Shown here: positions 1 through 64,000 of the stretch, one piece after another
Position numbering within the stretch: position 1 is the first letter of the stretch
Layout of the letters: each line of letters starts with the position of its first letter
Source: an uncultured Gammaproteobacteria bacterium
Lineage (GTDB): Bacteria; Patescibacteriota; Microgenomatia; Levybacterales; GWA1-39-11
NCBI GenBank assembly: GCA_964427615.1
Contig: CAYRUR010000001.1
Span: 119,303-183,302, forward strand
DNA: 64,000 nucleotides
Direction: 5' to 3'
The notes under the pieces: generated by a model
Seen by the model: only the letters and a program-made list of their open reading frames with translations
Databases searched by the model: none
What the model was told of the DNA's origin: nothing
Made by a program: the position numbers and the translations under genes

Positions 1-7
1 AAAAACC

Positions 8-289
8 GTGATTATTATCTATCTTATTTTTGTTATTGCAAATACTATGTTTTCGAGTAAAAAAGACATGGAAGGAATGGTAGGACTTTTGATTATGATA
101 GTAATTCTTCTGGGAGGAGTTCTTTTTGCCGGTGGAGGACCATTTCTTATGGAGCAGGTTTTGGATGTTTTGCATAATAAAGACGTAGATTTTGTTCTTG
201 AACGTTTGATGTATTTTCTTTTATTTCCGTTAGGAATGAATGGATTTTTCCTCTTACTGCCTTTTATATTCTCTCAAAAGAAGATTTAA
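8..289 (+). CDS. Small hydrophobic protein; the ORF may continue upstream of the window, and the first in-frame start in view is a GTG
   Basis: Open frame from the window edge encoding 2-3 hydrophobic helices. No recognisable motif. Confidence 0.25.
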   Translation: MIIIYLIFVIANTMFSSKKDMEGMVGLLIMIVILLGGVLFAGGGPFLMEQVLDVLHNKDVDFVLERLMYFLLFPLGMNGFFLLLPFIFSQKKI

Positions 290-322
290 GAATTTCCTAG
301 TAGGATAAGCGCCTATTCTGTA

Positions 323-658
323 CTATGTGTTGCTGGGAGGCGTGATGTTTTCTGGGCTAACTCCTGTAAGTACCGTAATGAAGTTGAAGATGGTGAAAGA
401 AAGAAGAATAAAGACAAGTCCAATGATAGCATAAGTAAGTGTTTTTTTTGCATTAGCTATTTGTTCTTCATCTCCTCGAGATGTAATATATTTGATGCCT
501 GAGAAAATGATGAAAAAAAGAGCTACGACTGCAGATGCGCCAAGTGCGAAGTTAATGACGTTGCTCAAAACGACCCAAATACACGAAAGCGTAGGTACTC
601 CTTCTATTGTGCAGCTGTCCCAACTCAAAGAAGTAAATGAAGCAAAAAAGCTGTCCAT
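323..658 (-). CDS. Small membrane protein with conjugative-pilin (VirB2/TrbC-like) topology, paralog 1
   Basis: It shares a C-terminal block with the next three ORFs: a hydrophobic helix, a charged loop (ITSRGDEEQIANAKKTLTYAIIG), then a second hydrophobic helix. This two-helix hairpin around a charged loop is the VirB2/TrbC pilin architecture. Confidence 0.5.
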   Translation of the reverse strand: MDSFFASFTSLSWDSCTIEGVPTLSCIWVVLSNVINFALGASAVVALFFIIFSGIKYITSRGDEEQIANAKKTLTYAIIGLVFILLSFTIFNFITVLTGVSPENITPPSNT

Positions 659-715
659 ACAATACTATTTATTCTAGTGCAAAGAGAGAAAAAACACAAT
701 ATATGCTAAAAGTCA

Positions 716-1135
716 TTAAGGTCTAGGCTTAATAACGTTGGGAGGATCAGGCTCTGTAAGCGAAGGGATTGTAAGACCAGTGATTCCGTTGCCAGTTATA
801 AGTACAAGAACAAAATTTAATATGACATAGGAAAGTGCAACGAGGACTAAGCCAATAATAGCAGCGATAATAGTTCCTCGTGCTGTTTTCACTTTATCGT
901 CATCTCCTCCTGAAAGAATCCATCTAATTCCTCCATATATTAAGAAGACAAGAGCAATGAGGATAGCGAGCACAAAAGCAGCGTTAACGACAAAACTAAC
1001 CAGTTGTTGCGGGGTTACATTAGTAGGTATGCGAAAGAAAAAATTTAGATCTCTGTCTTCTTGAGCAAAAGCTTGAGGCACGAAAAGTAAAGCAAGAGCA
1101 AGGCTAGCAAAAGTGCTTGATACTATTTTTCTCAT
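716..1135 (-). CDS. Pilin-like (VirB2/TrbC-like) small membrane protein, paralog 2, with signal peptide
   Basis: N-terminal signal peptide (ALALALLFVPQAFA|QE). Conserved block GGIRWILSGGDDDKVKTARGTIIAAIIGLVLVALS flanked by two transmembrane helices. Confidence 0.55.
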   Translation of the reverse strand: MRKIVSSTFASLALALLFVPQAFAQEDRDLNFFFRIPTNVTPQQLVSFVVNAAFVLAILIALVFLIYGGIRWILSGGDDDKVKTARGTIIAAIIGLVLVALSYVILNFVLVLITGNGITGLTIPSLTEPDPPNVIKPRP

Positions 1136-1243
1136 ATCTGTATTTATTAGATCATGTTTTCACGCACTTGTCAAGGAGGAATTGCTTAATGTTATTAGTT
1201 TATAACTGAAAGAGATATAAATATTGTCTAGTATTTTGATTCA

Positions 1244-1585
1244 TCAATTGGATTGAGCACCAAGGTTTGCAACGAAATCAATTCCTAACAGTGTACCTAC
1301 AAATTGTATGATAACAGCACTCAGGAGTATTACTACAATTCCAATAATTGCATATGTCAGTGTTTTACGTGCTTTTTTGACTTTTTCCTCATCTCCTTGA
1401 GAAGTAATCCAAAGAATTCCTCCCCAGATAAGAAATATTAAAGTAAGGATAATGCCAATTACGAAAAGAATGTTTACTCCGAAAGAAACCAGATTTTCTA
1501 AGGTAACTTCAGGCACTCCAGCAGGAGCTTCTACTTCTACCTGCTTTCCTTCCAATCCAGGTACTTTTAGTGCTAGATACTTCAT
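1244..1585 (-). CDS. Pilin-like (VirB2/TrbC-like) small membrane protein, paralog 3
   Basis: Conserved block GGILWITSQGDEEKVKKARKTLTYAIIGIVVILLS between two hydrophobic helices. Confidence 0.55.
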   Translation of the reverse strand: MKYLALKVPGLEGKQVEVEAPAGVPEVTLENLVSFGVNILFVIGIILTLIFLIWGGILWITSQGDEEKVKKARKTLTYAIIGIVVILLSAVIIQFVGTLLGIDFVANLGAQSN

Positions 1586-1595
1586 ATTTTATTTA

Positions 1596-2534
1596 TTATC
1601 GTGAAAATCCAGGGAGTTGTAAAATATCAACTCCAATAATTTCTAGTATAGCAAAAGAAAGAAGAATAAAGATAAACCCAATAATAGCTGAGGTAATTGT
1701 TTCTCTTGCGCCTGCAATTTTTTCTTGATCTCCCCGAGAAGTGAGGATCTTATATCCTGCGTATATAAGGAGTACGATAAGAGAGAATGCGGCTATACCT
1801 ATAATCCAGCGGAAAAGAGAAGATATGATACTGGTAGCAGAGGAAGCATCAACTTCCCCAATAGCGGTTTTACACTTGTGGTCTTCAGTACAAGGGATAA
1901 CATTTTCTGGAACTTTTATAGTAGGGTATAGAAAGGCCGTTGATTCAGGAGGAGGGACATGAATATTCTCCTTTAGATAGGTATTGCATGTCTCTTCTGA
2001 AGTGAAAATACCTTGATTGGAACCGCTGCAAATATTCGTGCATTGGCTATTGATAATCACATAACAGGCATCTCCAGAGGGTGGTTGATTACCAGATGAA
2101 TCAACAAGACTCATAGAGCTTTTCGTAGTGCATTGTCCAATAATATGCTTGTCGTCTCCTTTATTGTAAATATAAGCAGTGAATTTATAGGCTGAAGGAG
2201 GGAGTTCCGTAGAAAACTGAAAAGTAACTGGTTTGGCATCAGTATTACTATACTCCTTTGAGGCGAGCTCTGAGTAGGCAATATTGTTGTAAGTTGCAGT
2301 GCTTCCTCCAGCTATTTTTACAATCCCTTCTTCTTTAGTAGGAAACACTCTTACCTCATATGGCTTTCCGTATTGGGCATTAAAAGATGACTCAATGGTA
2401 CACACTTCCTCTGCAAAAGTTGTTCTTGGTAGAAGGGAAAAAAAAGAAATTACAGATAGAAAAGAAAAGACAAAAAGGTAGGAGAAGACTCTCATCATAC
2501 TATCATCGTATAGCAATAAGGATGTGAAAATCAA
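1596..2534 (-). CDS. Pilin-like protein with a large Cys-rich N-terminal extracellular extension, paralog 4
   Basis: The C-terminal ~90 aa carry the same block (YKILTSRGDQEKIAGARETITSAIIGFIFILLS). It is preceded by a ~200-aa domain with at least 9 Cys and a signal-peptide-like start (MMRVFSYLFVFSFLSVISFFSLLP). The true start is probably the internal Met near 2498. Confidence 0.5.
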   Translation of the reverse strand: MIFTSLLLYDDSMMRVFSYLFVFSFLSVISFFSLLPRTTFAEEVCTIESSFNAQYGKPYEVRVFPTKEEGIVKIAGGSTATYNNIAYSELASKEYSNTDAKPVTFQFSTELPPSAYKFTAYIYNKGDDKHIIGQCTTKSSMSLVDSSGNQPPSGDACYVIINSQCTNICSGSNQGIFTSEETCNTYLKENIHVPPPESTAFLYPTIKVPENVIPCTEDHKCKTAIGEVDASSATSIISSLFRWIIGIAAFSLIVLLIYAGYKILTSRGDQEKIAGARETITSAIIGFIFILLSFAILEIIGVDILQLPGFSR

Positions 2535-2540
2535 CAGCTA

Positions 2541-3965
2541 TCATCGTGAAAGCTTAATGCCTTTCCCCTTTATGGTGTGCAGATACTGAGGATTATTGGG
2601 GTCTGGTTCTATTTTTTTTCTCAGACGGTAGATGATTTGGTCCAGTGCTTGGTCCGTAACTCCTTCGCGACTGACGGTATCACTCCACACAGCTTCAATA
2701 ATCTCATTTTTCTCACATACTTTTTCTTTGTTGATGACAAGAAAACGCAGAAGTCTGAATTCAAGGGGAGTAAGTTGTTGAGTTAGATCCGCATCTCCTT
2801 TAAAAAGAATATTCTTCTCCTCATCATAATAAATTTCTTGTTTCTCCTTTTGTTTAACTGTTTGTATGTAGGATGCGAAAAAAGGAATGGTAAGTGTGTT
2901 ATTTTGCACAAGTTGTAACAGTTGTAATAACTGGATATCCTCATCTTTAACTCCTTTTTTTAGATGTAAAATATGATTTTTTTCATGGGGAGTCAAGAAA
3001 TCCCATAATTCCTCTAGCGCGCGTTGCATTTGTCTTCTTTGTAACAGAAAAGAGGTGAGATCTTCTGCTGGATTTTTTTTAGGAAGCACTGCTTCTACAG
3101 CAATACGGGTGAGTTTGTTATGTCCTCCTGTAAGAGACAGTATCTCTTTTTCTGTTGCATTATCAAGTTTTTTTTCCAGTATTTCTTCTAGATATTCAAT
3201 ACGGTAGGTAATGCCAACAGTGTTATTAATAGGTATAAAAACAGTATTGCCTGCAAGGTACTGATGAAATTCAGCAAACGTCATAGTATCAAGTAGCAAA
3301 TCTAAAGGTCTGGGAAGAGAAAAAATGCATGAAAAACGGTCATGCATAAGTTCTTTTAAAATGGTAAGGTTGATAAAAAACTGCTCTGTAACATCCGGCA
3401 AATATAACTCGAACCTATCAATTAAAAAGACAAGGGTTAACTCTTCCTCAAGCGCAAGGTATTCTACTGCGTCTTTTAGAGCGCGGAATAACACCAGTTC
3501 ATCATCAGCAAGCTGTAGCGCTTTTTTGAATAAGTCATCTACGAAAGCTGCTTCTTTTATTTTTCTGCGTTCTGTTAAAGAATGGGAAAGAGAGATGAGG
3601 AAAAATTTAGTAATGTCTTTCAGGGGCCTTTTATGTACTTCTGAAAAGTCCAAATACACAAAGTGAAATGAAGCAGAGCGTTCTTTCAAGTGGTAATCTC
3701 GTACTGTTCTATTGTAGGCAAGTAATTTTAGGAGGGTACTTTTTCCAGATCCAGGTACTCCGACAATTTGGCATGAAACACCTGTTTTGATAAAGCTCAG
3801 TGCTTTCTCAATTTCTCTGGCCATAGTATCTTCTGGAAATTGTGCTTCAAAGTATCTGTCTTGCATATCCTTATTATAACTGAATTGTGAGGTTGTTGTG
3901 AGGAAAGTATCAAGTACAAAGAATGTTATTTTTTTACAATGTGCGCATGAGAGAAAGATTGACAC
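2541..3965 (-). CDS. AAA+/P-loop NTPase fused to an OmpR/PhoB-type winged-helix DNA-binding domain (putative transcriptional regulator)
   Basis: Walker A GVPGSGKSTLLKLL near the N-terminus. The C-terminal ~100 aa match the OmpR-type trans_reg_C pattern (LTPLEFRLLRFLVINKEKVCEKNEIIEAVW...LDQIIYRLRKKIE...IKGKGIKL). The start may be the internal Met (MQDRYF, ~3866). Confidence 0.6.
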   Translation of the reverse strand: MSIFLSCAHCKKITFFVLDTFLTTTSQFSYNKDMQDRYFEAQFPEDTMAREIEKALSFIKTGVSCQIVGVPGSGKSTLLKLLAYNRTVRDYHLKERSASFHFVYLDFSEVHKRPLKDITKFFLISLSHSLTERRKIKEAAFVDDLFKKALQLADDELVLFRALKDAVEYLALEEELTLVFLIDRFELYLPDVTEQFFINLTILKELMHDRFSCIFSLPRPLDLLLDTMTFAEFHQYLAGNTVFIPINNTVGITYRIEYLEEILEKKLDNATEKEILSLTGGHNKLTRIAVEAVLPKKNPAEDLTSFLLQRRQMQRALEELWDFLTPHEKNHILHLKKGVKDEDIQLLQLLQLVQNNTLTIPFFASYIQTVKQKEKQEIYYDEEKNILFKGDADLTQQLTPLEFRLLRFLVINKEKVCEKNEIIEAVWSDTVSREGVTDQALDQIIYRLRKKIEPDPNNPQYLHTIKGKGIKLSR

Positions 3966-6900
3966 TAGCTAAAACAATATCATATGCTGAATACAGTATG
4001 GAGCCAGCTGAAGTCTATAATGAGTCTCATGTGTCAGAAAGTGGAAAACTTTCCTCTAGTGGTACTTCTCATGAACATCAAAAGGGAAAAAGACCCTTTC
4101 TTCAAGTAGTTGCTCGAGATGGAGAGGCTGTAAGTGCTACAGGACAAGATAGCTTAGATGATGTAGCCGGTCCTGAACCTATTCTTTTTCCAAGCTACCT
4201 TCAAGAAGAACCCTCACCACTTTCTATAAATTCTCAAGAAAAAGGAAAGGTAAAACACGACCTCACACCTCATGAATTATTTGAAGAAGAAAGGTGGGAA
4301 GAATCTTCTTTAGAAGAGAAAATAAGAGAACGTGTGAGTCAAGTAAAAAGTAAAAGAGAAATGGAAAGCTACCTCAGTAAAAATGGTCCTTTAGTAAATG
4401 AAATGCGAAAAGCTATTCAAGAATATGCTAGTTTGCGACTTAATAATATAAGAGAGATAGATCGTATGACCGCAGAACTAACTGGAAAATTTTACCAACA
4501 GCTGGAAGAGGCAATTCATTCTATTGATGGTACTTTACTGGAAGAAGAATGGTTGCAAGAAGCTGAATCAAAACTAAATCCCTTTATTTACGGACTGCTG
4601 CATGCAAAAAATGAAGTAGAGGCATTGAGAATGGAGACAAATGTCTCCAATCCTTCCCCTGAGCCTAGTGGTAGTTTAAGTGCTACTACATCTATGCAGC
4701 CAGAGGAAGAAGGACCTGCGGGTGGTGGGGGAGCTGGTGGAGGAGAAGGAGGCGGCGGAGGAGCTGGTGGAGGATTTGAAGGAGGCTTTGATTATTGGTA
4801 TATCAGCCCTGAAAGAAAAAGGAGAAATCCTGAAGATATAGAGGATTTAGCGGTGGGAATTATGTTTTCAGACCCTCAAAAATGGGGAAGTCTTATGTAT
4901 GTGCGCGAGCGCTATGAAAGTGCTCCAGGAGAACGTGATGGAGCTATTGAAATAGTAGAAAATGGTACAACAAGAATATTAACGCAAGGAGAACATCCGA
5001 TGTTTGATACTGTTTATATACCAAATGAGGGAGAAAGAATTACCTTGAAAGATGGAGATCAAGTTATAGATGAAGAAGTTGGAGCGTCAACTGAACAAGG
5101 TAGAGTAAGAGGAAAGACTACAGAGATAGAAGTTTTAGAAATGAATAGATATATTATGCATGATGGACAAAAATATGAGGTTGGAACTTATGAAATAAGA
5201 AGAATTAAGGGAACTAACGATGTTGTGGATATTGATCCTCGAGATATAAAAGGAAAAATTACAGAGGTATTTAACAAGGATAACTTTTTAAGGTGGGATA
5301 GAGAGCGGGTAGTAACCATTGATATGCAAGATCCTTTTGCTCCGCAAAAATTTTATTCTGAAGTAGATGTGAGTGATCCTAACTGGCTGCGGGGGCATTT
5401 TCCAATGGGACAACTTATGAAAGAAGACAGATGGTGGTTGCTTAAAAATGGAGAAAAAGTTACCGATTTACAGGATGCAACTGTCGACGTGCTTTCTGGA
5501 GCTGGAAATATTCTTAATGGAGGAAAAGAATATAACTTTGTAATGCCTAAAGAATCAGAACTGGTAAAGTATCTCGATGGGGTATATTCTCAGAATACAT
5601 GGACACGAGAATCGGGTGGTATTAGTTATCTTCGTAGGATTTTTGAAATGCCACAAAATTTAAGTGATCACGGAGAATATGATGAGGTTGGGGGAGATAT
5701 TAAAGTTGGGAGTGCTATTAGAAGCATGACTTTGCATTGGTACTACTCGACAGATTTTGAAAAACTAGTGGAGTTATATGGTGAAGATTATACTTTTTTT
5801 AAACGTTCTTATTGGGAAAATGCGCTAAGCAAAGTTGCAAAACAAACAAGTTTTAAAAGTGACTTATCAGAAGAAGAGCTAAGAGCATCAGGTGATTGGG
5901 GTGGGCTTGTTCAATACGATATAAATACCTTTTTCAAAGGGGATGAGGATACTATGGATATCTTTAAAAGAAACAATGATGGGTCATTTGTATTAGAGAA
6001 TGGGAAAAAAGTTGTAGATCCTCAGAAGGCTATGGAAATAGTTAAAAAAATTAACATCTTTGTTCCTCAAAGACCTGACGCAGATAAGTTGGTTGTGAGA
6101 GATGTTTTAAAAAATGGTATTGGAGAATTTTATGGCCTTCAAGATGATAAAGACAACCTCAATTTCGCTGAACTAATCGCTTTTCGGATTTGTTATCCAA
6201 CAGGAATTAATGCCAGGAATGATATTGTACATGCAGGCATGGACGCTTGGGTAAAGTGGCAACGTACTTTTTGGTACCGTAATAAGCAATTGGATGGAGA
6301 TAGAGGAGGATCTGCCGGAAATTACTATAATATGCAAATTTTTAGACAACTAGGAGCAGATTTTTTTACAGGGATTGATACATTAACGGGTAATTCAATT
6401 CTCCAACTTATGGAGGAGGCAGAAAAAGAAGTTAGAAGAGATAGTGAAAATAATAGAGGTGTGAGGACACAAAAAATTTTGGATACCCAAAAAAAGTTGC
6501 GGTTCTCAGCTGATTCTCAGAGACAATTTCTTTCAAATCAAATTAAAAATGCTGCGGGAATGTACGAGAGTCTCACTGACCTAAAAGAAATAAGCTTCCA
6601 AAAATATTCAAAACTCGTTGAGGGTAGACTGGAAATAGATGAAGCAGCGTTTAGTGAAGACCTTAAAGGAGGAGTAATAAAACCTTTGCGTTATATGATT
6701 AGTACTTGGAAACAGCTTGATTTTGGAGAAGAAGAGAGAACAATGATTCCAATAATCAACGAGAAAGGAGAAGCAAAGGAGGGAGAATATAAGACAGTAA
6801 CAAGGCTTGAAGCATATTTTGGAGAAGCAACAGCAGCAGTTTTTAGGAATGATAAGGCCTGGGATTTTGGAGATGCATTAAAAGGGAGAATAGACAGTCT

Positions 6901-7522
6901 TTCCGAGGCGGATTCACGTAAGGCAATAGAAGATTATCTGTCATTTCTTGTTAACCCTAATCCCGAAAAAGATGAAGATAAAGGAAAAGCAGATAAAACG
7001 GCTAAAAAATTAGCATCAGCATACTCTCAAGAATTTATAGGAAAAGATTTTTCAGAACTCACTAGCATTGAGAGAAAGCAACTTTTAACTAAATTAACTG
7101 AAACAAAAGGAATGCTTTCCATTGGAGAAGCAAAAGTAGTAAATGATGTACATAGAACTCATCTTTTTAAATATGCAGTGGCATTTTACGCAGGTACTCA
7201 ATTGCTTGCTCATAGAAAAAATGTTAGCCGCAATTATTTTGAAAAATACGACATTATAGAAAGTCGTACCTTTTTACGTCTTCTTGATTCTATTCCTGGT
7301 AAAGCAATTTTTGATGAAGATGATCTGAGAAATACGCGAGTTGATGGAAATTTCTTTGGAAAAGATATGTATGGAAGGGACTATATGGAGTTTATTAAAG
7401 CACTGTCTAATACTACGACAGGTAAATTATGGACTGGTCACTTAATACTTTTGCTTTTAGGTGCAATGAGAGAAGCTTTTGGAGAGTCTACAGAAGAACT
7501 TACAAAAGGAATTGCTGCTTAA
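3923..7522 (+). CDS. Very large (about 1170-1200 aa) soluble protein of unknown function with an internal poly-Gly tract
   Basis: Uninterrupted 3.6-kb ORF with no transmembrane segments and acidic, coiled-coil-like N-terminal regions. Low-complexity GPAGGGGAGGGEGGGGGAGGGFEGGF tract near nt 4715-4790. A start at 3923 would overlap the upstream gene by 43 nt, so the ATG at 3998 (MEPAEV) is the more likely start. Confidence 0.6.
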   Translation: MLFFYNVRMRERLTLAKTISYAEYSMEPAEVYNESHVSESGKLSSSGTSHEHQKGKRPFLQVVARDGEAVSATGQDSLDDVAGPEPILFPSYLQEEPSPLSINSQEKGKVKHDLTPHELFEEERWEESSLEEKIRERVSQVKSKREMESYLSKNGPLVNEMRKAIQEYASLRLNNIREIDRMTAELTGKFYQQLEEAIHSIDGTLLEEEWLQEAESKLNPFIYGLLHAKNEVEALRMETNVSNPSPEPSGSLSATTSMQPEEEGPAGGGGAGGGEGGGGGAGGGFEGGFDYWYISPERKRRNPEDIEDLAVGIMFSDPQKWGSLMYVRERYESAPGERDGAIEIVENGTTRILTQGEHPMFDTVYIPNEGERITLKDGDQVIDEEVGASTEQGRVRGKTTEIEVLEMNRYIMHDGQKYEVGTYEIRRIKGTNDVVDIDPRDIKGKITEVFNKDNFLRWDRERVVTIDMQDPFAPQKFYSEVDVSDPNWLRGHFPMGQLMKEDRWWLLKNGEKVTDLQDATVDVLSGAGNILNGGKEYNFVMPKESELVKYLDGVYSQNTWTRESGGISYLRRIFEMPQNLSDHGEYDEVGGDIKVGSAIRSMTLHWYYSTDFEKLVELYGEDYTFFKRSYWENALSKVAKQTSFKSDLSEEELRASGDWGGLVQYDINTFFKGDEDTMDIFKRNNDGSFVLENGKKVVDPQKAMEIVKKINIFVPQRPDADKLVVRDVLKNGIGEFYGLQDDKDNLNFAELIAFRICYPTGINARNDIVHAGMDAWVKWQRTFWYRNKQLDGDRGGSAGNYYNMQIFRQLGADFFTGIDTLTGNSILQLMEEAEKEVRRDSENNRGVRTQKILDTQKKLRFSADSQRQFLSNQIKNAAGMYESLTDLKEISFQKYSKLVEGRLEIDEAAFSEDLKGGVIKPLRYMISTWKQLDFGEEERTMIPIINEKGEAKEGEYKTVTRLEAYFGEATAAVFRNDKAWDFGDALKGRIDSLSEADSRKAIEDYLSFLVNPNPEKDEDKGKADKTAKKLASAYSQEFIGKDFSELTSIERKQLLTKLTETKGMLSIGEAKVVNDVHRTHLFKYAVAFYAGTQLLAHRKNVSRNYFEKYDIIESRTFLRLLDSIPGKAIFDEDDLRNTRVDGNFFGKDMYGRDYMEFIKALSNTTTGKLWTGHLILLLLGAMREAFGESTEELTKGIAA
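4714..4791 (+). repeat. GGn/GGA low-complexity tract encoding a poly-Gly linker inside the 1199-aa ORF
   Basis: ggtgggggagctggtggaggagaaggaggcggcggaggagctggtggagga: short direct GGN/GCT repeats that are slippage-prone. Confidence 0.6.
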
Positions 7523-7570
7523 AAGAGAGATAGAGAGTCTATTCTTAGATTATCTTTCTTCTTCTCTTGT

Positions 7571-9397
7571 CTAGATCGGGCTCCGTTCTCTTCTACTAGA
7601 TCTACGATTTAGTAGTCTTCTTTTTTCATCATCTGTAAGATTTGGCAACCTTCTTATTTCCTCCTCAGTATATGGCTGCAAATCATCTCGCAGACCTAAC
7701 CCCCAATTTCTTAATGAACTGCTATTGCTGCGTGAAAGACGTTGAGCTAACGGTCGCTTTATTCTTTCATCATATGCAGTACTGAGAGGGCCTGTAGCTA
7801 CACCCTCTTTATTTCTTGCAAAGAGCACATTCTTAGGGATTCCTGCAAATGGTTTTACTACTTGTGCTCCAATCCCTAAGCTGTTTGGAATAGCTTGTGC
7901 ATATTTAAGTGAAGGAGTATTAAGCTTGTCTTTGATCATGTTAATAACTTCTGGGGTGATAAGAATAGTTGCCATACCAAAAAGAGCTGATAATGCTTCT
8001 GGAGCACCGGGATTACCAATAAGTGGAGGAGTGAAGTACTCTTCTCCTGGAGCAAAGGCGCTCATAAGCACCTTTGCAATCAAAAACATAAATATAGTTG
8101 CTGGAAATACAAGTAAGTACGTGATGATATATTTTAGCCATGCTCCGAAACCTAGACCTGAGTTAGGAATAATTCCCATGGCAATCCAAAAAGGAGAGAG
8201 TATAACTGCTAGAAGTACTCTGATGTAAGACGTAAGGAGTCGGAACCAAATTCGTACAAGTGTTATAAATATAGCTATAGATACAATGAAAAACATAATC
8301 ATTCCTCCTAATATCCCGGCCACACTACCAATAACATTGACGTCCTCGGTACAATCCCACATCGCATCAAGACTAATACCAGTAACCCGGGAGATAATAC
8401 CTCCATCTGATTCAATATGTTGAATTACACAATCTTGGTATACTGGACTGACTGACTGAGGTATGAGAAATATAATACGAGTAACAGTTTGGGTAATGGT
8501 ATTATGAAAAATTCCTAAATTATTTATTACATTGGAGATTACTTCTCCTGTACCCAAAGCTATCTTAAAAGGTATTATGAAAAATCCTATTCCGAGTTCG
8601 CTATCGGTGAAAGGAAGGGGAAGATTGTATAGGTGATTGGCAAAGCCAAAAGGAGTGTTAAAAGCATATTTAAGCATATTTCCTAATGCTCCTGATTCAT
8701 CAAGGGGTGAGAAAGTAGCAAATAAGAGCAGTAATAACACCCACATCATGTCTATCAGAAATCCTGCAATGGGAAAGGAAAAGGTGACAAGCACAAGCGT
8801 AATAATAATTTTAGGAATTTGATTTTGAACAGCCATTACTGCTCTATCATTGAGTTTAAATCTGAACATAATGCCAAGGCCAATGATAACTACAATAAGG
8901 CTAAAAAGAAGATACACAATATTTCTAAACTGTATCCAAATCTTCTGAATAGGTTTTAAGCCTTCAAACCCTATTCCTCCCTCTTCTGCAGCTTGTGCTT
9001 TTTTAGAAAACCCAAAGTTGTGAGAAAGGTAGGTGGCGTAATCATTGCTAGATATAGGGAAGTTGTACGTCATTCCTATAAGTTGTCCCATTTGATTGAC
9101 AGCACCACCATTATTATCTACATAGGTAATCTTCTTTGTTTGAGGATCAACTCCAAGGCATTTTCCGTTAGGTGAAATAGGATCTGCACCTATTACAAAA
9201 CAAGTATAAGTAGAAAAGAACTCAATGAATAAGCTCTGGGTGAATGTGTGGAGGTTTTTTGGTACCGATGCGTCTACATTGGGCTCCAGGTAGCTTGATG
9301 ACTCTATGTTTTGTGCGCTCACTGGAAAAACAAAAAACTTAGTAAAAAGAAGCGTAAAGACAAAAAAGGTCAAAATGGGCAATAACAACTTTTTCAT
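7571..9397 (-). CDS. Polytopic membrane protein with an N-terminal extracytoplasmic domain and a basic C-terminal tail; possible VirB6/TrbL-like channel component
   Basis: Signal peptide, then a ~130-aa Cys-containing soluble region, then at least six predicted transmembrane helices, then an Arg-rich disordered C-terminus (RRLLNRRSSRRERSPI). This architecture matches VirB6-family proteins. No diagnostic motif was seen, so the assignment is topological only. Confidence 0.4.
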   Translation of the reverse strand: MKKLLLPILTFFVFTLLFTKFFVFPVSAQNIESSSYLEPNVDASVPKNLHTFTQSLFIEFFSTYTCFVIGADPISPNGKCLGVDPQTKKITYVDNNGGAVNQMGQLIGMTYNFPISSNDYATYLSHNFGFSKKAQAAEEGGIGFEGLKPIQKIWIQFRNIVYLLFSLIVVIIGLGIMFRFKLNDRAVMAVQNQIPKIIITLVLVTFSFPIAGFLIDMMWVLLLLLFATFSPLDESGALGNMLKYAFNTPFGFANHLYNLPLPFTDSELGIGFFIIPFKIALGTGEVISNVINNLGIFHNTITQTVTRIIFLIPQSVSPVYQDCVIQHIESDGGIISRVTGISLDAMWDCTEDVNVIGSVAGILGGMIMFFIVSIAIFITLVRIWFRLLTSYIRVLLAVILSPFWIAMGIIPNSGLGFGAWLKYIITYLLVFPATIFMFLIAKVLMSAFAPGEEYFTPPLIGNPGAPEALSALFGMATILITPEVINMIKDKLNTPSLKYAQAIPNSLGIGAQVVKPFAGIPKNVLFARNKEGVATGPLSTAYDERIKRPLAQRLSRSNSSSLRNWGLGLRDDLQPYTEEEIRRLPNLTDDEKRRLLNRRSSRRERSPI

Positions 9398-9477
9398 AAG
9401 GTAGGAGAATTTTTAGTATTCATAGATAAGTATGGAGAAAAAAGAGGAGTAAAGTCAAGAATGGGAAAAGACTTTCG

Positions 9478-10083
9478 TTGACACTTTTTCCTATAATAGA
9501 GTATAGTATCAAAAATATGGTAAAAGGGGCTTTATTTTTAAGTATTGTAACCTTCTTCTTTTTGGTACAGCCTATTTTTGCCCAAAATACGCTAGATGCC
9601 ACAGAAAGTGCTGCGCCTTATGCCTCTGGTTCTGCAGTTAAAGAAGTTTCTGTTCAGTACGAATTGCCTTATCCAGGACTTTTACCAGATCATCCTCTTT
9701 ATTTCTTGAAAATGACACGGGATAAAATTGTGGGTTTATTGATCAATGATCCTTTAAAAAAAGCGGAATTTAATCTTTTAAACGCTGATAAGCGGATGCA
9801 TGCAGGAGTACTGCTAGTAAAAAAGAAAGAATATGATCTGGCAGTTACTACTATTTCTAAAAGTATCAATTATGTTGAAGAAGCACGGGTAGCGGAAATG
9901 AAGGCAAAGCAAGCCGGAAAATACACGCCTCCTTTTGAATCAAAGCTTGAAACAGCACTGGCAAAACATACAGAACTAACACAGATGCTTGTACAAAACA
10001 TGGACAAAAAATATGTGCAACAATTTAAAAATGAGTTGAAAAGAATGCGAGAATTGCAAAAAAGAATGGGAAAAAAGCATTAA
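9478..10083 (+). CDS. Secreted or membrane-anchored hypothetical protein
   Basis: Signal-peptide-like stretch (MVKGALFLSIVTFFFLVQPIFAQN, probable start near 9517) followed by a helical, Lys-rich region. Unknown family. Confidence 0.45.
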   Translation: MTLFPIIEYSIKNMVKGALFLSIVTFFFLVQPIFAQNTLDATESAAPYASGSAVKEVSVQYELPYPGLLPDHPLYFLKMTRDKIVGLLINDPLKKAEFNLLNADKRMHAGVLLVKKKEYDLAVTTISKSINYVEEARVAEMKAKQAGKYTPPFESKLETALAKHTELTQMLVQNMDKKYVQQFKNELKRMRELQKRMGKKH

Positions 10084-10336
10084 CTCTTCTATTTTGAGCC
10101 TGCCTTTTTGAATTGTCCTTTGGTTATTTATTTTCTTTGTTGAAAAGTGCATATGAGTTTCTCCATAGAAATAAGAGGAAAAATGATTCAAAAGAATAAT
10201 AAAAATGTACGTTTTTAGTTGCCAGAAATTGCTTTTTCTTTGTCAGAGCTCTTACATAATCAAATTGAAGCTAAAGCAAAAAATGATATAGTTTGTTATA
10301 TTGACTTAACAGATTTAGTGTTCTACTATTGTCTCT

Positions 10337-10352
10337 GACACTAGATGTAAAA
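10337..10352 (+). promoter_or_regulatory. Possible NrdR-box-like site upstream of nrdR-nrdJ
   Basis: acactagatgtaaaaag resembles the first half of the NrdR box consensus (acaCwAtATaTwGtgt). The match is weak and partial. Confidence 0.2.
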
Positions 10353-10417
10353 AGAAAATTTACATTTGGTAAAAGCTCTTTAATTAAGAAAGAAGCACCT
10401 TTAAAAATCGTAATACT

Positions 10418-10867
10418 ATGCTTTGCCCTTATTGCAGAAAAAATGGAACTGAAGTCGTTGAGACACGAATTGCCGAAGACGGAACAAATATTAGAAGAAG
10501 AAGATCATGTTCTTCCTGTGGCAAACGGTTTACTACTTATGAAAGAATTGAGAATGTAACATTAGTAGTAAAGAAAAAAGACGGAAGACGTGAGCAATTT
10601 GATAGAGATAAGTTACGAGCAGGAGTGATCCGGGCATGTGAGAAAACAAGTGTTTCAATTGATAAAATTCATGATATAGTAGATGTTATTGAAAGAGAAC
10701 TACGTAACGGTGAATCAGTAGAGGTTGAAAGTAGAAAGATAGGACAGCTTACGGCTGTTAAACTGAAAAAAGTAGATAAGGTAGCATATATTCGATTTGC
10801 AAGTGTTTTTAAGCGTTTTGTTGATTTAGACGATTTTGAGAAAGAATTAAAAAGATTATTAAAATAA
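10418..10867 (+). CDS. nrdR: Transcriptional repressor NrdR (Zn-ribbon plus ATP-cone)
   Basis: N-terminus MLCPYCRKNGTEVVETRIAEDGTNIRRRRSCSSCGKRFTTYERIE is a canonical NrdR zinc ribbon. It sits immediately upstream of an RNR gene. Confidence 0.9.
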   Translation: MLCPYCRKNGTEVVETRIAEDGTNIRRRRSCSSCGKRFTTYERIENVTLVVKKKDGRREQFDRDKLRAGVIRACEKTSVSIDKIHDIVDVIERELRNGESVEVESRKIGQLTAVKLKKVDKVAYIRFASVFKRFVDLDDFEKELKRLLK

Positions 10868-10868
10868 T

Positions 10869-13283
10869 ATGAAACTTGAAGGATTATCAGAAAAAGTATT
10901 TTTAGACAGATATGCTCTCAAAGATAAAAAGGGCAACCCTATCGAAAAAGACCCTCGCCAGATGTGGAGGAGAATTGCTAAGGCAGTAGCAGAGCAAGAA
11001 GAAGGAGAAAGTAAAAAGATTTGGGAAAAAGAATTTTATGAGGCTCTAAAGGGTTTTAAGTATGTTCCTGGCGGAAGAATCCATGCAGGCGCGGGAACTG
11101 GGTATCAAGTTACTTATTATAATTGTTTTGTAATTCCTTCTCCAAAAGATTCACGAGGTGGTATTATTGATACCCTCAAGCAAATGGTTGAAATTATGGC
11201 ACACGGTGGTGGTGTTGGTATCAACCTCTCCTCTCTTCGTCCTCGCGGTTTTCGAGTTAAGAAAGTAAATGGATTCTCCTCTGGTCCTTGTAACTGGGCA
11301 GAGCTGTTCTCTATTGCTACCAAAGATATTATTCAACAGGGTGGTACTCGTCGAGGTGCACTTATGTTAATGCTTTGGGACTGGCATCCTGATGTAGAAG
11401 AATTTATTACCGTAAAACAAGACTTACTCCGTATCAATGGAGCTAATCTTTCCGTATGTGTGTCTGATAAATTCATGGATGCAGTTGAAAAAGATGGAGA
11501 CTGGGATCTGGTTTTCCCTGATAAAGATGATCCAGATTATGATGAAAAATGGGATGGAGACCTAGAGGCTTGGAAAAAGCTTGGTAAAAAAGTAATAGTA
11601 CACAAAACAGTAAAGGCACGCAAGATATGGGATCTGATTGCTGAAGCTGCTTGGAAATCAGCAGAGCCAGGAGTAGTCTTCATGGAGCGCTACAACAAGC
11701 TATACAACAACTGGTACTGGAACAGCATCAATTGTGTAAATCCATGTGGAGAAGAAGGACTTCCACCATGGGGAGTATGTAACTTGGGTTCTATCAACCT
11801 TTCTGCTTTTGTCAAAGGGTATGAAGTAGATAAAAAAGGAGAGTTTGATTTTGAGACATTAAAGAAAGTAGTGAGAGTAGGAGTGAGATTCCAAGACAAT
11901 GTAGTGAGTATGGATCCATATATTTTTGAAGGAATTCGCAAGACACAGCTTGAGGGAGAAAGAAGAATTGGTCTTGGTACCATGGGTTTGGGAGATGCAC
12001 TAATTAAATTACACTTACGTTATGGTTCACCTGAAGCATTGGAGTTTATAGATGAAGTGTATAAGCTTATTAGAGACGAAGCATACAGAGCGTCATCTGA
12101 GATTGCCAAAGAAAAAGGAGCATTTCCAAAGTTTGATAAAGAACTTTTCCCACAAGGAGCATTTATCAAGCAACTTCCAAAAGACATCCAGAAGATGATT
12201 AAAGAGCAAGGGATTCGCAACTCGCTTCTTTTGATGCAAGCACCAACAGGGTCAATCTCTTTGATGGCTAACACCACTTCTGGTATAGAGCCGGTATATG
12301 AATTTGAATTTATCAGGAGAAGTAGAATTGGGGAGCATGTAATCAGACACCATTTGTATGATGAATGGTACAAAGTACATGATAAAGAACTGGAAGAAGG
12401 AAAAATACAAAGACCGGATTACTTTGTCTCTGCAAATGATCTTACTCCAGAAGAGCATGTGGAAACACAGGGTATCATCCAAAAATATGTGGATGCTTCT
12501 ATCTCAAAGACAGTAAATGCACCTAAGACGCATACTGTAGAGGATGTAAAAAGACTATATACCTTAGCTTACAAATTAGGTTGTAAAGGGATAACCTATA
12601 TGAGAGAAGGATCACGAGTCGGCGTATTAGAAAGAAAAGAGGACAAAAAAGAAGAAGTAAAGGAAGAAATAAAGCAATTACCACCTATTATGCGCAGGCC
12701 AATGGTCATGCAAGGAGTAACATATAAAACGCAAACACCACTGGGGAGTACCTTTATTACCATCAATGTAGACAAGGATGGTAATCCTTTTGAAGTCTTT
12801 ATTAATGCTGGGAAATCAGGTTCTGATGTCATGGCTATGGCAGAGGCATTAGGGCGCATGATTTCATTTGCTTTAAGAATGCAGGGTCCTATTGATTCAC
12901 GGGAAAAAATAGAAAGAATTATTGCCCAAATGACGGGTATCGGAGGTGCAAGAACAGTTGGCTTTGGTCCTAATAGAGTGAGATCTTTGCCTGATGCTGT
13001 AGCCAAGATCCTCGCTGATCACTTTGAATTTAAGGTAAATGGAAAAGTTACTGACGTAAAAAAGAATATAAAAGCTGATGCTATGGAGCCAGCTAGTCTT
13101 ACAAATGGACACGCAGCAGCAAATGAACATGCAGTGATGGCCTTACAACCATCTTTATTGCACGCTGAATCTGCTTCTTCTACAAATGATAGTTTTGATA
13201 TCTGTCCTGATTGTGGAACATCAGGTTTAGCACACGAAGAAGGTTGTATAAAATGTTACTCATGTGGATATTCCGCATGTTAA
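10869..13283 (+). CDS. nrdJ: Class II (adenosylcobalamin-dependent) ribonucleotide reductase with a C-terminal Zn-ribbon
   Basis: NrdJ-type N-terminus (VFLDRYALKDKKGNPIEKDPRQMWRRIAKAVA). Active-site region NPCGEEGLPPWGVCNLGSINL. C-terminal CPDCG...CIKCYSCG zinc ribbon. Length 804 aa. A start codon 2 nt after the nrdR stop indicates an operon. Confidence 0.85.
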   Translation: MKLEGLSEKVFLDRYALKDKKGNPIEKDPRQMWRRIAKAVAEQEEGESKKIWEKEFYEALKGFKYVPGGRIHAGAGTGYQVTYYNCFVIPSPKDSRGGIIDTLKQMVEIMAHGGGVGINLSSLRPRGFRVKKVNGFSSGPCNWAELFSIATKDIIQQGGTRRGALMLMLWDWHPDVEEFITVKQDLLRINGANLSVCVSDKFMDAVEKDGDWDLVFPDKDDPDYDEKWDGDLEAWKKLGKKVIVHKTVKARKIWDLIAEAAWKSAEPGVVFMERYNKLYNNWYWNSINCVNPCGEEGLPPWGVCNLGSINLSAFVKGYEVDKKGEFDFETLKKVVRVGVRFQDNVVSMDPYIFEGIRKTQLEGERRIGLGTMGLGDALIKLHLRYGSPEALEFIDEVYKLIRDEAYRASSEIAKEKGAFPKFDKELFPQGAFIKQLPKDIQKMIKEQGIRNSLLLMQAPTGSISLMANTTSGIEPVYEFEFIRRSRIGEHVIRHHLYDEWYKVHDKELEEGKIQRPDYFVSANDLTPEEHVETQGIIQKYVDASISKTVNAPKTHTVEDVKRLYTLAYKLGCKGITYMREGSRVGVLERKEDKKEEVKEEIKQLPPIMRRPMVMQGVTYKTQTPLGSTFITINVDKDGNPFEVFINAGKSGSDVMAMAEALGRMISFALRMQGPIDSREKIERIIAQMTGIGGARTVGFGPNRVRSLPDAVAKILADHFEFKVNGKVTDVKKNIKADAMEPASLTNGHAAANEHAVMALQPSLLHAESASSTNDSFDICPDCGTSGLAHEEGCIKCYSCGYSAC

Positions 13284-13289
13284 AAACAG

Positions 13290-13478
13290 TTAGTTTGTTG
13301 GTGTATGAAAAGTTAATAGTGAGTATTAGGTAAGAAGGGTGAAAATCCCTCACAGAGCCGCTACTGTTATAGTCAGAAAACGATACTCATGAGAAAGCCC
13401 GAGCTTGGCATTAAATATGGAGTCCTCTCGGGTGATCTTCTTTACTGAACAGGTAAAGAGAGAAACGAAGAGGATTTT
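13290..13478 (+). promoter_or_regulatory. Cobalamin (B12) riboswitch-like leader, copy 1
   Basis: Contains AAGGGUGAAAAUCCCUCACAGAGCCGCUACUGUUAUAG, which matches the conserved GGUGAAAAUCC...GC.G..CCGC.ACUGU core of Firmicutes B12 riboswitches. A B12-box-like AAAGCCCGAGCUUGGC follows, then a hairpin plus U-run before the ATG at 13482. Confidence 0.6.
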
Positions 13479-13481
13479 TTT

Positions 13482-13883
13482 ATGGCTACACTACTTAAAA
13501 ATAAAAAAGCTTTTTTAATACTCATCGGAATTACATTCGTTATTGTTGCTCTTGTTTTTGTTTTTCCAAGTATTCCTGCACAAAAGAGTGAAACAGAAAC
13601 TGTTATTACGCCAACAGTGGCTATTTCCAATCAAACTCAAAACATAGATTCTTTTACGTATCAAGGTGAAGAAGGTAAAAGTGCATTCGAGATCTTAGAA
13701 GTAAAAACAAAAGTAGAGATAGATAAAGTAGGTCTTGTTTCTGCTATCAATGGAAGAAAAGCAGATAACAGCAAAAGAGAGTTTTGGGCATTTTATGTCA
13801 ATGGCAAGTTAGCAGAAGTTGGTCCCAAAGATTACATTACGAAATCAACGGACAAAATAGAATGGAAAATAGAGACTTACTAA
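13482..13883 (+). CDS. Membrane-anchored DUF4430-like protein (putative transcobalamin-like cobalamin-binding protein)
   Basis: N-terminal transmembrane anchor. C-terminal region with the FWAFYVNGKLAEVGPKDY...IEWKIE pattern typical of DUF4430. First gene after the B12 riboswitch. Confidence 0.45.
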   Translation: MATLLKNKKAFLILIGITFVIVALVFVFPSIPAQKSETETVITPTVAISNQTQNIDSFTYQGEEGKSAFEILEVKTKVEIDKVGLVSAINGRKADNSKREFWAFYVNGKLAEVGPKDYITKSTDKIEWKIETY

Positions 13884-13884
13884 T

Positions 13885-14421
13885 ATGAAAAAATCCCACT
13901 TAGTAACTGCAACGCTGATTATTTTCTGTGGAGCACTTTTCCGATTTCTCCCTCATCCACCAAATTTTGCGCCTATTGCAGCTATGGCTCTTTTTGCAGG
14001 AGCGTATATGGACAAAAAATATGCTTTCTTTATTCCTTTTATAGCAATGTTTGTCTCAGATATTTTTCTGGGTTTTCATAATACGATGCCTTTTGTCTAT
14101 GTCAGCTTTTTTCTCGTAGGAGTTTTGGGAATGATGCTTAAAAAGCACTCTAAACCTCAAATGGTTATAGCAGCGGCTTTTGTGTCTTCCCTGTTATTTT
14201 TTGTGATTACCAATATTGGAGTATGGCTGAGTTCAGGGCTCTATGAGCAAAATACAAAAGGATTAGCGGAAGCATTTGTCCTTGCCATTCCTTTTTTCAA
14301 AAACACGCTGATGGGAGACTTGTTGTTTACTAGTGCTTTTTTTGCTCTGTTTGAATTTTTCAAAGCAACTTTGTTGAAAGAAAGGTTGTTGCATGAAAAA
14401 GCTTCTCAACCCAAAAGCTAA
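13885..14421 (+). CDS. Small polytopic membrane protein, ECF-transporter S-component-like (putative cobalamin or precursor uptake)
   Basis: 178 aa with about 5 predicted transmembrane helices. Start codon 2 nt after the previous stop. The context is a B12 riboswitch followed by PduO. Confidence 0.4.
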   Translation: MKKSHLVTATLIIFCGALFRFLPHPPNFAPIAAMALFAGAYMDKKYAFFIPFIAMFVSDIFLGFHNTMPFVYVSFFLVGVLGMMLKKHSKPQMVIAAAFVSSLLFFVITNIGVWLSSGLYEQNTKGLAEAFVLAIPFFKNTLMGDLLFTSAFFALFEFFKATLLKERLLHEKASQPKS

Positions 14422-14444
14422 ACAGTATTTTTACTATTTGCTAT

Positions 14445-15017
14445 TTGGTTTTTAATATTTCTATTATGCCTATTTATACAAAAACTGGAGACAAAGGAAA
14501 AACAGCATTACGGACTAATGAGCGGGTATGGAAAGATTCAGTACGCGTTGAAAGTTATGGAACAGTTGATGAGCTTAATGCGTATTTAGGGGTAGTGCTT
14601 TCTTATATTGATACAGATGCAAAAAAAGAATTGCGTTATGTAGCAGATCTAGTGGTTACAGTACAAAATGATTTGTTTTTTATTGGTTCTTATATTGCCA
14701 ACCCTGGTGAGAAGCGGGACCTGACAGTGCTTAACAAGCATATTACGTATTTTGAGGATGAGATAGATGGTATGACAGAGCAAATGCCAGAACTTAAAAA
14801 TTTTATTCTTCCAGGAGGAGGAAAGGTAGGAGCATCCTTGCAGTACGCACGTACTATTTCCAGAAGAGCGGAGAGAAAATTAGTTTCTTTGCACAAGGCA
14901 GAAGGGGTTGAAAAAGAAATTTTGCAGTATATAAATAGACTTTCTGACTTATTATTTACGTTGTCTCGCTTTGCCAATTACGTAGAAAAAAAGAAAGAGA
15001 TAATTTGGTCTTTGTAA
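14445..15017 (+). CDS. pduO: ATP:cob(I)alamin adenosyltransferase, PduO type
   Basis: N-terminus MPIYTKTGDKGKTALRTNERVWKDSVRVESYGTVDELNAYLG is the PduO-type ATR signature. Length about 190 aa. Confidence 0.85.
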   Translation: MVFNISIMPIYTKTGDKGKTALRTNERVWKDSVRVESYGTVDELNAYLGVVLSYIDTDAKKELRYVADLVVTVQNDLFFIGSYIANPGEKRDLTVLNKHITYFEDEIDGMTEQMPELKNFILPGGGKVGASLQYARTISRRAERKLVSLHKAEGVEKEILQYINRLSDLLFTLSRFANYVEKKKEIIWSL

Positions 15018-15256
15018 CGGGTGAATGAGGTGTAAATCCTCAGCTATGCCGTAGCTGTGATCTTAGGTAAATACTAAGAAAGTCAGATCCCCGTCTGTTT
15101 CAATATTTAATTTGAGAACAGGAAAAGTCTTTCGAGTCCATGTACCATGCGGTACAGGACCATGCGCTGAATAGTGCATGGCAAGAGCAATTTTGTATCC
15201 TTATCCTGCCTTCTCGAAATTCTGTTACAGAACAAAATGAGAAGGTTTTTTTATTG
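15018..15256 (+). promoter_or_regulatory. Cobalamin riboswitch-like leader, copy 2, with a rho-independent terminator as expression platform
   Basis: GAGGUGUAAAUCCUCAGCUAUGCCGUAGCUGUGAUCUUAGG parallels the copy-1 core (GGUG.AAAUCC...GC...CCG.AGCUGU). A B12-box-like AAGUCAGAUCCCCGUCUG follows. The terminator ccttctc...gagaagg plus TTTTTTT lies at 15209-15252, just before the ATG at 15265. Confidence 0.5.
15209..15252 (+). terminator. Intrinsic terminator (riboswitch expression platform)
   Basis: Stem CCTTCTC/GAGAAGG enclosing the sub-hairpin ttctgttacagaa, followed by a 7-T run. Confidence 0.55.
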
Positions 15257-15264
15257 TTATTGTT

Positions 15265-16665
15265 ATGGATCTTGAATCAAGAACAGTTACTTATCAAATA
15301 CAAAGAAATGAAGCTTTTTATGCTGATAATTCTTCTTTAGAAGGAGAATTTCATGATTTACAAAGAGAGTGGATTCGTGAAGAGGAAGATGAATGGTACT
15401 TGTTGCCTGGAACAGGATTTAATGTGAAGCTTCAAGTTGAGTTATTACGCAAGGATCTTGAAGAAGGATTAGAAAAAGGAGAATCGTATGAGGACATTAT
15501 TGAGAAGTGGCTCCAAAAAACAGAACAGGACATTCATGGGTTTAAAATTGAGTATTTGTGTGAGGGCTTGTTATTTCCTATTATGTTGGACAAAGAAGTA
15601 GTAAACGCAGAAGAAAGAATTGTTGCGCCTTTATATGGAGGAAAACTGTTTGTAGACACAGTGAGTGAGCAAGAGCGTTTGGGAAGTGTAAAAAAAGCTA
15701 TCGTGGGTGATCCAGAAACAGGCAAAGAAGGAATAGAACACTTTTTACTCACCGCTCATCCTGGATCTGTTTCAGTTATGACCAGTCCTCCTGGTTGGAG
15801 TGGTTTTGAAGGAATTACGTACCCTGACTCTCAGACTTATATTTGGCAGATACAGGAAGACAGGTCTATTAGAGGGTTTACGGTGCGTACTGATATGGAG
15901 GTAAAAGAAAACATAAAGTTATTAGAAACACTAGGTGAAGATATGAGTGCTATGAAAGGCAAAAATGAACAAGAAAGGTTGGCAGGAATTGTCGGAACAC
16001 CGGTGTTTTTAAGGGGAAATGATGAAAAGCAGTGGAGTATCGAAGATATTGTGAATGCTATTAGATCAGTAAAACACACAAAATCAGCGTATAAAGAAAG
16101 AGGTTTTGATGAAATTTATGATCAGCTTGAAAATCCTGAGTCTTTATGGACGCTTGATGAAACAACACGTAAGCTCGTTGCAGAGTTTAGAAGATATGTG
16201 TGGGATCAAGTATATAATGGTGAAGGAGATAGAGAGAAAAACATTCAAAGAGCATTGGGAATGACTGTTCTGGAACTGGCTAAGAGAATACGTAGACCTA
16301 AGAGAGAAGAGATAGCATACGACGATGAGTGGGTAGGTGAGGAATATAGTTTAGGAGGTGGATTAGTGTCAGGAGATCGGTATCGTGATGTTTTATCTGA
16401 TGTGCAACAATTAGGAGGATGTAATGGCGGAGGAGGTGAGGGTGAAAGTATGCCTGATAGCTATATTGTTAACTCTATTACTCCTCGAATTGGTGTGAGA
16501 AATGAAGTTGATTACTCGAAAGATCCAAATTTATGTAGATGTAGTAATAGCCTTCCTCATTTTCACTGTCCTGGTAAAAAAGAAGGAAAGCCTTGTAAAG
16601 AAAAAATTATCTATGGAAAAGGAATTAAAAAGTGTCCTAGTTGTGGAGAAGGAAAAAAATGTTAA
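15265..16665 (+). CDS. Hypothetical acidic cytoplasmic protein with a Cys-rich C-terminus; putatively B12-riboswitch-controlled
   Basis: 466-aa ORF with no transmembrane segments and no recognisable enzyme motif. C-terminal CRCSNSLPHFHCPGKKEGKPCKEKIIYGKGIKKCPSCGEGKKC suggests metal binding. Confidence 0.55.
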   Translation: MDLESRTVTYQIQRNEAFYADNSSLEGEFHDLQREWIREEEDEWYLLPGTGFNVKLQVELLRKDLEEGLEKGESYEDIIEKWLQKTEQDIHGFKIEYLCEGLLFPIMLDKEVVNAEERIVAPLYGGKLFVDTVSEQERLGSVKKAIVGDPETGKEGIEHFLLTAHPGSVSVMTSPPGWSGFEGITYPDSQTYIWQIQEDRSIRGFTVRTDMEVKENIKLLETLGEDMSAMKGKNEQERLAGIVGTPVFLRGNDEKQWSIEDIVNAIRSVKHTKSAYKERGFDEIYDQLENPESLWTLDETTRKLVAEFRRYVWDQVYNGEGDREKNIQRALGMTVLELAKRIRRPKREEIAYDDEWVGEEYSLGGGLVSGDRYRDVLSDVQQLGGCNGGGGEGESMPDSYIVNSITPRIGVRNEVDYSKDPNLCRCSNSLPHFHCPGKKEGKPCKEKIIYGKGIKKCPSCGEGKKC

Positions 16666-16814
16666 ACAAAAATTCGCAAGAGAATTGTGATGTCTGTTTT
16701 AAAATCAAATGTCGCGGATGTGGGTGGGAGCCAACAGAGGAAGAGGTAGCAAAAATCCAAGCAGGAGAACTGAGAACTTGTCCTTTGTGTGGTTGGCAGC
16801 CAGGAGAAAAATAA
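16659..16814 (+). CDS. Small (51 aa) zinc-ribbon protein, start overlapping the previous stop (ATGTTAA)
   Basis: MLNKNSQENCDVCFKIKCRGCGWEPTEEEVAKIQAGELRTCPLCGWQPGEK has a CxxC...CxxC...CPLCG arrangement. It is absent from the ORF track because it is under 60 aa. Confidence 0.4.
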   Translation: MLNKNSQENCDVCFKIKCRGCGWEPTEEEVAKIQAGELRTCPLCGWQPGEK

Positions 16815-16828
16815 GCTAGTATAAAAGA

Positions 16829-17533
16829 GTGAAGTCTTTTTTACTTAATCTCCTTTTTCCAAAACGCTGTATTCAGTGTAAAAGGCTTGGTTCTTTTGTC
16901 TGTTCTGATTGTTTTGCACACATTCAGTATGCTTCTTTGTCTCTTTGTCCCATGTGTCTTAGACCTTCAGTTGATGGTCTCACGCATCCTGCCTGTTCCA
17001 AACCTCTCGGACTTGATGGGCTGATTACGGTGGTAGAGTATAAAGGAATTATTAAGAAACTGCTCTACCAACTCAAATATGCACCTTATCTTACGAGCCT
17101 AACTACAGTTATTAAAAATCTTTCATATGAGGCATTAATTCAAGATGAAAGTTTTATGTATATTAAAGCCCAAAATCCTTTTCTTATTCCTGTGCCTTTG
17201 CATGTAAAAAAAGAAAGAAAAAGAGGGTATAACCAAGCAACACTTATTGCAAGGCAGATAGCAGATTCATTTGATCTTTCTCTTGAAAATAAAGTGCTTA
17301 TAAGAAGTAAACATACAAAGCCTCAATTTAAGCTCTCAAAAGAAGAAAGAAAAGAAAATATAAAAGATGCTTTTGAGGTGACTGCAAAAGGAAAGGAAGT
17401 TATAAATGGTGCTACCATTTTTGTAGTAGATGATATTGCTACTACCTGTTTTACCCTGCGTTCATGCGCTAAAATCCTCAAAAGAAATGGAGCAAAAAAA
17501 GTCTACGGTTTAGTATTTGCCAAGGAGTATTGA
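16829..17533 (+). CDS. comFC: ComF/ComFC-family phosphoribosyltransferase-domain protein (competence-related)
   Basis: N-terminal Cys cluster (CIQCKRLGSFVCSDCF...CPMC) and a C-terminal PRTase motif (TIFVVDDIATTCFTL). Confidence 0.7.
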   Translation: MKSFLLNLLFPKRCIQCKRLGSFVCSDCFAHIQYASLSLCPMCLRPSVDGLTHPACSKPLGLDGLITVVEYKGIIKKLLYQLKYAPYLTSLTTVIKNLSYEALIQDESFMYIKAQNPFLIPVPLHVKKERKRGYNQATLIARQIADSFDLSLENKVLIRSKHTKPQFKLSKEERKENIKDAFEVTAKGKEVINGATIFVVDDIATTCFTLRSCAKILKRNGAKKVYGLVFAKEY

Positions 17534-17555
17534 GTAAAAAATATTAGATTGTAAA

Positions 17556-17614
17556 AGGCAAAAGGGCACCTCAGATTTTGGAAAGTCGTAAGACTCCCTC
17601 GTCGTTGGTGCCCT
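17556..17614. terminator. Bidirectional intrinsic terminator between convergent genes
   Basis: aaaagggcacc...ggtgccctttt forms an 11-bp GC-rich stem with T-runs on both strands. It lies between the comFC-like stop (17533) and the stop of the GC-rich ORF (17714). Confidence 0.5.
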
Positions 17615-17713
17615 TTTACACTTATCAAAGTTTCGGAAAGTTGACTGATAACGGGTTCATCCGTCCTGCTTGTGCAAGCCCTCTGTACGAGGTTTAGTGT
17701 ATTAAGCTGTAAG

Positions 17714-18460
17714 TTACTCGTCGTTGAGTTGGATGCTGAGTAGGGCGGGATTGAGAACACCGCCGTTCTCGTTAGCTAGCTCGCCCTCGTTCCCGATTTG
17801 GGTGTCGAGGTTGTGCCAACGACGGAGCTGTTCCCCGTGTTTCCAGCAACGAGCGAGCATTGTGACAGCAGCGCCGAACATGAAGCCTGTGATGCCTTCA
17901 AGGTCCGCTTCGTGCGATGTAGCGGAAGCTACCTCTTCGAGGGTCTTCCCGTTAGATATCTCGACCTGCATGAGTCGCGCCCATCGTTGAGCGTATGTGA
18001 TAACGGCACCGCCGTAAGGATCTCGGTTGGCCAGCATGGCTTCTTCCCAAGCATCTGGGTTAGACTCCTCCATAGGAGGAGCACCTTTGAGCTTCGCCTC
18101 CAGAGCATTGCGCTTGGCTTTAGCTTGCGCCTCGTACTCAGCTTGCAGTTCCTGGCGTCTGCGCTCGTTCTTGGCTTCGACCTGGTTGTCATTCTCCTTC
18201 TCCTCGTCGGTAAGGACAAGGTTTGGGTAAGGACCGACGTTGGGGTCGATATAATGATGGAGCGCCCGATGCCAATCCCGAAAGATAAGATCAGGACTAG
18301 AGTCCTTGCGAACACTAACCCTTACCTCATTGAAGTCGAACGTAATGAGGCACCCATCTTCCTCGGCTGATAGAGCGATAGCTTCAACGATGGTATTGCG
18401 GATATGTGCTCCTGCACCAACCTCAAAGACAATTTCCTTCTTTCGCCAAAAGTTACTCAT
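17714..18460 (-). CDS. Hypothetical protein encoded on a compositionally foreign (GC-rich) segment
   Basis: 248-aa ORF in a stretch visibly far more G+C-rich than the rest of the window. GGAGG RBS 8 nt upstream of the ATG. Acidic, Ala/Glu-rich helical protein of unknown family. Spurious antisense ORFs in this stretch fit high GC. Confidence 0.55.
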   Translation of the reverse strand: MSNFWRKKEIVFEVGAGAHIRNTIVEAIALSAEEDGCLITFDFNEVRVSVRKDSSPDLIFRDWHRALHHYIDPNVGPYPNLVLTDEEKENDNQVEAKNERRRQELQAEYEAQAKAKRNALEAKLKGAPPMEESNPDAWEEAMLANRDPYGGAVITYAQRWARLMQVEISNGKTLEEVASATSHEADLEGITGFMFGAAVTMLARCWKHGEQLRRWHNLDTQIGNEGELANENGGVLNPALLSIQLNDE

Positions 18461-18836
18461 GATCTTTTCCTCCAGTCAATTCGGACATACTTACATTGGC
18501 TACCTCCAAATGGATAGCACTCTAAACACAATAATAATTTGTGCTCAAGGTGCTACCCATTTAAGGTTTAATACTTTCCGTAAACTATCAAAGTGCAAGT
18601 AATTATAGATACAAATGAAGTAAGAAACAGACAGCAGTATGAGTCTATTCACACTTCAAATGTAAGTACGAAGTATAGCACAGAAGGCACAAAATATCAA
18701 TATTATAGGATTATGTTTTGGTATTTTTACATTGAAGGAGGTTTTTAGACACTTTCAGAAAGAGTGTGTTTTAAAGCTTGTTTCATTTGTCTTCTTCCGA
18801 ATCCATTTTTTAAAATACTTCACAAAAGTGAGGTTG

Positions 18837-19073
18837 TTATATCAGCCGTTTGTTACGAAATGCAAAGCCAGAACCTGTTTTTAAGTAGTTTTCAAATGAA
18901 AGTGCTTTCTTTTTAGTAGAAAATGCAGCGTAAAAAATGAGAGTAATAGGACGAAGGTTTTTAGTTGATTCTACTTTACCATTTTCGTGAGCCAAAATTC
19001 GTTGTTTCAGGTTATCTGAAAAGCCATGATAGTAAAAATTATCACTTAGTTTGAGAATGTACACATAGTACAT
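18837..19073 (-). CDS. GIY-YIG nuclease-family small protein (UPF0213/YhbQ-like)
   Basis: MYYVYILKLSDNFYYHGFSDNLKQRILAHENG matches the GIY-YIG signature (YxVYIL...G.YYxG.T.NL.RR...H). Length 78 aa. Confidence 0.75.
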   Translation of the reverse strand: MYYVYILKLSDNFYYHGFSDNLKQRILAHENGKVESTKNLRPITLIFYAAFSTKKKALSFENYLKTGSGFAFRNKRLI

Positions 19074-19238
19074 ATGTTTATTGTATAGTAAGTCCCACTA
19101 CACTTCCACTTCCGCTAAAGCTCCAGTGGACAAGAAAGTTTCGTGGGACACACTTCGCAGAGGCCAATTGAGGGAGTAGTGGAATATTGAGTGGCTGTGC
19201 CACACGAAGCTCTGTACTGTAAAGTACGGAGCGAAGTG

Positions 19239-19646
19239 TGGAGATGGGGAGGAGTGACCTCCCGTCCAAAAAATACAAATCACAACGTCTACAAGCATAG
19301 TCAGTTTTTAAGTGTCGTCATATCCTTATCCAACTGACAGGAAAAAATATGACCAAGGCTTTTTAAGAGCACAAAAGACAAGCCAAATCTTTTGCTCTTT
19401 CCTCACCTGGGTTATTGCCTATAAGGAAGCGATGAGGGACTCATCTTATAGACAGCTCGCATTAAGCTGCGAATGCAAAAGCGGGAGTTACCCCAACTTT
19501 TGGCATGGCATCAGCAAAAACTTGCCTGATACCGCGGCTGATGGATTTACCTTCAGCATGTATTATTTGATCCTGTTTTATGACGCATGAATCAACGTCA
19601 GCTTGCTGTTGTAAAAGTGCATTTCCTGTCGAATCAATTCATCCCC
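19239..19646 (-). ncRNA. ssrA: tmRNA (SsrA)
   Basis: Read on the minus strand, the 5' end GGGGAUGAAUUGAUUCGACAGGAAAUGC matches the tmRNA consensus GGGG.UGA.U.GGAUUCGAC.GG. The 3' end GGACGGGAGGUCACUCCUCCCCAUCUCCACA forms a T-arm and an acceptor stem. The acceptor 5'-GGGGAUG pairs with 3'-CAUCUCC, giving the G3:U70 Ala identity pair. An internal tag-like frame ends ...PAFAFAA-TAA and is followed by a hairpin. The gene abuts smpB. Confidence 0.7.
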
Positions 19647-20106
19647 GTCGTGAAAATCGCTTCAGCTCTTCTTGTGCTTCTCTGTCCAAATCTCTTTGTC
19701 TTAACTCTTTTTTGCGTTCAAATTTCTTTTTTCCTTTGACTAAGGCAATTTCAAGCTTGATTAAGACTCCCGTAGTATAAAGGGCGGTAGGGATGATTGT
19801 CAAGTTACCCTGATCCATTTTTGATTTTAGGGCAAGAATTTGTTTTTTATGCAGTAACAGTTTGCGAGTTCTGCCTTCATCATATCCATCGGTGCGAGCG
19901 AATTGGTATGGATAAATTTTAGCATTCACCAAATGTGCTTCTGAATTCATAATTCGCACATACGATGCAGAGAGATCAGCATGGCCTAGTTTTACTGCTT
20001 TTACTTCTTGTCCGGTCAGCGCAATACCTGCTTCTAATTTTTCTAAAATAGTAAATTCTGCTGGTGCTTTTTTATTTACAATTCTCATATGCCCCTTTGC
20101 TTTCAA
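19639..20106 (-). CDS. smpB: SsrA-binding protein SmpB
   Basis: 155 aa; EAGIALTGQEVKAVKLGHADLSASYVRI...LLLHKKQILALKSK is a typical SmpB core. Its last codons overlap the tmRNA 5' end. Confidence 0.9.
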   Translation of the reverse strand: MKAKGHMRIVNKKAPAEFTILEKLEAGIALTGQEVKAVKLGHADLSASYVRIMNSEAHLVNAKIYPYQFARTDGYDEGRTRKLLLHKKQILALKSKMDQGNLTIIPTALYTTGVLIKLEIALVKGKKKFERKKELRQRDLDREAQEELKRFSRRG

Positions 20107-20332
20107 AGTTTAAATACATAATACCAAACGGAGCTTTGTATGGGTAGTATTGTGAGCTTGTAATGTCAGTGCTGCTTTCGTTTTGAAAGCTACGGTAGGC
20201 ATATACAAATTTGTAATACAAAGCAGAGTGATATAAGTAGGTGTATTGTAGCGCAAATAGGGTAAAATGTGAAAGAGTACAAGTTACGACAAAAAAGAAT
20301 TGTTTGTAAGCCTTACATTACTTACACCATTT

Positions 20333-20368
20333 CCTCTCCCTTTCTAAGGGAGAGGATGAAGGTGAGGG
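20333..20368 (+). repeat. Left imperfect terminal inverted repeat flanking the DUF559 gene
   Basis: cctctccctttctaagggagaggatgaaggtgaggg matches the reverse complement of 20735-20771 (ccttctccctttttaagggagaaggtagggatgaggg) at about 31 of 36 positions. Each copy also contains its own hairpin. Confidence 0.6.
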
Positions 20369-20380
20369 TTGATACATACG

Positions 20381-20776
20381 ATGCCAAACCGTAGAAATGA
20401 GGAAAACATACCTGTTGCCAAGAAGCTGAGAAGGAACCAAACTAACTCTGAAAAATTATTATGGTCTTATTTAAGAAATAGGAATATTGATGGGGTAAAA
20501 TTTAGACGACAGTATCCAATAGGAGTGTATGTTCTTGATTTTGTAAGCATTGAAAAGAAACTTGTGGTAGAAATTGATGGAGGACAACACAATGAACAAG
20601 ATCATAAGGAGTATGATGATATACGTTCATCTTGGTTACAACAAGAAGGGTTTCGAGTATTGAGGTTTTGGAATAATGAAATTTTAGAAAATAGTGAAGG
20701 AGTGGTTTTCAAAATAAGAGAAGAATTAGGTAAACCCTCATCCCTACCTTCTCCCTTAAAAAGGGAGAAGGAGTAA
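20381..20776 (+). CDS. DUF559 (Vsr/restriction-endonuclease-like fold) domain protein
   Basis: LRRNQTNSEKLLWSYLRNRNIDGVKFRRQYPIGVYVLDFVSIEKKLVVEIDGGQHN...FRVLRFWNNEI is the characteristic DUF559 pattern. An alternative TTG start lies at 20369. Confidence 0.8.
   Translation: MPNRRNEENIPVAKKLRRNQTNSEKLLWSYLRNRNIDGVKFRRQYPIGVYVLDFVSIEKKLVVEIDGGQHNEQDHKEYDDIRSSWLQQEGFRVLRFWNNEILENSEGVVFKIREELGKPSSLPSPLKREKE
20735..20771 (+). repeat. Right imperfect terminal inverted repeat (lies inside the last 13 codons of the DUF559 ORF)
   Basis: See left repeat. The sequence ccctcatccctaccttctcccttaaaaagggagaagg encodes PSSLPSPLKREKE. Confidence 0.6.
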
Positions 20777-20858
20777 ATTAAGACAGCTTTTCTTAAAAGG
20801 GAAAGAGACGCTACTTGGGAGAAAATATTTTAGGCAGAGTTCTGGTAGGAGTTTTCGT

Positions 20859-22712
20859 TTAGAGTGAAAAAGTATAAATTTTGGAGTTGCTTACAACATA
20901 TAACGTGTGATTTGGTTCATCTACTGCAAATGAGGTGGCATTTTTAAAAATATCTGAAGTATATTGTTTGGCAAACGAACCACTTTTTTGGATAGATACC
21001 ATTCGTTTTCCAGAGGGGTCAAGTACATAAAGATTTGCATAATCAACATCGGTGTAAATACTGCTTCCTTTGCCAATAGAGGTGGGAAGCCCTTGTATAG
21101 AGAAAGCATCTTTGCTGCCTCGTGTATATTTTTGAATACTTCCATCATCTAAAAGAACCCAGACAGAGGCATCAATACTAAATGATACGGGATTTTTAGA
21201 AAAATCAGGTTCTTGGCTAAAATAATCAGTGTCATTATATGCTTCAGGAATAAATTTTTTAATAGTATTTTGGCGCGTATCCAGCACGTAAATGTTATTT
21301 CCAAAGGTACTAATACTTTTTGGAGCTTGTAGGTCTTCTATAATTGTTTCGTTTTCTTTTTCATTCTTTTCTTGTTTGATAACAGAGTCATTAGTAAGCA
21401 TGTAAAAATAGTCTTCATCTGCACTAATATCTACCACCCGTGTTGATTCACCTTCAAAAAATTGTTCTATTTCTCCGCTTTTAGAAAGTAAAACAGCAGA
21501 AGTATTATTTGTTCCTGTGGCAATAATACTGCCCCCTTTAATAGTAATATGCCCAACTTGTTTTATTTTTTCCTGAGATGGATCAAAAAAGAGTTTTTCT
21601 CCTCCCAGTTGTTCTCCTCCTCCTAGTTTTTGAATCTCAGCATTTACTTTTTCAAGGAGGGTATCTAATTGTTCTCGTTCAGGAGTGCCTTGAGGGAATT
21701 TGTCCTGTTCTGCAAGGAGTATTTTTTTGGCTTCATACAGTGTTTCAAGAGCAAGTGGTTTATTTAAAGATGCAAGCGCTATTGCTTCATCCAACTGTTG
21801 CTGGGTAGGTGCAAGAATATGGGCAAACTCTTCTTGTAACTGTTTTTTTTCTTTATTCATGTTTTCATGTATAATTCCGCCTATTAATATACTTAAAAGA
21901 ACAGCGATACCAATACCAATAAGCACATTTTTTTTCAAAAGCACCTCTTTTTTTGGTATATGAAGGTTTTTGATAAAAGAAGAAAGAGTAGCAGGATGAG
22001 GTATGCGCTCTTTAAGGGTGGTGATAAAAGATGGTTTTAGGGCTTCTGGTTTTTCTTGTTTTTGCTCTTCGTCTTTTTCTACTTCTTCGAAAGTTTCCTC
22101 ATCTGCTAAATAGCTTGCATCGTGGCTTTGAATTTGCAGGACTATAGCTGCTTCTGTGCCTTGTGGTTCTGTACTGATAAGCGGAGCAAGTGTTTCTGCA
22201 ATATCCAGGATGTTGATAGTTTTGGTAAAGGTTTGATAGAGGGAGGGATCTATCTTCTGGGCAAAGCCTGGCGTTTGCAGAAAAAGCATATCGTTGTGAC
22301 GTAGCTCTCCTGAAAAGCCAGTAATGCTTTGTGGTTCTGCTTCTGCAATAATTCCAATAGTCTCATCTCTTTTTAAGAGTACTTTTCCGGCTGATGAGAT
22401 AATAATATAAGCAACTCCTTCAATGATCGTTACCAAAACAAGTGAGTGCTCTATTTCAGCAGGGATAATAGATACAGTATTTTCTACTGCTTGTTTTATG
22501 GTAGATAGATTTTTTTCGTCAATTGCAAAGTATTCTCGTTGTAGTTTTTCAAGGACTTCTTTTCCTAAAGTAGTGGGTTGGATATCTGATTCACCCTGTT
22601 TTTTAAGGCTGACTACAACAAACACATGTAACGTGGAAAAAGCCTGCGCCCAGGTTTTTTCTGTTGTATTTGAAACGAGTTTTTCGTGAACAATAGTATA
22701 GTTTTGGTTCAT
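20859..22712 (-). CDS. Hypothetical bitopic membrane protein with a C-terminal beta-propeller-like repeat region
   Basis: One central transmembrane helix (VLIGIGIAVLLSILIGGII), a coiled-coil segment, and repeated YVLD / YMLTND / YVVSN beta-strand motifs. Unknown family. Confidence 0.5.
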   Translation of the reverse strand: MNQNYTIVHEKLVSNTTEKTWAQAFSTLHVFVVVSLKKQGESDIQPTTLGKEVLEKLQREYFAIDEKNLSTIKQAVENTVSIIPAEIEHSLVLVTIIEGVAYIIISSAGKVLLKRDETIGIIAEAEPQSITGFSGELRHNDMLFLQTPGFAQKIDPSLYQTFTKTINILDIAETLAPLISTEPQGTEAAIVLQIQSHDASYLADEETFEEVEKDEEQKQEKPEALKPSFITTLKERIPHPATLSSFIKNLHIPKKEVLLKKNVLIGIGIAVLLSILIGGIIHENMNKEKKQLQEEFAHILAPTQQQLDEAIALASLNKPLALETLYEAKKILLAEQDKFPQGTPEREQLDTLLEKVNAEIQKLGGGEQLGGEKLFFDPSQEKIKQVGHITIKGGSIIATGTNNTSAVLLSKSGEIEQFFEGESTRVVDISADEDYFYMLTNDSVIKQEKNEKENETIIEDLQAPKSISTFGNNIYVLDTRQNTIKKFIPEAYNDTDYFSQEPDFSKNPVSFSIDASVWVLLDDGSIQKYTRGSKDAFSIQGLPTSIGKGSSIYTDVDYANLYVLDPSGKRMVSIQKSGSFAKQYTSDIFKNATSFAVDEPNHTLYVVSNSKIYTFSL

Positions 22713-22948
22713 AGAAATAGCACAATACCAAATAAAAGTAGTATAGAAAGTATGGCGTGGACATGGGCAAAGGTAGCAAAGATAGGAGAAAAAGAAACTT
22801 GGTCAATGATGCGCGAAAGCGTACGGATTTGATTTGCTAAAATCAGAGCAAATAGAGTGTAGAGAAGCAGTAATACAATAAGCGCAATCTTAAATAAGAA
22901 ATCTTGGTTGAGTGAAAGGGAAAGTAATTGAAAGAATTCTTCGTTCAT
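22709..22948 (-). CDS. Small two-helix membrane protein
   Basis: 79 aa, hydrophobic. Overlaps the downstream gene by 4 nt, suggesting an operon. Confidence 0.35.
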   Translation of the reverse strand: MNEEFFQLLSLSLNQDFLFKIALIVLLLLYTLFALILANQIRTLSRIIDQVSFSPIFATFAHVHAILSILLLFGIVLFL

Positions 22949-22957
22949 ATATACTAA

Positions 22958-23617
22958 TTATATTATAAGGTTTGTGATAATTCTGGCAACTCGAGCAGGT
23001 TGCGGAATTCTATCAAATTCAACATTTACATGCGGCCCAGCGGTTTGGATAGAGACTGAGCCTAGTCCAAAGATAGCATGTAAGCCACCCACTTGTTTGT
23101 AACTAACGTCTTCTATTAGATTCAGTTTTGTCTCTGCAATATCACGTACTAAAATCCCATTCAAGTCTACATCAATAGCACGTTTGTTAGTAATAAGTCC
23201 TACATGAAAGTACCAGAGGGTAAAATTAAGTAGGATAAATCCAGATACGATCAAATAATAAAAAAGTAAAAAGGCAGTAGTCGTAGTAGAGGAAGGGTTA
23301 AAGAATGGAAAGACAGAAAGAAGAGAGGGTAAAAAGAAAGGAACCAAAACCATCACAAATGCACCCAAAATCCAGGTGAGGTTAGTAATAAATCCTCTTC
23401 TGATAAGCAAGATTATCTCTTCATCTTCCTCCTGATATTGGTAATGGACTCCTTTGGGACGGGCAACTAAAGAGCTGTAAAAATGGGGAGAGTGGGGAGT
23501 TGTGATATCAAGATCTTCTACCTCAGTAGTTTTCTTTTTTCCAGAAGTTGTAGAATGAGATTTGGTATCTGATAAATGAAATTCTCCTTTCAGTGGTGAG
23601 TGCGTATCTTTTTCCAT
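22958..23617 (-). CDS. Membrane protein with a bacterial PH (bPH_2/DUF304, YdbT-like) domain
   Basis: Two adjacent transmembrane helices followed by TNKRAIDVDLNGILVRDIAETKLNLIEDVSYKQVGGLHAIFGLGSVSIQTAG, a typical bPH_2 fold pattern. Confidence 0.55.
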   Translation of the reverse strand: MEKDTHSPLKGEFHLSDTKSHSTTSGKKKTTEVEDLDITTPHSPHFYSSLVARPKGVHYQYQEEDEEIILLIRRGFITNLTWILGAFVMVLVPFFLPSLLSVFPFFNPSSTTTTAFLLFYYLIVSGFILLNFTLWYFHVGLITNKRAIDVDLNGILVRDIAETKLNLIEDVSYKQVGGLHAIFGLGSVSIQTAGPHVNVEFDRIPQPARVARIITNLII

Positions 23618-23634
23618 ACAACGTATAAATGTGA

Positions 23635-25365
23635 TTATTTGTGTTCTATATTAAAGAATGCCCAGCCACCTTCACAGGTGCTTTGTGGGATACGAATATA
23701 TCCAGGTGCTCTAAGGCAAACTGCCCTTTTGAATTCGAGACCAGTCATGCTGATATTATTGATTATAACCCGGTTTGTAGTATTATTTCCTTGTTCGATT
23801 TTCACACTTGTTGCTGAGCTTATCCCTCCATGAGTGCTTACGAGATTTCTTAACTCTTCCATGCTATACGGGTTTTTTTCTGGCCAGCAGGAAGTAGTAA
23901 CTGGAGCAATTCTTGAAGTATCAATACCTCCTACCTTGAGAGCAATTGCAGCATTAGCAATATCTGCCATTTCTTCAGGAGAAAGCCATGGATTTGTACG
24001 CCCACAGGTATCACCATACTTGCTTGTACCATTTCTCCACCAAGCTTTATATCCCCATGGAGATCCTGCTGTTTTTTCATACGTCTTATCCATGAAATTT
24101 TCTCCGCGTTGACCATCTGTAGTATCCCAGCCTGATGTATTTAGCCAACCTCCTGTTATGGCTGAATATTGTCTATTATTTATACCTCCTGTCATAATCA
24201 TTCCCTCAGTTTCTTTTACCGCTTGTTTCCATGTGTCAGTATTTTCTTCAAGTTTTACTTCTTGACAGTCTTGATTTGGGCAGACAGTAGATTTACCGTA
24301 TGCATAACTCCTTGCAGCAATTGCTTGCACCTTCAATACTTCTAATGGCCATGATCCAGGCATTTCGTAAATATGTTTTAAATAGTCTTCAAGTTGATAT
24401 GATACGTTGTTGAAATTTTGTCCGTATGTATTTGTTCCATTAACTGTAATAGTTTGATTAGTATCTACCTTGGTAATTTCTACACCAGGATAATAGTGTT
24501 TTAATATTTGCTCTGCTGATTGTCCTTGTTGGACTCTTCCGAGTGCTCCGTATTGGCTCATACCATTTCTATGTGTATATGCGCCTATAGAGAATATTGC
24601 AAAATATCCACTAGGGGCAGTATCTTGAAAACCTTTCAGAGAAGATAGGTATTCATCAGCTAATTCACCACTGCCTATACTAATAGTAAAGTTCCCACTT
24701 CTAGCAGACATGATTTGTTTTTGTTTTGCACTCAATTCTGCAATTTGACTGGAGACTGAGGCTTGATAATTTTTTGCACCAGCTACAACTTCTTCAATCT
24801 TTTGTCTTTCTGCAGCAAGTCTTGTTTTTACACTGCTGAGTCTTTTTTCCTCGCTTTCCAATGTTTTTTTTCGTTGTTCTAAGTCTGCAATTTTGATAGC
24901 TGTGTTGGTGATAATTGCTTTATTTATATCTGCTTTTTGTTTTTGAAATGTTATGGCCTGTATTAGCTCTGAGGCACTGGCACTTGAGAGAAAGATAAGA
25001 ATGGGTGGAAAACTTGCGTTTTGCATGTAGTACTCTCTGCTTGCTCTACTGAAAAGATCTCTTTGTTTTTCAAAATCTTTATATCCTTCTTCGATGTCTT
25101 TTTTCTTACGTACGATATCATTTTCTATAAATGCAATTTGGTTTTCAATGCCTGCGATTTGTTTCTTCATACTTGCGATTTGTGACTCAAGTGGAGTAGT
25201 GGCTTTTTTTGATGCCTCCAGTGCTTGTTGTAGCTCGCTTAATTTCCGATTAATATCATCCAATTCATCAGAGTAAGCAGAAGGCACAGAAGTAGTAAGA
25301 GTGAAAATGACAATAGCAAAGAGTCCACAGGAGAGCAGGAGCAGCTTTTTCATAGGTAGCAACAT
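23635..25365 (-). CDS. Secreted coiled-coil protein with a SpoIID/LytB-like domain (putative peptidoglycan-remodelling lytic factor)
   Basis: Signal peptide; a ~230-aa heptad-rich coiled coil; then GYFAIFSIGAYTHRNGMSQYGALGRVQQGQSAEQILKHYYPGVEI, which matches the SpoIID motif (G.SQ.GA...A..G..Y..IL..YY.G). Confidence 0.6.
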   Translation of the reverse strand: MLLPMKKLLLLSCGLFAIVIFTLTTSVPSAYSDELDDINRKLSELQQALEASKKATTPLESQIASMKKQIAGIENQIAFIENDIVRKKKDIEEGYKDFEKQRDLFSRASREYYMQNASFPPILIFLSSASASELIQAITFQKQKADINKAIITNTAIKIADLEQRKKTLESEEKRLSSVKTRLAAERQKIEEVVAGAKNYQASVSSQIAELSAKQKQIMSARSGNFTISIGSGELADEYLSSLKGFQDTAPSGYFAIFSIGAYTHRNGMSQYGALGRVQQGQSAEQILKHYYPGVEITKVDTNQTITVNGTNTYGQNFNNVSYQLEDYLKHIYEMPGSWPLEVLKVQAIAARSYAYGKSTVCPNQDCQEVKLEENTDTWKQAVKETEGMIMTGGINNRQYSAITGGWLNTSGWDTTDGQRGENFMDKTYEKTAGSPWGYKAWWRNGTSKYGDTCGRTNPWLSPEEMADIANAAIALKVGGIDTSRIAPVTTSCWPEKNPYSMEELRNLVSTHGGISSATSVKIEQGNNTTNRVIINNISMTGLEFKRAVCLRAPGYIRIPQSTCEGGWAFFNIEHK

Positions 25366-25397
25366 TATAGCAGAAGGAGAAAATTATGCCAAAAGAT

Positions 25398-26105
25398 TTA
25401 CTTCTGTATTTCTTTTACGTTTTTATATACCAGGTACATAAAAATAATACCCAGAGGAGTGATAATCAGACTTACGAGGGAATCCAAAATAGTGAGAACA
25501 ATCATATCTCTAATACCAAAGATAGTAGATAGAATACCAAGTACTAAATAAGTCCCTATGAAGAAGAAAACAAGAAAAACTATTTTGCCAAAGACTGCAA
25601 ACCAAAGACCGGTAACATACTGTTTGCTTTTCTTAAACGATTCAACAATACCTGTATTTTCAAATACTAAAGTGTATGTTGCCAGACTGAACCACACCAA
25701 CAAAATGATGCCCGGAATAATCAACAGTAAAAATCCTCCAAAGACAGCAAGTCCAGCAAGCAGCAGGACAGCAAAGTAAGGAAGTATTTTATTGGGAGTT
25801 TTTTTATAAGCTTCAGAAATGGTAAGTGTTTTGGATGGTATAGCATAGAGCGTAGCAATGCTAGAGGCAATGGTAGCTACCAAATACAAAAGACTCAATG
25901 GCAGAATAAGGAAATCAATAGAGTCTATGGTATTTGTCATATTATTTCTGTCCGGGGTTATCAAAGCGATAATGATATTTAAAATAACGGGGATTGCAGT
26001 AATACCAATAAAAAGTTGATATTTTTCTTTGAAAATGTTTACTGTTTTATCAAAAAGGTCAAATGAACTTGGAAGTTGTTTGGAATGAGAATTGTCAGAT
26101 GCCAC
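25398..26105 (-). CDS. Small polytopic membrane protein of unknown function
   Basis: At least 5 transmembrane helices. The track ORF extends to 26219, but its first ~38 codons merely read through the tRNA gene. The real start is probably a GTG/TTG or Met nearer 26100 or below. Confidence 0.45.
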   Translation of the reverse strand: MASDNSHSKQLPSSFDLFDKTVNIFKEKYQLFIGITAIPVILNIIIALITPDRNNMTNTIDSIDFLILPLSLLYLVATIASSIATLYAIPSKTLTISEAYKKTPNKILPYFAVLLLAGLAVFGGFLLLIIPGIILLVWFSLATYTLVFENTGIVESFKKSKQYVTGLWFAVFGKIVFLVFFFIGTYLVLGILSTIFGIRDMIVLTILDSLVSLIITPLGIIFMYLVYKNVKEIQK

Positions 26106-26142
26106 AACTTTAGTAAACCAGGAATTACCGAGAGTGTCAAGT

Positions 26143-26215
26143 GTGCGCCCGGATGGATTCGAACCATCGACATCTACTTTATAAGAGTAGCGCTCTGCCC
26201 CTGAGCTACGGGCGC
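26143..26215 (-). tRNA. tRNA with anticodon UAU (Ile, AUA-decoding), CCA not encoded
   Basis: Minus strand GCGCCCG-UA-GCUC-AGGGGCA-GAGC-G-CUACU-CUUAUAA-AGUAG-AUGUC-GAUGG-UUCGAAU-CCAUC-CGGGCGC-A. Perfect 7-bp acceptor, U8, GG in the D-loop, U33 and A37, and a TUCGAAU T-loop. Confidence 0.6.
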
Positions 26216-26258
26216 CCAACGTGGGGATATTATATCAAATAACGTAGGCAAAAAAACG

Positions 26259-28658
26259 TTATGATCTTTTCATGCCTGGTGGAAGTTCTCCTGAATCATT
26301 ATCTTCTAAGGCTTCAAACATGCGGGAGCGTCTTGCAATATCTGCTCCGACTAGCTCTTTTGGTTTGCCATATTTAAGGCGGGAGAGTTCCCTGACTAGT
26401 TCTGCAATGCGTGGATTATCAAGTTTTTTCTCTTCTTCCATGTTTCTTGTGAAATCAACAGAAAATGGTAGAGCTGGTTCACCATCAATCAATGTTCTCA
26501 TATAGGCATGGTATCGTTCTATATTGATAAGGTCTGCTTCTGAAAAAGTAGGCTGGAATTCATGCTGTAAGTAGTTGGCATCAGTTACTCCTACGCGGAA
26601 GGAAACGATTGTTCCTACATTACCAAAGATAGCATTTTTTACTTCTTCTTCCATTTGTCCGATAAATTGGTTGGCTACAATCAGATTAAGACGGTATTTT
26701 CTAGCCTCAGAAAGAATTTGGGCAAAGTCAGGGGTGGCAAAGTTTTGGAACTCATCTACATATAGATAAAAATCTTTTCTTTGGCTCATAGGTATATCTT
26801 GTCGAGACATAGCAGCAATTAAAATACGAGGTACTAAAATAAGTCCTAAGAAGCTGGAGTTTTCTTCTCCAATTTTTCCTTTGGCAAGATTGACTAACAG
26901 AATTTTTTGCTGATCCATGACTTCACGGAAATTAAATGCACTTTGGCCTTGTCCTATGATATTACGCATCATGGTATTGGTAACAAATCGTCCGAATTTG
27001 GAAGTAATGTAATCCAGTGTTTCTGATTTATGGAAGTCGTTCGTTTGGGCAATTTGATCTGTCCAGTAACGCCTGATAATTGGGTCTTGAACTTTTGGCA
27101 ACAGTTCTTGTACAAAAGAAGAGTCAGTGAGGGCACGCATTACTTCTACCAAAGTATTCCCCTTTTCTGCCATAACGGTTAACATTGCGTTGCGTACTGC
27201 GTGTTCAAATCGAGGACCCACGATACCGGTCTTATGAGGATCAAAAAGCTTGTACATCAAGCCAATAATAGAGGATACGACAAAGTGTTTTTGCTCTTCA
27301 TCTGTTGCCTCAAGCATATTCAGTCCCATAGGTCTTTGCGTATCAGAAGGGTCAAAAAGAATAACATCCTCAGCTCTTTCCGGTGGAATACGCAGGAGCA
27401 CGTCATCTATCAAGTCTCCGTGTGGGTCAATAGCAGCTATTCCTTTGCCATTTTGGATATCCTGCAGGATCATAGATTTTAACAGTTCTGATTTTCCGAC
27501 ACCTGTTTTTCCAATAATATACATATGTCTTCTCCTGTCATCATCACTCATGTAAATTTGCCTTTCCATGCCTCTATAAGTGCTTTTTCCAATATAGAGT
27601 CCTGAAGTAGGGATGTTAGCAGGTGCAGGTGCACTTCTGGCTGCCAGCCAGTGAATCTGAGAGTTTTCAACGCTTTTATTAGGCAAATGGAAGAGGGTGG
27701 CAAGCTCTTCAGTATTCAGTACGGAACCAGCTCCTACCAGTGGAAGATAGCGGTAAATAAAATCAATCATAAATAACCCTTTGAAAAAACGGATTTTATC
27801 TCTCTCAAATGAGTTATAAGAAGCAAATTGGGCAAAGGCACTTTCAATGTTGGATAAGTGCATATCAGCAGCATCTTTGGTAGAAGAGGAGACTACAATA
27901 CGAATATAGGTGTTAAATCCAGGTTTGGTGATTTTCTGCTCAATTGCTTCTAGCTCTTTTTGATCTGTTGAGTATTTGGCAGTTTCAGGGTCCGCCTCTT
28001 TTTTCTTCGTACTTGAGATGTAGGCTCTCCCTGCTTTTCTCCAGCCAGAACCAGCAGGTGTTATGACGAATTGAATAACAGCTCCTTCTCCTTCCTGCAT
28101 CTTACTTAAGGTGCTGGTAATCATAGAAAGAGGGTCTACTGCTAGATCTTTGTAAGTCTTCAAAGGTTTATAAGAGGCTTCTTCTAATTTCAAACCAGCA
28201 TAGGCTACAGCCCCATTCTCACTAAAAATATTATATTCTTCAACTTCTTTGATAAGCGCATCAGGGTAGGAACCATGAATTTGTTTTTCTACCATGTCCT
28301 TGATATGGCGTGGGACACTAACATGAAAGCGAATATCACCAGGTCGTGCTACTATCTCAAAAGCAATACTGTCAGGAATTTTGAAAAAGGCAAGCCTTCC
28401 TTTTGCGGTCTTTAAAGAGGTAAGACCCGCAAATAGCTGCTCTGCTGCATCAATTTTGATTTCATTTTCTCGGGGCAAGGCGATTTCTAAGAGAACTGAG
28501 TTGAGTGATTTTTTATGCCTTGCATTATTTTTGCGCCAAAGCCCAAATAAAAAAGCAAGACCTACCAGAGAAAACACAACTAAAGAAGAGATAAAAATCC
28601 CGAGTAAAAAGAGTAGTAAAAAGTCGATTATGCCGGTTCCAAACGCATCAATTTGCAT
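26259..28658 (-). CDS. Type IV secretion/conjugation-type ATPase (VirD4/TraG coupling-protein-like or VirB4-like) with an N-terminal transmembrane anchor
   Basis: N-terminal transmembrane helices. Walker A IIGKTGVGKS is followed ~25 aa later by AAIDPHGDL, the DP[KHN]GD motif of TrwB/VirD4/VirB4 ATPases. Walker B FYLYVDEFQNF. Length 799 aa. Confidence 0.65.
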   Translation of the reverse strand: MQIDAFGTGIIDFLLLFLLGIFISSLVVFSLVGLAFLFGLWRKNNARHKKSLNSVLLEIALPRENEIKIDAAEQLFAGLTSLKTAKGRLAFFKIPDSIAFEIVARPGDIRFHVSVPRHIKDMVEKQIHGSYPDALIKEVEEYNIFSENGAVAYAGLKLEEASYKPLKTYKDLAVDPLSMITSTLSKMQEGEGAVIQFVITPAGSGWRKAGRAYISSTKKKEADPETAKYSTDQKELEAIEQKITKPGFNTYIRIVVSSSTKDAADMHLSNIESAFAQFASYNSFERDKIRFFKGLFMIDFIYRYLPLVGAGSVLNTEELATLFHLPNKSVENSQIHWLAARSAPAPANIPTSGLYIGKSTYRGMERQIYMSDDDRRRHMYIIGKTGVGKSELLKSMILQDIQNGKGIAAIDPHGDLIDDVLLRIPPERAEDVILFDPSDTQRPMGLNMLEATDEEQKHFVVSSIIGLMYKLFDPHKTGIVGPRFEHAVRNAMLTVMAEKGNTLVEVMRALTDSSFVQELLPKVQDPIIRRYWTDQIAQTNDFHKSETLDYITSKFGRFVTNTMMRNIIGQGQSAFNFREVMDQQKILLVNLAKGKIGEENSSFLGLILVPRILIAAMSRQDIPMSQRKDFYLYVDEFQNFATPDFAQILSEARKYRLNLIVANQFIGQMEEEVKNAIFGNVGTIVSFRVGVTDANYLQHEFQPTFSEADLINIERYHAYMRTLIDGEPALPFSVDFTRNMEEEKKLDNPRIAELVRELSRLKYGKPKELVGADIARRSRMFEALEDNDSGELPPGMKRS

Positions 28659-29037
28659 GAATAATTCCTCCTCTCATTTCTTGAGCACGTTCATCAGTTA
28701 TTTTTATCCATTCTCCACTTTCGTTGGTGTTGAATATACGTAAAAGGCTAACTGCTTCCATGAAAAGTCCACCAAGAGTATGTCTGGCAGGAGCCATTGT
28801 TTGAGCTTTTCGTTTTACCTGAATTATTTGTGGGTTTTTAATAATTTCTTGAGGTAGTACTGCAGGTCCAGAATGTGTTAAAGGCGTTTTGCCACCTGTT
28901 TCTGCAAAGTGTTTGTTTATCACTTCTTGACCGGCTTCTTCATCAGGAAATATGCCTGCTTTTTTTAATTCAGGATCAACAGGTAGAACCTCCGTAACAG
29001 GAGCTATATATTGAGTATTTTCAACTTCATTATGCAT
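28648..29037 (-). CDS. Hypothetical protein, probably co-transcribed with the ATPase (11-nt overlap)
   Basis: 129-aa ORF with no motif recognised. Confidence 0.4.
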   Translation of the reverse strand: MHNEVENTQYIAPVTEVLPVDPELKKAGIFPDEEAGQEVINKHFAETGGKTPLTHSGPAVLPQEIIKNPQIIQVKRKAQTMAPARHTLGGLFMEAVSLLRIFNTNESGEWIKITDERAQEMRGGIIHAN

Positions 29038-29238
29038 AGTTTCATGATATCAAAATAGACCTTGCACTACAATCAATTCAGGTAGTTTGTGAGGCTGTTG
29101 TGAGGTACTTGAAAGGTACAAAACAAAAAGAAGGGAAAAGAGAAGAATTTTATTATATTTGGTATAATAGGGGTCGTTTACGAGATCTTTGGAGGAGTCG
29201 TCCTTACAGGACTTCTCACTTACTAAGAATCAATCAAT

Positions 29239-29328
29239 GGAGGAGTCGCATAGCTGGTCCATTGCGGGGGTTTGCTAAACCCCTGAGCCTTTTGGCTCGC
29301 GCAGGTTCGAATCCTGTCTCCTCCGCCA
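29239..29328 (+). tRNA. tRNA-Ser (anticodon GCU) with long variable arm, CCA encoded
   Basis: GGAGGAG...anticodon stem GGGGU/ACCCC with loop UUGCUAA...variable arm UGAGCCUUUUGGCUCGC...GCAGG-UUCGAAU-CCUGU-CUCCUCC-G-CCA. Confidence 0.8.
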
Positions 29329-29373
29329 AAATTGTTTTTTTGGTTTTAACATCTATAAAGCTCTTATACGAGG

Positions 29374-30147
29374 TTATTTAGATGAAGCGTTAAAAAGTTC
29401 TATAAGCTTAGTTTGTTCTTTCATTTTGAGCAAATCATTCATATTATTAATAATACTTCTTTGCTGTAGTTTTGGATTACTAAAGCCTATTTTTTTACAA
29501 AAAATATCTATATCTTTATCATTACTAATATAAAGGGAGTTTTTTAATGAAAGGGTAGGTCTGATCCCAAGGCTCAAAAGAGAATCTCTAACAAACAAAA
29601 TAAGTTCTTTATTATAATTTCTAAAATTTAACTGTTTGTAGAGAGAGGTTCCTTTCTTACTTCTGTAATCTTTGAAGGAAATTGATCCTTCAGTATCAAA
29701 AAGTCCTCTTATGCAAGCACTTCTGTATTCTTCTTTAGAATAAATCCAAGAGGGCACTGTTTTTCTTTTGGGTATTATTCCCATATTAAGTAAAAATTCT
29801 GCAACTATTTTTGAGCTTATTCTTATATCTGTCGCATTTTCTTTTTTTCTCTTTATGAGAGAAATTTTAATTTCCGGAAATAATGTACTTATTAAATTTA
29901 CAACATAAGGGATATACTGCTTGTCTGCTTCTGAATTAAGGGTTATCGCAATTTGGTAAGGAGAAACGTACCCATCTCCTAAACAAATACCAACAAGCTC
30001 AGCTAAACGAGTACTCACACTAGGAAGTAAAACATTTTTTAACCCATTTTTATTAAAGTTATTCGCACACTTTAGTGAACAAAACTTGTATTTCCTTTCT
30101 CGCTTTCTGAATTCTTTCTTGCAAAAAGTACATTGTCCTAGTATCAT
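29374..30147 (-). CDS. Free-standing double-motif LAGLIDADG homing-endonuclease-like protein with an N-terminal Cys4 zinc finger
   Basis: Two LAGLIDADG-type motifs (LVGICLGDGYVS and IRGLFDTEGSIS) about 100 aa apart. N-terminal CTFC...CSLKC. Confidence 0.7.
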   Translation of the reverse strand: MILGQCTFCKKEFRKRERKYKFCSLKCANNFNKNGLKNVLLPSVSTRLAELVGICLGDGYVSPYQIAITLNSEADKQYIPYVVNLISTLFPEIKISLIKRKKENATDIRISSKIVAEFLLNMGIIPKRKTVPSWIYSKEEYRSACIRGLFDTEGSISFKDYRSKKGTSLYKQLNFRNYNKELILFVRDSLLSLGIRPTLSLKNSLYISNDKDIDIFCKKIGFSNPKLQQRSIINNMNDLLKMKEQTKLIELFNASSK

Positions 30148-30218
30148 ACACTAAACCACCCTGCAATAAGTATACAGATTATTATTTTTGTTTACAATTT
30201 GTTACAATAATTGGACTC

Positions 30219-30305
30219 GGAGAGGTGCTGGAGTGGACGATCAGGAAGGTCTTGAAAACCTTTGTGGGTGCAAGCTCACCGTGGGTTCGAATCCCACCCT
30301 CTCCG
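30219..30305 (+). tRNA. tRNA-Ser (anticodon UGA) with long variable arm
   Basis: GGAGAGG...anticodon stem AAGGU/ACCUU with loop CUUGAAA...variable arm UGUGGGUGCAAGCUCACCG...GUGGG-UUCGAAU-CCCAC-CCUCUCC-G. Confidence 0.8.
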
Positions 30306-30332
30306 CATAGGTGATATAGGTAAACGCCTTAT

Positions 30333-30902
30333 ATGCAAAAAGTTCCTAAAAAAATCTCCTCAAAAGAAATTTATTCCAATACTTATTTGTCTGTAAAAGT
30401 AGATACACTTGAGTCTGAAGGGTATGTGTGGGAGCAGGCTTATTTTACCAAACCCAACAAAGATAGTGTAGTCATTATTGCCACAGATAGAAAAGGTGTT
30501 TATTTAATTCATCAATATCGCTATGCATCGGCAAAGTACTTTTGGCAGCTTCCTGCAGGGATGATAGAAATGGGAAAATCAGAGATTGATGCAGCTCAGG
30601 CAGAGCTAAAGGAAGAAGCAGGCATCAAAGCTCAAAAATGGAAAAAAATAGGCTCTTTTAATGCAGAGCCGGGTATGAGCAACCAAATGGCACACGTTTT
30701 TGTGGCAGAAGGGCTTACTAAAGGAAAAAAAGAGCTATCTCCAACAGAAAAGGGGATAGAGGTGGTCTATTTTCCATTTGAAAAGATTCAGGAGATGATC
30801 CAAAAAGGGGAAATAGAGTGTGGATTTACGCTTAGTAGTCTTCTTTTGTTTCAGAATAATTATTTGCAAAACCTTCATTTAGGTAAAAATAACAGGAGCT
30901 GA
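30333..30902 (+). CDS. NUDIX hydrolase (ADP-ribose pyrophosphatase-like)
   Basis: Nudix box GMIEMGKSEIDAAQAELKEEAGI (GX5EX7REUXEEXGU). Confidence 0.8.
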   Translation: MQKVPKKISSKEIYSNTYLSVKVDTLESEGYVWEQAYFTKPNKDSVVIIATDRKGVYLIHQYRYASAKYFWQLPAGMIEMGKSEIDAAQAELKEEAGIKAQKWKKIGSFNAEPGMSNQMAHVFVAEGLTKGKKELSPTEKGIEVVYFPFEKIQEMIQKGEIECGFTLSSLLLFQNNYLQNLHLGKNNRS

Positions 30903-31343
30903 GTAGGGAGGAGAGTGGTGGAAGAGGAGTATATTTTGCCTTTTAGGGTATCACTGAAACTTGTTTTGTACCTAGTTTCACTAAAAATTGGAAAAAATGA
31001 AAAAAAGTCGAAACTATATCCCCCTGCCTATGTCGCACAATATAGACTAAAAAATGGTACTCTGGCTTTTTTGCCTCAAAATACCTTTTCTTTTCACGAA
31101 TGTGGAAAACTTTAGTTGATACTTTTCACAGCATATAATATACACAGGTATAAAAAGAAAGAAAAAGATACAGATAGGAGTATGTTAGTGATAAGCATGT
31201 TATCTTTTTTGTTTTTTTAGATGTTTTAAAAGGACAATAAATAATTTGTTTTTTATAAAAATAATAGTAGTAGAAGAAAATTAAAACAAAGATCTCTACC
31301 CTCTACTCTTTCTTTTCTTGCCAAAAATTTGTCATAATGGTAA

Positions 31344-32180
31344 TTGATGCAGAGACCAATATTTGTGATTAAAAAGTCAGGTGACAGAGAACCATTTTCA
31401 GAGGAGAAGGTGATGCGCTCTATGCAACGGGCAGGGTTGCCGAGCCATTTATACGATACTGTTCTTGCCCACATTAAAAGTAAGCTCCATCCTGACATTG
31501 AAACTGCAGAGATTTTTGCACATATCCAGGAGTATCTGGAAAAAGAGGATAAGCCCTCCTCTCTTCGTTTTAATCTCAAAAGAGCTATTTTTGAATTAGG
31601 ACCTACAGGATTTCCTTTTGAGGTGTATATTAGCAAAGTATTTACTTCACAAGGATATAACTGTGAGGTGGGACTCATATTGCAAGGAGACTGTGTAAAG
31701 CATGAGGTGGACTTGTTGATAGAAAAGGATGGAAACAAAGAGATTATGGAAGCAAAATTTCATAACCAGCAAGGGACCAAAACTGATGTGCAAGTAGCAC
31801 TCTACACTCACGCTCGATTTTTAGATTTAAAAAATCAACATGATTTGTCCGGTGTATGGATTGTTACTAATACAAAGCTAACGGAGGATGCTACGCAATA
31901 TGCTCGATGTAAAGGGGTGAAAATGATTGGTTGGAATTATCCTGCAAAAGGGAATTTACAAGACTTTGTGGAAAACCCACAGATGTATCCAATAACGATT
32001 CTGGACAGTTTGACATTGGATGAAAAAAGAAAGTTATTGGAAGAAGATATTGTGTTATGTAAGGACTTGGCAGAAGCGCCTGATTATATTTTATATGAGA
32101 AACTGTTGCTGGATAAAAAAAGAATGGAATATGCCAAAGAACATGCTCGAATGATCTACGCTACTCCTCAACTCGCCTGA
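31344..32180 (+). CDS. ATP-cone domain protein fused to a restriction-endonuclease-like (Mrr-type) C-terminal domain
   Basis: The N-terminal ~90 aa (IFVIKKSGDREPFSEEKVMRSMQRAGL...) look like an ATP-cone. The C-terminal region has a PD-(D/E)xK-like core (VDLLIEKDGNKEIMEAKFH...). Domain calls were made by eye only. Confidence 0.45.
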   Translation: MMQRPIFVIKKSGDREPFSEEKVMRSMQRAGLPSHLYDTVLAHIKSKLHPDIETAEIFAHIQEYLEKEDKPSSLRFNLKRAIFELGPTGFPFEVYISKVFTSQGYNCEVGLILQGDCVKHEVDLLIEKDGNKEIMEAKFHNQQGTKTDVQVALYTHARFLDLKNQHDLSGVWIVTNTKLTEDATQYARCKGVKMIGWNYPAKGNLQDFVENPQMYPITILDSLTLDEKRKLLEEDIVLCKDLAEAPDYILYEKLLLDKKRMEYAKEHARMIYATPQLA

Positions 32181-32189
32181 TCATCAATT

Positions 32190-33578
32190 TTACTTATAAC
32201 AGGAAAATACGTTAATTCTATTGGTAACTCCTTCTGCTTGTATTGGTACAGAATCTAAAAGTTCACATTCCTTAAGAATCTTGTGCTTATCAACAATTTC
32301 ATCTAACACAAACTCTTGGACGTTATATTGAGGATAAAAGGCACCGTGTGTAATAATTACTGTCTTTTTTTGTAGCGCATCTGTGGTAAGCGTGGAGGCA
32401 TTCAAAAATCCTTTTCTAAAAATATTAGTATTGGTATCAACTATATTGTTTAACAGCGGGGTATTGGTAAGGTAAGCCAGAGCAGGCGTAATATCATTGG
32501 GTCCGTATAAAAAGGAAGGTTCTGCTTTTTGTATAGATTTTTTTAAATCTTCTATATGCTCTACTCTTTGTAATGTGTGAAAGCCTGAAAAATAGGAAAA
32601 AAGATTGATGCAGACAAAAAAGAGAATAAGTGTGGGAACGATTCCTGATTGTATCGGTATTTTTCGGTGAATTGAGGTATGCAGTGAGGCATAAGAGAGC
32701 GCCAGAAAAGGTACAGCAAAATTGAGATACAAATAATAGATGTCCTGATATGCAAAGAAAAAAGTAATGCCAAATAGTGCAGCTAATCCAAAAAAGAGTT
32801 GTTTGCGAATGAGAAAAATGCTCCAGACGAGTAAAAGAAAAAGCAAGATATCATGAAAAATAAAAAACTGTCCGATATCCCACTTAGGAATACCAGCTCC
32901 TCTCGTAAGTGAGTAAGCAAACACATCGGTTAGAAAATCATTTCTGGCAAAGAGAAGAGATGGGGTAAGTACAACGAGTATTGTAGCGAGCATGCTGATG
33001 GATAAAAAGAGAAAAGGTTTTATTTTTTTCTGCAAAAGCAGTGCAACAAAAAAAGCAAAAGCCACAGGTAGAAAATAGGCTTTTATCATGAGGGTTAACC
33101 CTAGAAAAACACCTGCAAAGATGTATCGTTTTGTATCAAACAATATAAAAGCCAAGACAGCACACAGGGAGGCAATAAAAACGCCTGTTTGGTGGTCTGT
33201 AGTTGATAGGACAAGAAAAGAAAACAAGTACACTACTCCACTTAAGGTGGCAGGTATATACTGTCTGGTTTTATAAAGGGTATAGCCAGAGATAAGCGTT
33301 CCGGTAATGATAGCTTCCAAAGCAGGGGTAAGAAAAAAGAGGTTCAAATTGCCTTGCAGTAAAAAGACATAAAAAGCAGAAATATAAGCAAATAGAGGGA
33401 AGTTAGTAAAGAAAATATCTCTGTAGAGCATATTGCCTTGCAGAAGCTCGTAGCCTGTGTACCAGTAAATGTTGGAGTCTGAAAGTCTGATGCCAAATGT
33501 TGAAAGTTTTATCAAGAAAAAGAGAAGGACAAAAAGGAAAAAGGGAATAATTTTGGGGGTGGACAGTAGTTTTAGCAT
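32190..33578 (-). CDS. Polytopic membrane protein, GT-C-like glycosyltransferase (ArnT/PMT-like) candidate
   Basis: At least 10 transmembrane helices, an early extracytoplasmic loop, and a C-terminal soluble domain. No strong motif was seen. Confidence 0.35.
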   Translation of the reverse strand: MLKLLSTPKIIPFFLFVLLFFLIKLSTFGIRLSDSNIYWYTGYELLQGNMLYRDIFFTNFPLFAYISAFYVFLLQGNLNLFFLTPALEAIITGTLISGYTLYKTRQYIPATLSGVVYLFSFLVLSTTDHQTGVFIASLCAVLAFILFDTKRYIFAGVFLGLTLMIKAYFLPVAFAFFVALLLQKKIKPFLFLSISMLATILVVLTPSLLFARNDFLTDVFAYSLTRGAGIPKWDIGQFFIFHDILLFLLLVWSIFLIRKQLFFGLAALFGITFFFAYQDIYYLYLNFAVPFLALSYASLHTSIHRKIPIQSGIVPTLILFFVCINLFSYFSGFHTLQRVEHIEDLKKSIQKAEPSFLYGPNDITPALAYLTNTPLLNNIVDTNTNIFRKGFLNASTLTTDALQKKTVIITHGAFYPQYNVQEFVLDEIVDKHKILKECELLDSVPIQAEGVTNRINVFSCYK

Positions 33579-33580
33579 AT

Positions 33581-34618
33581 TTACTTTTTAAGCCGTAGAA
33601 GTATCCACCGCAGCTTATCCGCTACTTTATATGCTTGATACAAGGCAGGGTTAATTACTAGATCAAAGCTGCCGACGAATTCAGTCAGTTCTCCGCCATA
33701 CCCTTCCTTAAACCGATGAAATCCATACCAGGGGTCCTTTTTATCAGGATCAGGACTCAGCGCACCCCACATGTCAAACTGCTGTAGCTGCATGCTTCTG
33801 CCAAAACGTATTGCTTCCCATGCTATGAGATTAGAGGCCATTAGTTCTCTGTGTTCACTGCTTGAGGCACCATAAGGATAGTACAGCATGTCTTTAAAAG
33901 CAAAAAGTACCCATGAGACAAGTGTTTTTGTCTTTCCTGATTCATCTTTAAAGCGAGCATGAAACAAATGGTAAGTAAGGCTTTTAGTGTTGATATCATT
34001 GGAAAGTGTCTTCCAGAGTGTTTTATGGTAAGTAGGCGTGTGGGCATAAAATTTTTGCCGTGTAGTGGTTTCTTGCGTAAGGCGCATATACTCGGCAAAG
34101 GCTTTTTCAGAATTATCTTCCTCTACATACACCCCTTTGCGCTGTGCAAGACGAATGTTATAACGTGTTTTTGAATGCATGTTTTTGAGTAATGTCTCTT
34201 CATCAGGACTGATATCAAGGATAAATGTAAATTGGGTGAAAAGTGGATGAAAAGAAGGTCTGAGACTGTATTTTTTGTACCAGTTCTTACTTGTGTTTTT
34301 TTTGATAACATTGGGTTCTAGCTGGATAAAAATACAACGATGTTCTTTGGCAATGTCTTTGAGTGTTTGGATTAGTTTTTTAGAAGGCAGATTTCCTTTG
34401 GGTAAATAGCCTACGGTAAAAGGAGTATGAGGAATACGGTGAATGGTAATCGTAAAAGCTTCGGTTAACGCTTCGTTTTCAACTATTCCTTTGCGTATTA
34501 CGGTAACACCTGTTTTTTTTCTAAACTCTCCCCACTCAAATGATTGCAATGGGTGATTAACCACTGCATTATATGCTTCTTTTTCAGCTGCTGTAATATC
34601 AATAACACCGTTGACCAT
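33581..34618 (-). CDS. FemAB-family (GNAT-fold) peptidyl/aminoacyl-transferase-like protein
   Basis: N-terminal QSFEWGEF, and C-terminal DMLYYPYGASSSEHRELMASNLIAWEAIRFGRSMQLQQFDMWGA matching the FemABX pattern (YYxYGAS..E.R.L.A..L..WEAI.....G...YDFxG). Confidence 0.55.
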   Translation of the reverse strand: MVNGVIDITAAEKEAYNAVVNHPLQSFEWGEFRKKTGVTVIRKGIVENEALTEAFTITIHRIPHTPFTVGYLPKGNLPSKKLIQTLKDIAKEHRCIFIQLEPNVIKKNTSKNWYKKYSLRPSFHPLFTQFTFILDISPDEETLLKNMHSKTRYNIRLAQRKGVYVEEDNSEKAFAEYMRLTQETTTRQKFYAHTPTYHKTLWKTLSNDINTKSLTYHLFHARFKDESGKTKTLVSWVLFAFKDMLYYPYGASSSEHRELMASNLIAWEAIRFGRSMQLQQFDMWGALSPDPDKKDPWYGFHRFKEGYGGELTEFVGSFDLVINPALYQAYKVADKLRWILLRLKK

Positions 34619-36480
34619 TAAAAATATTCTGGCATATCTTTGTCTTGCATTGCAAAACTTTGTTCACGTATTTCTTCAGGGAGTTCAAATAAAAAGCGGG
34701 AAACAGTATTTGAAGTTCTTTGTCCAAAAAAAAGTCGGCGTTTGGCATACGTTAAGTATAACTTGTGTTTTGCCCGGGTAATGCCTACATAGCAGAGTCT
34801 TCTTTCTTCTTCAACATCTGACTCATCAAAAAATGATTGGCTATGTGGGAAAAGACCTTCTTCCATACCTACCATAAAGACTACCGGAAATTCGAGCCCT
34901 TTGGCAGCATGAAAAGTCATAAGTGTGATTGCATTGGGTTTTTCTTCATTTTGAGATTTATCAGGCATGTATTCCTGCTCTACCAGAGAAACATTTTCCA
35001 AAAATTGCACAAGATTGGTAAAGGAAATAGCTACAGAACGCAGCTCTTTGATATTCTCAAGCCGTGCTTTGTCTTCTGGGTCATTGGCATCATACAGTCC
35101 TAGATAATCTACTTGTTTTATCACTTCATCTAAAATTTCAATGGTGGATTTTTCTTCCAGATAATTTTTTTGGTTAAATTCCTCAACGTATTCTAAGAAT
35201 AGTTTTGCTCTTCTCTTACCGATTTTCTCAATGCGAGAAAAAGCAACAGTGTCTTTTTGATTAGCTAGAAAAGAAAGAAATGAAAGTACATCTTTGATCT
35301 CTTTTCTTTCATAAAATCGGGTGCCTCCTACCAGCTTGTATGGTATACCGTGATGGAGCAAGACTTCCTCAAGAGCACGGGATTGAGCATTCATACGGTA
35401 TAACACGGCAACGTCAGAAAGGCTGAAAGAAGGATCTTGTCGAGAACGCTGGAGTATTTCTTGAATAATAAATTCTGCTTCATTTTGTTCACTTTCTGTC
35501 TCATGAATTTCTATCTCTTCTCCTGTAGGGTTTTGGGTCCAGAGAGCAAGAATAGGATGCGTGTTATTATGCTTGATAACGGTATACGCAGCATCTAAAA
35601 TGTTTTGGGTGGAGCGATAATTTTGGGATAAAGGAAACGTTTTAGCCTCAGTAAAGTCCTTTTTAAATTTTTCTAAGTTTCGGAAATCAGCACCGCGAAA
35701 ACTATAAATGCTTTGAGCAAAGTCTCCCACAATACACACATTACGATGCTTTTCTCCCAGTAGTTTAGTAAGTGTGTACTGGGCGTGGTTCGTATCCTGA
35801 TACTCATCCACCAAAATGTATTGATAGAGCTCCTGATATTTTTCCAGCACGGAAGGATTATCTTTTAATAGCCTGATTGTCTCAAGCAGTAAATCATCAA
35901 AATCAAGTGCATTATTTTCTCTTAAGAGATGCTGATAAAGTGGATAGACACGGGCCACTGTTTCTTGAAAATAACCTCTGGCGTATGAAGAGTACGTAGT
36001 TGGATCAAGCATTTGATTTTTAGCAGCAGAGATAGATTGGTGTACTGACTTAGGACGAATATTTTTAGGTGAAATATCCAATTTCTTAAATACTTCTTTG
36101 ACAATAGCCTGTTGGTCCTGGACATCATAAATAACAAAGTTACTTGGGATGCCAATGTGTTTTCCGTCACGGCGCAATAGACGAGCACATAATGAGTGAA
36201 AGGTGCCGACAGTTGGCAATGCGTACGTACCAATGTCCGTATGGTGTTGCCCTAATATCGTTTTTATTCGCTCAAGCATTTCATTGGCTGCTTTGTTGGT
36301 AAAGGTAACCATGAGAATGTGGGAAGGGTGAATATTTTTTTCAAGAATCAAATAAAGGACTTTGTACACGAGTACTCGTGTTTTACCACTGCCTGCTCCT
36401 GCCAACACAATTTGCGGACCCTGGGTAGTCTTTACTGCTTCTTGTTGTTCTTTGTTTAGCTCATTGAGAAACTGATTCAT
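34618..36480 (-). CDS. UvrD/PcrA/Rep-family ATP-dependent DNA helicase
   Basis: Motif I AGAGSGKTRVL, motif II VDEYQDTN, and later helicase motifs (VGDFAQSIYSFRGA, YRS). Confidence 0.85.
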   Translation of the reverse strand: MNQFLNELNKEQQEAVKTTQGPQIVLAGAGSGKTRVLVYKVLYLILEKNIHPSHILMVTFTNKAANEMLERIKTILGQHHTDIGTYALPTVGTFHSLCARLLRRDGKHIGIPSNFVIYDVQDQQAIVKEVFKKLDISPKNIRPKSVHQSISAAKNQMLDPTTYSSYARGYFQETVARVYPLYQHLLRENNALDFDDLLLETIRLLKDNPSVLEKYQELYQYILVDEYQDTNHAQYTLTKLLGEKHRNVCIVGDFAQSIYSFRGADFRNLEKFKKDFTEAKTFPLSQNYRSTQNILDAAYTVIKHNNTHPILALWTQNPTGEEIEIHETESEQNEAEFIIQEILQRSRQDPSFSLSDVAVLYRMNAQSRALEEVLLHHGIPYKLVGGTRFYERKEIKDVLSFLSFLANQKDTVAFSRIEKIGKRRAKLFLEYVEEFNQKNYLEEKSTIEILDEVIKQVDYLGLYDANDPEDKARLENIKELRSVAISFTNLVQFLENVSLVEQEYMPDKSQNEEKPNAITLMTFHAAKGLEFPVVFMVGMEEGLFPHSQSFFDESDVEEERRLCYVGITRAKHKLYLTYAKRRLFFGQRTSNTVSRFLFELPEEIREQSFAMQDKDMPEYF

Positions 36481-36567
36481 AACTTGCTATAATGAAGATT
36501 GCTTAAATAAGGGTGGGCACGTTATCAGTGCTTCTCCTTTGATTATACCAGATCCTCTCCACAAAGC

Positions 36568-37236
36568 ATGGAAAAAAAACTATATATCGGCAATTGGAAA
36601 TCACACAAAACGAGTGATCAGACTAGAGTTTTTTGGCAGCAATTTGCTAAAGAAATCGAAAACATTTCCCTTACCCATCAAGAAGTAGTTGTCTGTCCTT
36701 CTTTTACAGCACTTGGTGTGAGCAGAGAACTAATCAGATACCATGCTTTGCCAGTAAAACTGGGATCACAAGATATTTCCCCTTTTCCAGAAGGAGCCTA
36801 CACAGGTGAGGTAGCAGGATCTCAGCTGAAAGAATTAGCAGATTATGTTATTATTGGTCATTCAGAACGTCGGAATTTATTGAATGAAACCGATAAAGAT
36901 GTAGAAGAGAAAGTAACACAGGCAAAAGCACAGGGTCTTATTCCTGTTGTATGTGTTCAGGGATCAGAGACACCAATTCCAGCTGAAAGCAAGTATGTGG
37001 CCTACGAGCCAGTAACAGCCATTGGTACTGGTAATCCTGATAGCCCTGAAAATATTGCAGCAGTTTTTTCTGCTATTCATAGGGACCGGCCGGATGTTAC
37101 CCTGCTCTATGGTGGCAGTGTTAATGAGGAAAATGTAAAAAATTTTATGCACATTCCTCTTTTGTCTGGTTTTTTAATTGGGGGTGCAAGCCTTGATCCA
37201 GGTACGTTTGCCCGCATTATTCAATCTCATGAGTAA
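36568..37236 (+). CDS. tpiA: Triosephosphate isomerase
   Basis: IGNWKSHKT, IIGHSERR and YEPVTAIGTG active-site motifs. Confidence 0.9.
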   Translation: MEKKLYIGNWKSHKTSDQTRVFWQQFAKEIENISLTHQEVVVCPSFTALGVSRELIRYHALPVKLGSQDISPFPEGAYTGEVAGSQLKELADYVIIGHSERRNLLNETDKDVEEKVTQAKAQGLIPVVCVQGSETPIPAESKYVAYEPVTAIGTGNPDSPENIAAVFSAIHRDRPDVTLLYGGSVNEENVKNFMHIPLLSGFLIGGASLDPGTFARIIQSHE

Positions 37237-38365
37237 AAGAAGAAAAATTACGATTATTGCTGTCAGTACTCTTCTGCTTTTAGGTGGAATACTTTTTTAT
37301 TTTAGAGCATTTTTGCCTCTTTTTGTAACGGTTGCATCCCCTATCCCCTTGCAAACACCACAAGAAGAAAAAGATTTTAATGTACTGTTGCTCGGTAAAG
37401 GTGGAGCACGTCATGATGGACCAGATTTAACAGACACGATTATGGTAGCCAATGTGCAGCCTGCCAAAAATAGAGTAAATCTGATTTCTCTTCCTCGTGA
37501 TCTATGGATCCCGCATATTCCTGGAAAGATTAACACTGCTTATGCTTTTGGACAAGAAAAGGGAGATGGAAAAGGTATGCTACTAGCAAAAGCTGTAGTA
37601 CAGAGAGTAACAGGAGTAGATATTGATTACGTCTTTGTTCTGGATTTTGATGGCTTTACTACGCTAATAGACCATTTGGGTGGTATTGATGTAAATGTGA
37701 AGCGGTCATTTGATGATTATGAATACCCCGTAGAAGGAAATGAAGCAGACTTATGTGGCCATACAGAGGAAGAAGCTGCACGCCTGGCAACTGAGTCAGC
37801 AAGCATGCTTGAAGTTTTCCCATGCCGATATAAGCATCTGCATTTTGATAAAGGTGTGCAGCATATGGATGGAAATACAGCGCTTGAATTTGTTCGTTCC
37901 CGTCATGCATTGGGTCCTGAAGGAAGTGATTTTGCCCGCAGTGCCCGTCAGCAGGAAGTGATTAAAGCTACCCGTGAAAAAGCACTCTCTCTTAACATTT
38001 TGTTAAATCCGGTAAAAGTGTTAGGTATTTATGATATTGTAAAACAAAATATTGACACTGATATTCCTGTAGAACAGTATGATAAATTTGCCAAAATTGC
38101 AAAGAGAATGAGTGACGTAACTATTAAAAGTTTTGTTATCTCAGAAGATGATCTCAGTAATGATACCTATGGATTGCTTACCAACCCTCCTACGGCAAAA
38201 GAATATGGATACCAGTGGGTACTTGCTCCCAGAGCTGGTAATGGTGCCTTTGATGAGATTCGGGAGTATGTAGCCTGTGTTATCAGTGGTAATAACTGTC
38301 TTATCACCAAAACAGGTATTAGTAGTATGCCAGCAACTGGTTCAGCAGAACTATCAACGCACTAA
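37229..38365 (+). CDS. LytR-CpsA-Psr (LCP) family cell-wall glycopolymer ligase
   Basis: N-terminal transmembrane helix, then LLLGKGGARHDGPDLTDTIMVANVQPAKNRVNLISLPRDLWIP, the LCP core. The ATG at 37229 overlaps the tpiA stop (ATGAGTAA). Confidence 0.75.
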   Translation: MSKRRKITIIAVSTLLLLGGILFYFRAFLPLFVTVASPIPLQTPQEEKDFNVLLLGKGGARHDGPDLTDTIMVANVQPAKNRVNLISLPRDLWIPHIPGKINTAYAFGQEKGDGKGMLLAKAVVQRVTGVDIDYVFVLDFDGFTTLIDHLGGIDVNVKRSFDDYEYPVEGNEADLCGHTEEEAARLATESASMLEVFPCRYKHLHFDKGVQHMDGNTALEFVRSRHALGPEGSDFARSARQQEVIKATREKALSLNILLNPVKVLGIYDIVKQNIDTDIPVEQYDKFAKIAKRMSDVTIKSFVISEDDLSNDTYGLLTNPPTAKEYGYQWVLAPRAGNGAFDEIREYVACVISGNNCLITKTGISSMPATGSAELSTH

Positions 38366-40512
38366 TTACGGACTTTATAAATGGTTACCCCTGGATTTTG
38401 ATAGATCACACTCCCTAACGTTTGTAACTGTTCTTCTTTGAGGAATGGATATTTTTCTCGCTCCAGGTTGCCTACATAAATGTATGAAACATTGTACTTT
38501 TTAAGTACTGCTCTTGCTTGTGGAAGGGTACCTTCATAAATAGTTTTTACCTCGTTGATACGAGGAGAAACCATTTCATAGGTTCCTCTCCAGAGCCATT
38601 CATGTACAGTCCACCCCATGATAGTAGGAAGACCAGTATTGGCAGAAATGCGCTCGTAGTCTGTATATGATTCTCCCTGTGCTTCAACCATAATAGGTTG
38701 TCCATTAATGTTTTTGTTGATCCAGTCAATCGCTTCTTTATCGTATGGGTGAAGAATATCTAAATAAGCAAGTCCATTCAGTCCTTTATAGGCAGAAAGG
38801 TTGTTGTAATAAGAAGAAATTGCAAAGTATGGGTAAGCAAAGATGGAAACTAACAGCACAATACTTGCAAGCATCAGTATTGTATTGCGAGCTGGTTTTA
38901 TGACTGAAATGATCACGGCAGAAGATACTAAGGAAAGCATAATAAACGCTTGATAGCCAAGCTTAAACATAGTATTAGCGCGATAATGTTGGGGGTAAAT
39001 ATCTTTTACATAGATAAATTCAGGTGCCAACAAAAGCAGTAGTGAAAGAAAAAGTAAGGCAAGTACAAATAACGACTCTCCTTTTTGTACTTTTATTTTT
39101 AGGGTTAAGAAGTAATAGATAAAAACAGCCCCAAAAAAGAGGAAAAAGCCATGCAAAATGAAAAATTGCCACCAGACAGAGCGTTGACAATGGTTTTGCT
39201 CAAAAAGAAGGGGTCCTAGTTTGCCAAGATGGGTTAAAAAGTCAGGAGCACAAATTACACCAACTCCAGAGACAAAAGGTGAAAAATGCAGACTAAAAGG
39301 CAAAGAAAAAAGGAAAAAACCAATAACAAGCGTTGCCATAGAGGCAAAAAGAGGAAGCAAAGTATTAGAAATTCTCTGGATATTTTTTGGAAGTGAGATG
39401 GATATTTTTTTAAAAAGAGAGATAGTTCGTGATCCTTTGAAACGTAGACGAGGGATAAAAAGCAGGAGAAAGATCAAAAAGCTAAGAGTCAAGTAGATAG
39501 CCCCATCCCAGGCATTGGTCATGTACAGCACTGCTATAACCAGTGATAAGAGAATGAGGAGTGGAAGGTGGACATTCTTGGTTTTGTAGATGGATAAAAG
39601 AAGTGCAATAGTGAGTAATACAAATGGAATATCAAGCACATGTCCATGCAAATCTGAGACAACAAAAGAGTAAATCGGAAATTCGTGGATAGTAAAAGGA
39701 ATAAAACGAGTTGCATTTGGGTACCAATAATCATTCGGAAATGTTTGTAATGAAAAGGCAAGGTTCCAAAAAGGAAGGGGGTTATCAGCAGGGTAGGAAG
39801 TGAAAAAAGCATACAGAGTGTGCAGGTTACCTCCTAGCGAAACCAAGAATCCAGCAAGAATTCCCTGTACTACTCTATTTGTTGTAAGTTTTTTGGTAGC
39901 GGTAAGCAGATGGAGTCCAATTGAAAAACTTAAAGAAAATGTGAACGCAAAAAGAGTGGCAACCATGAGGTTAAAGGTAATAAAAGCAGGGATACTGCTT
40001 ATTTTGGTAAGGACTGCGGTAACCAGATGCCCAAAGTAGTAATAATTAATGGAAAGAGGTGCAAACCACATATCCTTAGGCGGAAAATACTCGCTTCTTA
40101 AAATCGAGTTAATAAAGCCAAAATCCATGTATTTCTCAAGTCCTTGGATACTTGGCTCGTGTCCTCTGATATATACCCAAAAAAGAAAGGTTGCTAAGAA
40201 AAGTAATTCTTCTGCAACCAACAATTTTTTATTAACGGTACTAACAGATAAAAAGTTCTTTTTTAACAAAAGGCTATTGATGCCAAAAGCAATGAATAAT
40301 ACAGTGAGTATGGTGTAAAAATGAAACGGCGCAATATGAAAAATACCCAGAAGAAAGATAGTGTAGGATAACAAAAGAACTCCTAATACTTTGGAAAACA
40401 GGTAACCTCTATCCAAAAATGACGGAAAAAGAAGTGCCGTAAGTGGAAAAAAAATAACACCGATATAAAATAAAAGCAGCCACCATTGTGTAATAAAGAG
40501 TATGTCGCTCAT
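38362..40512 (-). CDS. DUF2298 / Chlor_Arch_YYY-domain polytopic membrane protein (GT-C-like)
   Basis: 716 aa with at least 12 transmembrane helices, the hallmark INYYYFGH motif, and a C-terminal soluble domain. Confidence 0.55.
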   Translation of the reverse strand: MSDILFITQWWLLLFYIGVIFFPLTALLFPSFLDRGYLFSKVLGVLLLSYTIFLLGIFHIAPFHFYTILTVLFIAFGINSLLLKKNFLSVSTVNKKLLVAEELLFLATFLFWVYIRGHEPSIQGLEKYMDFGFINSILRSEYFPPKDMWFAPLSINYYYFGHLVTAVLTKISSIPAFITFNLMVATLFAFTFSLSFSIGLHLLTATKKLTTNRVVQGILAGFLVSLGGNLHTLYAFFTSYPADNPLPFWNLAFSLQTFPNDYWYPNATRFIPFTIHEFPIYSFVVSDLHGHVLDIPFVLLTIALLLSIYKTKNVHLPLLILLSLVIAVLYMTNAWDGAIYLTLSFLIFLLLFIPRLRFKGSRTISLFKKISISLPKNIQRISNTLLPLFASMATLVIGFFLFSLPFSLHFSPFVSGVGVICAPDFLTHLGKLGPLLFEQNHCQRSVWWQFFILHGFFLFFGAVFIYYFLTLKIKVQKGESLFVLALLFLSLLLLLAPEFIYVKDIYPQHYRANTMFKLGYQAFIMLSLVSSAVIISVIKPARNTILMLASIVLLVSIFAYPYFAISSYYNNLSAYKGLNGLAYLDILHPYDKEAIDWINKNINGQPIMVEAQGESYTDYERISANTGLPTIMGWTVHEWLWRGTYEMVSPRINEVKTIYEGTLPQARAVLKKYNVSYIYVGNLEREKYPFLKEEQLQTLGSVIYQNPGVTIYKVRN

Positions 40513-40568
40513 AGCTATATTATTTTCTGTTTCGTTTTTTTGATATTATGCAGGTAGAAAAAGCTTTT

Positions 40569-41138
40569 TTATTTTTTCTTTTTTTCAAAATACAGATTAT
40601 AAAATTCCAGTAAGTCATGAATAGGAGTAATATTTTTTGGTAATCTCTTTTGAGGTAACCTCTCTCCATTTTTTACCCAATAGAACTGTATTTTAGGGTT
40701 TTGTTTAGCAAGATACAGGAGTAAATCTAAATCATCATCAATAAAAGTATCGATTTTTGTTTTTTGGATAACTCTATTTTTTTCCAAATGGGGTTGTTTA
40801 TTTTTAAAATTAAAATGAATTTCTTTAAAAAGAGGTTGCATATTGTGTCTTATTATCCATTCCTCTGTTTTTTGTTTTAAAAAACCGAATCTTCCAGATA
40901 TTAAGTAAAGGTCATGATTATTTTGTTTGGCTATTTTTTGCAGAATCTGGACATTTTTTGTAATAGGTTTGCGCAACACTGGGTGGTGGGAAAGAATGCG
41001 TACTTTTTGTTCTATTTTTCCAGGAATACGGTATGACAGTCTTCTTGTTCTTTTTTTATACAGAAAATGAACAAGAGACGTGGGAATAAATGGCGGGAAA
41101 TTTACAAACACTTTGTCAAAATCAAATCCTATTTTCAT
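40569..41138 (-). CDS. Hypothetical protein (possible HAD-like or nucleotidase fold)
   Basis: 189-aa ORF starting MKIGFDFDKVF. Weak resemblance only. Confidence 0.3.
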   Translation of the reverse strand: MKIGFDFDKVFVNFPPFIPTSLVHFLYKKRTRRLSYRIPGKIEQKVRILSHHPVLRKPITKNVQILQKIAKQNNHDLYLISGRFGFLKQKTEEWIIRHNMQPLFKEIHFNFKNKQPHLEKNRVIQKTKIDTFIDDDLDLLLYLAKQNPKIQFYWVKNGERLPQKRLPKNITPIHDLLEFYNLYFEKKKK

Positions 41139-42184
41139 AAAAATTTGTTAATAATTTCGAGTAGCTTAAAATTCCAAATTGTTTTATGGGTTTTGCCGAC
41201 AGTATGTAAAAACTCTTTGCGATGTTCTTTATACCAATCATAACTTTCAATGAGAATTTCTTTATTTGATTTGGTAGGAGTAAACCGTAACTGCTTTTTA
41301 GCTTTTTCAATACTGACATAGGAATTAACGGGAAAGGTTTTGTAATGCCAGGCAACAATAGGAGATAAATGCAGTTTTTCCAAAATTGCCAGAGCTGTTT
41401 GGGTAGGCAGTACGGGTAAAGATAAAATTTTGGACTGTGATTTGGCGTGCTTGATAAGTGCTGAGAGATCTTTTTTCCAGGTATCATAGCGATCAGTACC
41501 TACATTGAAAATTTCACCATCTTTTTTAGTAAGGAGCGCAGATTCGATTGCACGACAGAGATCTTGTACTTCAAGGAGTTGGTAGAGGTTATTTCCTTTG
41601 CCTAAAATAAACACGGGCTTATTGTTATATATTGCTTCAAACCACAGGGTAAAAACACCTAGTCGTTCTGGCCCTAAAAATGTTTTGGGACGCAGAATGT
41701 TAAGGGATAATCCTTTTTTATGATATTGAAAGCACAATTTTTCTCCCGCAGCTTTTGATTCTCCATAATAACCGATAGGATAAATTTCGTCTGTCTCTTC
41801 TTCAGGTAATTTTTTGGGTACTCCATACATAGCGGTAGTAGAGATAAAGATAAGTCGTTTTACTTTTTGTTGTAAAGTTGCCTCAAGTACATTTCTGGTA
41901 CCCTTTACATTGACATCAAAAATATACTCTCTATTTTGATGAATAGGTAGTGCTGCTGCAGCATGGACTACGTAGTCTACTCCTTTTGTGGCTGCTAGTA
42001 TTTTTTTCTTATCTCGAATATCAGCTGTAATAACCGTAACTTTTCCTTCTAAGTCTTTGGCAGCAAGTGGAGCAATGTCATAAAGGATGACGTTATACTG
42101 TTGTTTTAAAAAATGGCGAGCCAAATGGGTCCCTAAAAAACCAGTTCCTCCAGTTATTAAAATAGTCTTTTTTCGTTTTGGCAT
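41135..42184 (-). CDS. NAD-dependent epimerase/dehydratase (extended SDR) family protein
   Basis: ILITGGTGFLGTHLARHFL Rossmann motif, and YGESKAAGE (YxxxK). Confidence 0.8.
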   Translation of the reverse strand: MPKRKKTILITGGTGFLGTHLARHFLKQQYNVILYDIAPLAAKDLEGKVTVITADIRDKKKILAATKGVDYVVHAAAALPIHQNREYIFDVNVKGTRNVLEATLQQKVKRLIFISTTAMYGVPKKLPEEETDEIYPIGYYGESKAAGEKLCFQYHKKGLSLNILRPKTFLGPERLGVFTLWFEAIYNNKPVFILGKGNNLYQLLEVQDLCRAIESALLTKKDGEIFNVGTDRYDTWKKDLSALIKHAKSQSKILSLPVLPTQTALAILEKLHLSPIVAWHYKTFPVNSYVSIEKAKKQLRFTPTKSNKEILIESYDWYKEHRKEFLHTVGKTHKTIWNFKLLEIINKFL

Positions 42185-42256
42185 ATACGTATTGTACTAT
42201 GGTACGTAAGAAAAATAAAATCCTTCATGTCTTTGTTTAACAAGTAAGACTGACTT

Positions 42257-43942
42257 TTATAGGCGTTTAAAGATAATAACATGGGGATGATCATAAACCG
42301 TAAATGATTCATCAGCGCTTTGATCATTGATTGTTATATTCGTAAAGGGAATAGTAGGAAAACTAGTAAATTCTGCCACTTTTTGAAAACCTAATGCTCC
42401 TGTTAATAACTGGTGATAATAGGCTGCTGTAAGGGGATAGCAGAAGTTAGGAGATAATTTTTGGCAGTTAGTCAACTTTTGTAGAGGCTCAGCAAGTCTT
42501 TGAGAAGAAAGAATAATATAATCTGTCTCTAACAACTGTTCTCGAATCAAGTGCCATTTTTGAGTGGTATCAGGTTGATAAAGATCTAACGTGATAAAGG
42601 TATATTTATTGCTATCATACAGTGGCAAGGCATCATCCCAGTACTCTACTGCTAGGCTGCTGTCTGCAGGAATGGAGCGATGGATCCAGTCAGAGGCTTG
42701 CATACGCGTATGGTCTTTTGTGTAAATCTGCATAAAGCTTAAAGGCCAGATAAGAAGAAGTAAAGATAAAACAATACCTAGCGCAAGACTTTTTTTAAAT
42801 GAAAAAAAAGCAAGTATTTTTTCAAAAAGGATGGCAGCAAAGAGAACAATCAATGGATAGACAGGCAACATATATCGCATCCACCCTACAGCAAAACTAC
42901 CCACTATTGCTAAGTGGAGCAAGAAAAATATCAGCACAATAACCAGTGGTAATTTCTCTTTTTTCTTTTTCCAAATACTAACCAGAAGATAGAAAAAACC
43001 TGTTGCAGCAAAAAGAGATAACAAGGGTCCTAGTCCCCACAGAAAGATTTGTTTTAGCTGATACCAGTAGGGAGTAATGCCTACATACTGCAAGGTGTAA
43101 GGAAATGTGAAAGCACTCTTGGTCATGACTGCTTGTTCTGTTGTTTGCTGCCAGAATGAGTCAAAATCAATAAAGGCATAGGGTTCAAAAAGAAAAAGAA
43201 AAAGTACCCCTACACCAGTAAAAAAAAGTGCCTGCGTTAAAAATAAAGAAATACTTTTTTTTAAGTTTTTTTGTTTTTTGGCAAGATGGGGATAGATGGT
43301 TTTTGCCATCAGTGCTATGCCAAGCGGTGCAATAAGAAGAATAGCACTTATTTTGGTAGCTATGGCTGCAGCTGTAAAAATAGCCAGTAAAAGTATGTTT
43401 TGCAAAGAAGGAGTTTGTAAGTAGCGGATGATTTGCCATAAGGTAAGGATAGTAAAAAAAGTGAGAAGAATATCAACTGCATAAAAGTGGGATGTTTGGA
43501 TAGGAAAAACAGCAGTGGTATACAAGGCAGCTACAAGAAGCCCTGTTTTTTCTGAAAATAATTTTTTTCCTATAAAAAACAATACTAACACAGTTCCAGT
43601 ATCTGCCAAAGCTGATAAGAGTCGGCCTAAAATATTAATCTTAGTGTAATTGCCAAAATCAGGATCAAGAAAAGAGAAAGGATAGGCAAAAAGTTTTAAT
43701 AGGTAAAAAGGCAGACTGCCGTAAGCAAAAAAATGAGGATTCAAAGGACTTTGCTCAGAAAAAAAAGCAGACAACGAAGAGGGTAAGGAGAGTTTTTCTA
43801 CAGTCATCACAATAGCTCTTTCATCAGGATGTAAATGCGTTCCTTTATCCCAATTGATGTTGTATGTTCTGAGCAGAAAAGCCAAGAAGAGAATGGCAAG
43901 TAATATTCCTTTGGTGATGGGAGTAAGATGTTTTTTATTCAT
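42257..43942 (-). CDS. GT-C-fold polytopic membrane glycosyltransferase candidate (paralog A)
   Basis: 561 aa, at least 11 transmembrane helices, an acidic first-loop motif HLHPDERAIVMT, and a soluble C-terminal domain. Paralogous to 43935..45638. Confidence 0.5.
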   Translation of the reverse strand: MNKKHLTPITKGILLAILFLAFLLRTYNINWDKGTHLHPDERAIVMTVEKLSLPSSLSAFFSEQSPLNPHFFAYGSLPFYLLKLFAYPFSFLDPDFGNYTKINILGRLLSALADTGTVLVLFFIGKKLFSEKTGLLVAALYTTAVFPIQTSHFYAVDILLTFFTILTLWQIIRYLQTPSLQNILLLAIFTAAAIATKISAILLIAPLGIALMAKTIYPHLAKKQKNLKKSISLFLTQALFFTGVGVLFLFLFEPYAFIDFDSFWQQTTEQAVMTKSAFTFPYTLQYVGITPYWYQLKQIFLWGLGPLLSLFAATGFFYLLVSIWKKKKEKLPLVIVLIFFLLHLAIVGSFAVGWMRYMLPVYPLIVLFAAILFEKILAFFSFKKSLALGIVLSLLLLIWPLSFMQIYTKDHTRMQASDWIHRSIPADSSLAVEYWDDALPLYDSNKYTFITLDLYQPDTTQKWHLIREQLLETDYIILSSQRLAEPLQKLTNCQKLSPNFCYPLTAAYYHQLLTGALGFQKVAEFTSFPTIPFTNITINDQSADESFTVYDHPHVIIFKRL

Positions 43943-45638
43943 GTTTTACTTCAAAAAGATACACAGTAGGTCTGTCAAAAACATATGCTGTCTCTTCAAG
44001 ATATGTTTCAAAACCACCCAGATAAGCAATTCTACAAAATAGGTTGCAGTTTGTTTTATAGACCAATTCATACTTTTTTTCATCAAAAAGCCCAGTGTAA
44101 AAAGAATGTCCTGCAGGAAATTGCTCAGGCTGGGAAAGACGAGATTTTAACACTCTTTGGCTCGGAAGTAGCACGTAATTTGTCATCTGTAACTGCTGTT
44201 GTAAAAGTTCTTTTTTTGCAGAGTCTTGGTCAAGTGAGTAAAAATCAAAAATAGTAATAGTTTGGGGCAGTTCTTGAAAGGCGGTAAGTCCTACATCATA
44301 CGGTTCACTTAAGAGGTGTTGTTGAGGAGGAAGGTTTTGTTTCATCCAAGATGAGGCATCTACTCTCGTATCTGGATATAAATATACAGTAACGAAAAAG
44401 GATATGCCAAATAAGGCACTGATGACACTTATCGTTACAAATGCAAGGTACTTATCTACAGCAAGTGAAAAAGGTTGAATAAGTTTCGGCACTCTCTCAT
44501 ATGGAAATCGAGCTACCAGAAGAGCAATAAAAAGGTATATAAATGGCAGTAATGGCACCATGTAACGGGTCCATTTCACAAATAAAAATGCTTGCGAAGC
44601 AAAAAGAATAAAAAAAGCTAGCAAATATATGCCAAAAGAATTTTTATATTGTATGCTTTTCACAAAAAAGAACACTAAAGCAGGAAGCATAAGAAGGGTT
44701 AGAAGTGGATTAAGTAAAAAAGGAAAGACTTTAAAGAGCTGAAAGACAACAGGTGTAGTATCAATAAATCCTTGAGTATAAAAAACAGGAAGACTGCCTG
44801 TAGCAACAGAAGACTCATATTGCATGCTGGCTAAAAACGAAGTGGTATCTAACAAAACATATGGATTGCTTACGACAAAAATACTTACTGGAATAACAAA
44901 AAGAAAAACAGTGTAGGCAATAGATGTGTATATTTTTTGGGATAAAGGTGTTGCTTGATGGATAAGATCATACAGCAACACAATAAAAGGTAATGCCAGT
45001 AGTGGTAAAGACGAGACTTTTAGGGCAATACTTATTCCTAGACAGATAGTAGAGATTAGGAAAAAGAGCAATCTTTTGTTTTTTATATAGAGTACTAAAG
45101 TATATACAAAGGCAAAGTAAAAAAAGGTAAGCCACATTTCATAGGTCCCAAAATGAGTATATTGGATAAGTCCTGTGCTTACTGTTGCCAAGAAAAGGGC
45201 AAAAATGCCTGTGCTCTGCTGATCTAGTTGTTTTGCAGCTTTATAAATGAGGATAAGTAGTAAGGTTGAGAAAAGAACGGAAAGAAAACGAAGTATTAAA
45301 ATAGCTTGCTCAAAAGTAGCTTGAAAAGGAGAAATGCTCTGTCCAGTAAGCCTATTCCACACAACGGCTGTTGCATACGTGAGATAAATAGGCAAACTAC
45401 CATAAGCAAAAAAATGAGGATTAAGGTTATCAGGATAGGATAGATTTACAACAGCTGAGGCAATGTTGCGTTCATCAGGATGAAAATAGTAAGGAGCACC
45501 CCAATTAAGGTTATAGAAACGTAGCAAAAATCCAAGGGCAACAATGAGAAAGAGAAAAAAAGAAACGGAACGTGGATAACTTTTCATGTTTCTATGCTTT
45601 TTGATCCTCCACCATGATCTGAGCTGCTTTTTCACCAA
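43935..45638 (-). CDS. GT-C-fold polytopic membrane glycosyltransferase candidate (paralog B)
   Basis: 567 aa, first-loop FHPDERNIASAV motif, and the same architecture as paralog A. The two genes are in tandem and overlap by 8 nt. Confidence 0.5.
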   Translation of the reverse strand: MVKKQLRSWWRIKKHRNMKSYPRSVSFFLFLIVALGFLLRFYNLNWGAPYYFHPDERNIASAVVNLSYPDNLNPHFFAYGSLPIYLTYATAVVWNRLTGQSISPFQATFEQAILILRFLSVLFSTLLLILIYKAAKQLDQQSTGIFALFLATVSTGLIQYTHFGTYEMWLTFFYFAFVYTLVLYIKNKRLLFFLISTICLGISIALKVSSLPLLALPFIVLLYDLIHQATPLSQKIYTSIAYTVFLFVIPVSIFVVSNPYVLLDTTSFLASMQYESSVATGSLPVFYTQGFIDTTPVVFQLFKVFPFLLNPLLTLLMLPALVFFFVKSIQYKNSFGIYLLAFFILFASQAFLFVKWTRYMVPLLPFIYLFIALLVARFPYERVPKLIQPFSLAVDKYLAFVTISVISALFGISFFVTVYLYPDTRVDASSWMKQNLPPQQHLLSEPYDVGLTAFQELPQTITIFDFYSLDQDSAKKELLQQQLQMTNYVLLPSQRVLKSRLSQPEQFPAGHSFYTGLFDEKKYELVYKTNCNLFCRIAYLGGFETYLEETAYVFDRPTVYLFEVKHE

Positions 45639-46884
45639 TTTCTACTGCATAATTGGTTCCTCTATCCCATGGATAGACTTGTTGCATATTGGCAAGGTAC
45701 ACATTTTGAAGAGGAGTTTTAATAGAAGGAATCATCTTGGAATAATTAACCGGTACAATAGGTTGTGCAAACGGTGCTTTGAAGATATGTGCTTGGATAA
45801 GCGTTTTACGGTAGTCCGTGTTGATCTGTTTTAAGAATGGATCAAAGCGTTTTAATAATTCTTCTGCACTGAGCGAAAAATGAGGATGATTGGCAGGAAG
45901 ATAATTGCCTAAATATACTAAGTGGTCATTGTTGTAATGCTTTTTGTTCATAAAATGCGTGTGTTCTACAATAGCCATCACAGGTGCATTTTTCTGACAA
46001 ATACTGAGCCAATAGGTATTGCTAGGCAAGAATTCTTTTTTAAGTCGCAATACCAGATTGATGGCTCCTAATCCATTAAGTTTTGCCAGTTTTTTACTGT
46101 AGGCAGTAGGAAGGTCAGGAGTTATCTGATCAAAAAGAGCTGAAGGAAGGGTTACTAACACTTTATCAAATTCCTGCACTGTTTTTTTTGTCTTTTTTTG
46201 GGTGTGTACCGTGATTTTATTGCGTTTGGGTTCTATACGAGTTACCTGTGTCTCAAAGTAAAAGGTAGCATTTTTGTTAGATAAAAAAGAGACAAGATGT
46301 TCTGCAAACCGCAGAAAACCACCCTCAGGATAGGCAAGAGAACTGGTTCTTTTTTTGATACGCGCCCAAAACCAGGCAAGTGAAACATCTGTGTGGTAAT
46401 CTCCAAATTTATTGACGAGCTGCGGTTCCCAAATAGTTTTATATGCTTTTTTTCCCATGAGTTTTGGTAGCATAGTTGCTGCATTAACCTGCTCGAGCGG
46501 TTGCCAAAATGGATCAAAGCGTAGTGCTGCCAGAACTCCGGCCATACGTAGGCGCTCAACCAGTGACAACTGAGGAAATGTCAGGATGTGTAAAGGAGAG
46601 TCAAGTTGGAAAATTTGATTATCAAGATAGACTGATGTTTTTGGGCGCTTAATAAGAACAGGATACTGTATGTCTGAGGCTAGTTTGAGAATTGCTTTAT
46701 CATTAGTAAACCAGTGATGATAGTGCTGCTCTAAAGTCCAGTTCCATTTATCAGTTTGAAATCCAAGGGCCAGTCCACCTGCAGTCTTATCTCTTTCAAA
46801 CAGAGTTACGGTGTGCCCTTTTTGAATTAATGTATAAGCAGCTGATAAACCCGTAAAACCGGCTCCAATAATTGCAATATTCAT
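45592..46884 (-). CDS. FAD-dependent oxidoreductase (amine-oxidase/CrtI-like fold; UDP-galactopyranose-mutase-like is possible)
   Basis: N-terminal dinucleotide-binding motif MNIAIIGAGFTGLSAAYTL...LFERDKTAGG. Length 430 aa. Confidence 0.6.
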   Translation of the reverse strand: MNIAIIGAGFTGLSAAYTLIQKGHTVTLFERDKTAGGLALGFQTDKWNWTLEQHYHHWFTNDKAILKLASDIQYPVLIKRPKTSVYLDNQIFQLDSPLHILTFPQLSLVERLRMAGVLAALRFDPFWQPLEQVNAATMLPKLMGKKAYKTIWEPQLVNKFGDYHTDVSLAWFWARIKKRTSSLAYPEGGFLRFAEHLVSFLSNKNATFYFETQVTRIEPKRNKITVHTQKKTKKTVQEFDKVLVTLPSALFDQITPDLPTAYSKKLAKLNGLGAINLVLRLKKEFLPSNTYWLSICQKNAPVMAIVEHTHFMNKKHYNNDHLVYLGNYLPANHPHFSLSAEELLKRFDPFLKQINTDYRKTLIQAHIFKAPFAQPIVPVNYSKMIPSIKTPLQNVYLANMQQVYPWDRGTNYAVEIGEKAAQIMVEDQKA

Positions 46885-46887
46885 GTG

Positions 46888-48303
46888 TTACAGAAGAAAT
46901 AGTATGGTTGCTCCCGTAACTATAAAAACGAGGGAAGCAAAAGTCAAGACAAGTGTTTGAGTCTCTCCTCCTGGCTCATCAATAGGTTGACGAGTAGGAG
47001 CAGTAGTGATGATAGGTGCTGTAGTAGGGGCGGTGGTGATAATAGGCGTAGGCTCCAGGGTAGGTGCCGGAGCTTCAGTTGGCGTAATCTCAATAGTAGG
47101 AACCGCTGTTGGCAGTGGAGTTGGTGTGGCTATAACAGTAGTCGGTGTAGGGGTAGGTACTTCAGTTGGTTGAGCAGAAGGAGTGGCACTGTCCGCAATT
47201 TGAGAGCCTGAGGAAAAAATAGTGACCGTGTGAGTTACTTGTCTGGCAATGCCTATGTTATCCTGTGTTTTGATGGTAATGTCGTGTTCTCCGATTGATA
47301 ATGGAATTTGAGGACGGTAAGACCAGAAGCCTGAGCCGTTGGCAGTAAGAGTAGTCTCTATGGTGCTGTTGGAAATAGAAAGATCTACCTCTTTATAAGG
47401 AACAGCAGTTCCTTGGATACGGGGACGCTCATCAGTCAGTGAGCTTCCATTTGTAGGTGAGGATATTTGAATAGGAGAAAGACGCGTCTTTTTCTCTTCT
47501 GGTACGTCAAAAGAAGCAGAAGGCGTGGCAGTTGTATCATCTTGCTCTGCAATAAAAGCAGTAAAATCATAGTCATTGGTCAAGGTGATAAGGGGAACAG
47601 CAGAAGCATCTTGTACAAAAATAGAAACATTTGACTCAGAGTCTTGTTGCAAAAATTGCAAGTGAACTTTTTCATCTGGATCTATGCTGAAGTACTCTTG
47701 CAAAGATTCATTTCTTATTTCTTGTAGAGAAAAAGTATAGTTTCCCTTTTCATCAGTCAGGGTTGCGATAGGCTGTGAGGAACCAACAGTTGCAATGACG
47801 ACTGTGTCAGTCCCCTCTGCTCCATCAGGTAGTATAAGAGTTCCTGTTATTGTTTGCTCTTTTTGGGTAGAAGGTTGTGCTAATTTTGGAGCAGTACGTG
47901 CCTGATATGGATTTTCCCCATCTAAGAAAACTTTCCCATCAGAGATAATAGAGAAGGAATAGTCAGTATCAGGATCTAGGTTATCAACCGAAATCAGATG
48001 TGAATAATAGGTGGCTTGTGCTCCATTTTTTTCTTTATTTCTCGTATCAAAATAAACTTTGTTCTCTCCATTTTGAGTAAGTTGAATAGCAGCATTTGTT
48101 TTACTAGTGGTGGTAAAAACCACAGTAAAGGATTTTTCCGTAACATTTACCACCCGTACGTATTTTGGTTCTGGTTGGGGAGTCGCTTTGGTAACCACAA
48201 AAACACCTGTCTGTACTACATAAGAAGTTATGGCAATACTACCTACTACCAAAAGGAGTGCAGCAAAGGTTGGAATTCTAATATGCCATATTTTTTTCTT
48301 CAT
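46888..48303 (-). CDS. Cell-surface protein with Ig-like beta domains, a Pro/Thr-rich stalk and a C-terminal transmembrane anchor
   Basis: N-terminal signal/anchor; a long PT-rich linker (TPTPTTVIATPTPLPTAVPTIEITPTEAPAPTLEPTP...); and a C-terminal hydrophobic helix. Confidence 0.45.
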   Translation of the reverse strand: MKKKIWHIRIPTFAALLLVVGSIAITSYVVQTGVFVVTKATPQPEPKYVRVVNVTEKSFTVVFTTTSKTNAAIQLTQNGENKVYFDTRNKEKNGAQATYYSHLISVDNLDPDTDYSFSIISDGKVFLDGENPYQARTAPKLAQPSTQKEQTITGTLILPDGAEGTDTVVIATVGSSQPIATLTDEKGNYTFSLQEIRNESLQEYFSIDPDEKVHLQFLQQDSESNVSIFVQDASAVPLITLTNDYDFTAFIAEQDDTTATPSASFDVPEEKKTRLSPIQISSPTNGSSLTDERPRIQGTAVPYKEVDLSISNSTIETTLTANGSGFWSYRPQIPLSIGEHDITIKTQDNIGIARQVTHTVTIFSSGSQIADSATPSAQPTEVPTPTPTTVIATPTPLPTAVPTIEITPTEAPAPTLEPTPIITTAPTTAPIITTAPTRQPIDEPGGETQTLVLTFASLVFIVTGATILFLL

Positions 48304-48318
48304 ATCTGTTTTTTATTC

Positions 48319-48621
48319 TTATAGTTCTGCAGCTGGTGTGGCTGTTGGTATTTCAGATGTATCGGGAATAGTTTCCTCAGGTGTAGTTGAGGCTGCTTTA
48401 CTAGCTACAGGGCTTTTTTCTTCTAGGTTAGCAGGGATAATTTTTCTACCCGAAAGCGAATTGACAGTTGCAGTATCAAATGAAGGAGCAATGGGTTTGA
48501 TACGGGATGTTGTTTCGGGCAAAATGGTTGATTCAGTAGCACTAAGATAGATAGTAACTACGGTAAAAATTAGTACCATTGCTGCAATAGATGCTGATAA
48601 GTAAAGGATGTTGCGTATCAT
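48319..48621 (-). CDS. Small secreted or membrane-anchored protein
   Basis: 100 aa, N-terminal hydrophobic helix, Thr/Pro-rich. Confidence 0.3.
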   Translation of the reverse strand: MIRNILYLSASIAAMVLIFTVVTIYLSATESTILPETTSRIKPIAPSFDTATVNSLSGRKIIPANLEEKSPVASKAASTTPEETIPDTSEIPTATPAAEL

Positions 48622-49244
48622 GGATTTGGTTTATAAAAATAGGTTCTTCCTGTAATGAGTGCTTCCTGATTTTCTCCAGTTGTGCCGGTAGTAACTCTTT
48701 CTAAGGTAATGATACGGTTAAAATTGATCAGGTCTTGCATAAAAGCATTGATTTGTGTTGTCCCACCTTGTAAAGACATGGTAAAGGTGAATGAAAAAAT
48801 GGATGCATTTTTTTTCACTCCTGGGTATAGTTCTATCGTACCAAAATCAAGCCGTTGTATCGAGAGATTATGGGTTGAGGCCAACATTTCCAATTGACGA
48901 GTCAGGGTAGGAATCTCAGGTGAGGATGGAATAGCATCCTGGATAAGAGTAGCTGTTTGACCCAAACTGGCATATGCACCATCTAATTTTTGCAAAGCTG
49001 CCAGTTTGGTCTCAAGAGCTTCTAGTACTAATTGGCTATCTTCTTTTTGTTTGTTTAGATTTGAGATAGTAGCCAATGTGGGTCTGATAGCAAAAAGAGT
49101 AAAAAATGACACAGTCAAAAGGGATAAAATAATATAAAAGGTTCCCTCAACTCTTTTTTGCTGCTGTTGCTTGAAAATTATTCTGTATTTTTTCCTATAC
49201 AGATTATAATATTTTTTTAATTCTGGTCTTAGTGTACTGATCAT
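48618..49244 (-). CDS. Bitopic membrane protein with coiled coil (PilO/PilN-like architecture)
   Basis: Cytoplasmic basic N-terminus, one transmembrane helix, then coiled coil plus a beta-rich periplasmic domain. Overlaps neighbours by 4 nt. There is no PilM-like gene upstream, so the function is uncertain. Confidence 0.35.
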   Translation of the reverse strand: MISTLRPELKKYYNLYRKKYRIIFKQQQQKRVEGTFYIILSLLTVSFFTLFAIRPTLATISNLNKQKEDSQLVLEALETKLAALQKLDGAYASLGQTATLIQDAIPSSPEIPTLTRQLEMLASTHNLSIQRLDFGTIELYPGVKKNASIFSFTFTMSLQGGTTQINAFMQDLINFNRIITLERVTTGTTGENQEALITGRTYFYKPNP

Positions 49245-49810
49245 AAGAGATTTTCTAGTTCTTTTTTCAATTCTACTGTTAGTTTAAATTTAATGCCCAG
49301 AGGTGTGCTGTTGATTTCGTTTACTCCAAGAGACTGAATTTCATCTTTATGTTTTTTTACTAACTCATCAATGGCACTATTGAGCTGAAAAATGGTAAAA
49401 GTGCCTCCGTCAATGGTGATGGTGTTTTGAAAAATAATAAGATTGGTAGCAGTAAAGGTGCCGTTATTAATTTTTGCAAGCAAATCTTCCATAACTGCCA
49501 ATTTGCTTGCTGTTTCTTGATTGGTACGTTTTATAAGGGTTAATCGTTCTTGGATGCTGCGGTACCGCTCTTCTTTGTCTTTTTGTGCTTTCACAAATAC
49601 TTCTTGTTTTCTAATTTGATCATGTAAATCAGTGATTTGTCTATCAATAGCAAAACGGTACATCAATGCTCCCAGTGCAATAAGTTCTGTTACTACAATA
49701 ATAATTCTACCTGCATGAACAGCCCACTGAAAAAAAATGTTTTCAAAATTTTTCTTAGGTCTTCCACTGAGATCAATTTGGATGCGTTGAGGGTTATTTG
49801 AGCTTCCCAT
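49241..49810 (-). CDS. Bitopic membrane protein with coiled coil (PilN-like architecture)
   Basis: Same architecture as the previous gene and co-directional with it in a 4-gene operon. Confidence 0.35.
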   Translation of the reverse strand: MGSSNNPQRIQIDLSGRPKKNFENIFFQWAVHAGRIIIVVTELIALGALMYRFAIDRQITDLHDQIRKQEVFVKAQKDKEERYRSIQERLTLIKRTNQETASKLAVMEDLLAKINNGTFTATNLIIFQNTITIDGGTFTIFQLNSAIDELVKKHKDEIQSLGVNEINSTPLGIKFKLTVELKKELENLL

Positions 49811-49868
49811 ACATCTTAAAGTTTAGAAGCTTTTTGCTGTTTTGTAAAGGAAGAGATAAGGGAAAGTA

Positions 49869-50186
49869 TTAGGCTTTTTTCTTAGAAGAAGTTGCTGTTT
49901 TTTTCTTCGTTACTGTTTTTGTAGTTTTTTTAACAGTAGAGGTAGCAGCAACAGTTGTCCCTTCTGCTTGTTTTGATAAGGATGATTTAAGTCTTGCAGC
50001 TTTATTTAGATGGATAAGTCTTTTTTTAGCTGCTTTATCAATTACGGAAAATGCCTCACTAAGGGTCTTTTCTCCCTTTTTGGCATTTTTTACAATATCT
50101 TTTACTTTTCTTCTCAAAGAGTCATTAAGTATTTCTCTTTTTACATCTTGTCGAAGCTTTTTAATAGCTGATTTTGTTACTGGCAT
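49869..50186 (-). CDS. rpsT: 30S ribosomal protein S20
   Basis: MPVTKSAIKKLRQDVKREILNDSLRRKVKDIVKNAKK... is an S20-like basic helical protein, with a Lys-rich C-terminal extension. Confidence 0.75.
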   Translation of the reverse strand: MPVTKSAIKKLRQDVKREILNDSLRRKVKDIVKNAKKGEKTLSEAFSVIDKAAKKRLIHLNKAARLKSSLSKQAEGTTVAATSTVKKTTKTVTKKKTATSSKKKA

Positions 50187-50231
50187 GGGAGTATTTTACC
50201 ATGGTATACTTAAAAAAACAATAAACATACC

Positions 50232-51878
50232 ATGGTAAGAGATCTTTTCAGGAAAAGCCTGAGTGCCTTAACAGCAAAGCAGACCAATATATTTTCCGCA
50301 GCATTCTATATTTTTGCCACCACCATTCTGGCGCAGCTTCTAGGTATTTTTAAGTACAGACTTTTGGTCTCTGTATTTGGAGCTTCAGATAATCTTGGTG
50401 TTTTTTTTGCTGCTTTTAGGATTCCTGATGTTATTATGCAAGTTTTAATTACTGCTGCTGTTTCTTCAGCATTTATCCCTCTTTTTTCTGATTTTTTAGT
50501 TAAAGATAAGAAGGAAGAAGCCTATTCATTTACCTCCACTCTTATCACATTAGGTCTTGTAGCCTACATTGTTATTGCGCTGTTTGTGTCTATTTTTGCT
50601 CAACAGCTTTCAATGCTTATTGCGCCTGGTTTTTCTCCTGCACAGCTAGAGTTGATGACTCAACTTACGCGTATTATTTTGCTTTCTCAGGTATTCATGA
50701 TTTTAGGAACAGTAGTAACTGCAGTTCTGCAGTCTTTTCAGCATTTCTTAATTCCGGGAATTGCTGCTGCACTGTATAACTTAGGTATTATTGTAGGGTT
50801 GCTTCTTTTTACGCCTCTTTTTGGTATTTATGGAGCTGCAATAGGTGTGGTTTTAGGATCTGTTCTTTTTTTCCTTTTCCAGCTTCCGTTAATGAAGGGC
50901 TCTTGGTCTATTTTTAAGCCACGGTTTGCATTTACCACGGAAATTAAAAAACTATATGCACTTTCTATTCCCAGAGGTCTTACTCTTTTAGTAGTGGGAC
51001 TTGGTTCTATGGTGAGTGTTTTTTTTGCTTCCTTTATTTCTCCTAAAAGCTATGTGTATTTTGATCTTGCCCAAACCTTGATGCTTGCACCAGTACTTCT
51101 TTTTGGGCAATCAATTGCACAAGCTAGTTTTCCAGCACTTGCTCAAAAAGTGCATGATAAAAAAGAGTTTGTATCTATTTTCTTAAGTTCTTTTGGTCAA
51201 ATTGTGTATTTAACGTTGCCGGTTAGTGTGCTTTTTATTGTGTTGCGTATTCCTTTAGTCCGTTTGTTTTATGGTGCATCTCGCTTTGACTGGGAAGCAA
51301 CTGTTGCTACTGGTATGACTCTTTCTTTTTTTGCTTTGTCTATTTTTGCCCAAGCTCTCATTTATTTATTCTCACGGGTATTTTATGCGTATAAAGATAC
51401 CAAAACACCACTCATTGTTACAGTCGGCTCCATTGGTATTTATATTTTCTTAGCATACATATTTATTTTGGTAGGTGGTCAATCAATTCACTATTTAGCC
51501 TTTTCTTATTCGGTGGCTAATATTTTTAGTGTTATCGTCCTGTTGTGGTATGTAAATAAGAGAATTGAGTTGCCGAAATGGTTGATGGTAAAAGATTTTA
51601 TAAAAATTGCAGTTGCAACTATTATTATGGGAATTTGTTTGTATATTCCTATCAAGTTGTTGGATCAGCTTGTTTTTGATACGACTCGTACTATCAATCT
51701 TATGATGCTTACCGGTATTGCCTCAGCTGCTGGATTTGCTGCATTCATTTTTTTCACCTGGTTACTTAATATTAAAGAAGCATATGTGATTATTGCTGTT
51801 TTAAAGAAATTTGGGAAATGGGATAAGATGCTTAAGCAACTCCGTGAGCCAATTGAGGGTTCACGCCTCAATCCCTAA
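50232..51878 (+). CDS. murJ: Lipid II flippase MurJ (MviN)
   Basis: 548 aa with 14 predicted transmembrane helices. The N-terminal region SAAFYIFATTILAQLLGIFKYRLLVSVFGASDNLGVFFAAFRIPD...AFIPLFS is typical MurJ. Confidence 0.85.
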   Translation: MVRDLFRKSLSALTAKQTNIFSAAFYIFATTILAQLLGIFKYRLLVSVFGASDNLGVFFAAFRIPDVIMQVLITAAVSSAFIPLFSDFLVKDKKEEAYSFTSTLITLGLVAYIVIALFVSIFAQQLSMLIAPGFSPAQLELMTQLTRIILLSQVFMILGTVVTAVLQSFQHFLIPGIAAALYNLGIIVGLLLFTPLFGIYGAAIGVVLGSVLFFLFQLPLMKGSWSIFKPRFAFTTEIKKLYALSIPRGLTLLVVGLGSMVSVFFASFISPKSYVYFDLAQTLMLAPVLLFGQSIAQASFPALAQKVHDKKEFVSIFLSSFGQIVYLTLPVSVLFIVLRIPLVRLFYGASRFDWEATVATGMTLSFFALSIFAQALIYLFSRVFYAYKDTKTPLIVTVGSIGIYIFLAYIFILVGGQSIHYLAFSYSVANIFSVIVLLWYVNKRIELPKWLMVKDFIKIAVATIIMGICLYIPIKLLDQLVFDTTRTINLMMLTGIASAAGFAAFIFFTWLLNIKEAYVIIAVLKKFGKWDKMLKQLREPIEGSRLNP

Positions 51879-51910
51879 TTGCATTCCTCTTTTTTCTTCT
51901 CCAGGCAGTC

Positions 51911-53704
51911 TTGTCTGAGGTCTGGTATAATCGTGAAGCTATGCAAACAGAAAAAATAAGAAATTTTGCCATTATTGCCCATGTAGATCATGGAAAATCT
52001 ACTTTAGCCGATAGACTTTTGGAATTAACCGGTACGATAACCAAGGAAAAAATTGGTGAACAGTTCTTGGATTCCAATCCTATTGCGCGAGAACATGGTA
52101 TTACCATCAAACTTGCCCCTGTCAGAATGGACTACCAGCTAGAGGGAAAGCCGTACGTACTTAATTTAATTGATACTCCGGGACACGTGGACTTTTCTTA
52201 TGAGGTAATTCGTACGCTGTATGCGTGTGAAGGTGCAGTATTGGTGGTTGATGCTACCAAAGGAATTCAGGCGCAAACTATTGCAAATTTTACTCATGCT
52301 TTTAACTTAGGACTAACCATTATTCCGGTTATTAATAAAGTTGATTTACCTACTGCAAATGTAGAAAAAGTAGAAAAGGAACTGGGGGAAGCATTTGGGT
52401 TTGATAAATCCGAGATACTGCATATTTCAGCAAAAACTGGGCTAGGTGTAGAAGCTGTAATTAAAGCAATTATCGATCGTATCCCTGCACCTAAAGCAGA
52501 TGCTAGTAAGTCGACTCAAGCTTTTATTTTTGACTCAGTCTATGATACACATCGGGGAATTGTGATTTATGCCAAAGTAGCCAATGGAGTGGTGAGAAAA
52601 GGAGAAGAAATTGTGTTTTTGTCTGATGGCTCAAAAGCCTTGGTTATGGATGTGGGATACATGAAACCTTCTTTTACCTCTGCTGAGGAATTGACTGCAG
52701 GAAACGTAGGTTATATTTTGACCAATATTAAAGATATTAGCCAAGCAAAAGTAGGAGACACGTTGACGCATGAGCTGGCAAAAGGAGAAGCGCTTCCTGG
52801 GTACAAACCATTAAAGCCATTTGTATTTTTAAGTATTTATCCTTCTGAAAGTACGAATGTAGAGTTGTTGAGAAAAGCGCTATTTTCACTCAAACTCAAT
52901 GATGCATCACTTGAATTTACACCTGATTACTCAACTATTTTGGGCACTGGTTTTCGCTGTGGATTTTTAGGACTACTGCATGCACAAATTATTGTCGAAC
53001 GAATAGAAAAAGAGTATGGCATTGATGTCTACACTGCTCCTCCCAATATTGCCTATATGGTAAACGGTGAAATGATTACTTCTGCGAAAGAATTTGATAT
53101 CAGCCAAAAAGATATTAAAGAACCCTATGTAAGAGCAGAAATTTATACCCCGGAAGAATACTTGGGTGGATTTATGGATCTTATTTATCAACGGCGTGGA
53201 GAGAATACAGATGTGGAGTACTACGCTTCTCAGATAAAAATTACGTTTGAGATTCCGCTTGCCAGTATTGTATATGACTTTTTTGATCGTTTGAAAAGCA
53301 TCTCATCAGGGTATGCTTCTTTTGATTATGAGTTTCTGGATTATCGCAGTTCTGATTTAGTACGGGTAGATATTGCAGTCAATGATGTTTTAGTTCCTGA
53401 ATTTTCATTTGTAGTGCATAAAGGAGAAGCAGACAGTTTTGCCCGTAAAATTACCAAAACCTTATCAGAATCTATTCCGAAACACATGTTTATCATCACA
53501 GTACAGGCCAGAATTGGAGGGCGCATTTTAGCAAGCGAAAAAATTGCGTCATTATCTAAAAACGTAACAGCAAAGTTATATGGTGGCGATATTACGCGAA
53601 AAATGAAGCTGATAGAAAAACAGAGAGAAGGAAAGAAAAAAATGAAAACAATTGGTAAAGTCAGTATCCCCAAAGAAGCTTTTCTTTCAGTATTAAAAAT
53701 TTAA
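51911..53704 (+). CDS. lepA: Elongation factor 4 (LepA)
   Basis: IRNFAIIAHVDHGKSTLADRLLELTG G1 motif, DTPGHVDF, NKVD, and the LepA-specific C-terminal domain. The start may be the Met at about 51941. Confidence 0.9.
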   Translation: MSEVWYNREAMQTEKIRNFAIIAHVDHGKSTLADRLLELTGTITKEKIGEQFLDSNPIAREHGITIKLAPVRMDYQLEGKPYVLNLIDTPGHVDFSYEVIRTLYACEGAVLVVDATKGIQAQTIANFTHAFNLGLTIIPVINKVDLPTANVEKVEKELGEAFGFDKSEILHISAKTGLGVEAVIKAIIDRIPAPKADASKSTQAFIFDSVYDTHRGIVIYAKVANGVVRKGEEIVFLSDGSKALVMDVGYMKPSFTSAEELTAGNVGYILTNIKDISQAKVGDTLTHELAKGEALPGYKPLKPFVFLSIYPSESTNVELLRKALFSLKLNDASLEFTPDYSTILGTGFRCGFLGLLHAQIIVERIEKEYGIDVYTAPPNIAYMVNGEMITSAKEFDISQKDIKEPYVRAEIYTPEEYLGGFMDLIYQRRGENTDVEYYASQIKITFEIPLASIVYDFFDRLKSISSGYASFDYEFLDYRSSDLVRVDIAVNDVLVPEFSFVVHKGEADSFARKITKTLSESIPKHMFIITVQARIGGRILASEKIASLSKNVTAKLYGGDITRKMKLIEKQREGKKKMKTIGKVSIPKEAFLSVLKI

Positions 53705-53711
53705 GGTGTGT

Positions 53712-54791
53712 TTATAAAGTAAACAGGAAGATGCCTCCTAGAACAGTAAGTAGGATTCCTCCAATAACACCAATGGTTGTAGCAACACTACCAGTAGCCG
53801 GAAGGGTTGGTTTTGCAGTATCCGTAGGCGCAGTAGGAGCTTGGGTAGGCTCTTCAGTTGGAGCCCCAGCTGCTACACTAATTGTTTGAGTACAGGACTG
53901 GCTAATGGCTCCTTTGTCATCTGTGAAGACAACAGATGCGTTAAATGTTCCCATATTCTGATAGGTATGTGTAACTTGTGAGCTGACAGTAGCAATATTC
54001 ATGCCGTCAGTTACATCTTGTGCTTGTCCATCACCAAAATCAAACGTTGCTTTACTAATAAGTCCATCTGAGTCAGATCCATTGGCTGAAAGTGTAACAG
54101 AAAGTGGTGCAGAACCTGATGCTTGAGGGGCAACCAGCAAATTGGTACAAACTGGTGCATTATTTAAGTCACTTACTTGTGTGGTAGGAGATGGGATGAT
54201 ACTAGGAGAGGGTGCAGGTGTGGTAGAGGGAGTAGCACCTTGTAAAACAGTAACATTGGCAGGTGAGGCATTGGCTAGCACATTTTCTCCTGCTTGATCA
54301 TCTGAGGAAAGAGATAAGACTTGGGTCGCACCAGGATCAAAGGTCACCTGTATGGCCTGTCCTCCTGTCTCTTGCAGGGCTTTAAAAGTTACTACCGCAA
54401 CATCAGTAGGAGCTTGAATGGCTTTGGTGACATCAGAACCAATACCCAGAGAAATAACAGTACTTCCTGAGGTAATAGTGGGTCCTTCAAGGGTAAGTGG
54501 AAATGAGGTGGAAGGAGTTATTGTAACCACTTCCAATTTTTGTGGGTCATAGAGTAAATTGAATTTTACATAGGACACAATATTTTTCCCAGGATCAAGA
54601 CGCACGGTAATAGGAAACTCTTCTCCTGCTGATATAGTAGAGTCAGGAGGAGTAAGCGTAAGGGTGCTGGTAGGAGCAGCTTGGGTACGTACATCTTGCT
54701 GCTGTTTTACAAAGTACATCGTTAGTGGGATGCTAATAAGGAGAAGGGCAATAACACCCAGAAAAAAATATTTATTGGCTACATTTTTCAT
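53712..54791 (-). CDS. Surface protein with cohesin/PKD-like domains and a C-terminal LPATG motif followed by a hydrophobic segment (sortase-type sorting signal)
   Basis: N-terminal signal/anchor. FDFGDGQ PKD-like motif. C-terminal ...AKPTLPATGSVATTIGVIGGILLTVLGGIFLFTL. Confidence 0.5.
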   Translation of the reverse strand: MKNVANKYFFLGVIALLLISIPLTMYFVKQQQDVRTQAAPTSTLTLTPPDSTISAGEEFPITVRLDPGKNIVSYVKFNLLYDPQKLEVVTITPSTSFPLTLEGPTITSGSTVISLGIGSDVTKAIQAPTDVAVVTFKALQETGGQAIQVTFDPGATQVLSLSSDDQAGENVLANASPANVTVLQGATPSTTPAPSPSIIPSPTTQVSDLNNAPVCTNLLVAPQASGSAPLSVTLSANGSDSDGLISKATFDFGDGQAQDVTDGMNIATVSSQVTHTYQNMGTFNASVVFTDDKGAISQSCTQTISVAAGAPTEEPTQAPTAPTDTAKPTLPATGSVATTIGVIGGILLTVLGGIFLFTL

Positions 54792-55000
54792 GTTTTAAGG
54801 CAAGGATACTATAAAATAGCGTAGATGATTTTACGTGGTAAGTCAATAAGCTTGCCCTGTCAGAATAAGCTAATAGATTTAGATTATGAACATAAGGTAA
54901 AGATAACAGGAAAAATATTATAGGTTATTGACAAGAATTTTAAATTCTTGTAATATTTTAGCACTTAGACATTTTAATTGATAGAATTCTTTTAGAGATT

Positions 55001-55303
55001 ATGGCAACAACAGCAAACAACCTAAAGCCGCTTTTTACCAATGTACTGATAAAACCAGTAGAAGCTGAAGCAACCACTGCAAGTGGTATTGTCCTTCCTG
55101 ATACTGCACAAGAAAAACCACAAATGGGTATTATTATGGCAGTTGGTGAGGGAGATACTACTGCTGAAGGAAAAAAAATTGAAATGAAAGTAAAGGTTGG
55201 ACAAAAAGTAGTATACAAAAAGTGGGGAGGCAATGAAGTCAAAGTAGGAACAGAAGAATGGACAATTATTGATCAACGTGATATCTTAGCAATTGTAGAA
55301 TAA
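55001..55303 (+). CDS. groES: Co-chaperonin GroES
   Basis: LKPLFTNVLIKPVEAEATTASGIVLPDTAQEKPQMGIIMAVGEG is the typical Cpn10 pattern. Lies 15 nt upstream of groEL. Confidence 0.9.
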   Translation: MATTANNLKPLFTNVLIKPVEAEATTASGIVLPDTAQEKPQMGIIMAVGEGDTTAEGKKIEMKVKVGQKVVYKKWGGNEVKVGTEEWTIIDQRDILAIVE

Positions 55304-56992
<1,689 letters not shown>

Positions 56993-57062
56993 TAAGTAGT
57001 GCTGTACTTTTCCTCAGAAAACTCTTCCTTATTTTTCCTTAATTTTTTACAATATATCTTGT

Positions 57063-57869
57063 ATGACTGATTCTCATTGTCATTTAAATTTTGAAGCCTT
57101 TTCAACCGATGTTGAGGAAGTAATTAAGCGAGCTCAAGACGCAGGAGTAAAAAGAATTGTCAATGTCGGCACAAAATTAGACTCAAGCAAATGGGCGGTA
57201 GATTTAGCTCATCAGTATCAAGGACTTCTGGCTATTGTCGGTATTCACCCACACCACGCTGATAAAGTAGAAAAAGGTTGGGAAAAAGAACTTAAAAATC
57301 TGGCACAAGATACAAAAGTCATTGCTATTGGAGAAATTGGACTTGATTATTTTAGTTATAAATCAAATGGTGTGGTAGATCCTAAAGTGCAAAGAGAGGT
57401 TTTTGAAACACAAATTGCTCTAGCTCACTCATTGCATCTTCCACTTCAAATTCATACCCGTCTGGCTTGGGATGATGTGTACGAAGTATTATCTTCTCAT
57501 CGTAATATATTGCAAAGCGTTCCCGGTATGTTTCATTGTTTTTCAGGAGACATTGCTTTTTTAAAGAAGGTCTTGGACTTAGGGTTTTATGTAGGGTTTG
57601 ATGGAAATGTTACTTACCCTGGGGTGCCAAAAGGAGAAACAACTGCTATAAAAGAGCTTGCATTATATGCTCCTGCTGATAGAATACTAATAGAAACAGA
57701 TAGCCCTTATTTGACGCCTGTGCCTATGCGTGGATTAAGAAATGAGCCAAAGCATGCTATAATTGTGGCAGAGTATCTTGCTAAGCTAAAACAAATCCCA
57801 TATCAAGATTTCTGTTATCAGCTGGAGAACAATTTTGAAACATGTTTTGCGTTAAAAGGAGAACAGTAG
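57063..57869 (+). CDS. tatD: TatD-family metal-dependent DNase/hydrolase
   Basis: DSHCHLNF start, and the HxH / E / H / H / D metal-ligand pattern (IGEIGLDY, HCFSG, IETDSPYL). Confidence 0.85.
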   Translation: MTDSHCHLNFEAFSTDVEEVIKRAQDAGVKRIVNVGTKLDSSKWAVDLAHQYQGLLAIVGIHPHHADKVEKGWEKELKNLAQDTKVIAIGEIGLDYFSYKSNGVVDPKVQREVFETQIALAHSLHLPLQIHTRLAWDDVYEVLSSHRNILQSVPGMFHCFSGDIAFLKKVLDLGFYVGFDGNVTYPGVPKGETTAIKELALYAPADRILIETDSPYLTPVPMRGLRNEPKHAIIVAEYLAKLKQIPYQDFCYQLENNFETCFALKGEQ

Positions 57870-57872
57870 TGT

Positions 57873-59369
57873 ATGATGTACGATTTTTTTGATAATTTTT
57901 TTCAGAGGCATCCGGTAAAATCAATTCGATTGTTGGAGATTATTCCTCCGGTTGCTTCTCTTTTTTTAATTAGCCTTCCGTTTTGGGGCTCTTTAGTATT
58001 TCCTATTTTTGTTGCCTACTTTATTATTTTCTTTGATATCTACTGGCTGTATAAATCATTTACGTTGGCAGTATACTCTTACTTTGGAACGCGTAAAGTA
58101 AACGAGGCAGAAAAAGCTGACTGGTTGGCCAAAGCTAAAGGTTGTAACAACTTTGAAAAAATACATCATATTATTGTTATTCCCAATTACAAAGAAAAAA
58201 TAGAAAAGTTGCGGGAAACACTTGAGACTCTAAAGTTACAAACCTTTCCTCATAAAAGAATTCATATTTTTCTTGCTATGGAAAATCGGGAGAAAGAAGC
58301 TTCTCAAAAAGCAAGAACCTTACAAAAAGAATTTCAAAATGACTTTGGAGGAGTATATTACACCATGCATCCTATCAAAAAAGGTGAAGTAGCAGGTAAA
58401 TCATCAAATCAAGCATATGCTGCTCGAAGAGCTTATGAGACTCTTGTTGCAGAGAAAAAATTAGACATCAATTACCTTACGATTTCCTCAACTGATGCTG
58501 ATGCCAAATTTGATCCTCAATACTTTGCCTATCTTTCTTATGGTTTTCTGACAAGTGAAGAACCTCATTTGCGTATTTGGCAGTCTGCCATTGTTTTTTA
58601 TAATAACTTTTGGCAAGTACCTTCCTTTACTCGGATTATCTCATTTTTTGGTAGCCTATGGAGAACAGCACTCTTGCTGCAGCAAGTAAAACTCTTGCCT
58701 CATGCTACTTACTCACTATCATTTAAACTCTTAAAAGATATTGGTTATTGGGATACTGATGTGATCCCAGAAGATTACCGAACCTTTTTTAAAGCCTTTT
58801 TTAAAACACAAGGAAAGGTGGAGGTTGAGCCCATTTTTCTCAAAACGTCTGTTGATGCTGCTCAGTCTTCCACTTATAAAAGCAGTCTTATGAATCGATA
58901 TCATCAAGAAAGAAGATGGTCATGGGGAGTCTCAGACGTAGCAGTGTATTTTAAATGGGGGTTGACGGTAAAGGGAGTTTCTTTTTGGCGCAAGGCTTTT
59001 CTACTGGGAAATGTGTTAAGTGACCATGTCTTGTGGCCTGCGTACTGGTATATTATTACGATTTCTGCAAACTTAGTCGTTATCTTTAACCCAGTATTTA
59101 GTAGAACAAGTTTGGGATACATGTTGCCTCGTGTTTCTGGTCTTATTTTAACGGTCTGTTTGCTTTCTTTACTTATTATGATTTATGTTGATTATATCTT
59201 GCAGGCGCGTCATACAAAGCCATCCAAAGTGCGCAGGCTTATTTTTCCTTTTGAATTTTTACTCATGCCAGTTGCAGGATTTTTTCTTTCCTCTCTCCCT
59301 GCACTTATTTCCCATGTACAGCTTATTATGGGAAAACGGCTTGAATATAAAGTTACTGAAAAAGTATGA
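57873..59369 (+). CDS. Membrane-embedded GT2-family (GT-A fold) glycosyltransferase
   Basis: N-terminal transmembrane helices; IVIPNYKEKIEKL...; TISSTDADAKFD (DxD); QxxRW-like RRWSWG; and C-terminal transmembrane helices. The architecture resembles processive or integral GT2 synthases. Confidence 0.55.
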   Translation: MMYDFFDNFFQRHPVKSIRLLEIIPPVASLFLISLPFWGSLVFPIFVAYFIIFFDIYWLYKSFTLAVYSYFGTRKVNEAEKADWLAKAKGCNNFEKIHHIIVIPNYKEKIEKLRETLETLKLQTFPHKRIHIFLAMENREKEASQKARTLQKEFQNDFGGVYYTMHPIKKGEVAGKSSNQAYAARRAYETLVAEKKLDINYLTISSTDADAKFDPQYFAYLSYGFLTSEEPHLRIWQSAIVFYNNFWQVPSFTRIISFFGSLWRTALLLQQVKLLPHATYSLSFKLLKDIGYWDTDVIPEDYRTFFKAFFKTQGKVEVEPIFLKTSVDAAQSSTYKSSLMNRYHQERRWSWGVSDVAVYFKWGLTVKGVSFWRKAFLLGNVLSDHVLWPAYWYIITISANLVVIFNPVFSRTSLGYMLPRVSGLILTVCLLSLLIMIYVDYILQARHTKPSKVRRLIFPFEFLLMPVAGFFLSSLPALISHVQLIMGKRLEYKVTEKV

Positions 59370-60883
59370 ATAGAGCAAAATCTTTCTTAGGGAAAAAAGC
59401 ACAATTTTTACAAAAGGAAGTTGTGTTTTTACCTCTTTGCCTTATTACCTTTATTTTTCTGCGAATGCCTTCTTTATGGGAACCTGCTTGGTATGGGGAT
59501 GAGGCAATTTATCAAGTGATTGGGATGGCACTTAATGAGGGAAGAGTGTTATATCTTGATATTTGGGACAACAAACCCCCTCTTTTGTACTGGATATACG
59601 CCTTTGCCCATGCTGATCTTTTTTCAGTGAAGTTATTATCTCTTTTAGCTGGATTACTTTCTGTTATTGTTTTTTTCTTGTTGGCAAAGGTGGTGCTCAA
59701 GAAAACACCGGCAGTTTATCTAGCAACAGCAGTGTACAGCGTATTATTTGGCCTACCCTTATTAGAAGGCAATATTGCTAATGCAGAAAATTTTATGCAT
59801 CTTCCTATTTTTCTTGCTTTTTTTATATTACTTTTTTCCTTGCAAAAAATATCAGGTCGATCTTATACCAAAAAGTTGTTTTTTCCTTTTGCGTTTGCCG
59901 GGTTATTATTATCAATTGCGTTTAGTATTAAAATAGTGGCTCTTTTTGATTTTTTGGCACTTTTTATCATGGCTTTTACCATGATGCTTCCTGAAAAAAT
60001 ATCCCTGCAAAGTATTACAAAAATGGTGTGGGAAAAAGGTCACCTTTTTCTTATTTTTCTTTTATCTTTTACTGTTACGCCACTTCTTTTTATACTTTAT
60101 TTTGCTTATCATCATGCTTTGGCTGAGTATTTGGCAGGGGTATATTTTTCCAATGTTGGTTATGTAAATGTAGAAAATCATTTTATTATCCCGCTGGGAC
60201 TGGTGAGTATTAAAGCAATAGTAGCTTTTATTGCCATAGTGTTAGTAGTCTTGTCTCGTAAAAGACTGTCCATGAGTGGTCTGGTGATTTACATTTGGTG
60301 TATCTTTTCTCTTTTTAGTACCTTTTTTTCTGATAGACCTTACACCCATTACATGTTGATGTTTCTCCCTGCATTTTCTTTGCTTTTAGGTTATGTAATA
60401 CAAGTAAAGAAAAAAGCACAAATAGTTGCTATGAGTATCGTAGTAGGGAGTACAGTGCTTCTTTGGTGGCAGTTTCCTTTGTATACTAAAGTGGGTGCTT
60501 ACTATCAAAATGCGGTTGATTTTGTTCTTCGTACCAAGTCAGTTGAAGCATACCAAGCCTTTTTTGATGCCAGTACTCCTCAAGATTATGCACTTGCTCA
60601 ATTTATTCAAAGTTACACTACAAAAAACGATACTATATTTGTGTGGAGCGATCATGCTCAAATCTATTCGTTATCAGATAAGCTGCCTCCTGGAAAATAT
60701 GCAGTTGCATATCACATTACGTTTTATGAGAATGCTCTCAAACAAACACAAGATGTTTTATCTTTCACTCGTCCTAAGTTAATTATTCAAACTAAAAACA
60801 CGCCTGAAATAAAATACTTTTTGCCAGGATATCGTTTACAGTATAAAATGGGAGAAGCTTTAATTTATGAAAGAGAAATTTAA
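59366..60883 (+). CDS. ArnT/PMT-like GT-C glycosyltransferase (polyprenyl-phosphate-sugar dependent)
   Basis: First-loop acidic motif PAWYGDEAIYQVIGMAL...DIWDNKPPLLYW, typical of ArnT/GT39/GT83 enzymes. About 12 transmembrane helices. Confidence 0.55.
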   Translation: MNRAKSFLGKKAQFLQKEVVFLPLCLITFIFLRMPSLWEPAWYGDEAIYQVIGMALNEGRVLYLDIWDNKPPLLYWIYAFAHADLFSVKLLSLLAGLLSVIVFFLLAKVVLKKTPAVYLATAVYSVLFGLPLLEGNIANAENFMHLPIFLAFFILLFSLQKISGRSYTKKLFFPFAFAGLLLSIAFSIKIVALFDFLALFIMAFTMMLPEKISLQSITKMVWEKGHLFLIFLLSFTVTPLLFILYFAYHHALAEYLAGVYFSNVGYVNVENHFIIPLGLVSIKAIVAFIAIVLVVLSRKRLSMSGLVIYIWCIFSLFSTFFSDRPYTHYMLMFLPAFSLLLGYVIQVKKKAQIVAMSIVVGSTVLLWWQFPLYTKVGAYYQNAVDFVLRTKSVEAYQAFFDASTPQDYALAQFIQSYTTKNDTIFVWSDHAQIYSLSDKLPPGKYAVAYHITFYENALKQTQDVLSFTRPKLIIQTKNTPEIKYFLPGYRLQYKMGEALIYEREI

Positions 60884-61220
60884 AATACTAACCAGTGACA
60901 AAACTATCAAATATTCACTTATCGTGTCAATAATTGTGTGGTTATTAGCAACAGTAATGATTGCTGTTTTACAAACCATGTTGCCACCACTTATTCCTTT
61001 TTTTAACAGCATGCCATGGGGAGAAGAACGGCTTGCTAGTTCCTGGTGGGTTTTGTCTTTACCTGTTATTTTTTTATGTATTCTGGTTGCCAATTATATT
61101 CTCAGCGGATTTTTTTATAAAAATCATCCTTTAATGGCGCGTTTACTCGTTTTTAATGCTTTGCTTTTTTTGCTACTGGGATTGCTCGCTTACTTGCAAA
61201 TTGTATTCCTGGTATTATAA
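60867..61220 (+). CDS. Small three-helix membrane protein
   Basis: 117 aa, hydrophobic. Overlaps the upstream gene by 17 nt. Confidence 0.35.
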   Translation: MKEKFKILTSDKTIKYSLIVSIIVWLLATVMIAVLQTMLPPLIPFFNSMPWGEERLASSWWVLSLPVIFLCILVANYILSGFFYKNHPLMARLLVFNALLFLLLGLLAYLQIVFLVL

Positions 61221-61225
61221 ATACT

Positions 61226-62281
61226 ATGCAACCTATTTTTATTCTGTCGCTTTTTGCCTCCTTTTTTATAACTGCTTGTCTTATTCCATTAACCATACGC
61301 TTCGCTAAAAAGTACCAGCTAATTGATGACCCAAAGAAGCGTGTTCATCCTGCTGCTGTGCATACCAAACCTATTCCCCGAGCAGGTGGGTTGGCTATTT
61401 ACCTCGGCATATTGGGTGCTAGTCTTATTTTTCTTCCTTTTGATAGAATATTTGGCTCTATTCTTTTTGCTGGAGCTTTAGTTGTTATAGTTGGATTGTT
61501 GGATGATAAATATGATTTATCTCCTTACTTACGGTTTTTAACGAATATTTTTGCTGCTTCTTTTGTGGTATTTCAAGGGATTACGGTCCCTTACATTACC
61601 AATCCTTTTGGCGGATTTTTGGAGTTTGCTAATATGCAGATTTCACTGTTTGGTATGTCTGTATTTTCACTTCCAGCAATTCTTGCGATAGTGTGGATTG
61701 TTTGGGTGATGAATATGCTTAATTGGAGTAAAGGGGTAGACGGACAGATGCCAGGTATTGCAGCAGTTGCTGCTATCGTAATTGGCATAGCCTCACTTCG
61801 TTTTGATACGCTCGCTATGTTGAACATACACACAGCAGTCTTAGCCTTTATTGTGGCGGGAGCTTCCTTAGGCTTTTTACTTTTCAATGTGTATCCTGCG
61901 CGGATTTTTCCTGGGTATAGTGCCACAATTCTGGGCTTTGTTATTGGTATTCTTGCTATTCTTTCGAGTGTAAAATTAGCCACGGCGCTGCTTGTTATGG
62001 GAGTGCCAGCTGCAGATGCTTTATTTACGGTAGTAAGAAGAGTTTTATCCAAGAAATCACCTTTTTGGCACGATAGGGGACATTTACATCATCATCTGCT
62101 CAATTTAGGTTGGGGACATCGGCAGATTGCCTTTTTTTACTGGTCAGTTTCTGTTCTTTTAGGCGTTATAGCACTAAATCTTAGCAGTAAAGGGAAGTTA
62201 TTTGTTATAATCTTAGTGTTGGTTATGGTAACAGGTGGTATCATAGGTTTGAAGATTTTTTTGAAGCAAAAACACACATAA
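61226..62281 (+). CDS. Polyprenyl-phosphate N-acetylhexosamine-1-phosphate transferase (MraY/WecA family)
   Basis: GLLDDKYDL (DDxxD), NMLNWSKGVDGQ, and VYPARIFPG motifs. 351 aa with about 10 transmembrane helices. Confidence 0.75.
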   Translation: MQPIFILSLFASFFITACLIPLTIRFAKKYQLIDDPKKRVHPAAVHTKPIPRAGGLAIYLGILGASLIFLPFDRIFGSILFAGALVVIVGLLDDKYDLSPYLRFLTNIFAASFVVFQGITVPYITNPFGGFLEFANMQISLFGMSVFSLPAILAIVWIVWVMNMLNWSKGVDGQMPGIAAVAAIVIGIASLRFDTLAMLNIHTAVLAFIVAGASLGFLLFNVYPARIFPGYSATILGFVIGILAILSSVKLATALLVMGVPAADALFTVVRRVLSKKSPFWHDRGHLHHHLLNLGWGHRQIAFFYWSVSVLLGVIALNLSSKGKLFVIILVLVMVTGGIIGLKIFLKQKHT

Positions 62282-63226
62282 ATGGAGAAATCGTATTGGT
62301 TTTATGTTTTTAAGCTCTTGCGCCCACGTCAATGGATTAAGAACTTGGCGCTTTTTGCAGCGATTGTTTTTGGTGAATTGCTTTTTGATGTTCCCACTCT
62401 TTTTCAGGTATCTTTAGGGTTTTTTGCCTTTTGTTTTCTTTCCTCAATTACCTATATTATCAATGATATTTTTGATGTAAAAAAGGATCGATTGCATCCC
62501 TTCAAAAAGAATCGACCGATTGCCAGTGGTAAAGTTGCGATTAAAGAGGCTGTTTTTATTCTCCTCATTTTAGTGTTAGGAGTTGTGGTAACTGCAGCTT
62601 CTCTTCCACCTGCTTTTTGGCTAATTGCTCTGTTATATCTGGCTATTCAATTTCTGTACTCTTTCTTTTTTAAGGCAGTAGTTATTTTTGATATTTTTAC
62701 CATTGCGACAGGATATATTTTACGTGTTTTGGCAGGGGAGATAATTACTGGGTACCATATTTCTGTCTGGCTGTTGCTTACCACCATTGCATTGTCACTC
62801 TTTTTGGCAGTAGCAAAAAGAAGGTCTGAACTCACTTTGCTAAAAAGTGTTAAAAGTACTGATATTGCAGAGATTAGAAAAAGTCTTTCTCATTACTCAG
62901 AAGGATTGTTGGATGCTTTCTCTGCAATGTTTGCTACTGCTACTTTTATTTTTTACTCAATGTTTACTTTTTTGGAGAACCCAACAGGCGTAAAAATTAA
63001 CTTAACAGTATTGTTGCCTGATTTTCTGCCATACTATTTACAAAGAAAATGGTTGATGATTACTATCTTTCCCGTAATTTATGGGCTGATGAAGTATTTG
63101 CAAGATGTTTATGAAAAAAATGAAGGAGAAAGTCCTGATAGAGTCATCCTTGCAGATAAATCATTACTTGCTTCAGTAGTACTGTGGGCGTTTCTCGTAA
63201 TTGTTATTATTTACTTTATTGGCTAG
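62282..63226 (+). CDS. UbiA-family decaprenyl-phosphate phosphoribosyltransferase (DPPR synthase)-like enzyme
   Basis: LRPRQWIKNLALFAA...YIINDIFDVKKDRLHPFKKNRPIASG...IRKSLSHYS closely parallels the mycobacterial Rv3806c pattern (IRPRQWVKN...YLVNDVRDVEADREHPTKRFRPIAAG...IRKSLESYT). Confidence 0.7.
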   Translation: MEKSYWFYVFKLLRPRQWIKNLALFAAIVFGELLFDVPTLFQVSLGFFAFCFLSSITYIINDIFDVKKDRLHPFKKNRPIASGKVAIKEAVFILLILVLGVVVTAASLPPAFWLIALLYLAIQFLYSFFFKAVVIFDIFTIATGYILRVLAGEIITGYHISVWLLLTTIALSLFLAVAKRRSELTLLKSVKSTDIAEIRKSLSHYSEGLLDAFSAMFATATFIFYSMFTFLENPTGVKINLTVLLPDFLPYYLQRKWLMITIFPVIYGLMKYLQDVYEKNEGESPDRVILADKSLLASVVLWAFLVIVIIYFIG

Positions 63227-64000
63227 TTTTTGTTGCATAGCGACTACTGATCCATCCAGTAGTATTTTCATCTACTTGTATTTGGTACCAGCCGGTTTGT
63301 TCTTCTAAAAGGGTATATGTTTCTCCTGGTTTTACTTGAGTAATCTCAGAGGAGGAAAGTGAAGCACCACTTCTGACCCGCAGAAAACCAGTAGGAGTGT
63401 CAGAGATGGTCACCTTTTCTTGGTCGTCTTCAATCGACGTTGGAGTGGGTGTGGGCTCTTGAGTGGGGCCAGCAGATTTAAGAATTTCTTCAGTATTACC
63501 TTCTGTTCCTAAGGTTACATTCACAACCACTTTGTAGCCTTCTATGGTTTTGACGCGTAACGTTTTTTTGCTAAACCCCTGTTTTTGGATTTCTATTTCA
63601 TGTTCGGAAGGGGGGATTTTTTTCTGCAAGTAAGGTGTTGCTCCTGAAGGAATGCCATCAATTAATACCATAGCTCCTTCTGGAATAGAGCTAACTAAAA
63701 TCTGTGCATCTTTTGAACCCGCTTTTTCCAAGGTGATAGTAGAAGTACTGGCCAAGGATCCAGGCAAAAAGATTCTTTCTACTGCAGTAAGCAGATCTGG
63801 TTTTACCTCCACTTTGGTAATGAAAGGAGTCATGCTGTTATCTTGGGGAACGAGTTTTATTTCGTATTCTCCTGCTTTAATGGTGTTGTTTTGCTCACAC
63901 TTACAAAAAGGCGTTTCACCTATTTCTTTACCATTAAGAAATACAGTGCTTTTGATGTTAGCAGTAACTTGTAGTCCTCCTTTTTGAGCAGGCCGTAACA
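63216..64000 (-). CDS. PEGA-domain / SH3b-domain secreted protein (3' part; ORF runs off the window end)
   Basis: PEGAMVLIDGIPSGATPY PEGA motif, and a C-terminal GWYQI...GWIS SH3b-like region. The frame stays open upstream to nt 64000, with a second PEGA-like segment. Confidence 0.55.
   Translation of the reverse strand, partial: LRPAQKGGLQVTANIKSTVFLNGKEIGETPFCKCEQNNTIKAGEYEIKLVPQDNSMTPFITKVEVKPDLLTAVERIFLPGSLASTSTITLEKAGSKDAQILVSSIPEGAMVLIDGIPSGATPYLQKKIPPSEHEIEIQKQGFSKKTLRVKTIEGYKVVVNVTLGTEGNTEEILKSAGPTQEPTPTPTSIEDDQEKVTISDTPTGFLRVRSGASLSSSEITQVKPGETYTLLEEQTGWYQIQVDENTTGWISSRYATKTSQ

Follow-up and report, generated by a model that had tools for sequence, protein, structure and literature searches.

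A cobalamin riboswitch precedes an undescribed Patescibacteria protein family with a possible role in B12 cofactor supply

Within the window, the whole 64,000-nt stretch of DNA analysed here, the zinc-ribbon regulator NrdR (10418-10867) lies next to a class II ribonucleotide reductase (RNR; NrdJ) at 10869..13283 (+), with matches to PF02867, PF00317 and PF12637, a TSCPD domain and a six-Cys C-terminal tail. These domain matches bear out the initial annotation, which had taken a B12-dependent RNR to be present, and the enzyme is the presumed consumer of adenosylcobalamin (AdoCbl). Further downstream, a first leader (leader 1) precedes genes for a DUF4430 protein, an ECF-S-like DUF6580 protein and a PduO-type ATP:cob(I)alamin adenosyltransferase (14463..15017, +; PF01923, E = 6.6e-56). 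Its AdoCbl-II-type aptamer (13320..13389, +) matched RF01689 at the place where a first cobalamin leader had been proposed, yet with 35.1 bits, just under the gathering threshold of 36.5; the orthologous leader in related locus L026 matched RF01482 with 45.9 bits. A second leader (leader 2) follows, ahead of a 466-aa ORF, which we call X466.

We evaluated the claim of a second cobalamin riboswitch by scanning the whole window with cmscan. RF00174 (Cobalamin) matched at 14975..15112 (+) with 36.0 bits against a gathering threshold of 31.5, corresponding to E = 1.8e-5 for 64 kb, both strands and 4227 Rfam families, and to E = 6e-7 in a local search. The alignment spans model positions 1-189, the full model, with the conserved core and B12 box in the correct order. 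Both elements quoted in support of the claim are present: the aptamer core, GAGGUGUAAAUCCUC at 15027-15041 with GGUGUAAAUCC at 15029-15039, and the B12-box-like segment AAGUCAGAUCCCCGUC (15080-15095, +), which falls on the B12 box of the RF00174 consensus in the alignment. The start of the leader had to be revised, as the aptamer begins at 14975 inside pduO and not at 15018 after its stop codon (15015-17), so that the last 43 nt of pduO form its 5' end. The P6-type peripheral extension is nearly absent, with 8 nt in place of 59 model positions. The aptamer lies on the sense strand, ends 153 nt 5' of the X466 ATG and is followed by an expression platform; counterparts occur at the equivalent position in L014, L016, L024, L025 and L026. 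Judged by covariance-model match and architecture, 14975-15252 is a real cobalamin riboswitch, with a predicted ligand response.

Downstream of the aptamer, a structured expression platform (15113..15208, +) comprises three hairpins and a conserved post-aptamer motif (AGUCUUUCGAGUCC, 15126-15139), and an intrinsic terminator (15209..15252, +) follows. The terminator stem is built from a 5' arm CCUUCUCG (15209-15216) and a 3' arm UGAGAAGG (15238-15245) followed by U7 (15246-15252), with a dG of -12.8 kcal/mol and z of -3.0; the fold of 15113-15256 as a whole reached z -5.1. A simple terminator scan overlooked this hairpin because its loop exceeds 8 nt. The terminator-type layout described initially was recovered as a strong hairpin with U7, except that 12 nt, not 10, separate the end of the U-run from the X466 ATG (15265). 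A hairpin and U-run abutting the start codon were also found in L001, L002, L003, L005, L014, L018, L020, L021, L023, L026, L027 and L029.

This antiterminator/terminator platform is common to 16 leaders. The motif has the consensus YCCCGAGCAGG in 16/16 terminator-type leaders and pairs with the terminator 5' arm in all 16, with computed dG values from -8 to -17.6 kcal/mol and compensatory motif/arm variants (UUUCGAG/CUCGAAA, UUCCGAG/CUCGGAA, CCCGAG/CUCGGG, GCUCGAG/CUCGAGU and CCCGAG/CUUGGG). Leader 1 carries the same motif and terminator platform, extending to 13481. From the architecture of leader 2 and the identical platform on the B12-uptake/PduO leader, we infer OFF polarity. In ligand-free RNA, the conserved strand 3' of the aptamer would pair with the terminator 5' arm, and the resulting antiterminator would let RNA polymerase read through into X466 and the downstream ORF Zn51. 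With cobalamin bound, the folded aptamer would hold the conserved strand, the CCUUCUCG/UGAGAAGG hairpin with U7 would form and transcription would stop. Candidate antiterminator strands in the window lie at 15130-15136, within the motif, and at 15113-15123, which would be an additional one; that two alternative pairings are possible in leader 2 was counted against our preferred explanation.

We then examined related loci, collected with a 13-sequence X466 alignment, for the same pairing of leader and gene. Each of the 20 loci with adequate upstream sequence has a cobalamin-clan aptamer ahead of X466 or of a PduO-X466 pair; 12 score at or above Rfam gathering (the window included), seven score below and one was recognised by eye. 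Besides the window, the first group comprises L002 (49.7 bits), L003 (53.0), L015 (48.1), L016 (40.4), L018 (39.8), L023 (38.2), L024 (60.6), L025 (53.3), L027 (44.7), L028 (46.4) and L029 (39.0). Sub-gathering matches fell at the expected place in L004, L005, L006, L014, L020, L021 and L026. For the aptamer seen by eye, in L001, a search confined to 381 nt still gave no Rfam match. These leaders fall into three Rfam classes (RF00174, RF01482 and RF01689), and the occurrence of all three at one position indicates that the link between riboswitch and X466 has been maintained by selection, not inherited as a single block. The X466 ORF is thus conserved and linked to a B12 leader among relatives. 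Neither of the outcomes named initially as refuting the claim, no significant Rfam match or an ORF that is not conserved or not linked to the leader, was observed.

X466 (15265..16665, +) is the founding member of an undescribed Patescibacteria family of about 400 clusters, whose homologs fall to about 20-37% identity to the window copy. All named sources are Patescibacteria except two records with labels resembling mis-binning. The protein had been described as acidic, cytoplasmic and devoid of any recognisable domain, and each part of this description held: its pI is 4.93, it has no hydrophobic segment, and searches of Pfam, NCBIfam and PDB sequences gave no match. Pfam searches of 43 members and of 10 N-terminally extended members likewise gave nothing meaningful, and none of the 43 showed a canonical B12-binding motif or domain. 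Profile searches of the PDB returned only an eL43-like ribbon and de novo designs, and X466 showed no sequence or fold similarity to the known B12-processing structures compared (CblC/MMACHC, BtuM, adenosyltransferases and the B12-binding Rossmann domain). Literature searches on B12, riboswitches or adenosyltransferases in Patescibacteria/CPR turned up nothing on the family.

In X466, S174, C386 and C435 are invariant across 31 divergent members, and Cys386 sits in a Gly-rich flexible loop (GCNGGG), with GCxGG kept in 179/212 full-length members. The C-terminus reads C424-x-C426...H432-x-H434-C435-P-G...C444...C457-P-S-C460-G...C466, as the CxC...HxHCPG...C...CPSCG pattern of the initial annotation had it. 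Among 43 sequences, C435, C444 and C457 never vary and C460 is at least 90% conserved, in keeping with the two Cys knuckles (CPxC...CxxC) of a zinc ribbon, and 117/212 members have a Cys within the last four residues. This tail (C424-C466) is predicted to be a metal-binding zinc ribbon and gave a weak profile match to the eL43/L37ae rRNA-binding ribbon (E ~1e-3). A single-sequence search with the tail gave no candidates, and a tail-alignment search for the DPNLCRC...CGEGKKC module outside the family recovered only fragments of frameshifted X466. For the core (approximately residues 99-300), the best structural neighbours were all PAS, LOV or Cache ligand-binding domains, with marginal similarity. 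Several candidate functions were considered and set aside: a defence or phage role (no PADLOC or PHROGs match), a lipoprotein (the LGGC box lies at residue 385, with no signal peptide) and a new RNR or glycyl-radical enzyme (X466 lacks the ten-stranded alpha/beta barrel with a finger-loop Cys, and no activase was found). Self-cleavage at G|C of the Ntn, intein or hedgehog type was also dropped, as no fold supports it, and so was LOV-like flavin-Cys photochemistry, as the PAS-like core does not contain the conserved Cys.

The overlapping zinc-ribbon ORF reported downstream proved to be conserved. Zn51 (16659..16814, +) encodes 51 aa with six Cys and overlaps the X466 stop by 7 nt, through which it is predicted to be translationally coupled to X466. 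Orthologs with 41-57% identity occur in L003, L013, L020, L021, L026 and L028, keeping the six Cys, and L026, L028 and L031 have a gene call for the ORF. A homologous segment is fused as the C-terminal ribbon of the L004 X466 homolog; Zn51 itself also showed a weak YnfU match. A ComF-family protein (16829..17533, +; DZR_2, Pribosyltran and TIGR00201 matches) starts 15 nt past the Zn51 stop. The terminator scan of the window found no terminator between the two, and ComF may be co-transcribed with Zn51; their synteny is kept in L003, L013, L020, L021 and L026.

Gene order around X466 is conserved. The order NrdR, class II RNR, (riboswitch), PduO, X466, Zn51, ComF is kept despite X466 divergence, with PduO immediately upstream of X466 in 16 loci, usually after NrdR and the class II RNR. 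The two genes overlap by 4 nt in L027 and L028 and lie 3-4 nt apart in L020 and L021. Seven loci (L003, L004, L018, L020, L021, L023 and L027/L028) have a single riboswitch ahead of the PduO-X466 pair; in the window, X466 has its own, separate from that of PduO. Uptake genes lie within the cluster in the window and in L026. X466 has no adjacent PduO or RNR in L001, L002, L005, L006, L029 and the P0065 context, where its neighbours are secreted proteins or T4SS-like genes.

Of the functions put forward initially, a B12-related factor is favoured by this synteny over a B12-sparing function, since X466 usually comes next after PduO and shares a riboswitch with it in seven loci. Our preferred explanation, to which we give about an even chance, combines a termination-type cobalamin riboswitch with X466 as a B12-repressed accessory of uptake/PduO/NrdJ cofactor supply. 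The cofactor route would run from uptake (DUF4430 and the ECF-S-like DUF6580 protein) through X466/Zn51 with PduO to AdoCbl and on to NrdJ. X466 would be a partner of the PduO adenosyltransferase that binds imported corrinoid in its PAS-like pocket, and Cys386 on its flexible loop, backed by the metal-binding tail and Zn51, would remove the upper ligand and/or reduce cobalt. A precedent is BtuM, which ligates cobalt axially through a Cys and depends on Cys for decyanation (PMC6072759). Alternatively, X466 might escort scarce cobalamin to PduO and NrdJ. On the other side, the family is apparently restricted to Patescibacteria, and PduO and NrdJ are widespread and function elsewhere without X466. 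The loci with no adjacent PduO or RNR, the separate X466 riboswitch in the window and the negative searches for a canonical B12-binding domain weigh against this role as well.

X466 might act on the RNR side instead, where it would be the physiological electron donor to the Cys-rich C-terminal domain (CRD) of NrdJ, or would load its cofactor or repair it, and Zn51 would be an adaptor or redox subunit. We consider this role unlikely. Loderer et al. reported that a CRD-type NrdJ was not reduced by thioredoxins or glutaredoxin, which leaves its native donor still unassigned (PMC5704485). Consistent with this role are the TSCPD/CRD module in every adjacent RNR, the six-Cys array ending the window NrdJ, the flexible invariant Cys and Cys-rich, often Cys-terminated tail of X466, and thioredoxin genes near X466 in L024 and L025. 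However, a factor required during NrdJ activity should not be shut off by the type of B12 switch that represses the uptake genes, and the RNR gene precedes the riboswitch. Moreover, Actinobacteria, where the donor problem was defined, do not have the family, and X466 lies nearer PduO than NrdJ, with some loci having no adjacent NrdJ. B12 repression of X466 does suit a scarcity-induced loading chaperone. In a bolder form, which we regard as distinctly unlikely, X466 with a detachable Zn51 would be the missing physiological partner of the Patescibacteria CRD-type class II RNR. Induced under B12 scarcity, X466 would use thiol- or metal-based chemistry to pass electrons to NrdJ at its six-Cys tail, or else to load or repair the AdoCbl of NrdJ. 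Its fold would then be new, and so would this type of RNR/B12 accessory factor. X466 offers a concrete candidate for the partner or reductant that serves CRD-type class II RNRs natively (PMC5704485).

In a B12-sparing function, X466 and Zn51, possibly with ComF, would be expressed only under B12 starvation and would supply deoxynucleotides without NrdJ, perhaps from imported DNA or nucleosides that they process, or along some other path that needs no B12. This idea fits the classical repression of isozymes that work without B12, such as metE and nrdDG/nrdEF, by B12 riboswitches, the close spacing and conserved order of X466, Zn51 and ComF with no intervening terminator, and the retention of the X466 riboswitch in L002 and L029, where PduO and NrdJ are not nearby. 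We nevertheless find it improbable, as X466 showed no similarity to the folds of RNRs, glycyl-radical enzymes, nucleoside kinases, deoxyribosyltransferases or nucleases, translational coupling and a common riboswitch with PduO indicate cofactor supply, and ComF is missing from the neighbourhood in many loci (L023-L025, L001, L002). It is very unlikely that X466 is a sensor whose PAS-like core and nucleic-acid-binding zinc ribbon regulate nucleotide or B12 metabolism. The sensor domains (PAS, LOV, Cache) among its closest structures, the resemblance of its ribbon to one that binds rRNA and the presence of NrdR, another zinc-ribbon regulator, in the same cluster would suit such a role, but the PAS-type similarity is marginal and searches revealed neither an HTH nor any other output domain. 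The Gly-rich Cys loop and the set of invariant Ser, Cys, Glu and Arg residues appear catalytic or ligand-coordinating, and close translational coupling to an enzyme, PduO, is unusual for a regulator.

For X466, the closest known systems are accessory proteins of PduO-type adenosyltransferases and B12 processing, class II RNR CRDs and the PAS/LOV/Cache small-molecule-binding domains. Among the accessories, PduS is a cobalamin reductase and CblC/MMACHC a decyanase-dealkylase. Like these and BtuM (PMC6072759), X466 is genomically coupled to PduO with predicted B12 co-regulation, has an invariant cysteine with the potential to ligate or attack ligands bound to cobalt, and would act at a putative step between uptake and adenosylation. 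As in the class II RNR CRD or the separate NrdJb (PMC5704485), a conserved, probably zinc-binding Cys array lies at or near its C-terminus, and a CRD-type NrdJ gene adjoins it. Unlike the six-Cys CRD array, however, X466 has the spacing C-x-C...H-x-H-C...C...C-x2-C...C, with neither a TSCPD domain nor detectable CRD homology.

Riboswitch regulons have repeatedly revealed new B12 biology, from B12-independent isozymes to the transporters BtuM and CbrT. In the present case, a B12 switch drawn from three aptamer classes flags a family of about 400 clusters that has no Pfam model, detectable fold relatives or literature. The organisms that carry it are unable to make B12, and its genes sit between PduO and the remainder of the genome. 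The B12-dependent enzyme visible in these clusters is ribonucleotide reductase; DNA synthesis in ultra-small, host-dependent bacteria would then depend on scavenged B12, and X466 could thus be a key lineage-specific step of cofactor processing or delivery.

Leader 2 shares its core, B12 box and 5' leader position with the cobalamin riboswitches of clan CL00101 (RF00174 Cobalamin, RF01482 AdoCbl, RF01689 AdoCbl-II), as well as a terminator-type platform and the control of B12 uptake/activation genes in the same cluster. It differs from them in that its peripheral extension is almost deleted, its aptamer overlaps the upstream coding region, its platform motif YCCCGAGCAGG is conserved and the lineage's own, and the protein family it controls has no described function. 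It is also the second of two switches of different class in one gene string, making the window a clean model of such tandem B12 riboswitches.

Scanned in full against Rfam at curated thresholds, the window gave five matches. One of them, to the Cobalamin aptamer class RF00174, covers 14975-15112 (+) with 36.0 bits against a gathering threshold of 31.5 (E 1.8e-5) and was reproduced in a local search (E 6e-7). It lies in the leader of X466, a 466-aa protein encoded at 15265-16665, where the initial annotation had proposed a second cobalamin riboswitch. The alignment spans the full model and takes in both the core, GGUGUAAAUCC (15029-15039), and the B12-box region (15080-15095), with 59 model positions of a peripheral extension reduced to 8 nt. 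Because the outer helices have their 5' strands within the final 14 codons of pduO (stop codon 15015-15017), the start originally assigned to the element, 15018, is 43 nt too late. The expression platform that follows (15113-15256) is strongly structured on folding (z -5.1). Its terminator consists of the arms CCUUCUCG (15209-15216) and UGAGAAGG (15238-15245) followed by U7 (15246-15252), with a hairpin of -12.8 kcal/mol (z -3.0). A terminator had been described 10 nt before the ATG; hairpin and U-run are there, but the distance to the ATG at 15265 is 12 nt. With a loop of more than 8 nt, this hairpin escaped a consensus terminator scan. The leader is almost certainly a cobalamin riboswitch.

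Upstream, the same co-directional gene string contains NrdR (10418-10867) and, as first reported, a B12-dependent (class II) ribonucleotide reductase (10869-13283) that includes a TSCPD domain and ends in a six-Cys tail. The C-terminus of this enzyme (13200-13283) carries the six-Cys array CPDCG...CIKCYSCGYSAC after TSCPD and is of the type with a Cys-rich C-terminal domain (CRD). Leader 1 (13320-13481) comes next, before genes for a DUF4430 protein (13482-13883), an ECF-S-like DUF6580 membrane protein (13885-14421) and a PduO-type adenosyltransferase (14463-15017). This leader had also been called cobalamin-like, and it matches the AdoCbl-II class RF01689 at 13320-13389 (+), although at 35.1 bits the match stays slightly below the gathering threshold of 36.5. 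The two leaders are B12 switches of different classes in tandem, and the X466 leader adds a new member to a known RNA family, distinguished by this arrangement and by a lineage-specific platform.

That platform begins directly 3' of the aptamer with a motif of consensus YCCCGAGCAGG, present in 16/16 terminator-type leaders. The X466 leader has it as AGUCUUUCGAGUCC (15126-15139), and leader 1 has the same GCCCGAGC motif together with a terminator and U-run abutting the DUF4430 ATG. In the hairpin that follows, the 5' arm reads CCU(U)CUCG(GG) and the Shine-Dalgarno-like 3' arm, GAGGAGG or GAGAAGG, leads into a U-tract adjoining the start codon. The motif mimics the terminator 3' arm and, in all 16 leaders, could base-pair with the 5' arm (-8.0 to -17.6 kcal/mol); shuffled motifs paired equally well in 0-82 of 1000 cases, and in at most 20 of 1000 for 10 of the 16 leaders. 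The two strands covary, with UUUCGAG/CUCGAAA in the window, UUCCGAG/CUCGGAA in L014 and L026, CCCGAG/CUCGGG in L001, GCUCGAG/CUCGAGU in L020 and CCCGAG/CUUGGG in L023 (L numbers denote related X466 loci). The window has a second candidate antiterminator, 15113-15123 pairing with 15205-15216. The layout follows the classical design in which terminator and antiterminator exclude each other. Since the same platform serves the uptake/PduO leader, and since almost every cobalamin riboswitch characterised is an OFF switch, ligand binding would be expected to favour the terminator. L006, L016, L024 and L025 lack a terminator and have the motif a few nucleotides 5' of the start codon, which suggests translational control there.

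The comparison drew on 31 loci, with several duplicates among them, taken from collections of genomes and metagenomes and from exact-protein look-ups. An aptamer at or above gathering lies directly 5' of X466 in the window and in L002 (49.7 bits), L015 (48.1), L016 (40.4), L024 (60.6), L025 (53.3) and L029 (39.0), and one below gathering in L014 (38.4 against 50), L026 (30.5 against 36.5), L006 (27.2 against 31.5) and L005 (25.4 against 31.5). In other loci PduO and X466 follow the aptamer as a pair; the aptamer reaches or exceeds gathering in L003 (53.0), L018 (39.8), L023 (38.2), L027 (44.7) and L028 (46.4), and scores below it in L004 (39.5 against 50), L020 (33.8 against 50) and L021 (25.8 against 36.5; 32-nt insertion). 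In L001 and its duplicates an aptamer-like GGGAAAUCCGGUGUGAAUCCGG...CUGUGCCGCAACGGUAAG...GAGUCCGAAAUCCGCG with large insertions can be seen by eye at 5560-5790, followed by the lineage-typical platform; no Rfam model scored it, even in a 381-nt search, and it may be a divergent variant. The riboswitch-gene pairing that the initial annotation had suggested checking is thereby kept, as every locus whose upstream sequence extends far enough has the element. Three Rfam classes (RF00174, RF01482 and RF01689) occupy the same slot, so the association has been kept by selection rather than as one inherited block. L021 also has three tandem repeats of about 60 nt (5060-5240) between the reductase stop codon and the riboswitch.

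X466 is real and conserved. Word-indexed searching recovered 83 homologs, all without a protein name and assigned, where taxonomy was given, to Curtissbacteria or Patescibacteria; when 1.84 billion cluster representatives were searched exhaustively with a profile, 400 proved to be members, 308 with E <= 1e-30. The best 150 of these 400 are 358-583 aa long, and 149 match the profile in a single stretch. As initially described, the protein is acidic (pI 4.93) and has no recognisable domain: it matched nothing in Pfam, NCBIfam, PADLOC or PHROGs, has no hydrophobic segment and, searched against PDB sequences singly and as a profile, gave nothing beyond a weak eL43-like ribbon match in its tail. 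We also did not find the family in the literature on Patescibacteria/CPR and B12. With no Pfam model, no PDB fold relatives and no paper found, it is undescribed.

The family motifs are LPGTGF, EYLxEGLxFPI, ERxGxVK, TSPxGWSG, YPDSQTY, GFTxRTD, LPGCNGGG and SxxPR, followed at the C-terminal end by a CPxC...CxxC ribbon. Comparison of 31 very divergent members shows no variation at S174, C386 and C435 and almost none at F52, E96, R138, P175, C457 and C460. The loop that holds C386 is rich in Gly and Ser and disordered in the AlphaFold prediction, and GCxGG occurs in 179/212 full-length members. The full-length AlphaFold2 model built with the family alignment is confident (pLDDT 82, pTM 0.76), especially for residues 99-300 (pLDDT 95, pTM 0.91), and Foldseek found it no neighbour at E <= 0.001. 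We take this predicted core to have a PAS-like ligand-binding topology, a weak similarity that does not amount to membership of the PAS superfamily. The family has at least three tail types, among them that of the window, DPNLCRC...PHFHCPG...C...CPxCGEGKKC. As a module (residues 424-466, 16534-16662; DPNLCRC...PHFHCPG...C.H.I.VG.GI..CP.CGEGKKC) the window tail occurs in 24/215 family sequences, with 54-74% identity among members whose bodies share only about 20-25%. Outside the family it was not found, the extra matches being fragments of one frameshifted X466. With seven Cys and two His, it may well bind metal at more than one site. In L030 (4827-6297) X466 is broken into four ORFs (71, 89, 231 and 98 aa), reflecting either long-read assembly frameshift errors or a pseudogene.

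The overlapping 51-aa zinc-ribbon ORF noted at the outset, Zn51 (16659-16814), shares 7 nt with X466 and is also annotated as a gene by other pipelines. Relatives in L003, L013, L020, L021, L026 and L028 keep all six Cys at 41-57% identity and the same position, overlapping X466 or adjacent to it. The L004 homolog of X466 (5890-7281) has a Zn51-like segment, CVEIRCRRPGCGW...LKSCP (7072-7203; tblastn E 7e-8), as its own C-terminal ribbon, and by the Rosetta-stone argument Zn51 and X466 would therefore be physical partners.

Gene order is the strongest evidence on what X466 may do. PduO lies directly 5' of it in 16 loci, some of them with an ortholog that matches window X466 at only about 20% identity, one of these on a 1.08-Mb Patescibacteria contig; PduO and X466 share 4 nt in L027 and L028, and a gap of 3-4 nt separates them in L020 and L021. 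Typically NrdR comes first, followed by the class II reductase (TSCPD/CRD in every case), PduO and X466, and the putative uptake genes DUF4430 and DUF6580 join the string in the window, L014, L026 and L030. The L020 reductase (1389-5015) contains an intein with a LAGLIDADG endonuclease domain. This synteny places X466 in a presumably B12-repressed module leading from corrinoid uptake to AdoCbl for the reductase, in organisms whose DNA synthesis is probably limited by scavenged B12. The initial finding is real and its interpretation supported, and a family so large, so tightly linked to B12 and with no assigned function merits follow-up.

We consider a role for X466 in B12 handling with PduO about an even call, and a specific chemistry of ligand removal or reduction distinctly more tentative. 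As PduO's partner, X466 would bind corrinoid in the PAS-like pocket, and C386 on its flexible loop, helped by the metal-binding tail and Zn51, would strip the upper ligand and/or reduce cobalt; BtuM, with cysteine ligation of cobalt and Cys-mediated decyanation, offers a precedent (PMC6072759). X466 might instead escort the scarce cofactor. Against partnership with PduO, no B12-binding motif was found in X466, its PAS similarity is only weak, and in the window it is under a separate riboswitch of its own. Moreover, in a second type of context (L001, L002, L005, L006, L029 and a further one, P0065) it retains the riboswitch with no adjacent PduO or class II reductase, beside secreted proteins or T4SS-like genes.

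A Cys-rich protein encoded beside a CRD-type reductase is also a candidate partner of that enzyme. About 70% of class II reductases bear a six-Cys, zinc-binding CRD that relays electrons, and neither thioredoxins nor glutaredoxin worked as reductant for the model enzyme of Loderer et al., leaving the donor unknown (PMC5704485); the window enzyme is of this type, and we found no identification of the donor in later literature. The presumed repression by B12, the restriction to Patescibacteria and the closer coupling of X466 to PduO nevertheless speak against a general reductant, and we consider this reading unlikely. That coupling, and a fold that lends no support, render equally doubtful a B12-sparing back-up, possibly with ComF, even though classical riboswitch logic and the X466-Zn51-ComF spacing agree with it. 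A sensor or regulator, for which the PAS-like core plus ribbon is the sole basis, is very improbable.

The ComF-family gene (16829-17533) starts 15 nt after the Zn51 stop. Since this spacing is tight and free of a terminator, and the order is kept across genomes, ComF might be partly under B12 control. The X466-Zn51-ComF order recurs in several genomes, in L026 continuing with SmpB and tmRNA; the Rfam scan places the window tmRNA at 19236-19646 (-). A secreted protein of about 510-610 aa without a Pfam match recurs in many genomes beside X466 or the NrdR-reductase cluster (window 7571-9397 (-); L001 7352-8929; L002 7249-8775; L029 4824-6377). In L001, L002 and L029 it lies directly 3' of the riboswitch-controlled X466 and could be co-regulated with it.

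Follow-up and report, generated by a model that had tools for sequence, protein, structure and literature searches.

Tad4 (Pfam family PF25186) is a phage inhibitor of the type I Thoeris TIR protein ThsB. Phage morons, the second kind of unit to which the locus described here has to be compared, are autonomous promoter-gene-terminator units of deviating composition. For the proteins Tad3 to Tad7, the literature reports a flexible loop that blocks the NAD+-processing active site. Two further groups bear comparison: tRNA/tmRNA-targeted islands together with integrase-less cis-mobilisable elements, and the bacterial genes associated with hammerhead or twister ribozymes and with RAGATH RNAs. The role of self-cleaving ribozymes in bacteria is still called open in reviews (PMC6765202, PMC11061315).

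We analysed a 64,000-nt stretch of DNA (the window) from a Levybacteria-like Patescibacterium chromosome (the best named matches of its LepA are from Candidatus Levybacteria, 63-67% identity). The region ~17631-18598 on the minus strand, located between a tmRNA-GIY-YIG unit and comF, is probably, albeit with considerable reservation, a genuine horizontally acquired single-gene cassette of ~0.96 kb whose product has a domain of the Tad4 anti-defence family. The gene may have begun as a phage anti-defence gene and would now circulate in Patescibacteria as a moron-like expression unit. As in morons, one gene that brings its own regulatory flanks and differs in composition from its neighbours is placed between unrelated genes; unlike morons, the cassette resides in bacterial chromosomes rather than in prophages, is flanked by conserved structured RNAs, and shows an enrichment after tRNA and tmRNA genes.

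The body of the cassette is an intact ORF at 17714-18460 (-), encoding 248 aa, as given in the preliminary description, which had seen in it a GC-rich gene inside an AT-rich chromosome. Both the sliding-window GC and the GC content by codon position agree with that view. The 300-nt windows across 17550-18449 reach 0.50-0.56 GC, compared with 0.30-0.44 for the rest of the 12-24 kb region; the ORF as a whole (53.7% GC vs 37.3% for the remainder of the window; z 5.8 against the 37% of the other window genes) is the top value among all 750-nt windows (mean 37.5, sd 2.9), and its GC3 is 0.582, vs 0.285 +/- 0.045 in the 58 other window ORFs (z 6.6). The deviation is smaller at the first codon position (GC1, z 3.2) and smallest at the second (GC2, z 0.6), hence the signal resides in codon choice, beyond the amino-acid content. 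The dN/dS ratio of ~0.12 against the related loci L004 and L155 (0.12-0.45 across comparisons) marks the ORF as an intact, functional gene under purifying selection.

The product is acidic, as had been noted (pI 4.96; 42 D+E vs 27 K+R residues). It had also been called helical, which holds for the AlphaFold2 (AF2) model as a whole (pLDDT 90, 60% helix) but not for the predicted N-terminal domain (~aa 1-75; 18236-18460, minus strand), which is alpha/beta with the order beta-beta-alpha-beta-beta-alpha. A long charged helix (aa 85-124; 18089-18208, minus strand) is predicted to link it to a helical C-terminal domain (aa 135-229; 17774-18058, minus strand). The statement that no family could be recognised proved wrong, since this last domain matches both Pfam PF25186 (E-value 8.8e-28; 97.3 bits, cut-off 25; profile positions 6-103 of 113) and phrog_9822 (E-value 2.3e-31). 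By the Pfam profile, on which the assignment rests, the protein carries the domain of Tad4, through which phages inhibit Thoeris, a TIR-based immunity. The Foldseek search of BFVD with the N-terminal domain returned phage proteins of 60-75 aa, e.g. ICP1 ORF66 and a protein of phiPMW (probability 1.0, TMt 0.7-0.8), and the match of this domain to Pfam DUF7254 was weak (E-value 0.14); the protein also matched one from Mycobacterium phage Kumao in BFVD (E-value 1e-9). The search of solved structures with the model returned no match, NCBIfam has no model for the protein, and it matches no defence model of PADLOC. A PADLOC run (alignment route) that covered the 59 ORFs of the window gave mainly UvrD/GajB models in its summary and was uninformative on Thoeris. 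The family is large: the word-indexed search returned homologues in 422 clusters at 90% identity, full-length homologues exceed 422, and at 50% identity the family comprises 2,249 clusters (E-value ≤ 1e-3); PF25186 is present in all 120 homologues among the matches listed.

Relatives of the Tad4 domain are found in Bacillus, Mycobacterium, Xanthomonas and Listeria phages. The tblastn search identified 33 phage records, 29 of them from Bacillus phages (mostly myophages), with 43-55% identity over aa 126-217; these relatives are ~115-125 aa long and align with the C-terminal part only, those from cultured phages being single-domain. The same two-domain protein occurs in GC-rich tailed phages at their native GC: in L043 (68% GC) genes for terminase and portal adjoin a full-length homologue at native GC, and in L203 the homologue lies within a YqaJ-RecT-DnaB region. 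In the search for a donor, the top DNA identity of a CPR copy to a viral copy was 77% over 312 nt, with unshared flanks. Searches of IMG/VR for the window-type cassette yielded 0 matches for a 24-nt leader pattern and, for a 15-mer of the 3' element, 40 chance matches, none of which adjoins a homologue.

From the Pfam family we infer an anti-TIR function for the 248-aa protein, which would bind a TIR-type NAD+-processing protein and block the active site of this target in the manner published for Tad4 and ThsB. The resemblance lies in the C-terminal domain, which fits 98/113 positions of the family model (97 bits). The Tad4 described from phages is, however, small and single-domain, whereas the window protein has 248 aa in two domains, with an additional N-terminal domain, the long helix and a conserved C-terminal tail, and its relatives from cultured phages are at most 55% identical and limited to aa 126-217. 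Likewise, Tad4 is phage-encoded, whereas the window copy is chromosomal in a Patescibacterium, phage genes are absent nearby, and its neighbours encode SmpB, tmRNA, ComF, RNR and B12-related functions. An alternative which we regard as unlikely but worth serious attention is that the protein does not act against Thoeris here. With the same Tad4-like binding domain, it could instead confer orphan immunity to NAD+-degrading toxins, whether of competitors or of hosts, or it could regulate the NADase of its own cell. The gene is solitary, intact and under purifying selection in a chromosomal setting with no phage genes around, and the relatives in cultured phages have neither the N-terminal domain nor the tail at the C-terminus (aa 218-244). 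On the other hand, neither a toxin nor a TIR partner adjoins the gene in any locus examined, and the sole functional knowledge about the family is the inhibition of ThsB.

Judged from its nucleotide sequence, the cassette has its own conserved structured leader, ribosome-binding site, 3' element and complementary end segments. The consensus GGAGG noticed in the preliminary description is indeed present (18469-18473, minus strand), with the ATG 8 nt downstream. Further upstream, the 5' leader contains a conserved long hairpin (18503-18567, minus strand; fold z -5.55), for which 25 pairs are predicted in 7 related leaders, with compensatory changes at 11, and which matched no Rfam family at E ≤ 10. 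A segment termed IR-L (18573-18598, minus strand), with the core TTTACGGAAAGT at 18573-18584 and an extension to TTGCAC, coincides with the point at which homology to related cassettes ends upstream. The segment complementary to it, IR-R (17619-17641, minus strand; core ACTTTCCGAAA at 17631-17641 plus extension), marks the downstream limit; L004 is homologous between -138 and +77, and other pairs are similar. Between IR-R and the ORF lies a conserved 3'-UTR element (17642-17696, minus strand), predicted to fold into three small hairpins, 87% identical to L004 across 60 nt and common also to L155 and L034. The Rfam search gave no match for this element, for the window cassette, or for the other cassette types that lack hammerhead or RAGATH matches. 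The IR-L arm co-varies with IR-R across cassette types, with compensatory changes in relatives, and the variation runs through G.U wobble intermediates, which points to pairing of RNA rather than DNA; IR-L and IR-R would pair within the mRNA.

Outside these limits, the best sigma-70-like site (TTGATA-17-TATACT with TG; 18672-18700, minus strand), which matches the consensus at 10/12 positions and is a candidate by that match only, lies beyond the shared cassette, and a palindrome AAAAGGGCACC...GGTGCCCTTTT (17560-17617; arms 17560-17570 and 17607-17617) is located between the convergent ORF and comF. The preliminary description had proposed a stem-loop terminator; a stem does flank the ORF, but it begins at +97 and hence outside the shared cassette, and its loop of 36 nt is longer than the 8 nt allowed by the terminator scan, which passed it over. 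The palindrome is likely to serve as a bidirectional terminator. As to the traits of a moron, the composition deviates and the promoter-like site and the AAAAGGGCACC/GGTGCCCTTTT hairpin of the window are found just outside the shared unit; related cassettes possess clear TTGACA-N17-TAnnnT sites and terminators.

One cassette subtype resembles the genes associated with ribozymes and RAGATH RNAs, in that it exhibits both hammerhead and RAGATH-10 matches. The 3' UTR of L206 matches the type III hammerhead (RF00008; 39.8 bits, E-value 4e-6, gathering score 48.5) and the 5' UTRs of L006 and L205 match RAGATH-10, all three below the Rfam gathering scores; the hammerhead core pattern CUGAUGA...GAAA is found 3' of the ORF in L010, L020, L205, L206, L207, L038 and L039. 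The window cassette differs in that the Rfam search found no hammerhead or other match in it; its structured UTRs are analogous and unclassified. We speculate, while considering it rather unlikely, that Tad4-like cassettes are one of the still unexplained gene classes accompanied by bacterial hammerheads and RAGATHs and encode an RNA-hardened anti-defence message. The coding body of such a message would be GC3-rich, its structured leader would resemble a switch, and a panhandle would join the 5' and 3' ends; in the one subtype the hammerhead would cut the transcript ~10 nt past the panhandle. The units would be retained in patescibacterial chromosomes and exchanged among these bacteria, perhaps to disarm the TIR-based immunity or NADase toxins encountered in episymbiotic life.

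The complementary ends also suggest a non-autonomous DNA transposon or mobile insertion cassette, with IR-L and IR-R as terminal inverted repeats and a transposase supplied in trans. This is quite improbable in our view, even though the repeats of the window cassette type stand at the limits of the shared unit, long inverted repeats flank some relatives (98 nt, 100% identical in L021; 98 nt, 93% in L023; 71 nt, 82% in L159), and IS-related genes adjoin some copies. In the RNAduplex comparison of 5' and 3' flanks, a method which over-extends, only the long repeats of L159 and L023 stand out by z-score, and narrower windows add L035. In the hammerhead-bearing type, however, homology extends ~70 nt and 55 nt past the repeats, the G.U intermediates suit pairing of RNA, and the repeat motif has no further copies within the window. 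A direct repeat, CTTTGATA (18586-18593 and 17623-17630), was considered as a target-site duplication and rejected, since L004 and L155 also have its left copy, which lies within the extended repeat region and belongs to the conserved left end; no target-site duplication is convincing.

In many Patescibacteria the family is represented by a solitary GC3-rich ORF (mostly 0.72-0.88) with its own AT-richer structured UTRs, in genomic contexts that are unrelated among the loci examined. The family tree ignores host taxonomy and mixes CPR classes, and the DNA identity of cassettes across classes reaches 85% (Nomurabacteria vs Saccharibacteria copies). Together with the foreign composition at synonymous sites and with syntenic relatives that lack the gene, these observations agree with the horizontal acquisition proposed in the preliminary description. 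That it was recent is doubtful on sequence grounds: the nearest homologue of the window protein is only 67% identical, dS between the window copy and its closest relatives is saturated, and the GC3 of 0.58 is below that of most family members (0.72-0.88). Moreover, GC3 remains high among copies with dS of 0.3-0.9 and with co-diverging flanks of just 38-49% GC, which is not accounted for by a GC-rich donor and a simple recent import.

Alternatively, the gene could be a long-standing resident of Patescibacteria that was passed on vertically and never acquired, and whose GC-rich codons are held by selection or by a biased process. Copies separated by dS of 0.3 to over 2 retain their GC-rich third positions, the flanks diverge together with the ORF, and L202, a second genome with the synteny of the window, also has a copy beside its tmRNA; there are phage homologues with a GC3 of 0.19, so that the protein does not require GC-rich codons and something else keeps them. 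We nevertheless consider vertical descent very improbable, as the distribution is patchy (0/80 SmpB-anchored loci examined carry the cassette), CPR classes are mixed in the tree, the genomic contexts are unrelated, and the window copy shares 63-68% identity with L004 and L155 but just 53% with L202.

Horizontal acquisition of the cassette alone has also to be compared with the arrival of a larger element at the tmRNA gene (19236-19646, minus strand; Rfam RF00023, 122.5 bits). ARAGORN missed this gene. The ORF starts 775 nt from the tmRNA 3' end on the same strand, in agreement with the ~800 bp stated in the preliminary description, and between them lies a gene for a 78-aa GIY-YIG protein (18837-19073, minus strand; Pfam E-value 1.9e-13); on the other side, the gene for a ComF-like protein (16829-17533, plus strand; Pfam DZR_2 and Pribosyltran) is convergent with the cassette. 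The location had been called an integration hotspot, and this has merit at the level of the family: a same-strand tRNA ends ≤1 kb upstream in 8/26 genome loci vs 0/28 viral loci (binomial P 6e-7 against a rough expectation of 3%), and in L202 the cassette lies 152 nt after the tmRNA. In L022, direct repeats containing the 3' end of the tRNA (≥19 nt exact, ~84 nt near-identical) flank the cassette, weak direct repeats of tRNA or tmRNA ends flank L008 and L202, and a tyrosine recombinase is found beside the copy in L159. The window itself, however, has no att repeat and no integrase: the search of 17300-19700 for attL/attR repeats derived from the tmRNA revealed none, only chance-level repeats of 11-15 nt, and ~7.5-34.6 kb contains no integrase, transposase or phage genes. 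The cassette shares with tRNA/tmRNA-targeted islands and with integrase-less cis-mobilisable elements its position downstream of a tRNA or tmRNA on the same strand and, in L022 and L008, the flanking direct repeats with the tRNA 3' end, but in the window it is one gene without integrase or att repeat, and a conserved host gene sits between it and the tmRNA.

That host gene is the GIY-YIG gene. Its presence had been taken as a sign of acquisition, which is not supported, since at least 12 related tmRNA loci have the order SmpB-tmRNA-GIY-YIG (60-69% identity) and no cassette; in L075 and L077 the ComF-like gene adjoins the tmRNA and the equivalent site is empty of the cassette, these syntenic relatives being distant (SmpB 59% identity) though the best available. 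Judged from these loci, the lineage has conserved the GIY-YIG gene next to tmRNA, and the gene is not cargo. We accordingly give very little credence to the idea that the GIY-YIG and the GC-rich gene arrived together in an integrative island that targeted the tmRNA and of which a remnant is left: both do lie downstream of tmRNA on its strand, and the family enrichment and the repeats of L022 and L008 would suit such an island, but the GIY-YIG gene has a host-like composition, persists in relatives free of the cassette, and is accompanied by neither repeat nor integrase.

The GC-rich stretch is real and no assembly error. The Logan contig L001, an independent assembly, is identical to window positions 11735-23995 (12,261 bp, 0 mismatches) and crosses both junctions; the GC step matches the ORF limits in the window and in ~20 further loci, and >20 independent, unrelated MAG contigs, including ones of 371 kb and 674 kb, show such a step with the size of the ORF. 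An assembly chimera or a GC-rich contaminant fragment, the alternative raised in the preliminary description, is thus practically negligible, despite the abrupt change of GC at either end of the ORF and the many homologues on contigs of ~1 kb, the more so as relatives have kept the AT-richer flanks along with the ORF.

Tad4-type anti-defence has been known from phage genes; here its domain is part of a two-domain protein whose gene forms a self-contained cassette, and chromosomes of ultra-small bacteria that depend on hosts carry this cassette widely. In NCBIfam and PADLOC no model covers the protein, and annotation pipelines will label it hypothetical. The finding raises the questions of what purpose a TIR inhibitor would have in such cells, how a one-gene unit without a recombinase reaches the flanks of tRNA and tmRNA genes, and what maintains GC-rich codons (GC3 as high as 0.88) against an AT-rich genomic background when its own flanks are AT-richer. 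The subtype with hammerhead-like and RAGATH-10-like RNAs offers a concrete gene of proposed function for testing bacterial self-cleaving ribozymes, and, if the speculation about an RNA-hardened message were true, the UTR elements of the window cassette would be a new and unclassified form of these RNAs.

The segment described as GC-rich does stand out: in 300-nt windows its GC content is 0.50-0.56 over 17550-18449 vs 0.30-0.44 elsewhere in the 12-24 kb region, and the ORF at 17714-18460 (-), with 53.7% GC compared with 37.3% in the remainder of the window, is the GC maximum among all 750-nt windows (mean 37.5, sd 2.9). Relative to the 58 other ORFs of the window, the deviation amounts to z 6.6 for GC3 (0.582 vs 0.285 +/- 0.045), z 3.2 for GC1 and z 0.6 for GC2, so it concerns mainly codon choice. 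This compositional anomaly is real and large. The accompanying features named in the preliminary description were also recovered: a GGAGG RBS (18469-18473), an acidic product (pI 4.96), a GC-rich stem (palindrome 17560-17570/17607-17617), and, nearby, a gene for a 78-aa stand-alone GIY-YIG protein (18837-19073, -) and the tmRNA (19236-19646, -; detected by Rfam and missed by ARAGORN). An assembly chimera had been offered as the alternative to recent transfer; a 12,261-bp contig from the Logan assembly of run SRR7082976 is identical to window 11735-23995, and the GC-rich cassette is a real feature.

The 248-aa product had been left without a family, but its residues 135-229 match Pfam PF25186 (97.3 bits, cut-off 25), named "Tad4, type I Thoeris inhibitor", as well as phrog_9822. 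The sequence thereby places it in the Tad4 family. Several phage proteins (Tad3 to Tad7), Tad4 among them, are reported to bind ThsB, the Thoeris TIR protein, and to obstruct its NAD+-processing site by means of a flexible loop. That the window protein has such an anti-TIR mechanism, and who benefits from the cassette, are matters of inference. In the AlphaFold model (built on 20 homologues, pLDDT 90), a helix of 40 residues (85-124) joins an alpha/beta domain (aa 1 to ~75) to a C-terminal domain that is helical (135-241); neither sequence nor fold searches of the PDB identified an entry similar to the model. In predicted viral structures, matches were to a protein of Mycobacterium phage Kumao (E 1e-9) for the C-domain and to many phage proteins of 60-75 aa for the N-domain. 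Cultured phages yielded 33 records with the C-domain alone (aa 126-217, 35-55% identity), 29 of them from large Bacillus phages. No PADLOC or NCBIfam model matched the protein. In the literature searched, the Tad4-family gene has no description in this form, i.e. as a two-domain, chromosomal, mobile cassette.

A word-indexed search retrieved 422 clusters, mostly full-length (~245 aa, 50-67% identity), whose named members come from Patescibacteria (CPR); searching 1.84 billion representatives with a profile gave 2,249 clusters at E <= 1e-3, 389 of them at E <= 1e-30. From species-representative genomes we took 38 loci, and from IMG/VR another 33 (loci are designated L). The genome loci come almost entirely from Patescibacteria, spread over many classes. 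Their GC content is 53-65% in the gene and 32-52% in the flanks, with the step at the ORF boundaries; in the viral contigs the GC of the gene agrees with that of its flanks. Most CPR copies have GC3 of 0.72-0.88; the window copy (0.58) and those of L004, L026, L202 and L015-L017 (within 0.35-0.65) lie lower. Phage C-domain homologues exist with GC3 of 0.19 at ~61% identity, hence the protein does not require GC-rich codons. As in the Bacillus phage relatives, the conserved tail NxxTQxGxEGExANExGGVLNPALL is missing from a sizeable fraction of the family (L015, L016, L018 and many profile-search representatives), whose sequences stop around profile position 211-217; the L020 homologue appears frameshifted.

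The CPR classes are intermixed in the neighbour-joining tree, and each of its two CPR clades has GC-rich viral copies as nearest outgroup. One full-length homologue (L043, 68% GC) lies a few kb from terminase and portal genes, and another (L203), at native GC, within a YqaJ-RecT-DnaB region. Cassettes from a Nomurabacteria and a Saccharibacteria MAG share 85% DNA identity, and the contexts vary (after rplJ-rplL, after alaS, beside a Y1 transposase, beside a tyrosine recombinase, amid IS fragments). The cassette was thus acquired by horizontal transfer; the means of its insertion we infer. A same-strand tRNA ends <=1 kb upstream in 8 of the 26 genome loci with enough upstream sequence vs 0 of 28 viral loci (binomial P 6e-7, taking roughly 3% as the expectation). 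To these come two tmRNA cases, in the window and L202, missed by ARAGORN, which also failed to report the tmRNAs of L075-L077 (the window tmRNA scores 122.5 bits in Rfam), so that ARAGORN-based counts of tmRNA adjacency are too low. In L022 a repeat (>=19 nt exact, ~84 nt near-identical) begins in the 3' end of tRNA-Gln and recurs past the cassette, and L008 has a 13-nt repeat including the CCA end of tRNA-Ala. In L022, direct repeats of ~250 nt that begin in the tRNA-Gln 3' end (5132-5385 and 6853-7090) bracket a 1.7-kb module of a 171-aa ORF and the Tad4-like gene, with a second module following. Each repeat includes a terminator and a promoter as well as a segment resembling a tRNA T-arm; this arrangement looks like a tandem cassette array.

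At the window locus (host near Candidatus Levybacteria by LepA placement), the cassette is absent from all 80 SmpB-anchored metagenomic loci (0/80). In the closest of these, L075 and L077 (SmpB 59% identity), a B12 riboswitch comes after p617-SmpB-tmRNA-ComF, the 3' ends of tmRNA and SmpB are 13 nt apart, and the cassette, the GIY-YIG gene and the DUF559 gene are all lacking. The position next to the GIY-YIG gene had been read as fitting recent acquisition, but the order SmpB-tmRNA-GIY-YIG recurs in at least 12 other SmpB-anchored loci (L076, L080, L086, L088, L091-L093, L097, L102, L104, L107, L139; GIY-YIG 60-69% identity), which makes GIY-YIG a lineage-conserved neighbour of tmRNA and not cargo. 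The copy in L076 appears frameshifted. The window's synteny recurs in L202, a distant genome (SmpB 39% identity) whose cassette lies 152 nt past the tmRNA, between the 3' ends of tmRNA and SmpB. The window copy is closer to L155 (68% identity) and L004 (63%) than to L202 (53%), which suggests separate insertions at a single hotspot. No tmRNA-derived repeat was found in the window (searched over 17300-19700), and no integrase, transposase or phage gene between window positions ~7.5 and 34.6 kb. A DUF559/Vsr-like endonuclease gene (20369-20776, +) lies between p617 and SmpB, which are 82 nt apart in L075; as it has no match in any of the 80 loci, it looks like a second small insertion at the tmRNA locus.

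Elsewhere in the window, the gene for a 466-aa orphan protein with a Cys-rich C-terminus (15265-16665, +) is preceded by a cobalamin riboswitch in the same orientation (14975-15112, +). Pfam, PHROG and NCBIfam gave no match to this protein, which is the sole member of its cluster and is without homologues in the 80 SmpB-anchored loci. Two tRNA-Ser genes (29239-29328 and 30219-30306) flank a 257-aa ORF (29374-30147, -) that contains a LAGLIDADG_3 domain, and a protein with ATP-cone and Mrr-type restriction endonuclease domains is encoded at 31344-32180 (+). A TraG/VirD4-like coupling-protein gene occurs in the window (26259-28658, -) and in the Parcubacteria locus L002 (1642-3654), at 7.8 kb and 4.3 kb from the cassette, respectively; this proximity may be a coincidence.

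The cassette (~17631-18598, -) behaves as a unit, its non-coding flanks being conserved along with the ORF among loci of unrelated context. Homology between the window and L004 extends from -138 to +77 relative to the ORF (988 nt, 69% identity); common stretches span -115 to +32 in L003 and L014, -205 to +149 in L010 and L020, and -102 to +66 in L007 and L011. These flanks (38-49% GC; 52-64% in phage copies) hold sigma-70-like promoters, long leader hairpins, GGAGG-type RBSs, 3' hairpins and terminators. The window leader hairpin (18503-18567, fold z -5.55) shows compensatory changes in 11 of 25 predicted pairs across seven related leaders. A segment opening the unit (IR-L, 18573-18598) and one after the 3' element (IR-R, 17619-17641) are complementary, and an equivalent pair of differing sequence occurs in 13 loci. 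Such complementary ends might serve a DNA element as its terminal repeats, or be sites of inversion. The changes across loci are compensatory, wobble steps included: where the window type has UUACGG/CCGUAA, L034 has UUGCG/CGUAA, which includes a G.U pair, and L035 and L036 have UUGCGG/CCGCAA; UUGACAAGCAGAC/GUCUGCUUGUCA becomes UUAAUAAGUAGAC/GUCUACUUGUUAA in L205. From this pattern we read the pair as a putative 5'-3' helix in the mRNA. Long inverted repeats also surround the cassette in L021 (35-132/1153-1250, 98 nt, 100%), L023 (1938-2035/3063-3160, 98 nt, 93%) and L159 (5779-5849/6855-6925, 71 nt, 82%), at ~-220 to -315 and +125 to +270; the left repeat contains the start of one short Logan contig.

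Related cassettes carry further RNA motifs. The full Hammerhead_3 model of Rfam matches the 3' UTR of L206 (2378-2432; 39.8 bits, E 4e-6, short of the 48.5-bit gathering score), which represents the L010/L206 cassette type, and a CUGAUGA...CGAAA core follows the ORF in L010, L020, L205, L206, L207, L038 and L039 (type III motif in the 3' UTR at L010 6862-6890, L020 2993-3021, L205 2305-2327, L038 985-1008 and L039 1735-1757). It directly follows the 3' arm of the end-pairing helix, with the predicted cleavage site ~10 nt past IR-R. The full RAGATH-10 model matches 5' UTRs of L006 (116-193, 36.6 bits) and L205 (1367-1445, 32.6 bits), below the gathering score of 41.2 and ending at the RBS. In these leaders a CCUCAUCU segment can pair alternatively upstream or with the GAGGAG site, an arrangement that looks like a translational switch. 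Most RAGATH motifs, and why such gene associations exist, are still unexplained (PMC11061315; PMC6765202). The Rfam search gave no match for the window's own cassette type or for the commonest type.

As to age, the acquisition had been called recent. Between the window copy and L004 or L155, dN/dS is ~0.12 with dS saturated, which together with the intermediate GC3 of the window copy argues against a very recent arrival. More generally, there are copies that differ from each other by dS of 0.3-0.9 and yet all retain GC3 near 0.8; drift within an AT-rich genome hardly accounts for this, the less so as the co-diverging flanks are AT-richer. Either the copies have each come recently from a pool that already had this mixed structure, or the GC-rich codons of the ORF are maintained.

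Follow-up and report, generated by a model that had tools for sequence, protein, structure and literature searches.

A DUF559 endonuclease gene between inverted BoxC/PIT/TM repeats as a candidate RAYT-REPIN-like nuclease-repeat module

Repeats of the BoxC/PIT/TM family, in which PIT stands for potential intrastrand triplex, have been known since 1992 (Bergler, 1992; Hoyne and Maher, 2000; Holder et al., 2015, PMC4666352). The Escherichia coli consensus, TM_ECO, reads CCCTCNCCC-N3-6-GGGNGAGGG-N3-GGGNGAGGG, and its triplex was demonstrated in vitro by CD and NMR and was not detected in vivo (PMC4666352). The same work describes TM loci as more rearranged between E. coli strains, reports that TMs block polymerases in vitro, and notes that earlier tests gave no promoter or terminator activity; 29 TMs were counted in strain 55989 and one in IHE3034 (Holder et al., PMC4666352). 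Its Table S2 places TM #9 next to ycjD, and, according to this main study, neither a mobility function or mobility gene nor a common neighboring gene has ever been found for these repeats (PMC4666352). Known as triplexes in vitro and as markers of unstable loci, the repeats have lacked an explanation for their origin and spread.

The DUF559/YcjD proteins form a very large family with thousands of homologues, for which a structure has been solved, and a DUF559 gene has been equated with the EDxHD family (PMC9403480). The literature searched contained no biochemically characterised member of the YcjD-like subfamily. In a screen by Milman et al. (2023, PMC9881135), the families enriched for model-predicted programmed inversions included "DUF559 domain-containing protein", with an odds ratio of 14.3, and "Endonuclease domain-containing protein", with one of 9.6; DUF559 was listed without comment.

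In the 64-kb stretch of DNA analysed in the present study (the window), a DUF559 gene lies inside a "tails-in" inverted pair of BoxC/PIT/TM repeats, the whole unit being 440 bp long. The first-pass annotation of this DNA had viewed the gene and its inverted repeats as one compact cassette, and among 80 homologous loci, which represent many phyla, about 44-50 show this layout, TM(+)-gene-TM(-). The link between the two families supplies a testable hypothesis in each direction, namely, a candidate nuclease for the repeats and a candidate substrate for the nuclease.

The cassette, its arms, and its nuclease

The features of the locus are listed in Table 1. The gene occupies the entire space between the arms: the purine tail of the left arm (AGGTGA...) lies just 5' of the start codon, an alternative TTG start is found at 20369, and the reading frame enters the right arm, so that its last 13 codons (20735-20773; PSSLPSPLKREKE) are the right arm in translation, as first annotated. 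The G+C content is 49-51% in the arms, 33% in the interior of the ORF, and 37.5% in the window. The sole sigma-70-like promoter match of the region is located in the stretch that separates smpB from the left arm, on the minus strand (20273 to 20245), and is directed towards smpB.

Table 1. Features of the cassette and its neighborhood (positions in the window)
Feature	Position	Strand	Remarks
tmRNA	19236-19646	-	After smpB; Rfam tmRNA, 122.5 bits
smpB	19639..20106	-	Left neighbor; Pfam SmpB, E=6.6e-43
Spacer, smpB/left arm	20107..20328	.	Probably outside the cassette
Left arm, BoxC/PIT/TM copy	20329..20370	+	G-rich strand on top; ends 10 nt before ATG
Left arm, b (pyrimidine)	20332-20342		TCCTCTCCCTT
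Left arm, loop	20343-20345
Left arm, b' (purine)	20346-20356		AAGGGAGAGGA
Left arm, spacer	20357-20359/60
Left arm, third segment a'	20360/61-20370		(A)GGTGAGGGTT
DUF559/YcjD-like endonuclease ORF	20381..20776	+	131 aa; ATG start; stop codon 20774-20776
Right arm, second TM copy	20733..20774	-	G-rich strand on bottom
Right arm, a	20733-20743		AACCCTCATCC (+ strand)
Right arm, spacer	20744-20746
Right arm, hairpin	20747-20771		CCTTCTCCCTT-AAA-AAGGGAGAAGG (+ strand)
617-aa lineage-specific ORF	20859..22712	-	Right neighbor; query for finding cassette-less relatives

The near-reverse-complementarity of the two flanks was borne out, with the inverted repeat (20335-20370 and 20733-20768) comprising 36 nt on each side and showing 81% complementarity without gaps; a 1-nt indel accounts for most of the residual mismatch. 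The internal hairpin that had been proposed for each flank exists (20332-20356 and 20747-20771), its 11-bp stem being perfect and its loop 3 nt long, but makes up just two thirds of the full motif; the neighboring segment is a mirror-repeat third strand. The folding energies of the hairpins as single-stranded DNA range from -11.4 to -13.6 kcal/mol, with z between -4.4 and -4.9, and none of 200 shuffles was as good; the values for the left and right arms are -13 kcal/mol (z = -4.4) and -11.4 kcal/mol (z = -4.5), respectively. When a' was folded back on b' with G*G:C, A*A:T, and T*A:T as the allowed purine-motif triplets, 11 of 11 were allowed in both arms, compared with 7 (left) and 6 (right) in the direct-register control. 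The right arm has one extra base relative to the left in each of b, b', and a', and this 1-base difference is thus mirrored in all three segments.

The left arm reads CCTCTCCCTT-TCT-AAGGGAGAGG-ATGA-AGGTGAGGG, the right arm is the corresponding variant, and neither fits the strict published TM_ECO pattern. A covariance model trained on the arms of loci other than the window recovered the left arm at 20329-20369 (36.7 bits, E=7e-7) and the right arm at 20734-20774 on the minus strand (36.2 bits, E=1e-6). On the evidence of sequence, the window arms are divergent BoxC/PIT/TM members, each being a known intrastrand-triplex repeat that is predicted to form a triplex. A G-quadruplex reading may be drawn from the four G-tracts in b' and a', and the mirror-register covariation favors the triplex. 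The covariance model found no TM beyond the two arms in the 64-kb window, and none was found in a 12-kb second contig; the hairpin core pattern also occurs at these two places alone in 64 kb (0.34 expected), and 0 matches to the full left arm were expected.

An Rfam scan of 19000-21500 returned the tmRNA and one sub-threshold chance hit, with the arms matching no described RNA family. Since a promoter and terminator scan gave no terminator-like site at the arms, their interpretation as intrinsic terminators was rejected. The description of the unit as a TIR-bounded cassette holds in that the inverted repeats are terminal, but not in the sense of private, element-specific ends, because the arms are copies of the dispersed BoxC/PIT/TM family.

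The protein matches the Pfam family DUF559 (PF04480) at E=1.6e-40, the match covering positions 6-108 of the 109 in the profile, and 3915 homologues were collected. It is 51% identical to E. coli YcjD (ycjD, b1289), and its score against the corresponding NCBIfam model, PRK09767 (113 bits vs. a cutoff of 218), indicates membership of the same family and not an equivalog. Each of the 18 columns that are invariant in an alignment of 30 sequences is kept, and the core residues D...ExDGGQH...R...RFWN are retained (D53, E64, D66, G67, G68, Q69, H70, R82, R95, F96, W97, N98, and others). The Neisseria gonorrhoeae protein in PDB entry 3HRL belongs to the same family (E=4.8e-24), and the family profile matches 3R3P, the catalytic domain of the homing endonuclease I-Bth0305I, over approximately 60 residues (E=7.6e-4), making a homing endonuclease the closest characterised relative among solved structures. 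The window protein is a predicted YcjD-like endonuclease of the Vsr-type PD-(D/E)XK fold and shows no match to Y1_Tnp. PADLOC returned a marginal match to a DpdF fragment alone, and thus no evidence for a known defence system. Phage records contained three weak matches in 50,697, and phages are an unlikely vehicle.

Recurrence of the arrangement and indirect signs of mobility

The nearest arms of the 80 homologous loci are oriented (+,-) in 27 by nhmmer and in approximately 44 when covariance-model matches are included, with six additional long-spacer variants, and inside-out in only three. The merged counts are a manual reading of the covariance-model matches; nhmmer is less sensitive than that model, and its TM counts at DUF559 loci are, therefore, lower bounds. 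Within approximately 160 nt of the gene, these 80 loci have a TM density of 3.05 per kb, approximately 46 times the value for their remaining 730 kb (0.066 per kb). The units are 405-472 bp long, the first in-frame start codon follows the left arm at a median distance of 4 nt (range, 0-13 nt), and 34 of 42 loci have their stop codon inside or past the right arm. These homologues from many phyla carry the repeats, contrary to the scenario entertained in the first-pass annotation, in which the genes of relatives would lack them.

The identity of the left arm to the reverse-complemented right arm is 0.83 when both come from one locus and 0.71 when they come from different loci (p<1e-4), and the arms also resemble the other TMs of their own locus (0.83 vs. 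0.74, p=1e-4); protein identity and arm identity are weakly correlated (Mantel rho=0.16, p=0.004). The C-terminal tail, the uniqueness of which the first-pass annotation had raised as a question, is widely shared, with approximately 53 of 120 homologues ending in a translated repeat that is read in three frames (20, 19, and 14 proteins). The use of all three frames implies that the DNA is conserved and not the peptide, and the link to TM repeats accounts for the PSPxPSPxxGEG-type tails of DUF559 proteins as a common annotation artefact. In a comparison of the mirror (triplex) register with the direct register over 93 arms, the former won in 50 and lost in five (p=2e-9). Taken together with the matched difference in b, b', and a' and the G+C content of arms and gene (approximately 50% vs. 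33%), the three-frame tails and the excess of the mirror register indicate that selection acts on the DNA structure of the arms.

When 120 metagenome loci were picked by TM sequence alone, DUF559 adjoined 3 of the 125 sampled TMs (approximately 2%), each time in the canonical orientation. BoxC/PIT/TM copies are mostly solo or in gene-less inverted doublets; gene-less tails-in doublets with spacers of 18-100 nt were common, representing 20 of 22 (+,-) pairs. The (+,-) pairs that were spaced 320-380 nt apart, found without the gene as bait, held a DUF559 ORF in three of three cases (L175, L208, and the second cassette of L066, a locus that contains two).

That the cassette is a mobile unit, as had been suggested, retains support that is indirect throughout: its absence in relatives, one paralogue boundary at a TM edge, and presence and absence in E. 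coli. The 617-aa gene and smpB are adjacent in relatives, 28-37 nt apart and with no cassette, in a comparison across a considerable distance (35-41% identity of the neighboring protein), and a scan with filters off found no TM at this junction. For two paralogues that are approximately 94% identical (L025 and L029), the exact point at which homology begins is the left hairpin's outer edge, a boundary defined by this single pair from a metagenome-assembled genome (MAG). L005, L010, and L036 were rejected as boundary evidence because these loci turned out to be orthologous.

No target-site duplications were detected over 25 loci, where the longest boundary direct repeat averaged 1.64 nt vs. 1.68 nt in the permuted control, and none was present in the window; this absence is expected if mobility proceeds via break-repair or homing. 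The scattered DUF559 copies that had been envisaged gave way to a single stable context: identical proteins were not found in different contexts, with P0091 and P0089 each confined to one (8-10 contigs per protein), and there is, therefore, no sign of recent transposition. Since the window holds no further TM copy, the many non-autonomous partners of our proposal are hypothetical for this genome, which is small and AT-rich and in which the cassette has the appearance of a lone acquisition lodged between smpB and the 617-aa gene.

In E. coli, the 3' end of ycjD lies within a TM arm and the next TM is located approximately 165 nt downstream, while an unrelated 16-bp inverted repeat takes the place of a canonical left arm. 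The K-12 right arm has a 12-nt deletion (PMC12817139), and the gene's 3' end is partially duplicated at the locus. ycjD is present in 3377 of 5426 E. coli genomes, and eefRABCD occupies that site in the others (PMC12817139). E. coli was rejected as a clean empty-site model because the eef strains are without a TM at the locus and ycjD represents a segment replacement. TM-like places in the sampled genomes had medians of 21 with ycjD and 9.5 without it (p=2e-8), a difference confounded by phylogroup, and genomes without ycjD keep TMs: the sampled O157 genomes have 14, and as many as 21 occur in other genomes.

A proposed selfish nuclease-repeat module and its alternatives

We consider there to be about an even chance that the 440-bp unit is a conserved, selfish nuclease-repeat module analogous to RAYT-REPIN. 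The encoded Vsr/EDxHD-type nuclease would recognise the TM, whether by its sequence in the duplex or by its folded hairpin/triplex form, and would nick or cut there, after which the break would be repaired from a TM-flanked donor. Repair may then copy the gene into gene-less TM doublets, which amounts to homing without target-site duplication, and/or propagate TM doublets as non-autonomous partners. Such a module would be the PD-(D/E)XK counterpart of RAYT-REP/REPIN, usually with one gene copy and with many solo or doublet repeats elsewhere, and, if true, it would constitute a second, mechanistically different, long-lived nuclease-repeat partnership of this type. The association across loci, nearly fixed layout, likeness of the arms, L025/L029 boundary, and presence/absence pattern argue for this reading, as do the selection on arm structure, the higher, though confounded, TM counts of E. 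coli genomes with ycjD, the lack of target-site duplications, and the similarity to a homing endonuclease. Arguing against it, only approximately 2% of the sampled TMs adjoin the gene, E. coli lineages without ycjD retain TMs, E. coli ycjD is not a clean TM-bounded insertion, and identical proteins are restricted to a single context.

A broader claim, which we put forward tentatively and are inclined to doubt as it stands, is that YcjD-like DUF559 proteins are the missing enzymes that recognise and propagate BoxC/PIT/TM, the unit of 405-472 bp being the autonomous form of a new mobile-element class. If true, this class would combine a Vsr-type PD-(D/E)XK nuclease with non-B-DNA (hairpin/triplex) ends and movement through break repair that leaves no target-site duplication; its range would extend across most bacterial phyla, including small genomes like those of the candidate phyla radiation.

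The association may instead be passive, with TMs being either hot spots of recombination or instability or elements that influence expression in cis (as a ribosome-binding tail, mRNA-end hairpin, or insulator). A nuclease gene that is small and possibly toxic would have been captured and kept there, and its product would not act on TMs. The higher rearrangement of TM loci between E. coli strains (PMC4666352), the segment replacement with partial 3'-end duplication at ycjD, and the absence of DUF559 near most TMs are consistent with this explanation, as is the AGGTGA-type tail of the left arm, which is 0-13 nt before start codons and, being so close, could act as a Shine-Dalgarno sequence. However, a hot spot is expected to capture many families, whereas the (+,-) pairs spaced 320-380 nt apart hold DUF559 only (3 of 3). 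Orientation and spacing are, moreover, nearly fixed across phyla, both arms of a locus are kept alike, earlier tests of TMs gave neither promoter nor terminator activity (PMC4666352), and no terminator-like site is present here. Considering these points, we regard a passive association as unlikely.

A role beneficial to the host, in which DUF559, as a repair factor, removes or nicks TM hairpin/triplex structures during replication and the gene is placed for autoregulation and not for mobility, is decidedly unlikely in our view. In its favor, the fold is that of a Vsr-type repair nuclease (PMC1189080), the loci are stable and single-copy, and polymerases are blocked by TMs in vitro (PMC4666352). 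Nevertheless, its distribution is patchy, the gene being missing from close TM-bearing lineages (E. coli O157 and B2) and present in a genome segment without another TM, and the paralogue boundary falls at the arm edge.

It is very improbable that the arms are recombination sites of a programmed-inversion switch that flips the gene relative to outside signals in phase variation. The geometry fits, with an inverted-repeat pair of which one arm is in the coding sequence, and both enrichments reported by Milman et al. (PMC9881135) point in this direction, but their prediction was built on inverted-repeat features and not on observed inversions. No recombinase gene was found near the cassette in the window, a single orientation was observed in L005, L010, and L036 and in the 8-10 contigs for each of two proteins, and TM repeats are mostly solo or in gene-less doublets. 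The DUF559-TM link itself accounts for the appearance of DUF559 in that screen. A coincidental hairpin pair unrelated to the gene, for which nothing speaks beyond the low copy number in the window, is refuted by the recurrence of the arrangement in dozens of phylogenetically distant loci and by E-values of about 1e-6 for the window arms under a model trained on other loci.

Comparison with known systems

The window arms share with published BoxC/PIT/TM repeats the order of a C-rich stem, loop, G-rich stem, short loop, and mirror G-rich stem, in addition to the type of consensus and the occurrence as inverted doublets. They differ in being AT-shifted, in an 11-bp stem that ends in TT/AA, in second loops of 3-4 nt, and in bracketing a nuclease gene. 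The inverted ends around a single small gene are reminiscent of MITEs and IS elements, and gene-less TM doublets resemble non-autonomous derivatives; in contrast to these elements, there is no recognisable transposase or target-site duplication, and the ends are an independently dispersed repeat.

EDxHD homing endonucleases (I-Bth0305I, 3R3P) show detectable sequence similarity in the catalytic domain, and these and free-standing homing endonucleases are likewise small, selfish-type nuclease genes with a patchy distribution and no target-site duplications. Unlike these, the DUF559 gene is not within an intron or intein, its product has no long DNA-binding extension, and its presumed target is a repeated, structured element and not a unique conserved gene.

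RAYT-REP/REPIN systems resemble the present unit in that a usually single-copy nuclease gene is flanked by an inverted pair of hairpin repeats, and that elsewhere the repeat is scattered singly or as inverted doublets; the repeats also vary from one genome to another, with the copies beside the gene agreeing with the family resident there. On the other hand, the DUF559 enzyme is a predicted Vsr-like PD-(D/E)XK nuclease and not an HUH/Y1 tyrosine transposase, the TM has a third, triplex-forming segment, and the theme of the repeat is conserved across phyla instead of being lineage-specific. The DUF559-TM unit may, therefore, be at most RAYT-like in the way it works and is not regarded as a RAYT member.

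The endonuclease gene and its triplex-type arms

A DUF559 endonuclease gene lying between inverted repeats with internal hairpins, as reported in the first-pass annotation, was confirmed in the present study: the arms are 81% complementary without gaps, and the last 13 codons of the ORF, PSSLPSPLKREKE, consist of right-arm DNA. The unit measures 440 bp between the outer hairpin edges, and its arms have a G+C content of 49-51% versus 33% in the ORF interior and 37.5% in the window. Folding energies for the arms as single strands of DNA were -11.4 to -13.6 kcal/mol (z -4.4 to -4.9; 0 of 200 shuffles as good). The hairpin core occurs at two sites only in the 64-kb window, both of them arms (0.34 expected), and zero matches to a full arm are expected.

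Features of the DUF559 unit and its neighbors in the window
Feature	Position	Strand	Description
DUF559 ORF	20381 (ATG) to 20776 (end of stop codon)	+	131 aa; Pfam PF04480, E=1.6e-40
Left arm	20335-20370		36 nt; repeat search of the window
Left-arm hairpin	20332-20356		Perfect 11-bp stem, 3-nt loop
Right arm	20733-20768		36 nt; repeat search of the window
Right-arm hairpin	20747-20771		Perfect 11-bp stem, 3-nt loop
smpB	19639-20106	-	Neighbor on one side
tmRNA	19236-19646	-	Next after smpB
617-aa ORF	20859-22712	-	Lineage-specific; neighbor on the other side

The segment adjoining each hairpin is a mirror (reverse, not complement) of the purine arm, e.g., GGGGGAAGG followed by GGATGGGGG. When the purine-motif triplets G*G:C, A*A:T, and T*A:T were scored as allowed, the mirror register was better than the direct register in 50 arms and worse in 5 (p=2e-9), and both window arms were compatible at 11 of 11 positions in the mirror register. 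One base distinguishes the left arm from the reverse-complemented right arm, and it occurs alike in the pyrimidine stem (b, CCTCT and CCTTCT), the purine stem (b', AGAGG and AGAAGG), and the third purine segment (a', GGTGAG and GGATGAG). Within the locus, this amounts to a change compensated in all three segments; the three-strand compatibility of the arms is under selection.

Such repeats have been named BoxC (1992), PIT, for "potential intrastrand triplex" (Hoyne and Maher, 2000), and TM or TM_ECO (Holder et al., 2015; PMC4666352). In the latter study, the TM motif, 37 nt long, occurred 23 times in Escherichia coli K-12 and 3610 times across 262 proteobacterial genomes, frequently in inverted doublets, and was linked to locus instability; promoter or terminator activity was absent. 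In vitro, CD and NMR showed that it folds into a class II purine-motif intrastrand triplex, which was undetected in vivo (PMC4666352). The window arms do not fit the strict published pattern. A covariance model trained on 69 arms, which was more sensitive than nhmmer, scored them at 36.7 and 36.2 bits (E ~1e-6) and recovered no other TM in the window; they are a divergent, AT-shifted member of the BoxC/PIT/TM family. A site at 18196-18235 (+), CCTTCTCC-N10-GGACAAGG followed by GGGTAAGG, was flagged by a crude hairpin-plus-tail detector; it was supported by neither the covariance model nor nhmmer and is probably due to chance.

A nested arrangement across the family

The C-terminal tail, the uniqueness of which had been raised as a question, is not unique. 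Of the 120 best homologues (~50-63% identity, drawn from many phyla), many have a C-terminal tail such as PSPQPSPLGGERE, PHPNPLPQERE, or LTPTLSHQWERE, and some start with ...PLPLAGEGQGEGE. The tails represent a single DNA motif translated in all three reading frames (approximately 20, 19, and 14 of the 120); therefore, the DNA is conserved, not the peptide.

We fetched 80 homologue loci, one genome per species, from Melainabacteria, Nitrospirota, Chloroflexi, Omnitrophota, Desulfobacterota, Alpha-, Beta-, and Gammaproteobacteria, Deinococcus, Elusimicrobia, Neisseria, and Legionella, among others. In most of them, a hairpin with a G-rich tail precedes the gene and recurs in reverse complement at the 3' end. 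A strict hairpin-plus-tail detector recognized an upstream arm in 44 loci and a downstream arm in 48, with 31 having both. The nearest arms recognized by nhmmer were oriented (+,-), or tails-in, in 27; the flanks held 3.05 TMs per kb and the 730 kb outside them 0.066 per kb. Hand-merging of the nhmmer and covariance tables gave approximately 44 canonical TM(+)-gene-TM(-) loci and 6 long-spacer variants, and only a few of the 80 were without any TM nearby. Units span 405-472 bp between outer hairpin edges, and the first in-frame start codon follows the left arm by a median of 4 nt. Since 34 of 42 loci have their stop codon within or past the right arm and the layout is family-wide, an arm inside the coding end is a family rule.

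Several loci depart from this layout. In L053, L055, and L069, the C-rich-first (R-type) arm lies upstream and the G-tail (L-type) arm downstream of the gene, an inside-out order that is not obtainable by simple inversion of the canonical unit. In L013, L017, L075, L008, and L073, 20-35 nt, sometimes with an extra small hairpin, separate the hairpin from the third segment, and in L013 and L017 this insertion is found in both arms of one cassette. The right arms of L030 and L059 (both ~5340-5440), from a Gallionella MAG and a Sideroxydans MAG, are split by a common nested short repeat (cgactaagcccgcaagcgg.caagtcgctgg). In L035 (5414-6322), the gene is directly followed by a BIME-like array of 13 TMs in strictly alternating orientation with a period of ~72 nt.

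Distribution among relatives, E. coli, and TM copies

Relatives of the window genome, in which the protein neighboring smpB is 35-41% identical to the 617-aa ORF product, keep the order DUF5657 - 617-aa gene - smpB; this locus holds no DUF559 gene and no TM, even with the covariance-model filters off. The gap between the 617-aa gene and smpB is just 28-37 nt in three of these relatives (L086-L088) and 752 nt in the window. In two others (L084, L085; 7849-8308), smpB is inverted relative to the 617-aa gene and the 460-nt gap apparently holds the tmRNA gene; therefore, the smpB-tmRNA block has been rearranged within the lineage. A 78-aa GIY-YIG ORF, a second small stand-alone nuclease gene, lies just past the tmRNA in the window (18837-19073, -), and L086 carries an HNH_3 gene (6859-7236) on the corresponding side of smpB; small selfish nuclease genes may accumulate in the tmRNA/smpB region.

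In E. coli, ycjD, the product of which is 51% identical to the window protein, lies between sapF and fabI in 3377 of 5426 complete genomes, the remainder having the eefRABCD operon without a TM at that site (cf. PMC12817139). The gene ends within a TM arm, and another TM follows ~165 nt downstream. The ycjD locus is degenerate: the canonical left arm is absent, a portion of the gene's 3' end is duplicated, and the K-12 right arm contains a 12-nt deletion, corresponding to the "12-nt longer ORF" of PMC12817139. At two sapF-ycjD-fabI loci (L082, 2817-3060; L090, 2690-3283), an unrelated 16-bp perfect inverted repeat, CACCTCATTCTGACAA-N11-TTGTCAGAATGAGGTG, precedes ycjD and overlaps its start; downstream of the gene come, in this order, a partial copy of its 3' end, which bears a decayed arm, and an intact TM. 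A spread sample gave medians of 21 TM-like places for genomes with ycjD (range 12-32, n=37) and 9.5 for those without (range 2-21, n=22; Mann-Whitney p=2e-8). Lineages differed strongly, in parallel with ycjD presence or absence: ycjD+ genomes had roughly 20-30, the sampled O157:H7 genomes retained 14 without ycjD, and 2-5 were found in ST131 and other strains of B2 type. Holder et al. counted 29 in strain 55989 and 1 in IHE3034 (PMC4666352). These counts are compatible with a dependence of TMs on ycjD and are confounded by phylogroup.

Metagenome contigs were also scanned for the exact TM core GGGAGAGGGTTAGGGTGAGGG, giving 120 loci picked without reference to genes. Three of 125 TMs lay next to a DUF559 homologue, all in the canonical orientation. 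Neighboring pairs among the 178 TMs of this sample were mostly inverted (22 tails-in, 22 tails-out, 10 direct), and tails-in doublets usually enclosed a gene-less spacer of 18-100 nt. The only tails-in pairs spaced 320-380 nt (L175 and L208) both held a DUF559 ORF. Thus, TMs occur mainly singly or as doublets without a gene, the one gene encountered within a doublet being DUF559. In L066, from a betaproteobacterial MAG, an extra tails-in pair 2 kb from the query gene also encloses a DUF559 ORF; these two cassettes (5001-5351 and 6979-7383) have their own arms, and the second was detected solely through its (+,-) pair with a 328-nt spacer.

Behavior of the unit and its possible meaning

Identity between the left arm and the reverse-complemented right arm is 0.83 within a locus and 0.71 between loci (permutation p<1e-4), arms resemble TMs of the same locus more than those elsewhere (0.83 versus 0.74, p=1e-4), and protein and arm identity are weakly correlated (Mantel rho=0.16, p=0.004). 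Two ~94% identical paralogues in one MAG (L025, L029) share homology from precisely the outer boundary of the left hairpin, across the gene, and into the right arm; beyond these limits, the DNA is unrelated. Target-site duplications, which the first-pass annotation had proposed to look for, were not found at unit boundaries (1.64 versus 1.68 nt in the permuted control). The "TIR-bounded cassette" holds in part, as a compact, conserved TM(+)-DUF559-TM(-) module with a patchy distribution, and its "TIRs" belong to a known family of triplex-forming repeats.

We consider there to be an even chance that the two components are functionally coupled: the nuclease would act on TMs, the module would spread by break repair with the arms as homology, and gene-less doublets may be non-autonomous derivatives or targets. 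Passive capture at unstable sites, or arms with a purely cis-regulatory role, is possible at appreciably lower probability. A host structure-processing nuclease without mobility appears somewhat less likely again. The window protein retains every family-invariant residue, and YcjD-like proteins have been placed in the PD-(D/E)XK superfamily near Vsr (Kosinski et al., 2005). The only close solved structure is the uncharacterized 3HRL from N. gonorrhoeae, the next match of the family profile being 3R3P, the catalytic domain of the EDxHD homing endonuclease I-Bth0305I (E=7.6e-4); a biochemical study of this subfamily was not found in the literature searched. Identical proteins on 8-10 contigs had constant neighbors and orientation, so the cassette normally persists as one stable copy and does not behave as an active insertion sequence. 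One 228-aa homologue (P0002) scored 230 bits, far above others of similar identity, which suggests a tandem or fused double DUF559 protein.

A programmed-inversion switch is improbable. Milman et al. (2023; Table 1, PMC9881135) listed two families as enriched among model-predicted inversion targets, with odds ratios of 14.3 for "DUF559 domain-containing protein" and 9.6 for "Endonuclease domain-containing protein," and did not comment further; an inverted-repeat pair around DUF559 would produce this enrichment. Coincidence, under which homologues would lack flanking repeats, has practically no probability given the canonical and variant loci among the 80.

The table of Milman et al. is the nearest prior hint of a link between DUF559 and TMs. 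Holder et al. reported neither a mobility function nor a shared neighboring gene for TMs; the words "endonuclease" and "ycjD" are absent from their main text, and their Table S2 locates TM #9 between fabI and ycjD (PMC4666352). The studies retrieved on DUF559, on ycjD, and citing intrastrand triplexes did not make the connection, and the family-wide nesting of the nuclease gene between TMs is new, being undescribed in the literature open to search.

The element is classed under DUF559 and, as a divergent member, BoxC/PIT/TM. It differs from classical TIR transposons in its lack of target-site duplications. DUF559 among solo and doublet TMs shows the same pattern as RAYT among REP/REPIN, and the window element would at most work in a similar manner to RAYT-REPIN; it is not a member of that system because it has no HUH transposase.
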